A stretch of 28,586 nucleotides of DNA from Macrostomum lignano (taxonomy: Eukaryota): positions 1 to 28,586 of the forward strand of contig NIVC01005013.1 in assembly GCA_002269645.1 (NCBI GenBank). The letters run 5' to 3'. This document shows positions 1-28,586 of this stretch, one piece after another. Numbering within the stretch: position 1 is the first letter of the stretch; each line of letters starts with the position of its first letter. A program made the position numbers and the translations under genes. Below the pieces are notes generated by a model. That model saw only the letters and a list, made by a program, of their open reading frames with translations. It searched no databases and had not been told where the DNA came from.

Positions 1-35
1 ATGTCAGTGTACTGAACCCTCGAATCGGGTCGCCG
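1..35 (-). CDS. TH: Tyrosine hydroxylase exon 6, partial, runs off the window (GDPI[P]RVQYTD)
   Basis: tttcag acceptor and phase-2 start fit exon 5. Restoring one C in ATT-C(C)G-AGG gives GDPIPRVQYT, matching TH GDPIPRVEYT. Confidence 0.85.
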
Positions 36-138
36 CTGAAATCAATATATAGTAGCAAGTGAAAATTTTAATTTTACGATACACTCAATAAAGCAGCAAC
101 ATTCAAGAACCCCTATTGAGCACGGCAGAGGTCCTTAC

Positions 139-206
139 TATCGGTAGTTAAAGGCGATTTCAACAACTTCCGAGCGTCTCCTCCTGTACTCCTGGTCGTG
201 GAACCC
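139..206 (-). CDS. TH: Tyrosine hydroxylase exon 5 (GFHDQEYRRRRSEVVEIAFNYRY)
   Basis: aacag acceptor, gtaagg donor, 68 nt, phase 0 to phase 2. Matches [23 protein letters not shown] of TH. Confidence 0.95.
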
Positions 207-282
207 CTGTTTGCATATTTTGGGACATTGTTTAAACAGTTGGCACATGCAAATCAATAGAAAAAAGACTCATTTTACTTAC

Positions 283-371
283 CGGATGGTCGGTGGCCAG
301 TTCCGGTTGGAACTTGAGCAGCAGGTGCGTGCACTCATCTAACTCGGAGATGTGCCTCGGGAACCACAGGT
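283..371 (-). CDS. TH: Tyrosine hydroxylase exon 4, start of catalytic domain ([29 protein letters not shown])
   Basis: ttcag acceptor, gtaagt donor, 89 nt. Matches the [29 protein letters not shown] segment of TH; length and boundaries equal the homologous vertebrate PAH exon. Confidence 0.95.
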
Positions 372-444
372 CTGAAGGAGTTTTCAATGGAAAATTTTAG
401 GTGAAACATTGCTATGATGAAGTCTCTGAGGATGTAGGATTCTG

Positions 445-2137
445 GGGAACTGAGATAATTGGAGGAGGTGGCACTCAGGGAACTGAGACAAAGGGAGGCA
501 AGTGGCACTCAGGGAACTGAGACAATGGGAGCAAGTGGCACTCAGGCAACTGAGACAATGAGAGGCAAGTGCACTCAGGCAACTGAGACAATGGGAGGGA
601 AGTGGCACTCAGGGAACTGAGACAATGAGAGGCAAGTGGCACTTAGGGAACTGAGACAATGGAGGGAAGTGGCACTTAGGGAACTGAGACAATGGGAGGG
701 AGGTGGCACTCAGGGAACTGAGACAATGGGAGGGAGGTGGCACTCAGGAACTGAGACAATGGGAGGGAGGTGCACTCAGGGAACTGAGACAATGGAGGGA
801 GGTGGCACTCAGCGCAACTGAGACAATGGGAGGGAGGTGGCACTCAGGCAACTGAGACAATGGGAGGCAAGTGGCACTCAGGCAACTGAGACAATGGGAG
901 GCAAGTGGCACTCAGCACTGAGACAATGGGAGGCAGTGGCACTCAGGGAACTGAGACAATGGAGGCAAGTGGCACTCAGAAAACTGAGACAATGGGAGGC
1001 AAGTGGCACTCAGGCAACTGAGACAATGGGAGGCAAGTGGCACTTAGGGAACTGAGACAATGGGAGGGAAGTGGCACTTAGGGAACTGAGACAATGGGAG
1101 GGAAGTGCACTTAGGGAACTGAGACAATGGAGGGAGGTGGCACTCAGGGAACTGAGACAATGGGAGGGAGGTGGCACTCAGGCAACTGAGACAATGGGAG
1201 CAAGTGGCACTCAGGCAACTGAGACAATGGGAGGCAAGTGGCACTCAGGGAACTGAGACAATGGGAGGCAAGTGGCACTCAGGCAACTGAGACAATGGGA
1301 GGCAAGTGGCACTTAGGGAACTGAGACAATGGGAGGGAAGTGGCACTCAGGGAACTGAGACAATGGGAGGGAGGTACACTCAGGGAACTGAGACAATGGG
1401 AGGGAGGTGGCACTCAGGCAACTGAGACAATGGGAGGGAGGTGGCACTCAGGGAACTGAGACAATGGAGGGAGGTGGCACTCAGGCAACTGAGACAATAG
1501 GAGGGAGGTGGCACTCAGGCAAGACTGAGACAATGGGAGGCAAAGTGGCACTCAGGGAACTGAGACAATGGAGCAAGTGGCACTCAGGCAACTGAGACAA
1601 TGGGAGGCAAGTGGCACTCAGGGAACTGAGACAATGGAGGGAAGTGGCACTCAGGGAACTGAGACAATGGGAGGGAGGTAAGCACTCAGGGAACTGAGAC
1701 AAATGGGAGGAGTGGCACTCAGGCAACTGAGACAATGGGAGGGAGGTGGCACTCAGGCAACTGAGACAATGGAGGCAAGTGGCACTCAGGCAACTGAGAC
1801 AATGGGAGAGGTGGCACTCAGGCAACTGAGACAATGGGAGGCAAGTGGCACTCAGGAACTGAGACAATGGAGGCAAGTGGCACTCAGGCAACTGAGACAA
1901 TGGGAGGGAAGTGGCACTTAGGGAAACTGAGACAATGGGAGGGAAGTGGCACTATAGGGAACTGAGACAATGGAGGGAGGTGGCACTCAGGGAACTGAGA
2001 CAATGGGAGGGAGGTGGCACTCAAGGCAACTGAGACAATGGGAGGGAGGTGGCACTCAGAGCAACTGAGACAATGGGAGGCAAGTGGCACTCAGGGAACT
2101 GAGACAATGGGAGGCAAGTGGCACTCAGGGAACTGAG
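445..2137. repeat. 33-34 bp minisatellite (gtggcactcagggaactgagacaatgggaggcaa), about 50 units, filling TH intron 3
   Basis: Directly visible; each unit has a small CTCAG-nnnn-CTGAG inverted repeat. Confidence 0.97.
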
Positions 2138-2157
2138 CAGGACGGCAATCAGCTCAC

Positions 2158-2327
2158 GGGTTTGGCCGAGTCCTTATTCTCCTGCAGCACGGAGGCAACC
2201 TGAGGCAGGCCTGACAGCTCCCGCACCAGTGCATCGTAGCTGGCCTCGAGGCACTTGTGACCAGCAGGATGTCCACAGTGGAACCGGCGCTGCGACACTC
2301 CAGGTGCACCAGCTCCACTGATTGCAG
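2158..2327 (-). CDS. TH: Tyrosine hydroxylase exon 3, ACT domain, with apparent 1-nt deletions
   Basis: ctgaccccag acceptor; reads LQSVELVHLECRS...VDILLV, then in a shifted frame KCLEASYDALVRELSGLPQVASVLQENKDSAKP; gtgagc donor. VHLECR resembles TH IHHLETR. Needs one base restored internally and one at the donor to fit the phase-1 junction. Confidence 0.7.
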
Positions 2328-2882
2328 CTGGGGTCAGGTGTTCGCGGCAGGCAGGGGGAGAGGGTTGTTCTCTGATTGCGTGCATCGATTTTCTAAGAAA
2401 CAGCCCCCCACTCTGGACGGCCATTCTACAGCAGCCCGGCCGGTTTCCGGGCCACCAGAGACGGGCTGAGGACCCTCCCCCCTGCCTACTCATTCCGCTC
2501 CCACAACTCTAACTCTTGGGCTTCTGCTTCTCCCGCGCCGACCCCCGACCCGTGTGCAAACTTCCTGCTGTCCCAGTGACTGCAGTTATTTATACTGCCG
2601 CTATCAGAGCCCGCATTGTCCCCCCCAGCAACCGCGGACTTCATCCCTTCAAATCAGGATTTCTTGAGACCCGTGTTTCCCCTTGCTGTTGGACCTTCCT
2701 TTTCTGCTCAAACCGGCCGCGGCTTCAATGCCGAACTCTCAATTTCAATGCTGCTTTTTCACCAGACCAAAGAATTGAGATATTGATTGAGCGTCAGAGG
2801 TGATGTTGCTGGAAGAATAGAAGCTGGCGGATAATGCAGTCGACTAAAAATAGATGCTGCTCGTCACGACAGCGGTTGGTCC

Positions 2883-3351
2883 ATGATATCTGGTTTATGA
2901 GATCTGGTCTATGAGATCTGGTCTATGAGATCTGGTCTATGAGATCTGGTCTATGAGATCTGGTCTATGAGATCTGGTCTATGAGATCTGGTCTATGAGA
3001 TCTGGTCTATGAGATCTGGTCTATGAGATCTGGTCTATGAGATCTGGTCTATGAGATCTGGTCTATGAGATCTGGTCTATGAGATCTGGTCTATGAGATC
3101 TGGTCTATGAGATCTGGTCTATGAGATCTGGTCTATGAGATCTGGTCTATGAGATCTGGTCTATAAGATCTGGTCTATGAGATCTGGTCTATGAGATCTG
3201 GTCTATGAGATCTGGTCTATGAGATCTGGTCTATGAGATCTGGTCTATGAGATCTGGTCTATGAGATCTGGTCTATGAGATCTGGTCTATGAGATCTGGT
3301 CTATGAGATCTGGTCTATGAGATCTGGTCTATGAGATCTGGTCTATGAGAT
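2883..3351. repeat. 14 bp tandem repeat (atgagatctggtct), over 30 near-perfect units, with a degenerate tail to ~3560, in TH intron 2
   Basis: Directly visible. Confidence 0.97.
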
Positions 3352-3596
3352 CTTATACACTAGATCTTATCTATGAGATCTTATCCATGAGATCTGGTTC
3401 GTGAGATATTTTTGAGATCTGATCTATGAGATTTGGTCCATGAAAGCCATGATATTTGATCGTGAGATCCGTCAGATTATAGCCATGAGATCTGTGAGAT
3501 TTGGTCATGAGATCCGTGAGATTTGGCTATGAGAACTATGAGATCCATGACATTGGATCCAATGCATTTTCATATCTCACCGATCCTCGAACTCAC

Positions 3597-3803
3597 CTCA
3601 GTCTGCCTCAGCAGCTCCCGCACCGTCATGGAGACGCTGTAGCCGGTCTGTCTGGCAATCTTGACAACAGTGGCGTATCGCTTCATTCTGAGCAGCATCG
3701 AGGCCTCCTGCTCGTCCTGCTCGAGGCTGCGGGCCACCTCCTCGTTGATGCGAGCCTCCTTGTAAGCGTCAGCGATCAGACTGTCTCGGCGTTCGTCGTG
3801 CTT
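3597..3803 (-). CDS. TH: Tyrosine hydroxylase exon 2, regulatory region (KHDERRDSLIADAYKE...RQTE)
   Basis: ttctag acceptor, 207 nt (69 codons) open, GAG|gtgagt donor. RRDSLIADAYKE matches the TH-specific RRQSLIEDARKE (Ser40) motif. Confidence 0.9.
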
Positions 3804-3869
3804 CTAGAATTGTTATTCATTATTAGTGACTAAATTTTGCTTCATTATGGCATTGCGATGTGTAGTTTA

Positions 3870-4052
3870 TAGGATAACCTGAAGTCGTTTATAAACCTGG
3901 AGCAGTTTATGGGATACCTGGAGTAGCTTATAGGATACCTGGAGTAGTATATGGGATACCTGGAGTAGTTTATGGGATACCTGGAGTAGTATATGGATAC
4001 CTGGAGTAGTTTATGGGATACCTGCAGGAGTAGTTTATTGGATACCTGGAGT
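3870..4052. repeat. ~21 bp tandem repeat (ggatacctggagtagtttatg) in TH intron 1
   Basis: Directly visible, roughly 8-9 imperfect units. Confidence 0.9.
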
Positions 4053-4112
4053 GGAAACCGATTCTCTTAAGCCCACTAAGCACTTCAGCAATCGAAGGCA
4101 TCGATGTCGAAC

Positions 4113-4226
4113 CTGAATCTCAACACTGTAGCTCTTTTGATAGCGAAGTCGCCGCTTGGACTCCAGGCTGTTGTTGCTGTCGTGCTTGTCGCCAGGGCCG
4201 GCGGTACTGGAACTCGGCTTGTCCAT
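4113..4226 (-). CDS. TH: Tyrosine hydroxylase, first coding exon (MDKPSS...RRLRYQKSYSVEIQ)
   Basis: ATG at 4226, 38 codons, phase-0 donor CAG|GT. KSYSVE resembles the KSYSIE motif of invertebrate TH N-termini. Splices in frame to the next exon. Confidence 0.75.
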
Positions 4227-4785
4227 TGCTTACTCCAATCTTTCTGTAAACAGTGCCAGAGATTTTCGTCAAACTGCTGGCTGATCCGGAGATTCGCCGC
4301 TTTTTTACCGATTTTTACCTGCATTCCTGCGAAATAATTCGCCCTCGGCTCTGATTGGCTAGCTAGTCGCAGCAGATTAAATAAATAAAACACGCTCACT
4401 TCTACTCTTTTGTTTGCGTCAGTAGTGTAGTTTGCCTATGAATAAATTAATTTATTAGTATAGCTGTACAAAATTTAATTTCCACTGTTCTTAAATAAGA
4501 CTGGACGGCTCAGAGAGAGACTGGAAATGAAGCGGGGACGAACTACGTTTTGAGTACAATGCCGTCTTCATCAAAATTTAAGATGCTGGAGAAGCTAGCG
4601 CTTTGCTCACAATGGACCGTCATGGGCGGAGAGTTAAAGACCTTCTCTCTTTCTCTCTCTTTCTCGCCTCATTTTTTATACAGAAGCGGACGGTTGGACA
4701 GAGATCGGCAGTGGAAAGGTGAAAACTTTGAGCAAAACTGAACCGTCAGCTAAGCATCAAGTGAGCAGCTTGCTATCGAATCACC
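4227..4785. promoter_or_regulatory. Short divergent interval between TH (-) and the plus-strand gene; candidate bidirectional promoter/5'UTRs
   Basis: About 560 bp between the two putative start codons. Contains ATTGG (~4353), TGCGTCA (~4415), a 16-bp AT palindrome (4441-4456) and GGGCGG (~4624). Function inferred only from position. Confidence 0.45.
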
Positions 4786-5034
4786 ATGGCAACTGGTCGA
4801 ACTGGTCGAACTGGTCAGTTCGACCGGGACCGCCTGGCCGGCATGTGCGAGTCGGAGGCTGCCGGGCTGCGCGAGTACGCGGAGTATCTGGACGGCTTCA
4901 AGCTGCAGGTGGCCGACACGGTCAACAGCGAGGACCGGCTGCAGGAGATCTACCAGGAGACGGCACCCACTGCCGCCGCGGCCGCGGTTGAAACTGGCAC
5001 CGTGCGGGCCTACCTGGTTGGCAACGACCTGAGG
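4786..5034 (+). CDS. Putative first coding exon of the plus-strand gene (MATGRTG...GNDLR)
   Basis: ATG start, GC3-rich codons, 83 codons, AGG|gtgagg donor. No family motif recognised. Its phase 0 does not match the next identified exon (phase 1), so a further exon or an indel is implied. Confidence 0.55.
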
Positions 5035-5429
5035 GTGAGGGACTTCTCTCGATGCCTCTGCATAAAGCGGTGAACGCGGCTGACTGTCGCAGGCGCCGCA
5101 ACCCCCGGCTCGAAAATTGGCTGGGGGAGGGGTTGTCGTGCGATTTGCAGCCACGAGCAACCCCCAAGGCACAGAGAGAGTACGTGCCTGACGCTTAGAA
5201 AGTCAGGGCTGCTGTACAACCTGTGTGAGCGTGTGTGAGTGCTGTGCCTGCGTACAGTATTTGCGCGCTTGTGCAGTGTGCTCAGGGGTCAGCGGAACGG
5301 GCAGAACCGCCGTCAGCGCTGGTTGTGGGACGATGCCGCCGAAGGCGTTGCGCCAGAGTGCCCCCCAGCCAAGCGACTTTTTTTCATAGAAATACCCAAA
5401 TAAAGAAACCCCATCAGGACATAACAAAA

Positions 5430-6426
5430 AAGACACTCCCATAAAGACACCCCCATAAAGACACCCCCATAAAGACACCCCCATAAAGACACCCCATAAA
5501 GACACCCCCATAAAGACACCCCCAGACACCCCCGATAAAGACACCCCATGAAGACACCCCCATAAAGACACCCCGATGAAGACACCCCCATAAAGACACC
5601 CCATAAAGACAGCCCCATAAAGACACCCCCAAAAAGACACCCCGATGAAGACACCCCCATAAAGACACCCCCATAAAGACAGCCCCATAAAGACACCCCC
5701 AAAAAGACACCCTATAAAGACACCCCATATAGACACCCCCATAAAGACACCCCCATAAAGACACCCCCATAAAGACACCCCATAAAGACACCCCCATAAA
5801 GACACCCCCATAAAGACACCCCCATAAAGACACCCCAGACACCCCGATAAAGACACCCCCATGAAGACACCCCGATGAAGACACCCCATAAAGACACCCC
5901 ATAAAGACAGCCCCATAAAGACACCCCCAAAAAGACACCCCCAAAGAGACACCCCCATAAAGACACCCCCAAAAACACCCCATAAAGACACCCTATAAAG
6001 ACACCCCATATAGACACCCCCATAAAGACACCCCCATAAAGACACCCCATAAAGACACCCCCATAAAGACACCCCCATAAAGACACCCCCATAAAGACAC
6101 CCCCATAAAGACACCCCCAGACACCCCCGATAAAGACACCCCCATAAAGACACCCCGATGAAGACACCCCATAAAGACACCCCATAAAGACAGCCCCATA
6201 AAGACACCCCCAAAAAGACACCCCAAAGAGACACCCCCATAAAGACATCCCCATAAAGACACCCCAAAAAGACACCCCCAAAAAGACACCCCATAAAGAC
6301 ACCCCATAAAGACACCCCATAAAGACATCCCCAAAAAGACACCCCATAAAGACACCCCATAAAGACACCCCCATATAGACACCCCCAAAAAGACACCCCC
6401 ATAAAGACACCCCCATAAAGACACCC
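5430..6426. repeat. 14-15 bp tandem repeat (ataaagacacccc[c]) in an intron
   Basis: Directly visible; explains the GCLYGGVF pseudo-ORFs. Confidence 0.97.
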
Positions 6427-6448
6427 TCCCGCCCTCTGACCACCGCAG

Positions 6449-6800
6449 AAGGCCGGCCGCCGCCGAACCACGAGCTGGAGGCCGCTGCCGTGAAGATTCA
6501 GCGGTCCTACCGGGCACACCGGATCCGGCGCCGCTGGCTCCAGCTGGTGTCCCGGATGGTGAAAGTCGGCGGCGCCGGCGACTCGGAGACACGCCTGGTG
6601 CCGGCCAGCCTGTTCGACAGCTACGCTCGGAGTCGCCTGCTGGCTGGCGGAGGCGGCAGCGGCGGCGGCAGCGGCGGCGGCAGCGGGGGCAGACCAGTCG
6701 TTTCTAATGGCGGAGGCGGCGGTCGATCCGCGCCGATGGAGGAGAGGATGCTGACCTACAGAAGAAGCCACGAGCTGCTGCACGGTGACGAGTTCACCAG
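6449..6800 (+). CDS. Coding exon with an IQ-like motif and a Gly-rich tract
   Basis: ctgaccaccgcag acceptor, AG|gtggtg donor, open frame AAVKIQRSYRAHRIRRRWLQL...GGGGSGGGSGGGSGG...GDEFTR. Phase 2 matches the exon at 9662. Confidence 0.65.
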
Positions 6801-6896
6801 GTGGTGACTGGCAGAAGATCGGAGCTTTGCTTCCGCGCATTTGTTGACCTGGACTCGGAGATTAACTAATGAGTCATTTACGAATATTCGATGCGA

Positions 6897-7735
6897 CTGA
6901 CACCCAAATCAGTGACTCCCCCCTGACACCCAAATCAGTGACTCCCCCTGACACCCAAATCAGTGACTCCCCCTGACACCCAACTCAGTGACTCCCCCCT
7001 GACACCCAAATCAGTGACTCCCCCTGACACCCAACTCAGTGACTCCCCCCTGACACCCAAATCAGTGACTCCCCCTGACACCTAACTGAGTGACTCCCCC
7101 GTGACACCCAAATCAGTGACTCCCCCCTGACACCCAAATCAGTGACTCCCCCTGACACCCAACTCAGTGACTCCCCCCCTGACACCCAAATCAGTGACTC
7201 CCCCGTGACACCCAAATCAGTGACTCCCCCTGACACCCAAATCAGTGACTCCCCCCTGACACCCAACTCAGTGACTCCCCCCCTGACACCCAAATCAGTG
7301 ACTCCCCCCTGACACCCAACTCAGTGACTCCCCCTGACACCCAAATCAGTGACTCCCCCCTGACACCCAACTCAGTGACTCCCCCTGACGCCCAAATCAG
7401 TGACTCCCTCTGACACCCAAATCAGTGACTCCCCCTGACACCCAACTCAGTGACTCCCCCTGACACCCAAATCAGTGACTCCCTCTGACACCCAAATCAG
7501 TGACTCCCCCTGACACCCAAATCAGTGACTCCCCCTGACACCCAAATCAGTGACTCCCCCTGACACCCAAATCAGTGACTCCCCCTGACACCCAAATCAG
7601 TGACTCCCCCTGACACCCAAATCAGTGACTCCCCCTGACACTCAAGTCAGTGACTCCCCCTGACACCCAAATCAGTGACTCCCCCTGACACCCAAATCAG
7701 TGACTCCCCCTGACACTCAAGTCAGTGACTCCCTC
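6897..7735. repeat. 25-26 bp minisatellite (tgacacccaaatcagtgactccccc), over 30 units, intronic
   Basis: Directly visible. Confidence 0.97.
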
Positions 7736-8754
7736 GACAGACACGCCACAGACTGAGAAAATTTCTTTCAATGTTCAATCGAATCGCTTTCGCATCGGAG
7801 CCAGAGGCTTGCAGAAGTTTATCTGTACAGAATTAATAAAATTTCCCTAACTTCAGAATAAAGCTTGTTTTTCCTGTGTTTTTTGAACTGACAAGCTATA
7901 AGTTTGGTCGTTGAGATGATCGAACACTCAGATAGCTTGGCCATAAAAAATTTGGCCATACTTTTTTGGCCTGCCAGGTGTATTTTCCAAAATTGGGTTG
8001 ATAGTGATTGGTAAAGCTTGCCCCCCCCCTCAAAAATTTTCTGGATCCGCGCCAGTTTTTTAAGTATCGTTGCAAGTCTCAATCCTGAGCAGCAAAATTA
8101 CGTATCCAATAGAAAGTTGGACGTCTCCGATACGTACCTTTTTTGGTTGCAGGAATGTCCCTGATACGTATTTAATTTTTATGATTCTCTAGAGTACTTC
8201 AATTTAGAATAATTTTCCGAGTTGCATGATTTTGATAGTTCGTAACTTACTTTCGTCTTTGCACATTTTTGGAATCCGTGATTTCGAAGAAAAGGTGCAA
8301 TGGGTCCGAGTTGAACTACACGTGACAGATTACACTGATAAAGATTAAATTTTCTGAATTATAACCTGCTTTTTTAATTTTACCAACAAACCTTTGTTTG
8401 TTTACACCTAAGAAAGAATATTGGTCAGCAAATACGCAATCGATATTTTTGATTTGATAAAGTAGCAGACTGGGTTTACACTGTCCAGTATTCACAACTT
8501 TTTTAGTTATAAAAATCAAATTACTTTTTAAAGAAAATTTACTCATTGCTCTTATAGTTTAACATAAATATACTAACAAATTAAGACCTGTTTTAGTATT
8601 CTACTACTAACTCTAGATGACTCTAAGTCTAAATAAATTTGTACTAAAAATTTATATTCTGTAACAAAATATTTCTATGCAACAATAGGAATTAAAATCT
8701 TAGTAGAAATTGCCATTTTGTTAAAGATGATGGGGCATTGTATGTACATTTGCC

Positions 8755-9248
8755 AGTCAATTGGGGTGTTGGGGCTCAGTCAATTTGGGTGGGGGCTCAG
8801 TCAAATGGGGTGTTGGGGCTCAGTCAATTTGGGTGGGGGGCTCAGTCAAATGGGGTGTTGAGGCTCAGTCAATTAGGGTGTTGGGGCTCAGTCAAATGGG
8901 GTGTTGAGGCTCAGTCAATTGGGGTGTTGAGGCTCAGTCAATTAGGGTGTTGGGGCTCAGTCAAATGGGGTGTTGAGGCTCAGTCAATTGGGGTGTTGAG
9001 GCTCAGTCAATTAGGGTGTTGGGGCTCAGTCAAATGGGGTGTTGGGGCTCAGTCAATTAGGGTGTTGGGGCTCAGTCAATTTGGGTGTTGGGGCTCAGTC
9101 AATTGGGGTGTTGAGGCTCAGTCAAATGGGGTGTTGGGGCTCAGTCAAATGGGGTGTTGAGGCTCAGTCAATTAGGGTGTTGGGCTCAGTCAATTAGGGT
9201 GTTAGGGCTCAGTCAAATGGGGTGTTGGGGCTCAGTCAATTGGGGTGG
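8755..9248. repeat. 23 bp G-rich minisatellite (ggggtgttggggctcagtcaatt), intronic
   Basis: Directly visible. Confidence 0.95.
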
Positions 9249-9661
9249 GTCCCAGCTAATTGAGGTGGCAGGGCTCGGCAAGCAGTATTTATTAAACGAG
9301 CTAGATTAAAACCACTTAGAGTGGAAAGCATCGATTAAGAGCAATGGCAACTGTGAACAGTACCATCTGGAGAGTGCATGATCAATTTGTTGATGCCCTG
9401 ATGCATTGGGGTTTGGAATTTGCCTAGAACAAACTAGAGCAGCTACATTGTCAGCACATATTTACTTCATACTAAGTATATACATGTATCTATAGTTATC
9501 CATTTTCTATTAATATACCGGTACATGTAAGGCACAGGAATTTCATATGAACTCCAACGCTGCTGTCTGTACACTTTGGATTGGTGTATGCTGCTTATTG
9601 TGTTTATTTGAGCGAGTGCATGTAGCCAGTTCTAATCTCTTCTGTCTAATTAATATCGCAG

Positions 9662-9774
9662 AGCTGCGCCCACTGAACCGCTGGATTTGGAGACAGCAAC
9701 TAAGGACGATAACCGAGCTACTCCTGCTGCTTCGCCTGCGGCTGAAGTCTGCATCAACAGACGTTTGACCGCCT
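9662..9774 (+). CDS. Putative low-complexity coding exon (AAPTEPLDLETATKDD...RRLTA)
   Basis: atcgcag acceptor, gtgagt donor; open in the phase-2 frame required by the preceding exon and ends phase 1 as required by the next. Confidence 0.55.
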
Positions 9775-9857
9775 GTGAGTTAGAAAAATTGATATGGACT
9801 AGAACAGTCGGTTAGTTACAGGGCAGTGTTAGGGGAGCTGTTGGGGTAGCTTTTAGG

Positions 9858-10242
9858 TAGGGGTAGGCAAACTTCGGCTATAGAATTCTAGATAATAATT
9901 ATATAGAATTCTATGCTTCGGGCCTCAGGCCACATGCGGCCCGCAAAGCCTCTCTATCCGGCCCTCGGGTCCTTTGAAACTCCACAATAGTAATCCGGCC
10001 CGCTCAATGTTTAAGTCTCTTCTCAGCTCCCTTCTCCTCCTCGCTTTTCTCTTCTCTCCTCTCTCCTCTCCTATTTCATCTCTCCTCTCCTCGTCTCTTC
10101 TCATTTCCTTAATTTCCTCACCTCTTCTTTCTCCTTTCTCTCTTCTGTCTTCTTTCCTCTCTTCTCTCCCCTCCTCTGGCCTGCATTCATGTAGTCAGGT
10201 TCTCTATCAGTCCCTTGAGGTAAAAATTTTTGCCGGCCCCTA
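9858..10242. mobile_element. hAT-like non-autonomous DNA element (MITE-like) with an internal CT-rich tract
   Basis: Imperfect terminal inverted repeats taggggtaggcaaac / ttttgccggccccta and subterminal ggccacatgcggcccgc and ccggcccgc motifs typical of hAT ends. No 8-bp target duplication found. Confidence 0.5.
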
Positions 10243-10858
10243 AGGGGAGCCGTTGGGGTAGCTTAAAGGGGAGTTGCTGGGGTAGCTTAAAGGGGAGTTG
10301 CTGGGGTAGCTTAAAGGGGAGTTGCTGGGGTATCTTTAAGGGGAGTTGCTGGGGTAGCTTTAAGGGGAGCCGTTGGGGTGGCTTAAAGGGGAGTTGCTGG
10401 GGTAGCTTTAAGGGGAGTTGCTGGGGTAGCTTTAAGGGGAGCCGTTGGGGTAGCTTTAAGGGGAGCCGTTGGGGTAGCTTTATGGGGAGCCGTTTGGGTA
10501 GCTTTATGGGGAGCCGTTGGGGTAGCTTTATGGGGAGCCGTTGGGGTAGCTTTAAGGGGAGCTGTTGGGGTAGCTCTAAAGGGGAGCCGTTGGGGTAGCT
10601 TTATGGGGAGCTGTTGGGGTAGCTTTATGGGGAGCCGTTGGGGTAGCTTTAAGGGGAGCCGTTGGGGTAGCTTTATGGGGAGCTGTTGGAGTAGCTTTAT
10701 GGGGAGCTGTTGGGGTAGCTTTATGGGGAGCTGTTGGGGTAGCTTTAAGGGGAGCCGTTGGGGTAATGGGGAGCTGTTGGGTAACTTTATGGGGAGCTGT
10801 TGGAGTAGCTTTATGGGGAGCCGTTGGGGTAGCTTTAGGGGAGCTGGTAGTGGAGCTT
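10243..10858. repeat. 24 bp G-rich minisatellite (ggggagccgttggggtagctttaa), intronic; one detached unit at ~9829-9857
   Basis: Directly visible. Confidence 0.95.
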
Positions 10859-10919
10859 TCAAATGCGGAGCACTTTTAACCGCCTCTCATTTCTGTCCCA
10901 TATTTGGAATCACCGCCAG

Positions 10920-11189
10920 CTTTAAGCGCCGTCATCCGCGAATCCGGCATCGAGAGGCCATCCAACGGAAGCAGCAAAAATCAGGCCGAACAAACAAAGA
11001 AGAAGGCCGATCTGCCTGACCGACAAGAACAACTGCTCACAGCGGCCCAACATGACTGCCGAGACGGCTGCGGCAGCGGCGGAGCTCACGGAGGCCGAGA
11101 AACTGGATTGTCGTCGAGATGTTCAGCGGCCTGGTGGTGAACACGGCGGATGCTGTCGCCGTGGAGACGAGGAAAACGGAGTCGCCGAG
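10920..11189 (+). CDS. Putative coding exon preceding the SLC4 cytoplasmic domain
   Basis: ccgccag acceptor, GAG|gtaatg donor, GC-rich. The entry frame (phase 1) and the exit frame (phase 0) differ, so an internal indel or another boundary is needed. Confidence 0.5.
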
Positions 11190-11194
11190 GTAAT

Positions 11195-11520
11195 GAGTCA
11201 CAGCATGTTGTTGAAGTCATTGGAGTGAGCAGTCATTAGGATCATTAGGGTGAAGTTATATGTATGAGCCATGGAGGTCAGTGCAGTTATGAGTCAAAGG
11301 GATCATTTAAGTGTTGAGTCATGGGTCATTGAAGTGATGAGTCATCTGCGGCTATGAGTCAAAGGGATCATTGAGTGATGAATGATCTAGGTAACTGCGA
11401 CTATGAGTCAAAGGGATCATTGAGTGATGAATGATCTGGGTAACTGCGACTATGAGTCAAAGGGATCATTGAAGTGATGAGTCATGAAGATCGTTTAATT
11501 TGGTTACAAGTCATTGAAAC
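11195..11520. repeat. Degenerate gagtca/ggatcatt-rich tandem repeat, intronic
   Basis: gactatgagtcaaagggatcattga recurs at ~11290, 11350, 11400 and 11450. Confidence 0.75.
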
Positions 11521-11606
11521 GATGGTCTACTAGTAGTAGTCAGTAAAGTGAGGAGTCACTTTATGCTAGATGCTACTTCAAATCCCAATTCCCCGGGCTC
11601 CCACAG

Positions 11607-11963
11607 GCATTCGTCGAGCTGTTTGAGTACCGCAGCTGCGTCCGGATCTGAGAGGAGACGACCAGGTGGATCCGGTACGAGCAGTGCTCGGAAGCCTGCG
11701 GCGAGCGCTGGTCGAGGCCGCACGTGTCCGCCCTCTCCTTCCACTCCATCATTCATTTCCGCCGGCAGCTGGAGCTCGGCATCATCCGCCTGGACGCCGG
11801 CGGTGTCGACACCTTCAATGAGTTTGTCGACGCGGCCACCGAGTGGCTGGCCAGCGAGGAAGACGACAGCGGCGAGGCGGACTCAGCAGTGATCGCCGAG
11901 GCATTGAAGTGCGGGGTACATCACGTAGGCGACCGGGAGCTGGTGTTCGGCTACAAGAGACGG
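11607..11963 (+). CDS. SLC4/band-3 family anion transporter, cytoplasmic domain exon with in-frame TGA at 11649-11651
   Basis: AFVELFEY...I*EETTRWIRYEQ...GERWSRPHVSALSFHS matches SLC4 FVEL...W[RK]ETARWIKFEE...ERWGKPHVASLSFRS. ccacag acceptor, CGG|gtgcgg donor, 119 codons. Confidence 0.9.
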
Positions 11964-12019
11964 GTGCGGTCACCCAATTCATTTAGTAGCTATGTGTGCT
12001 AGTGTAATTGATTCTAATC

Positions 12020-12612
12020 GCTCAGATCCCAATCCCTCAGATCCCAATTGCTTGAGTTCCAATCCCTCAGATCCCAATCCCTCAACTCCCAATCCCTCAG
12101 ATCCTAACCCCTCAGCTCCCAATCCCTTAGATTCCAACCCCTTAGATCCCAAACGCTCAGATCCCAATCCCCCAGATCCCCATTCCTCAGATTCCAATCC
12201 CTCGGATGCCAATCCTTCAGATCCCAATCCCTCAGATCCCGATCCTTCAGATCCCAATCCCTCAGATTCCAATCCCTCGGATGCCAATCCTTCCGATCCC
12301 AATCCCTCAGATCCCAATCCCTCAGATCCCAGTACCTCAGATCCCAGTACCTCAGATCCCAATCCCTCAGATCCCAGTACCTCAGATCCCAATCCCTCAG
12401 ATCCCAGTACCTCAGATCCCAATCCCTCAGGTCCCAATCCCTCAGGTCCCAATCCCTCAGATCCAAATCCCCCAGATCCAAATCCCTCAGATTACCAATT
12501 CCTCAGATTCAAATCCCAGCCCCTCAAATCCCAATTCCTCAGATTCAAATCCCAGCCCCTCAAATCCCAATTCCTCAGATTCAAATCCCAGCCCCTCAAA
12601 TCCCAATTCCCA
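12020..12612. repeat. 15 bp repeat (tcagatcccaatccc) grading into a 36 bp unit, intronic
   Basis: Directly visible; lies between a GT donor (11964) and an AG acceptor (12628-9) whose phases match. Confidence 0.95.
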
Positions 12613-12629
12613 ACAATCTGAATTCCCAG

Positions 12630-13535
12630 CCCCGCGCCCAGCCGGCGGGCGCCTGTCTCCGCAGCAGCAAGCACAACCGGATCGATTTCTATCTGCCCGA
12701 CGCCGCCGAAGTGGCCCTGGTGCTGGTCGGGCACCACCCGGGCCTGGTGAGGCCGCGCCTGCTGCTCTGCCGGCTGGCTCGGCCGCTGGCCTGCGCCGAC
12801 CTGTCTGACTGCTGCCGCGGCGTCCGATTCGTGCTGCTCTGCATGGCGCCGCCGCCGGCCCCGGCGGACGCGGACCCGGTGCTGGCCTTCGAGCTCGGCC
12901 GCGTGTTTGCCTGTCTGGCGATGGACCCGGTGTTCCGCGCCCGCCTCTACTCGGCCAGCTGCCGGTGGGACCTCGTCGCCGCCCTGCACAGCAGCCTGGA
13001 CGGCACCGTGGTGCTGCCCTCCCCAGCCGCCTGGACTATGGACACCATCGAGGAGCTCGTCCGGTTCGAGGAGGCCGCAGCCGCCGCCGAGGTTGAGGAC
13101 GACAGCGGCAGTGAGCATCGCGATGCCGATGTCGATGGAATCGACGATGTTGGATTTTCGTCGGCCGACGTCGGGCTGGCGACGCCGGTTGCGGCAGCAG
13201 CGACGGCGTCGCCGGGTAATCGGCGCTGCCCGGTCTGGCTGGCCGCGTCTGGACTGCTCAGCGACTTGAGCAACCTGCGGCGCCGCTACCCGGGCGACCT
13301 GGCCGACGCCAGGCGTCACGCGTTGCCAATAGCAACCGGCCTGCTGTTCGTGTTTTTCACATGCCTGGCCCCGGCCGTGTCGTTCGGCGCTATGCTGCAC
13401 AACGAGACTGCGGGCGAGCTGACCGTCGGCCGGACTCTGGTGGCCAGCGGCCTCGGACAGCTGGCCTTCGCTGCCGCCGGCGGCCAGCCCATGATGCTGG
13501 TGGGCGTGACTGGCCCGATCTTCATCATGGAGCAG
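12630..13535 (+). CDS. SLC4 exon: rest of cytoplasmic domain and TM1-3
   Basis: 302 open codons: LPDAAEVALVLVG...RLARP...VRFVLL...ELGRVFACLAMDPVF...LDGTVVLP, then GLLSDL..RRYPGDL...FFTCLAPAVSFGAML...GGQPMMLVGVTGPIFIMEQ (HCO3- transporter family signatures). CAG|gtagtt donor. Confidence 0.95.
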
Positions 13536-13618
13536 GTAGTTCTCATGTCTTACAATTTTCTAATTCAGATGCCTCCAGCAGGATTTCTTTAGAATTTCAG
13601 TCCAATATTCCTTGCAGC

Positions 13619-13930
13619 GTCACTCTATTTTCATCAATGTCACTCTATTGGTATCAATGTCACTCTATCGACATCAATGTCACTCTATCGACATCAATGT
13701 CACTCTATCGGTATCAATGTCACTCTATTGGTATCAATGTCACTCTATTGGTATCAATGTCACTCTATCGGTATCAATGTCACTCTATCGGTATCAATGT
13801 CACTCTATCGGTATCAATGTCACTCTATCGGTATCAATGTCACTCTATCGGTATCAATGTCACTCTATCGGTATCAATGTCACTCTATTGGTATCAATGT
13901 CACTCTATCGGTATCAATGTCACTCTATAG
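13619..13930. repeat. 20 bp tandem repeat (gtatcaatgtcactctatcg), intronic
   Basis: Directly visible, about 15 units. Confidence 0.97.
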
Positions 13931-13971
13931 TCAGCAATGTCAATCAACCCTCCCAATTCCTCCAAACCCAG

Positions 13972-14396
13972 GCCATCAGCTCGCTGTCGGCCTCACTAGG
14001 CCTGCCCTGGCGGGCCTTCCGCCCAGTCTGCTGCGCCTACACGGGCCTGTGCGGCCTGGCCATCCTGCTGCTGAACGGAGCCGGCCTGGCAGGCAGAATC
14101 ACCCGCGCCACCGAGGAAATCTTCAACCTGTTCGTTGCCATCTTCTTCCTGCTGCGCCGACTGTGCGCATGTTCGCCCAGCTGGCCGGCGAGTCCTGCGC
14201 CGCCTCCGCCGCCGCCGCCTTCCTGACGCTGGCCACGGCGCTGCTGGCGCTGCGAATTATGCGCTTTAAACGGGGCAATTATTTAGGGCGTCGAACCCGG
14301 GACCTCATAGCCGGATTGAACGTGCCGCTGGCCATCGCAGCGGTCACCCTGCTGTCGAATACTGCAATGCGGCATCACGAACTGGCCACGCTGCAG
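13972..14396 (+). CDS. SLC4 exon, TM4-7, with a 1-nt frameshift near 14150-14170
   Basis: ITRATEEIFNLFVAIFFL (cf. TRFTEEIF) in one frame and RFKRGNYLGRRTRDLIAGLNVPLAI (cf. KFKNSRFF..RRVIGDFGVPIAI) in another. The exon is 425 nt, one short of 142 codons. Confidence 0.9.
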
Positions 14397-14507
14397 GTAT
14401 GAAGGTGTTTTTATTGAGATGCTCCATTGTGCGGGGTATTTAGCTTTAGCGCTGGGAGGTTAATTGGGACTATTTCACTCACATGGGATTTCCAAATTAT
14501 GGGTAAG

Positions 14508-14780
14508 AGGAGAGGAGAATAGAGGAGAGGAGAGGGGAGAGAGAAGAAAGGAGAGGAGAGGAGAGGAGAGGAGAAGAGAAGAGAGGAGAGGAGAGAAGAG
14601 AAGAGAGGAGAGAAGAGAGGAGAGGAGAGGAAAGAGGAGAAGAGAAGAGAGGAAAGAAAGGAGAGGAGAGGAGAGAAGAGAGGAGAGGAGAGTAGATGAG
14701 AGGAGAGAGGAGAGGAGAGGAGAGCAGAGGAGAGGAGAGGAAAGGAAAGGAGAAGAGTAAGATGAAAGGAGAGAAGGGAG
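14508..14780. repeat. Purine-rich (GGAGA/GAAGA)n microsatellite, intronic
   Basis: Directly visible. Confidence 0.95.
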
Positions 14781-14921
14781 AATGGATGACTAACCACCAT
14801 GCAGGGGAATTTTCCCTTTCTCAGCTGACTCATTCCGGCACAAATAAAATCCCGCGTAAATCGCCATTCCAATTTCCGAGATCGCCCTCAGTTTTGCCGA
14901 ACTGATCAAACCTAAAGACAG

Positions 14922-15715
14922 GCACCGGCATGGCACTCCCGCAGCTCAGCGGCAATCTCACTCAGCTGCTGTCGGGCCTGTCGCCACGCCTGCCCAGCGC
15001 AGCCGACCTGGCCACCGTTGGCGCCTTCGGCCACCTCATCGCCCTGCTGATCGGCTGCTGCACCGCCGTGGTGCTGTTCACCGAGACCGGCCTGTGCGAC
15101 AGCGGCCTGGAGCAGCGCCTGGCCAAGCCGGCTGGCCGTCACCTCAGCCTGGCTCTCATCGCGTCGCTGGCGCCGCCGCTGCACGGCCTGCTGGGCTGGC
15201 CGCTGCTGACAGGGGCCACCATCCGATCGCACACGCACGTCCGGGTGCTGACGCTGGCGGATCCGGCTAACCCGATTCCCGGCTGTCCGAGGCGCGTCCT
15301 TGGCGTGGCCGAGCAGCGGGTCAGCGGCCTGGCCGTAGGGGCCCTGCTGGCGGCCTCGGTGCTGGCGGCCCGGCTGCTGCGCCTCATCCCGCTGGCCGCC
15401 ATGGACGGCATGTTCCTCTGCATGGGCCTGGCCGCCCTGGCCGACCTGCAGCTGGCCGACCGGCTGTTCAACCTGCTGAAACTGAAGAAGAATCGCCAGC
15501 CGAAGCCCTACTTGGACGTGCCGAGCGCTGTGCTGCTGACGTTCACGGCTCTGCAGCTGGCCCACGTGCTGCTGCTGCTCACGCTGAACTGCCTGGCCCA
15601 GTTTCTGCAGCTGGCCTACGCAGCCCTCGCCTTCCCACTGGTCATTCTGGCCTTCGCCTTGCAGCGCCACCTGCTGCTACCGCGCTGGCGGCTCATCTCT
15701 AAACACCTGGCCAAG
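14922..15715 (+). CDS. SLC4 exon, TM8-14
   Basis: VLFTETGL, GRHLSLAL, GWPLLTGATIRSHTH, VAEQRVSGL, IPLAAMDGMFLCMG, QLADRL, FTALQL, AALAFPLV. AAG|gtaatt donor at 15716. One base short near the exon start. Confidence 0.92.
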
Positions 15716-15830
15716 GTAATTGTGTACAGTGTTATACCTATTGCATGTTGGGCTGCTCTGATAGCGGGCCAAGCACGTAGGCTTTGGGTCAGGGCCATAA
15801 ATATAAATACGGTATCTCATCATCTATACC

Positions 15831-16330
15831 ATCTGCCCTTTAAAGTCATTGTTCCTTATTTACTCGACGAACAGAACTTTCGGCTGCCCCAGTCGGCTGC
15901 ACTGAAACCGAACTGGTGGGATATTTTTTGTCGATCTGGCACTAACGCGAGGTCTCTCCTGTGGCCTTTGATCCTCAAGTCTCCGTCATTGTCCGTCTTG
16001 GTACATTCTCGATCCACCAGCTTGCTAGTCGCCTGGTGCAGATCATCGGCGTTCCATTAGTGCCGGCCGGATGCAGATACGAGTTCTCCGTAGTATTCGG
16101 CCACTAGTTAGCTTGATCAGGTATATGTAGTCGCGGTGTTTGCCTACCTCCACCACCACGCCCCTCCGTTGCCACAGCTTGGTTGTCGGGTCTTGTAGAA
16201 CCACAGTCGAGCCAATTTTGATTCGGTCCAGACTTTTCTTGGACTTGTTGTACTGCTGCATCACTGTCTTGTGGGTTTCAGATGCAGTCTGCTCCATCTG
16301 TTGAATTTTGCTGTACCACTCGGGTTAAAG
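15831..16330 (-). mobile_element. Gypsy-type LTR retrotransposon remnant: integrase C-terminus and a possible polypurine tract
   Basis: QYNKSKKSL...IGSTVVLQDPTTKLWQRRGVVVEVGKHRDYIYLIKLTSGRILRRTRICIRP is typical of the C-terminal end of Gypsy integrases. aaagggcaga followed by TG at ~15831 resembles a PPT/LTR start. Confidence 0.7.
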
Positions 16331-16899
16331 CTTCGTCAATGAGCAGGGGGGATCCCTTGTCGGGTGTCCATACAGCATGCTGGAGGGAATGCGTCCATCG
16401 TATTGTACAAGAGCGGTCAGAATGAAAAGCGTACATAAGAACGTACAGCGAAATATTGTAGAAGGGCGCACGTACTGAACAGGGTAAAAACGCCACCTCC
16501 AAAACACTGAATAAAGTACATGCAAACAACACTAACAACAATTAGCCCAGCCAAGTCATCAAACTACTCTTTAGTCAACCCATTACTCTTAAAATTGAAA
16601 TTGTAGCTGAAATTTCCTCCATTGTTTTTTTGACGTTTCTAAAATCGGTTTCTCTCCACGATGATGTTAACTTGTTTTAGGACGTGCTGTCTGATGTAAT
16701 CCATGACGATCCCAGAGCTCTTGAATTGTTGACCCGTCAGAGGCAAATTCTTATACATCGAGAAGGTCGCAGATGTAAATGCGTTTAACATGCAAGCCCT
16801 TCGAGCTGCCGTTTTCTTCTGTGTAACGTGTACGCTGTCTGCGTCATCGCGTCGGATTTTGACTGGCATTGCGGCAGAAGGAGAGTAGGCCAAATACGA

Positions 16900-17782
16900 C
16901 AGGTAGGGCTCTGGAGCGCGCGGAGCAGCGACTGAGAGTGGGCACCAGAAGCGAGCCAATGGAGAGCGCAACGGGGAGCGGCGAGCTTCTCATTGAAGGA
17001 GCTGGTGAGAGCGCGCCCGGGGGCAGAGATGTGCCACACCACTTGGGGGGGGGGGGTCACCCGTGCAGATGACCACAGAGAAACCGCCGTTGGTGGTGCC
17101 CTCAGTGGCGGAGCCGTCGCAATAGATGCTGACGATGGCGGGGCGGGAGGAGGCAGAGCGGGTGTCAAGTGGTTCGCGCAACTATCGCTCCGGTGGCAAA
17201 GTGGCGAGCAGGTTGGAAGCGTGCCGCCTCTGGCCGAGCGGTGGTTGACCTGACCAGTCGCCATGTCGCTTGTGGTACAGAAAGAGCAAAGCAAAAACTG
17301 GCCTCGATGCGCAGCGCTTCAATCGGCGTTGAGCGATGATTCGGGGAGCGGCGTTTTGCGAACGTTGGAGCTTCTCAAAAGTGGTGCCGTCTAGCCAAGG
17401 GTGACAGGCGGGGTCGGCGTACAGCATGATACTCCGTTGCATGGCGATAAAAGTGCGCTTGAGGGCGTCTTTCTGCCATTCCCAATCGCGCGCGGCGAGG
17501 CAGACCAGCATGCGATTGCGCGAATGCACCTTCCTGCAAACTCCTTCCGTGTGCGTGCTGAAGGTGAGGATCCGATCGTAAGTAAGGCCGAGCAGCCGCG
17601 GCGTGAGATTGCGCTTGAGTGGGGCTTGGCCGAGGCTAAGACGCGGGGACCATTTTGCCTTCACCGGGTAGATGGAGAAAAAGGCAGCCTCGCTCTTGGT
17701 AGGATTAAGGGCGAGCTTGCGGGAGGCGCACCACTCGGTCACGGCGTCGAGGCCAGCCTGGACCTCGGCTTCTGCGATCCGC
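16900..17782 (-). mobile_element. Fragment of an RNase H-containing non-LTR retrotransposon (I/Ingi-like): RT thumb plus degenerate RNase H
   Basis: VQAGLDAVTEW...LALNPTKSE...LLGLTYDRILTF...RS..LYA.PA.HPWL...LQRSQNAA, then IYCDGSATEGTTNGG and SQSLLRALQS. Several frameshifts. Not similar to the RT at 21562-22860. Confidence 0.85.
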
Positions 17783-18790
17783 TTCGCAGCCATATGGCGT
17801 GATTTCTTTTTGGTACACTCGAACTAAAACACTAACTCTAAGGGTCAGGAGGCACACAAAATCCGCTCACTAAGAAGTGGGGCGACTACAAGATAAAACT
17901 AGAAGAGTGGGGAAATAAATGTACAGTGGAATGGACGGAGGGGCTAGCGTATGTACTTTGAGATAGAGCTAAACTATTCAAAGTCTATTGTACCCTTTGT
18001 AAGGGTTGCACAAATCAGAGTACATGTAATTCTCGTTGAGAGTACCTCATCACGGAAATCTTTGTTAAAACGAGGTGCCGTAAAAACTTAGCGTAGATCA
18101 GTTCCGAAAAACTCCGCCGCACACTTAAACACTTGAAATTGGTGTTGCGTGCGTCCTATGGGCTTGCGATCACGCTCTAGAGGGAATTGACAAGCAATGT
18201 TTTTGCTTCATTAGTACAATTTCTTGGAAGGGGTTTCACAAATCAGGGAACACTCTTTGAATTTGAATGTTCCTCTTCACGGAAATCGTTGTTAAAACGA
18301 GGTGCCGTAAAAACGGGTACATATCTGTTCGGAAGAACTCTGCCGCTGTATTATTGTTTTATTTAATCGAAAGAATTTAAATATTTACAGGTGATAAAAA
18401 TAAGGAAATCTAAAAAATGCGTGCTGGATTTTTAAGAGCCTGTTAAAGGCAAAAAGAGGCTATTGAGTAAAAAATGAAATCAAACGCCAGAGCGCATGTT
18501 CAGATAAAATTTTATAGGTAGTATATCATTGGTATAAAAACAGCCAGGGGTATTTGTAAAAGCTGTCAAAGAATACAAATAGTTTGAATAAAGTAAATTT
18601 TCACAGGGAGATTACAGATCATACAAGGGTCCTATCATCCGATCTCTCTGGCTCAGGCAGCATAAATAGTCTTTTTAATGCATTTCAGCGCGTGCTCACT
18701 TCGGGTCTGGGAGACTGTCGACCAGCCTAACCTTGGATTAGGAATCCCCTGTTTCTTTCCCGAAGCCTTATGGCATCCTACAGAGCAGAG
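17783..18790 (-). repeat. Diverged copy of the [ORF2 end - 3'UTR - leader - ATG] block of the AlkB LINE, with an internal ~230 bp duplication
   Basis: 18610-18782 aligns by eye with 21308-21482, 17783-17980 with 20530-20750 and 26994-27197, and the AT-rich middle shares blocks with 20805-21120. Confidence 0.85.
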
Positions 18791-19140
18791 GGTCGCCTCT
18801 GAGATCTCGAAAGGCACGTCAGGTGTGACAAATGTGATGACTGGCTGCTGCTGGACTCTGTCGGGCCCTGTATGGGTTATCCAGCGGTCGGGCTCTGGAT
18901 GGATGTTCAAGCAGCTTTTCCTCACGCAGCGCGCCGCCCAGGAAGACATTGTAGTCTTGCCCCGACGCCGGCAATACGAGGTAGGCCGGCTGATTCGCCA
19001 TCTGCGCAGTGTTGACGCCGCGGCTTCACCAGCAAAAAATTTGCCTGTACGAGCAGCCAGACAATATAGGGCACCAGCTTGTTGGCCGCGACCTGTTACA
19101 CTTTGAAAACCACCGGCGGGATGGCAGCCTGAGGCCTGCA
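18783..19140 (-). pseudogene. Diverged, frameshifted fragment of the central gag region of the AlkB LINE
   Basis: MANQPAYLVLPASGQDYNVFLGGALREEKLLEHP and TGPDRVQQQPVITFV..DVP..ISEATL match ORF1 at ~25170-25540. Confidence 0.9.
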
Positions 19141-19287
19141 TTCGATTTAGATATTGAAAGAATATTGAAATAAAAGTTTAAATAAATAAAACTATTTTTC
19201 AATATTTGGAATTTCTTTGCATACATTTGGAGTTTGAAAAAGTGACAAATACTGCACACAGAAGGGGTCTGATAAAAATGAGGAAAT

Positions 19288-20540
19288 CTAAACAAATACG
19301 TGCTGGATACAATTGTATGAGTCTCGCGTCGCCTGCTGCCCCCGAGGCCTGTCATCGTCCTTGCCGCCTTGGTCGTCGCCGAAGGGACCACCGTTAAGCG
19401 GCTGGCTGTAGGTCGGGTCATCCGGCAGAGCCCGCTTGCGCCACAGCTCCGGCTTGGTGACGCGGAAGGTTAGCGAGATGCAAACACCATTCTGAGAGTG
19501 GGCGGCGGGCGCCTGGTGCTGCAGGCGCTTCTGGCAGTTTCCTGCCATCAGAATCAGCGAGCCTGGCAGCGTTGGAAAGCGGTGCGTCACGTTGCCGTCC
19601 CGACGGCGCAGCATAAACAGCCGCTCAGCGCCGAAGGACACGTTTGCGATCGTCGGCCCGTCGCCGAGCTCGTCCTCATCATCCGAGTGCCAGGGAATCC
19701 GGTCTCCCGGCTCGGTGTAGAAGTTCACCAACACGGAGTTGAACTTCGGGACATCGAACTGGGTATCATGGTAAATGAAGTCACGAATGTCTTCAATTAC
19801 CTGATGCCAGTCTAGATTTTCCTTCAGCTCAACCCCGCTGTAGGTGTACGACGGGCCGATCCAGTAGACGCGGCGCTGCTCACTCGGACGATGCTGAAAG
19901 GCCAGAGGCAGCAGGTCGGTGATCAGGCGCTCGTAGACTTGGTCCGCGACCTCGCTCAGGAACTTGGGCGCATAGATGATGGTGCTGTCGCTGGCGTAGA
20001 TCGTCTGCTGACAGTCAGTCAAGTCAGGCTCATCAGGGAAGATGATTTGACTGATGTCAGCGTCCAGTTGCTCGGCAAGCGGCTTTGGCAGCGTCGAGGC
20101 CTGGTCTGCAACCGATTGCTGGCGCTCCTCAGACGTCGGCGCTGCCGCTGCCGCACTGAGCTCGCTGGACTCGGCAGTTGGTGGCTCGGTGGTTGCTGCG
20201 GCCTCGTTGGATGGCAGGGCGCTTGTCTGGCTTGGCTCGTCGCAGTCGAGAGACATGCGCTGCTCTGCCTCTGCGCCTGCAGCCTCCGGCAGCTGCTCAT
20301 TCTCTCGCAGGATCTCCTCTGCGTTGCGCAAGAGCTCGCCGGCCGGTGGGCTGATCGAGTGGCGGCCTTCCAGACTGCGTCGAGCTCGCATCTGGCCTGC
20401 TGGCGGCGGGCTCGCGGTCGATGGCTCAGCTGTCGGCGTCAGTCAAGAAGCTGGCGACCGTAGGCTTCGTTCGGACGATACCGGTGCTCAAGAGAGGGCC
20501 GGCAGTCCATCTTTTTAGCGCTGGCGCGATTTGCAGCCAT
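19288..20540 (-). CDS. Second, 3'-truncated copy of LINE ORF1: N-terminus plus AlkB domain only
   Basis: Near-identical to 25740-27004. HSD and HQ retained but RISLTFR is CISLTFR. The ORF from 20391 is open for 367 aa and stops at 19288 in adjoining sequence; the start at 20540 is out of frame through small indels. Confidence 0.88.
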
Positions 20541-21469
20541 ATGGCGTGATTATTTGGTGCACTCACACTAAACTAAACTAGACAACTACTAATGAGACAG
20601 GAGGCACACAAAGTGCGCTCGCTGAGAGGGGTGGGGCGACTGCAAGATAAGACTAGGGGTGGGGTAGAGATAAAAACAAATGTACAGTGGAATGGAAGGC
20701 TAACTAAAGTACTTTTAAGAGCTAAGCTAGGCTAGTCTAAACTATTCAACTTCTAATAAGCCTTTCTAGGAAAGGCCTGCAAAAACTAGAGAATTCTCCT
20801 AAGAGTATCCCTCCACGGAAATCTTTGTTGTTGTTAAAACGAGGTGCCGTCGAAACCGGCGCGGGTCAGTTCCGAAGAACTCTGCCGCAGTTATATTTTG
20901 TATTTGATCGAAAGAATTAAAAATATTTACAAGATTTCGATTTGAATATTTAATACGAATATTGAAATTAAAAATATACATATATAAAACTATTTTTCAA
21001 TATTTTGCAGAATTTTGCACGCATTTGGGGATAAAAAAGAGGGGAGGGGAATCCCACACAAAGAAGGGATCTAATAAAAACAGGACATCTAAAAAATACG
21101 TGCTAGATATTTGAAGGCCTATTGAGAATAAAAGCAAGACATTTAAGTAAAAAAAAGAGATTAAAAATGCAATAGCGCATATTTGAATTTAGTTGTAAAA
21201 ATAGAATGAATATAGTAAAGGTGTAAAAAAGCAATTAGTGATATTTGTAGAGCAGTTGGGTAAAAAACACAGTTGGGAAAATTGTAAAAAGAAACGCGAG
21301 GAGACATAGAGATTACCTAATCAGTCCTAATGACTGATCAACCGATCTCTGTCTCAGGCAGCAAGTTTAGTTTTATTAGTTGCGTTTCAGAGCGTGGTCA
21401 CTTCCGGTTTGGAAGGCTGGTAGCCAGCCTAACCCTGGGGTGGGATTCCCCTGTTTCTTTCCCGACGCC

Positions 21470-24254
21470 TCATGGCATCCCAGAGGACATTGAGGACGGG
21501 GTTCGGCCCGGAGCCCGAGGGGCTTCCGGCTCAATGTGGAAGCTGTGGAGCTTGGCTGCCCTCATCTTGAGCAGCCAAGCCACCCCCAGCTGCTTGACTC
21601 TGTCTGCGAGCATCGGCATACCTGCCAGCTTGTGCAGGTATTCAATGCTGATGTAGGATGGCACACCATAGCAGATACGGAGAGCCAGGTTTTGAATTTT
21701 TGCAATTTGATTTGGTTAGTCGCACAAATTTGGCTCAGGATTGGCGCTCCATAGGTGAGAGCGCTTTCTCCGTATGCCCTGTACAGCATTCTGAGGGTGG
21801 TGCTACTCAGCTTAGTCATTTTTGCAATTCTGCACAGTGACATTACAATGGCTCTGCTGGTATCTGCCATGTTGTCCACATGTTTGTTCAGGCAGAGGCT
21901 CTGGTCAAGGAGGACACCCAGGAATTTCACCTCCTGACAGTACGGAACCTCAGTGTCCCCCAGATACAGTTTGGGTCGCAAGTCCATGCGCCTAGTGGGT
22001 TTGTAGTTGAAAGCGATTGCTTTGCTTTTCCCGGCATTCAGTCTAATGCCCTGTTTACCGCACCAGTCAAAGACTCGTCTGAGGTAGCTTTGAAGGGATG
22101 TTCGGAGCCCCGCAAAGGTGTCTGCTGAGGCCCAGACGGCCATGTCGTCTGCGAATTGACTGCGTTTGACGCTTGAGATGGTGGGAGTCGGCATTGAGCT
22201 GACGAAGAGGAGGTACAGGAGAGGGCTCAGAATGCCTCCCTGAGGGACGCCAGCCTGGATGGTGTGGGGATCGCTTAGGGCCCCCTCGATTCGAACCTGG
22301 ATCTGTCTGTCTCGCAGGTAGTCAGACAGGATTCGCATGAGCATAGGTGGAAAACCATCAGTGAGCATGCTATGCCTGATCTTGTCGTGCCAGGTGGAGT
22401 CAAAAGCTGCCTCTGCATCCAGGAAGACTGCAGCGGACTTTTTAGCTTTGCACTTTGCTACCATGACATCTTGTGCCAGACGGCACAGGTTGTCATACGT
22501 GGAGTGAATTTTGCGGTAGGCGCATTGGTCATCTCCTAGGGTCTTATTATCCTCAAGGTGCTTGGTGAGTCTTTTTGCTATAAGCTTCTCAAACACTTTG
22601 CCCAGACATGAGGTCAGGCTGATTGGTCTGTAGGAGTTGGGGTGTTCGGGCGGTTTGTCCGGCTTGGGGATCATTGTCACCACAGCTTTCTTCCAGGCGC
22701 TGGGGAAAATCCCTCGACCGTAGCAGGCGTTGAAGAGGTTAGTGAGTCTCGTGATTGCCACCCCCTCTAAGCCCAGCTTGAGGACGCAGTTGGGAATCTT
22801 GTCCAGCCCGGGTGCTCCATCAGGCCTGAGGTGCTCCAGTTCCCACACTGTGTCTGCCACAGAGAATGCAGCATCAAGTGGGTGGGTCTCATGGGTTCGA
22901 TTCCCTCAGGAACGGGGTAGAATGAGGTGAGCTGTGCCACATCGGCCACCTCACGTTTGAGCTGTTCGCATGTGGAAGGGACTGGGCGCATCTTTGAGTC
23001 CAGAGTCTCGGCTAGAAGGTTAGCCTTCTCCAGATCTGTGTGCGCAGTTGTTTGACCCAGGGTGAGGCTGGGGATGGAGGTTGGCTTAAATTTGCCCATC
23101 AGCTTTTTAGTGTCGTGCCAGAAATTCTTCACTTTCTTGTTCTTGCTGTTTTCAACAATACTCTCACAGACTTTGGTGAGCTTTCCATTCTGGAAGGCGC
23201 TAATTTCTCTCTTTATGCGATTTGCGAGCTGGTTTGCTTGGGTTTTGAAATTTTGATCCCGTGTGCTGAAGAAGAGGCGTCTGAGTCGTCTGCGCTCTTT
23301 GATCAGGTCGAGGATGTACTTGGGTAGGGCGTTTTTGGCACCACAGTCTGGTACTGTGGAGTCAATCACGGTGTGAATGGCCTTTGTGATGTGATCCACT
23401 TCGGCATTGATTTGGTCAGCATTTGATAATTTAATATTCTGATCTGAGCTCAAAGCTTCACTGATTTTGAGTCTGAACTCGTCCCAGTTTGTTTTTGAGA
23501 AGTTTTTGGGTCTGGGGGACCAGCCCATTTCTTCGACTGAATATTGAGCGTGAGGATTATAGGTAAGTGGTCACTGCCCAGGTCAGGACCCACCTCAAAG
23601 TCCTGCACAAATGGGAGAAAGTCCTCAGTGGCCAGGGCGAGGTCCAAGACATTCCTAGAAATCAGCCCGTTTTTGGTGGCCAGTCTGGTGAACTGACCGG
23701 CTGATTGAGAATGGTGGGCGAGGTGGGGCCCTCAGACAGCCAGTCGTGCAGCTGGTAGCCAGCCATGTTGTTGCTGCTGTCACCCCGAGGAAGCGGTGTC
23801 TGGCATTGAGGTCACCCATGAGCACACTGCGCCTACGGAGAGAAGATTTTTGAGTAGGTTCAGGTTCAGATGGTACGGTGCTGGAGACCTGTACACCAGA
23901 GCGAGATTGAAGTCAGGACCAGAGTTGTCAGACAAGCTCACGGTGCAAGAGATGGCTTCATGGTTGACATTGTCATACTGCAAGCGCACATTTGTGAGTT
24001 TGACGCGAGGAGAGTGGCAAGGAGAGCCCGCGTTTGACTTGCGGGGTATCATACCGAATGATGGAGTACCCGGGAATCTGGACAGTGTGACAACTTTTGA
24101 GAATGGTCTCAGAGAAGAGGGCAATGTCTAGCTCCTGACTGACGACCCACTGTGTCAGCTCTCTGATTTTCGGGTTGAATCCCCTGCAGTTTAGGTGCAT
24201 AATCTTCAGGGCTGTGGTTTGATTGTTTGAGTCTACAGTTAACGCACTGAAGTT
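21470..24254 (-). CDS. LINE ORF2: apurinic endonuclease plus reverse transcriptase, split by several frameshifts
   Basis: APE: LKIMHLNCRG, LFSET, ALVYRSP, GDLNA, LDLAL, LGSDHLPI. RT: APGLDKIP, YRPISLTSCLGKVFEKLI, FLDAEAAFDS, GVPQGGILSPLLY, QFADD, KFLGVLLD. C-terminus PSYISIEYLHKLAG... to the stop at 21470. No RNase H. Confidence 0.95.
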
Positions 24255-27004
24255 TCAATTCAAGTCTTGAGTTTAGCTGCCTGAGACTAGGACTCAGTGG
24301 TCGCGCCGCCATGCCCGGCACTTCCTGGAGTGCAGCCCGCACAATGTCCTCAACCATTTTACTGGTTGATTCCACAGTGAGGACCTCCCCAGGCGGTCGG
24401 GACAGGGCCTGCACAACCACTTGAGTCAGAGAGCGGGTGATCAGGGGCAACAGCATGCTCACCACCGACATAAAGTCACTAAGCTGCAGCTGCACCGCCT
24501 GGCCGGCATCAGCTGACGGAGCAGTCGCATTGACATCAGCGCTGGCAGCTGCTGCAGACTCGTCTCTGCCGCCGGAGCGCTCCTGGCATCATCGGTCACG
24601 ATGACAAGCGGCCGGATCGCGGCGGGTACCGGCACCGTGCGCCTGCCTCGGCGGATCAGCCAGCCGCTGTCGGAGTCGTCGTCGACGGCGGCGTCGTCGG
24701 TCTCACTTGACACTGGGGCAGCAGCGGCCGCAGCTTCCGCAGCTCGCGCCGCGGCTTTGGCCTCAGCAGCCGCTCTGGTCGCCTTGTCGTGCTCCGCCTT
24801 GGCGACGGTGCAGGCTCGACTGGTGGTTCGGTGCGAGCCGCCGCAGTTGGCGCAGACCGCTGGGCCCTCGTGCTGGCACTCCTTCCAGGAATGCTGGCCG
24901 CCGCAAATCCGGCAGCGCTGCTGCCCCCGACACTGGGCAGCGCGGTGGCCGAACTCCTGGCAGCGCTGGCATTGCAGAGCGCGGACCGGCTCGTCTGTGC
25001 GGCTGTCCTCGCAGTTGAACTTCAAGAAGTCGGTGCAGATGCCATCGCGGAGGCACTTCTCGTAGGTCATCGCCGACTTTGTGAAGATGCGCACGAACTG
25101 GGTTGCCTTCCCAGTCGCTCTGGCTCGGATTCTGTGGACGCTGACAATGTCCAGCTTGAGCGTGTCGCGCAACAGGGTCGCGAAGTCAGCCTCCGAGAAT
25201 GCGAGGGGCACCTCAGTAGCGACGAAGGTGCGTACCGGCTGCTGCTGCACTCTGTCGGGCCCTGTTCTGTTGTCCAGCGGTCGGGCTCGGGCTGGACGGC
25301 GCTTTACGGGATGCTCGAGCAGCTTCTCCTCGCGCAGCGCGCCGCCCAGGAAGACGTTGTAGTCCCGCTCCGACGCTGGGAACACGAGATAGGCCGGCTG
25401 ATTCGCCATCGGCGCAGTGTTGACGGCTCGAGCTTCGCCGGCAAAGTTGGTCTGCAGCCAGGCAACGAACTGCATCAGCTTGTTGGCCGCGTCCCGGTGC
25501 ACCTCAAAAACGATCGGCGGGATGGCAGCCTGGGGCCTTCTGGGCGGCGCAGGGCGCGCCGCAACCTGCGCGTAGGGCCGCGCTGCCGCAGCCGCCTGCG
25601 CGCTTGTCGCCGAAGCCGCTGCCGCACCGGCCGGCCAGGAAGCCGCCGAAGCCGCCGCCGCACCGGACGCCGCGCCGCGACCTCCTCGCCTGCCTCGCTG
25701 GTGGCCGCCACGGCCGCGCCGACCCCGATCGCCTTCGCGGTCTCGCGTCGCCGTCGCCTGCCGCTCCTGGGGCCTGTCGTCGCCCCGGCCGCCCTGGTCG
25801 TCGTCGTGGCCGCCTTGGTCGTCGTCCCGACCGCCTTGGTCGTCGCCGAATGGGCCGCCGTTGAGCGGCTGGCTGTAGGTCGGGTCATCCGGCAGAGCTC
25901 GCTTGCGCCGCAGCTCCGGCTTGGTGACACGGAATGTTAGCGAGATGCGGACGCCATTCTGAGAGTGGGCGGCGGGCACCTGGTGCTGCAGGCGTTTCTG
26001 GCAGTTTCCTGCCATCAGAATCAGCGAGCCTGGCAGCGTTGGAAAGCGGTGCGTCACGTTGCCGTCCCGACGGCGCAGCATGAACAGCCGCTCAGCGCCG
26101 AAGGACACGGTCGCGATCGTCGGCCTGTCGCCGAGCTCATCCTCATCGTCCGAGTGCCAGGGAATCCGGTCTCCCGGCTCGGTGTAGAAGTTCACCAACA
26201 CGGAGTTGAACTTCGGGACATCGAACTGGGTATCATGGTAAATGAAGTCACGAATGTCTTCAATTACCTGATGCCAGTCTAGATTTTCCTTCAGCTCAAC
26301 CCCGCTGTGGGTGTACGACGGGCCGATCCAGTAGACACGGCGCTGCTCACTCGGACGATGCTGAAAGGCCAGAGGCAGCAGGTCGGTGATCAGGCGCTCG
26401 TAGACTTGGTCCGCGACCTCGCTCAGGAACTTGGGCGCATAGATGATGGTGCTGTCGCTGGCGTAGATCGTCTGCTGACAGTCAGTCAAGTCAGGCTCAT
26501 CAGGGAAGATGATTTGACTGATGTCAGCGTCCAGTTGCTCGGCAGGGGGCTTTGGCAGCGTCGAGGCCTGGTCTGCAGCCGATTGCTGGCGCTCCTCAGA
26601 CGTCGGCGCTGCCGCTGCCGCACCGAGCTCGCTGGACTCGCAGTTGGTGGCTCGGTGGTTGCTGCGGCCTCGTTGGATGGCAGGGCGCTTGTCTGGCCTG
26701 GCTCGTCGCAGTCGAGAGACATGCGCTGCTCTGCCTCTGCGCCTGCAGCCTCCGGCAGCTGCTCATTCTCTCGCAGGATCTCCTCTGCGTTGCGCAAGAG
26801 CTCGCCGGCCGGTGGGCTGATCGAGTGGCGGCCGTCCAGACTGCGTCGAGCTCGCATCTGGCCTGCTGGCGGCGGGCTCGCAGTCGATGGCTCAGCTGTC
26901 GGCGTCAGTCCAAGAAGCTGGCGACCGTAGGCTTCGTTCGGACGATACCGGCTCGAGAGAGGGCCGGCAGTCCATCTTTTAGCGCTGGCGCGATTCGCAG
27001 CCAT
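24109..27004 (-). CDS. LINE ORF1, about 960 aa if two 1-nt gaps (~26640 and ~24565) are repaired: AlkB dioxygenase, RGG/Ala linker, gag core, three zinc knuckles
   Basis: Start MAANRASAKRW at 27004. AlkB, gag core and CQRCQEFGHRAAQC / CRICGGQHSWKEC / CANCGGSHRTTSRAC are in one uninterrupted ORF (24459-26489). The second copy supplies the missing G at ~26640. Confidence 0.9.
25929..26447 (-). other. AlkB (ALKBH2/ALKBH3-like) 2OG-Fe(II) dioxygenase domain within ORF1
   Basis: FNSVLVNFY...IPWHSDDEDELG..PTIATVSFGAERLF...GSLILMAG..Q...QHQVP...RISLTFR: HxD (26148-26156), distal H, and RxxxxxR are all present. Confidence 0.97.
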
Positions 27005-27212
27005 ATGGCGTGATTATTTGGGTGCACTCACACTAAACTAAACTAGACAACTACTAATGAGTCAGGAGGCACACAAAGTGCGCTCGCTGAGAGGGTGGGC
27101 GACTGCAAGATAAGACTAGGGTGGGGTAGAGATAAAAACAAATGTACAGTGGAATGGAAGGCTAACTAAAGTACTTTTAAGAGCTAAGCTAGGCTAGTTA
27201 GGTCGAAGTGCA

Positions 27213-27285
27213 GTCCGGAAAAATTGCCAACGAGGAGCGAAGCGAGCGAAGCGAGCGTAGCTCCTCGTTGGCAATTTTTTCGGAC
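27213..27285. repeat. Inverted repeat: 26 bp arms (1 mismatch) around a gaagcgagc-repeat loop
   Basis: gtccggaaaaattgccaacgaggagc ... gctcctcgttggcaattttttcggac. Confidence 0.95.
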
Positions 27286-27465
27286 AAACGAGACCGAGAT
27301 AAGATGTCCCGGAGACTCCCCCAACGTAAAATCAACGTTTTAGAAAATAAAATTGATGCAGAGTTAAAACCACTTGAGATGAAACCATGTGTGACCCCTC
27401 TATGGACGTAAAACATTTAGGGCTACAAGATGTGTGACGTGAAAGTTCCATAGCAACGCGTCTTG

Positions 27466-27479
27466 GTTGCCATGGCAAC
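27466..27479. promoter_or_regulatory. Perfect X-box-like palindrome GTTGCCATGGCAAC, with a second X-box-like GTTCCATAGCAAC at 27445-27457
   Basis: Matches the RFX consensus; no downstream gene is visible, and it may belong to a repeat. Confidence 0.4.
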
Positions 27480-27697
27480 AAAAAAGTGACTTTTTTTAGA
27501 CCCGTCCAAATCTTGAATCTCAAAAAATAAGGATTCACAATATGGAGTCAAAAATTGATTGAACCCAACTTTTGGCGAATTTTCAGACCTTCAAGACACT
27601 GATTGGTTATTTTCCGCTAAATGCTTACCTTGATAGGTAATTCTGTAAAAGTGTGTTTTTTAAGTGTCAAAAAATGCGCATTTTTTCAACTTTCAAC

Positions 27698-27745
27698 TGA
27701 CGCAGCTCAAAGGTCGCGCGTCAGCGCGACCTTTGAGCTGCGTCA
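27698..27745. repeat. Perfect hairpin, 22 bp arms with a 4 nt loop
   Basis: tgacgcagctcaaaggtcgcgc-gtca-gcgcgacctttgagctgcgtca. Confidence 0.95.
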
Positions 27746-28586
27746 TTCTAACAATGGCAGACTCTTACATGACGCACGACTTTAACCAAGATACTCACTT
27801 TAACTGTACATTCGCACCTGTTAATTACATTCGAATATTCGACGGGTAGGTATTCGAACCGAAATAAATTCAAGAAATTCTTGTTGCGAGACTCTAAAAA
27901 GTACATGAATGCGGTCATTTAGGTAAGATCTACATGTTTATAATACATTTTGAGCCGTTTCGTTGCACTGACTCTGAGCCATACACTGCTAAAGTCGATA
28001 AACGTGATTTAGGCTATTTTTATGTATTTTTCATGATACAAATGTACAAAAAATAAGAAACGACGACATGCTAGGAAAATCAGACTTTTTAGGCAAGGTG
28101 CACAACTAAATTGCGCACAATATGTATATTTTGAAATTTCGTCTTAGTTTATTGAAGTCGCTGCCGGTACAGAAATGTACTTTAACGACGGTACGGGGGC
28201 TTGCATATCGAACATACTTTTTAGCCTGTAACTTTTGAGCGGATTACCGGAGCGCGACGCGCTTGGTGTCATTGAACTACATTTTAGATGTACTTTAATT
28301 TGAATGTATGTTCGCTGTCATTGCACGATGCGTTGTACACCTCAGGTCAGGTCACGTGACTTGCTGGAAATGAAATAATGACTTTGTACCTATACTAAGG
28401 ATAGGTGAAGCGTAAGAATGAACCAAAATTTGTACTTATTAGAAACACCTAGATGACTACTGTCAGAAAAATGATATTCACGTCTGTCAGTTGCAAAATT
28501 TTGTTATAATTGACTTTTAAAATCGAAAAACGTGATTTTGTGCAAAAACAACCTATATGAGCACACATAGGGTGAAAAATTTATTG

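What the first reader, a model, noticed from the sequence alone, without database searches (positions are those of the whole stretch)
24109..27004. LINE retrotransposon whose ORF1 carries a catalytically complete AlkB nucleic-acid demethylase
Seen: an AlkB domain (HSD...H...RISLTFR) and the gag core with three CCHC knuckles sit in one unbroken ORF, followed by an overlapping APE-RT ORF2, so AlkB is part of the element rather than a neighbouring gene; it has no introns. Established: ALKBH2/3-type enzymes oxidatively remove 1-methyladenine and 3-methylcytosine, lesions that block Watson-Crick pairing and reverse transcription, and some plant RNA viruses carry AlkB in their replicases. LINE ORF1 extras I know are RRM, PHD, esterase and CCHC domains; I do not know of an AlkB-gag fusion in a LINE. 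Inference: ORF1p coats the element RNA, so AlkB would be delivered to the RNA or cDNA to repair methyl damage or erase host methyl marks, i.e. a retrotransposon-encoded RNA repair or counter-defence system.
Basis: partly seen in the sequence, partly recalled or inferred. Interest (0 to 1): 0.93.

Follow-up and report, generated by a model that had tools for sequence, protein, structure and literature searches.

The report
LINE ORF1 fused to AlkB demethylase
A young LINE retrotransposon of the flatworm Macrostomum lignano encodes an ALKBH3-like nucleic-acid demethylase fused in front of its RNA-binding ORF1 protein; several diverged LINE families conserve this layout under purifying selection, which suggests the element repairs or un-marks its own RNA template before copying it.

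Summary
The core observation holds. On the minus strand, one 676-codon ORF (24459-26489) contains an AlkB domain (PF13532, E=1e-20), a low-complexity linker, two predicted RRM folds and three CCHC knuckles. APE and RT coding sequence follows.

This copy is damaged:
- A 1-bp deletion cuts off the ATG-bearing N-terminus.
- A 17-bp insertion shifts the ORF1 tail.
- ORF2 carries nine 1-bp deletions.
- A near-invariant substrate-pocket Tyr is His.

Sister copies (98.5-99% identical) on M. lignano contig NIVC01002892.1 keep the same AlkB-gag junction, and one has an intact 926-aa APE-RT ORF2.

An exhaustive search found the same AlkB-RRM-RRM-CCHC ORF1, followed by APE(-RT) ORF2, in at least eight other families. 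These are 33-37% identical to the window ORF1 and come from M. lignano and from unidentified SRA runs. The catalytic residues are invariant, and AlkB dN/dS is about 0.1. ORF2 diverges in step with ORF1, so AlkB is an old, selected part of the lineage.

By sequence and predicted fold the domain is ALKBH3/ALKBH2-type, not ALKBH5/FTO-type.

Best reading: ORF1p delivers, in cis, an enzyme that removes RT-blocking m1A/m3C from the template. This is inferred, not shown.

I found no published LINE-AlkB report. The closest precedents are orchid Ty3/Gypsy AlkB and plant-virus AlkB.

The parts
20737..27198 (-). Full-length copy (W1, 6462 bp) of the AlkB-LINE: 5'UTR, ORF1, ORF2, 3'UTR
   Evidence: Aligns end to end with L001 9804-16259 at 0.67% substitutions. 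The array starts at the same element position in both loci, and the upstream flanks are unrelated.
27005..27198 (-). 5' UTR
   Evidence: Lies between the shared 5' end (27198) and the ORF1 ATG at 27004.
26641..27004 (-). ORF1 N-terminal region (ATG at 27004; no recognisable domain). It is cut from the rest of ORF1 by a 1-bp deletion at about 26641.
   Evidence: (P0002 reads through in one frame).
24459..26489 (-). Uninterrupted 676-codon ORF holding AlkB, linker, RRM1, RRM2 and 3xCCHC. The stop-free frame extends upstream to 26762.
25905..26462 (-). AlkB (ALKBH3-like Fe(II)/2OG dioxygenase) domain. Key residues: R50, N100, Y102, H112, D114, H169, R181, R187. Y61 is His in this copy.
   Evidence: PF13532 E=1e-20. 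Human ALKBH3 E=6e-23. Model pLDDT 89.5; Foldseek top hit ALKBH3, TM 0.8. Invariant columns; coordinates.
25524..25904 (-). Low-complexity linker (D/G/R-rich, then A-rich)
   Evidence: Translation. Poorly conserved and of variable length among families. Highest dN/dS in the sister-family comparison (0.38).
25293..25514 (-). RRM1 (beta-alpha-beta-beta-alpha-beta fold) of the ORF1 core
   Evidence: AlphaFold model pLDDT 90. Foldseek hits to tandem-RRM proteins.
25005..25232 (-). RRM2 of the ORF1 core
   Evidence: Shared with AlkB-less ORF1 proteins.
24810..24971 (-). Three CCHC zinc knuckles
   Evidence: Invariant Cys/His columns. Coordinates. Weak zf-CCHC Pfam hit.
24288..24809 (-). ORF1 C-terminal tail, including a conserved hydrophobic helix. 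In this copy it is frameshifted by a 17-bp insertion (24546-24562) and a 1-bp deletion (24308).
21429..24200 (-). ORF2 (APE endonuclease + reverse transcriptase). ATG at 24200, stop at 21429-21431. Broken by nine 1-bp deletions in this copy.
   Evidence: RVT_1 E=4e-37. The intact 926-aa homologue in L001 has Exo_endo_phos_2 + RVT_1 and hits L1 ORF2p and R2 in the PDB. Deletions listed.
20737..21428 (-). A/T-rich 3' UTR without a poly(A) tail. It abuts the next copy's 5' end with no spacer.
19351..20736 (-). Second, truncated head-to-tail copy (W2): 5'UTR, N-terminus and AlkB (ORF 19288..20391). Decayed: R181C, R122G and others.
   Evidence: 96.8% identical to 25818-27198. PF13532 E=2e-19. Substitutions.

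Best explanation
What it is (shown). This is a recently active non-LTR (LINE) retrotransposon of Macrostomum lignano. Its ORF1 protein is about 900 aa when intact. It consists of a disordered N-terminus, an ALKBH3-like Fe(II)/2-oxoglutarate dioxygenase, a low-complexity linker, and a canonical type-I LINE ORF1 core of two RRMs and three CCHC knuckles. An APE-RT ORF2 follows. The window copy is a damaged or error-laden member of the family. AlkB is an ancient part of a diversified LINE lineage and has been maintained by selection.

How it most likely works (inferred).
1. ORF1p binds, in cis, the RNA that encoded it.
2. That binding brings the tethered AlkB domain onto the single-stranded template.
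3. The domain oxidatively removes N1-methyladenine and N3-methylcytosine, and similar Watson-Crick-face methyl lesions or marks.
4. These lesions stall ribosomes and, above all, reverse transcriptase. One such lesion in a 6.5-kb template would give a dead, 5'-truncated insertion.
5. Removing them therefore raises the yield of full-length copies.
For: Architecture:
- One ORF holds AlkB, RRM-RRM and 3xCCHC, and APE-RT follows it.

Recurrence:
- There are 4 copies at 2 loci in M. lignano with unrelated flanks.
- M. lignano has further families that are less than 50% identical (P0046-P0049, P0051, P0053, P0191).
- Four intact ORF1s (757-962 aa) come from runs SRR31628392-437. Three of them (P0042, P0043, P0044) are directly followed by a verified APE or APE-RT ORF2. 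The ORF after the fourth (P0045) was not checked.

Co-divergence:
- ORF2 is 38-39% identical and collinear over 930 aa. This matches ORF1 at 33-37% and AlkB at 34-42%.
- The window AlkB scores 186 bits against a retroelement-AlkB profile built without it. It scores 146 bits against animal ALKBH3-like sequences and 140-163 bits against stand-alone sets. Leave-one-out tests give the same preference for all members.

Selection:
- R50, N100, Y102, H112, D114, H169, R181 and R187 are invariant.
- AlkB dN/dS is 0.12, against 0.17 for the RRM core, 0.11 for CCHC, 0.38 for the linker and 0.41 for the tail. Synonymous sites are saturated.

Substrate class:
- The best solved relative is human ALKBH3 (E=6e-23), ahead of ALKBH2 (7e-15).
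- The model (pLDDT 89.5) superposes on ALKBH3-ssDNA complexes at TM 0.8 and rmsd 2.0-2.6 A. ALKBH2 comes next. No ALKBH5 or FTO appears in the top 50.

Established knowledge:
- ALKBH3 prefers single-stranded DNA and RNA carrying m1A or m3C, and these lesions block reverse transcriptases.
- AlkB domains of plant RNA viruses demethylate RNA in vitro (cited in PMC9289625).
Against: - No biochemical or genetic data exist for any member.
- The substrate (RNA or ssDNA; m1A/m3C or another mark) is inferred only from similarity to ALKBH3.
- The window copy itself is not functional as assembled: it has frameshifts and Y61H, and the second copy has R181C.
- No fully intact ORF1 was seen for this particular family. 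Each copy has its own private 1-bp deletions, which may be long-read assembly errors.
- The NJ tree of the short domain is poorly resolved. A marine stand-alone AlkB (P0060) intrudes next to the window sequence, and strict monophyly gets 16/200 bootstraps.
- The donor lineage of the AlkB is unresolved.
- Whether flatworm LINE RNA carries m1A or m3C at all is unknown.
Confidence: 0.6

Rival explanations
1. Epitranscriptomic counter-defence. The AlkB domain erases a regulatory host mark, such as m6A, that would otherwise target the LINE RNA for decay, sequestration or chromatin silencing. This is what was proposed for the orchid Ty3/Gypsy AlkB and for some plant viruses.
For: There is a precedent of a retrotransposon-encoded AlkB with in-vitro m6A demethylase activity (PMC9289625). 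Catalytic residues are conserved. Tethering to an RNA-binding ORF1 core fits an RNA substrate.
Against: The domain is ALKBH3/ALKBH2-like by sequence and fold. ALKBH5 and FTO-type m6A erasers are absent from the top 50 structural matches. ALKBH2/3-type enzymes act mainly on N1-meA and N3-meC. Nothing is known about m6A on flatworm LINE RNA.
Confidence: 0.17
2. DNA-level repair. The enzyme acts on single-stranded DNA intermediates of target-primed reverse transcription, or on the element's genomic DNA. It would remove 1mA/3mC there, for example 3mC made as a by-product of DNMT activity on methylated transposons.
For: ALKBH3 and ALKBH2 are DNA repair enzymes. The best structural matches are ALKBH3-ssDNA complexes. 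M. lignano is reported to retain DNMT1/DNMT3 and ALKB2, and DNMTs generate 3mC (PMC9246332). CCHC/RRM ORF1 proteins also chaperone cDNA (PMC4120745).
Against: ORF1p mainly coats RNA. The first-strand cDNA exists only briefly and is newly synthesised, so it has little time to accumulate lesions. There is no evidence that these LINEs are DNA-methylated.
Confidence: 0.13
3. Non-catalytic module. The AlkB fold serves only as an extra nucleic-acid-binding or oligomerisation domain of ORF1p.
For: Some TE-borne enzyme domains are inactive. For example, the DIRS1 methyltransferase domain is predicted inactive (PMC4738411). The two copies in this window carry damaging substitutions (Y61H, R181C).
Against: All Fe(II) and 2OG ligands, plus R50, are invariant across families that share only 27-42% identity. 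dN/dS is about 0.1. The damaging substitutions are private to decayed copies.
Confidence: 0.06
4. One-off chimera, misassembly or domesticated host gene. On this reading AlkB is not really part of a mobile element.
For: The copies in the window and in L001 are tandem and locally duplicated, so they alone could descend from one chimeric event.
Against: The same fusion occurs in at least eight other families, less than 50% identical to the window family. Where the downstream ORF was examined, it is their own APE-RT ORF2. These come from independent assemblies. The flanks of the two M. lignano loci differ. Host-type AlkB genes (P0066, P0146) are distinct.
Confidence: 0.02

Closest known systems
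Type I (subtype IB) ORF1p LINEs of the Jockey/CR1/L2 group (Khazina & Weichenrieder classification; Metcalfe & Casane 2014, PMC4120745)
   Same: Two RRMs lie immediately upstream of three gag-like CCHC knuckles, and an APE-RT ORF2 follows.
   Different: A roughly 200-aa AlkB dioxygenase and a roughly 170-aa N-terminal extension precede the RRMs. None of the five described ORF1 types contains AlkB. The exact RT clade was not determined.
Phalaenopsis Ty3/Gypsy elements with an AlkB ORF (PMC9289625)
   Same: A retrotransposon has captured an AlkB-family dioxygenase with intact catalytic residues, proposed to act on the element's own RNA.
   Different: That element is an LTR retrotransposon in plants, with a separate extra ORF (ORF2, 565 aa) rather than a fusion to the RNA-binding protein. 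Its AlkB is close to m6A demethylases and was acquired recently in one orchid genus. Here the element is a LINE in a flatworm, the AlkB is ALKBH3-type, the acquisition is old, and many families carry it.
AlkB domains in replicase polyproteins of plant RNA viruses (Alpha-/Betaflexiviridae, Closteroviridae)
   Same: An AlkB domain is encoded by a selfish RNA-templated replicator. It is thought to keep the template free of m1A/m3C. These viral domains are structural matches of the model.
   Different: The viral domains sit inside the methyltransferase-helicase-RdRp replicase and share only 18-25% identity with the LINE domain. Here the domain is fused to the nucleic-acid chaperone of a reverse-transcribing element.
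Human ALKBH3 (PDB 2IUW, 8JNK, 8JNR)
   Same: It is the best solved relative: E=6e-23, about 33-37% identity, TM 0.8, and the same HxD...H and RxxxxxR ligands plus the R131 equivalent.
   Different: ALKBH3 is a stand-alone cellular repair enzyme. The LINE domains carry derived features: LLP(L/V)A in place of the (L/I)PWxQ motif, and RK(I/V)xW(F/Y)GPxY. Activity is untested.
Esterase-type (type IV) ORF1p of CR1/L2 LINEs (PMC3905857)
   Same: This is a precedent for an enzymatic fold inside a LINE ORF1 protein.
   Different: It has a different fold (SGNH esterase) and a different proposed role (lipid or membrane interaction). It has no link to nucleic-acid modification.

Membership tests
APE-type non-LTR (LINE) retrotransposon | ORF2 with an N-terminal apurinic-like endonuclease followed by a reverse transcriptase | tested here: met
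   Exo_endo_phos_2 (E=2e-11) plus RVT_1 (E=2e-36) in the intact 926-aa ORF2 of sister copy L001-A. The window has the same sequence, broken by 1-bp deletions. PDB hits to L1 ORF2p and R2.
APE-type non-LTR (LINE) retrotransposon | No long terminal repeats; multi-copy with a defined common 5' end | tested here: met
   Self-BLAST shows only the tandem neighbour copy and no LTRs. Arrays at two loci start at the same element base, with unrelated flanks.
APE-type non-LTR (LINE) retrotransposon | 3' poly(A) or simple-repeat tail and target-site duplications | tested here: inconclusive
   The 3' UTR is A/T-rich but ends without poly(A) and abuts the next copy directly. TSDs could not be assessed because both arrays are open-ended.
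Type I ORF1p (RRM + CCHC) | At least one RRM immediately upstream of CCHC zinc knuckle(s) | tested here: met
   The model (pLDDT 90) shows two beta-alpha-beta-beta-alpha-beta domains. Foldseek top hits are tandem-RRM proteins (E about 1e-6). Three invariant CCHC knuckles are present. The definition comes from PMC4120745.
AlkB family, ALKBH2/ALKBH3 subgroup | 2OG-FeII_Oxy_2 domain above the Pfam gathering score | tested here: met
   75 bits against a 31-bit cut-off. 97-110 bits in the sister families.
AlkB family, ALKBH2/ALKBH3 subgroup | Fe(II) triad HxD...H and 2OG-binding N, Y and RxxxxxR | tested here: met
   H112, D114, H169, N100, Y102, R181 and R187 are present in the window copy and invariant in 21 aligned AlkBs.
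AlkB family, ALKBH2/ALKBH3 subgroup | Substrate-pocket residues (ALKBH3 R131 and Y143 equivalents) | tested here: inconclusive
   R50 (= R131) is present. Y61 (aligned with ALKBH3 Y143; near-invariant) is His in this window copy but Tyr in W2, L001-A/B and the other families.
AlkB family, ALKBH2/ALKBH3 subgroup | Closer to ALKBH3/2 than to other AlkB subfamilies | tested here: met
   By phmmer, ALKBH3 scores 6e-23 and ALKBH2 7e-15, and no other AlkB subfamily appears at E<=1e-3. By Foldseek the order is ALKBH3, ALKBH2, ALKBH6, E. coli AlkB.
AlkB family, ALKBH2/ALKBH3 subgroup | Oxidative demethylation of m1A/m3C | not testable with these tools
   Needs an enzyme assay.
m6A RNA demethylases (ALKBH5/FTO/plant ALKBH9-10 type, as in orchid Gypsy AlkB) | Sequence or fold closest to ALKBH5/FTO/ALKBH9B-type enzymes | tested here: not met
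   No such entry appears among PDB sequence hits at E<=1e-3 or among the top 50 structural hits.
Viral AlkB domains | Embedded in an RNA-virus replicase polyprotein; closest relatives viral | tested here: not met
   The context is LINE ORF1. Viral replicase AlkBs match at only 18-25% identity, which is worse than ALKBH3.

The most novel reading that the evidence does not exclude
A whole lineage of LINEs, and at least one Penelope-like element, carries its own template-repair or de-marking enzyme. An ALKBH3-type demethylase is fused to the RNA chaperone and clears m1A/m3C-type methyl groups from the element's RNA in cis, and this is needed for efficient full-length reverse transcription. That would show that methylation of the Watson-Crick face, whether damage or host-installed, is a significant natural barrier to retrotransposition, and that retroelements have evolved a dedicated countermeasure.
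Probability: 0.45. Interest if true: 0.85.

Novelty: new variant of a known kind. Interest (0 to 1): 0.75.

Why it matters
LINE ORF1 proteins are usually seen as passive RNA-binding chaperones. The only enzymatic fold described in them so far is an esterase. A nucleic-acid demethylase conserved under purifying selection, sitting in ORF1 of many diverged LINE families (and of a Penelope-like element), adds a new functional class to LINE biology.

It also makes a third, independent case of selfish RNA-templated replicators carrying AlkB, after plant RNA viruses and orchid Gypsy elements. This points to methyl lesions or marks on template RNA as a general constraint on such replicators.

The idea is directly testable in M. 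lignano, which has transgenesis, and in vitro. An RNA-chaperone-tethered ALKBH3-like enzyme could also be a useful reagent for removing RT-blocking modifications.

Tried and rejected
1. The word-indexed protein searches with full ORF1 and with the gag part were swamped by low-complexity words and returned only the two M. lignano gene models. The exhaustive phmmer search was needed to find the other families.

2. A neighbour-joining tree of the AlkB domain was too poorly resolved to prove monophyly or to name a donor. The first attempt timed out. I replaced it with profile and leave-one-out scoring.

3. The 123/124-aa ORFs between ORF1 and ORF2 in L002 and L010 are not conserved between families, so I dismissed them as spurious.

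4. Nucleotide comparison of the Logan contigs with the window and L001 gave no hits, so it could not show whether those runs are from M. lignano. A text search for the run accession found nothing.

5. I rejected a bacterial-HGT origin, which the first AlkB-only search suggested because its nearest hits were about 200-aa stand-alone proteins. The exhaustive search and the profiles show the nearest relatives are other retroelement AlkBs. Animal ALKBH3-like and stand-alone homologues are about equally distant.

6. Rfam and tRNA scans of the window found nothing.

7. Plus-strand ORFs overlapping the element (for example 24789..25940 and 26307..26930) lie antisense to the GC-rich element and were not scanned. 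I treated them as GC-driven artefacts.

8. A PDB sequence search of the PLE ORF gave no hit. I identified it from its motifs instead.

Full report
**Source and anatomy**

The window is Macrostomum lignano DNA.
- The ORF1 translation is 100% and 98% identical to the gene models BOX15_Mlig027759g8 and g7.
- Window 19351-27198 aligns at 98.5% to contig NIVC01002892.1 of GCA_002269645.1, fetched as L001. The flanks differ, so this is another locus.

The feature lies on the minus strand. From 27198 to 20737 there is a 6462-bp element made of these parts:
- a 5'UTR;
- an ATG at 27004;
- a 172-codon N-terminal ORF with no recognisable domain;
- a 676-codon ORF (24459..26489);
- fragmented APE and RT coding sequence down to a stop at 21429-21431;
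- a roughly 690-bp A/T-rich 3'UTR without poly(A).

A second, truncated copy follows head to tail with no spacer (20736->19351). It is 96.8% identical and again carries an AlkB ORF. L001 shows the same tandem arrangement.

**Checking the observation**

The 676-codon ORF has the following features.
- A 2OG-FeII_Oxy_2 (AlkB) domain: E=1e-20, 75 bits against a 31-bit cut-off.
- Catalytic and ligand residues H112-x-D114, H169, N100, Y102 and R181-x5-R187.
- A D/G/R-rich then A-rich linker.
- A core that AlphaFold models with pLDDT 90 as two RRM folds. Its best PDB matches are tandem-RRM proteins such as nucleolin, Pub1 and HuR.
- Three CCHC knuckles with invariant Cys and His.

Relative to the sister copies, this copy differs as follows:
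- a 1-bp deletion at about 26641 disconnects the ATG-bearing N-terminus;
- a 17-bp insertion at 24546-24562 and a 1-bp deletion at 24308 shift the C-terminal tail, which creates the apparent ORF1/ORF2 overlap;
- nine private 1-bp deletions lie in ORF2;
- His replaces the near-invariant Tyr61.

In L001 copy A, ORF2 is intact: 926 aa with Exo_endo_phos_2 and RVT_1, and PDB hits to L1 ORF2p and R2. There ORF1 stops 86 nt before the ORF2 ATG. Every copy has its own private 1-bp deletions, while substitutions are few (W1-A 0.67%, A-B 0.08%). This pattern could be long-read assembly error or early decay. I could not tell which.

**Is AlkB part of the element?**

Yes. An exhaustive phmmer search of 1.84 billion representative proteins ranked a set of proteins that match both halves of the query directly after the two M. 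lignano gene models.
- P0042 (757 aa), P0043 (843 aa), P0044 (962 aa) and P0045 (892 aa) come from Logan assemblies of runs SRR31628392-437. Each was recovered identically from 3-4 runs.
- P0046, P0047/P0191, P0048, P0049, P0051 and P0053 come from the M. lignano UniProt/UniParc proteome.
- All of these are less than 50% identical to the window family.

Their loci show the same order:
- L002 has an AlkB-RRM-RRM-CCHC ORF1 followed by an intact 948-aa APE-RT ORF2.
- L004 and L005 have an APE ORF starting right after ORF1.

The ORF2s of L001 and L002 are collinear over 930 aa at 39% identity, and L004 matches at 38%. ORF1 is 33-37% identical across families, and the AlkB domains 34-42%. The parts have therefore diverged together. 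The window AlkB scores 186 bits against a profile of the other retroelement AlkBs. It scores 146 bits against animal ALKBH3-like proteins (which include an M. lignano host-type gene, P0146) and 140-163 bits against stand-alone sets. Leave-one-out tests give the same result for every member. Shared derived motifs, LLP(L/V)A and RK(I/V)xW(F/Y)GPxY, agree with this. A neighbour-joining tree alone was too weak to prove monophyly. I conclude there was one old acquisition. The donor is unresolved.

**Selection**

- Across six ORF1s that share 25-32% identity with the window protein, the invariant columns include all Fe(II) and 2OG ligands and R50, the ALKBH3 R131 equivalent. The same columns are invariant in a 21-sequence AlkB alignment.
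- Between sister families P0042 and P0044, synonymous sites are saturated (pS about 0.7). AlkB has pN 0.215 and dN/dS 0.12. The other regions give 0.17 (RRM core), 0.11 (CCHC), 0.38 (linker) and 0.41 (tail).
- P0043 versus P0045 shows the same ranking.
- The AlkB domain is therefore as constrained as the canonical ORF1 core.

**What kind of AlkB**

- The best solved relative by sequence is human ALKBH3 (E=6e-23), then ALKBH2 (7e-15).
- A model built from alignment A3 (pLDDT 89.5, pTM 0.86) superposes best on ALKBH3-ssDNA complexes (TM about 0.8, rmsd 2.0-2.6 A). ALKBH2, ALKBH6 and E. coli AlkB follow. ALKBH5 and FTO are not in the top 50.
- Viral AlkBs, including plant-virus replicase domains, match only at 18-28% identity.

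**Mechanism**

Shown: the architecture, its recurrence, the conservation of the active site, and the ALKBH3-like fold.

Inferred: type-I ORF1 proteins bind and chaperone the element's RNA (PMC4120745). Fusion would place the demethylase on that single-stranded template. ALKBH3-type enzymes remove m1A and m3C from single-stranded nucleic acids, and these lesions block reverse transcriptases (established knowledge). The benefit would be more full-length cDNA. The same rationale was proposed for plant-virus AlkB (as cited in PMC9289625).

Rivals:
- erasure of m6A-type regulatory marks, which is the orchid Gypsy precedent (PMC9289625) but is disfavoured by the subfamily assignment;
- repair of ssDNA intermediates, or of DNMT-generated 3mC (M. 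lignano retains DNMT1/3 and ALKB2; PMC9246332);
- a non-catalytic role, disfavoured by the invariant active site;
- a chimera or misassembly, which is refuted.

**Comparison with what is known**

The ORF1 core fits type I (subtype IB: two RRMs and three CCHC) of the Khazina-Weichenrieder and Metcalfe-Casane scheme. That scheme lists RRM, CCHC, coiled-coil/CTD, PHD and esterase domains but no AlkB. Eight full-text searches found no report of AlkB in a LINE or a Penelope-like element. The nearest precedent is the AlkB ORF of Phalaenopsis Ty3/Gypsy elements. UniProt labels the M. lignano proteins only as 'Fe2OG dioxygenase domain-containing protein'. Repbase and Dfam could not be checked. The RT clade (Jockey, CR1, L2 or another) was not determined.

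**Verdict**

This is a real, recurrent and selected feature. It is a new variant of a known kind: a LINE with a type-I ORF1 plus a captured AlkB, paralleling AlkB capture by plant viruses and an LTR element. The window copy itself is a defective member of a young family. I score interest at 0.75. The biochemical function is untested.

Noticed in passing
L012 (Logan SRR19430222) 2120-5158 and 5266-7398: A 1012-aa protein (P0193) carries an AlkB domain of the same retroelement type (LLPLA / RKxxWYGPxY signature; PF13532 E=5e-31). The next ORF has LPKIHK, YIDD and GIY...YVG motifs, meaning a Penelope-like RT plus GIY-YIG endonuclease. AlkB therefore also sits upstream of the RT in a Penelope-like element.
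   Followed up: partly
window 19351-27198; L001 9804-21146: At both M. lignano loci the LINE copies are arranged head to tail with zero spacer, and the junction is conserved between loci. This tandem organisation is unusual for LINEs, and its origin is unexplained.
   Followed up: partly
window 20737-27198 versus L001: The window copy has about 15 private 1-2-bp deletions but only 43 substitutions relative to L001-A. This excess of single-base deletions looks like long-read assembly error rather than natural decay.
   Followed up: partly
window 26307-26309 (codon 61 of ORF1) and 19288-20391: The window's full-length copy has Y61H at a near-invariant substrate-pocket Tyr. The truncated second copy has R181C (a 2OG-binding Arg) and four other replacements.
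   Followed up: yes
window 445-2137, 2877-3443, 5429-6426, 6897-7733, 8754-9247, 10241-10846, 12016-12517, 13633-13928: Minisatellite arrays are unusually dense here (units of 14-34 bp, 15-74 copies each). The 545-aa ORF 5203..6840 is an artefact of the 14-bp array.
   Followed up: partly
window 12711-13592 and 14930-16060 (+): Exons of a host anion-exchanger / bicarbonate-transporter gene (Band_3_cyto, HCO3_cotransp), with minisatellites in the intervening sequence.
   Followed up: no
window 27213-27243 / 27255-27285: A 31-nt inverted repeat (90% complementary, 11-nt loop) lies 15 bp upstream of the LINE 5' end. It is not present upstream of the L001 array.
   Followed up: no
window 17182-17793 (-) and 18288-19309: There is an RT C-terminal fragment of another LINE. 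There is also a mosaic of fragments 77-82% identical to the gag and 3'UTR of the AlkB-LINE, pointing to a related, more diverged family nearby.
   Followed up: no
L013 (Logan SRR31252247) 237-1358: P0111 is an ORF1 with both RRMs and three CCHC knuckles, homologous to the AlkB-LINE core, but with only 33 residues upstream and no AlkB. It is a candidate AlkB-less relative for dating the acquisition.
   Followed up: partly
P0066 / P0146 (M. lignano host-type AlkB genes): M. lignano has a C2H2-zinc-finger-AlkB protein present as three near-identical paralogues on large contigs. It also has an ALKBH3-like protein with a roughly 200-aa C-terminal extension. Neither is especially close to the LINE AlkB.
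   Followed up: partly
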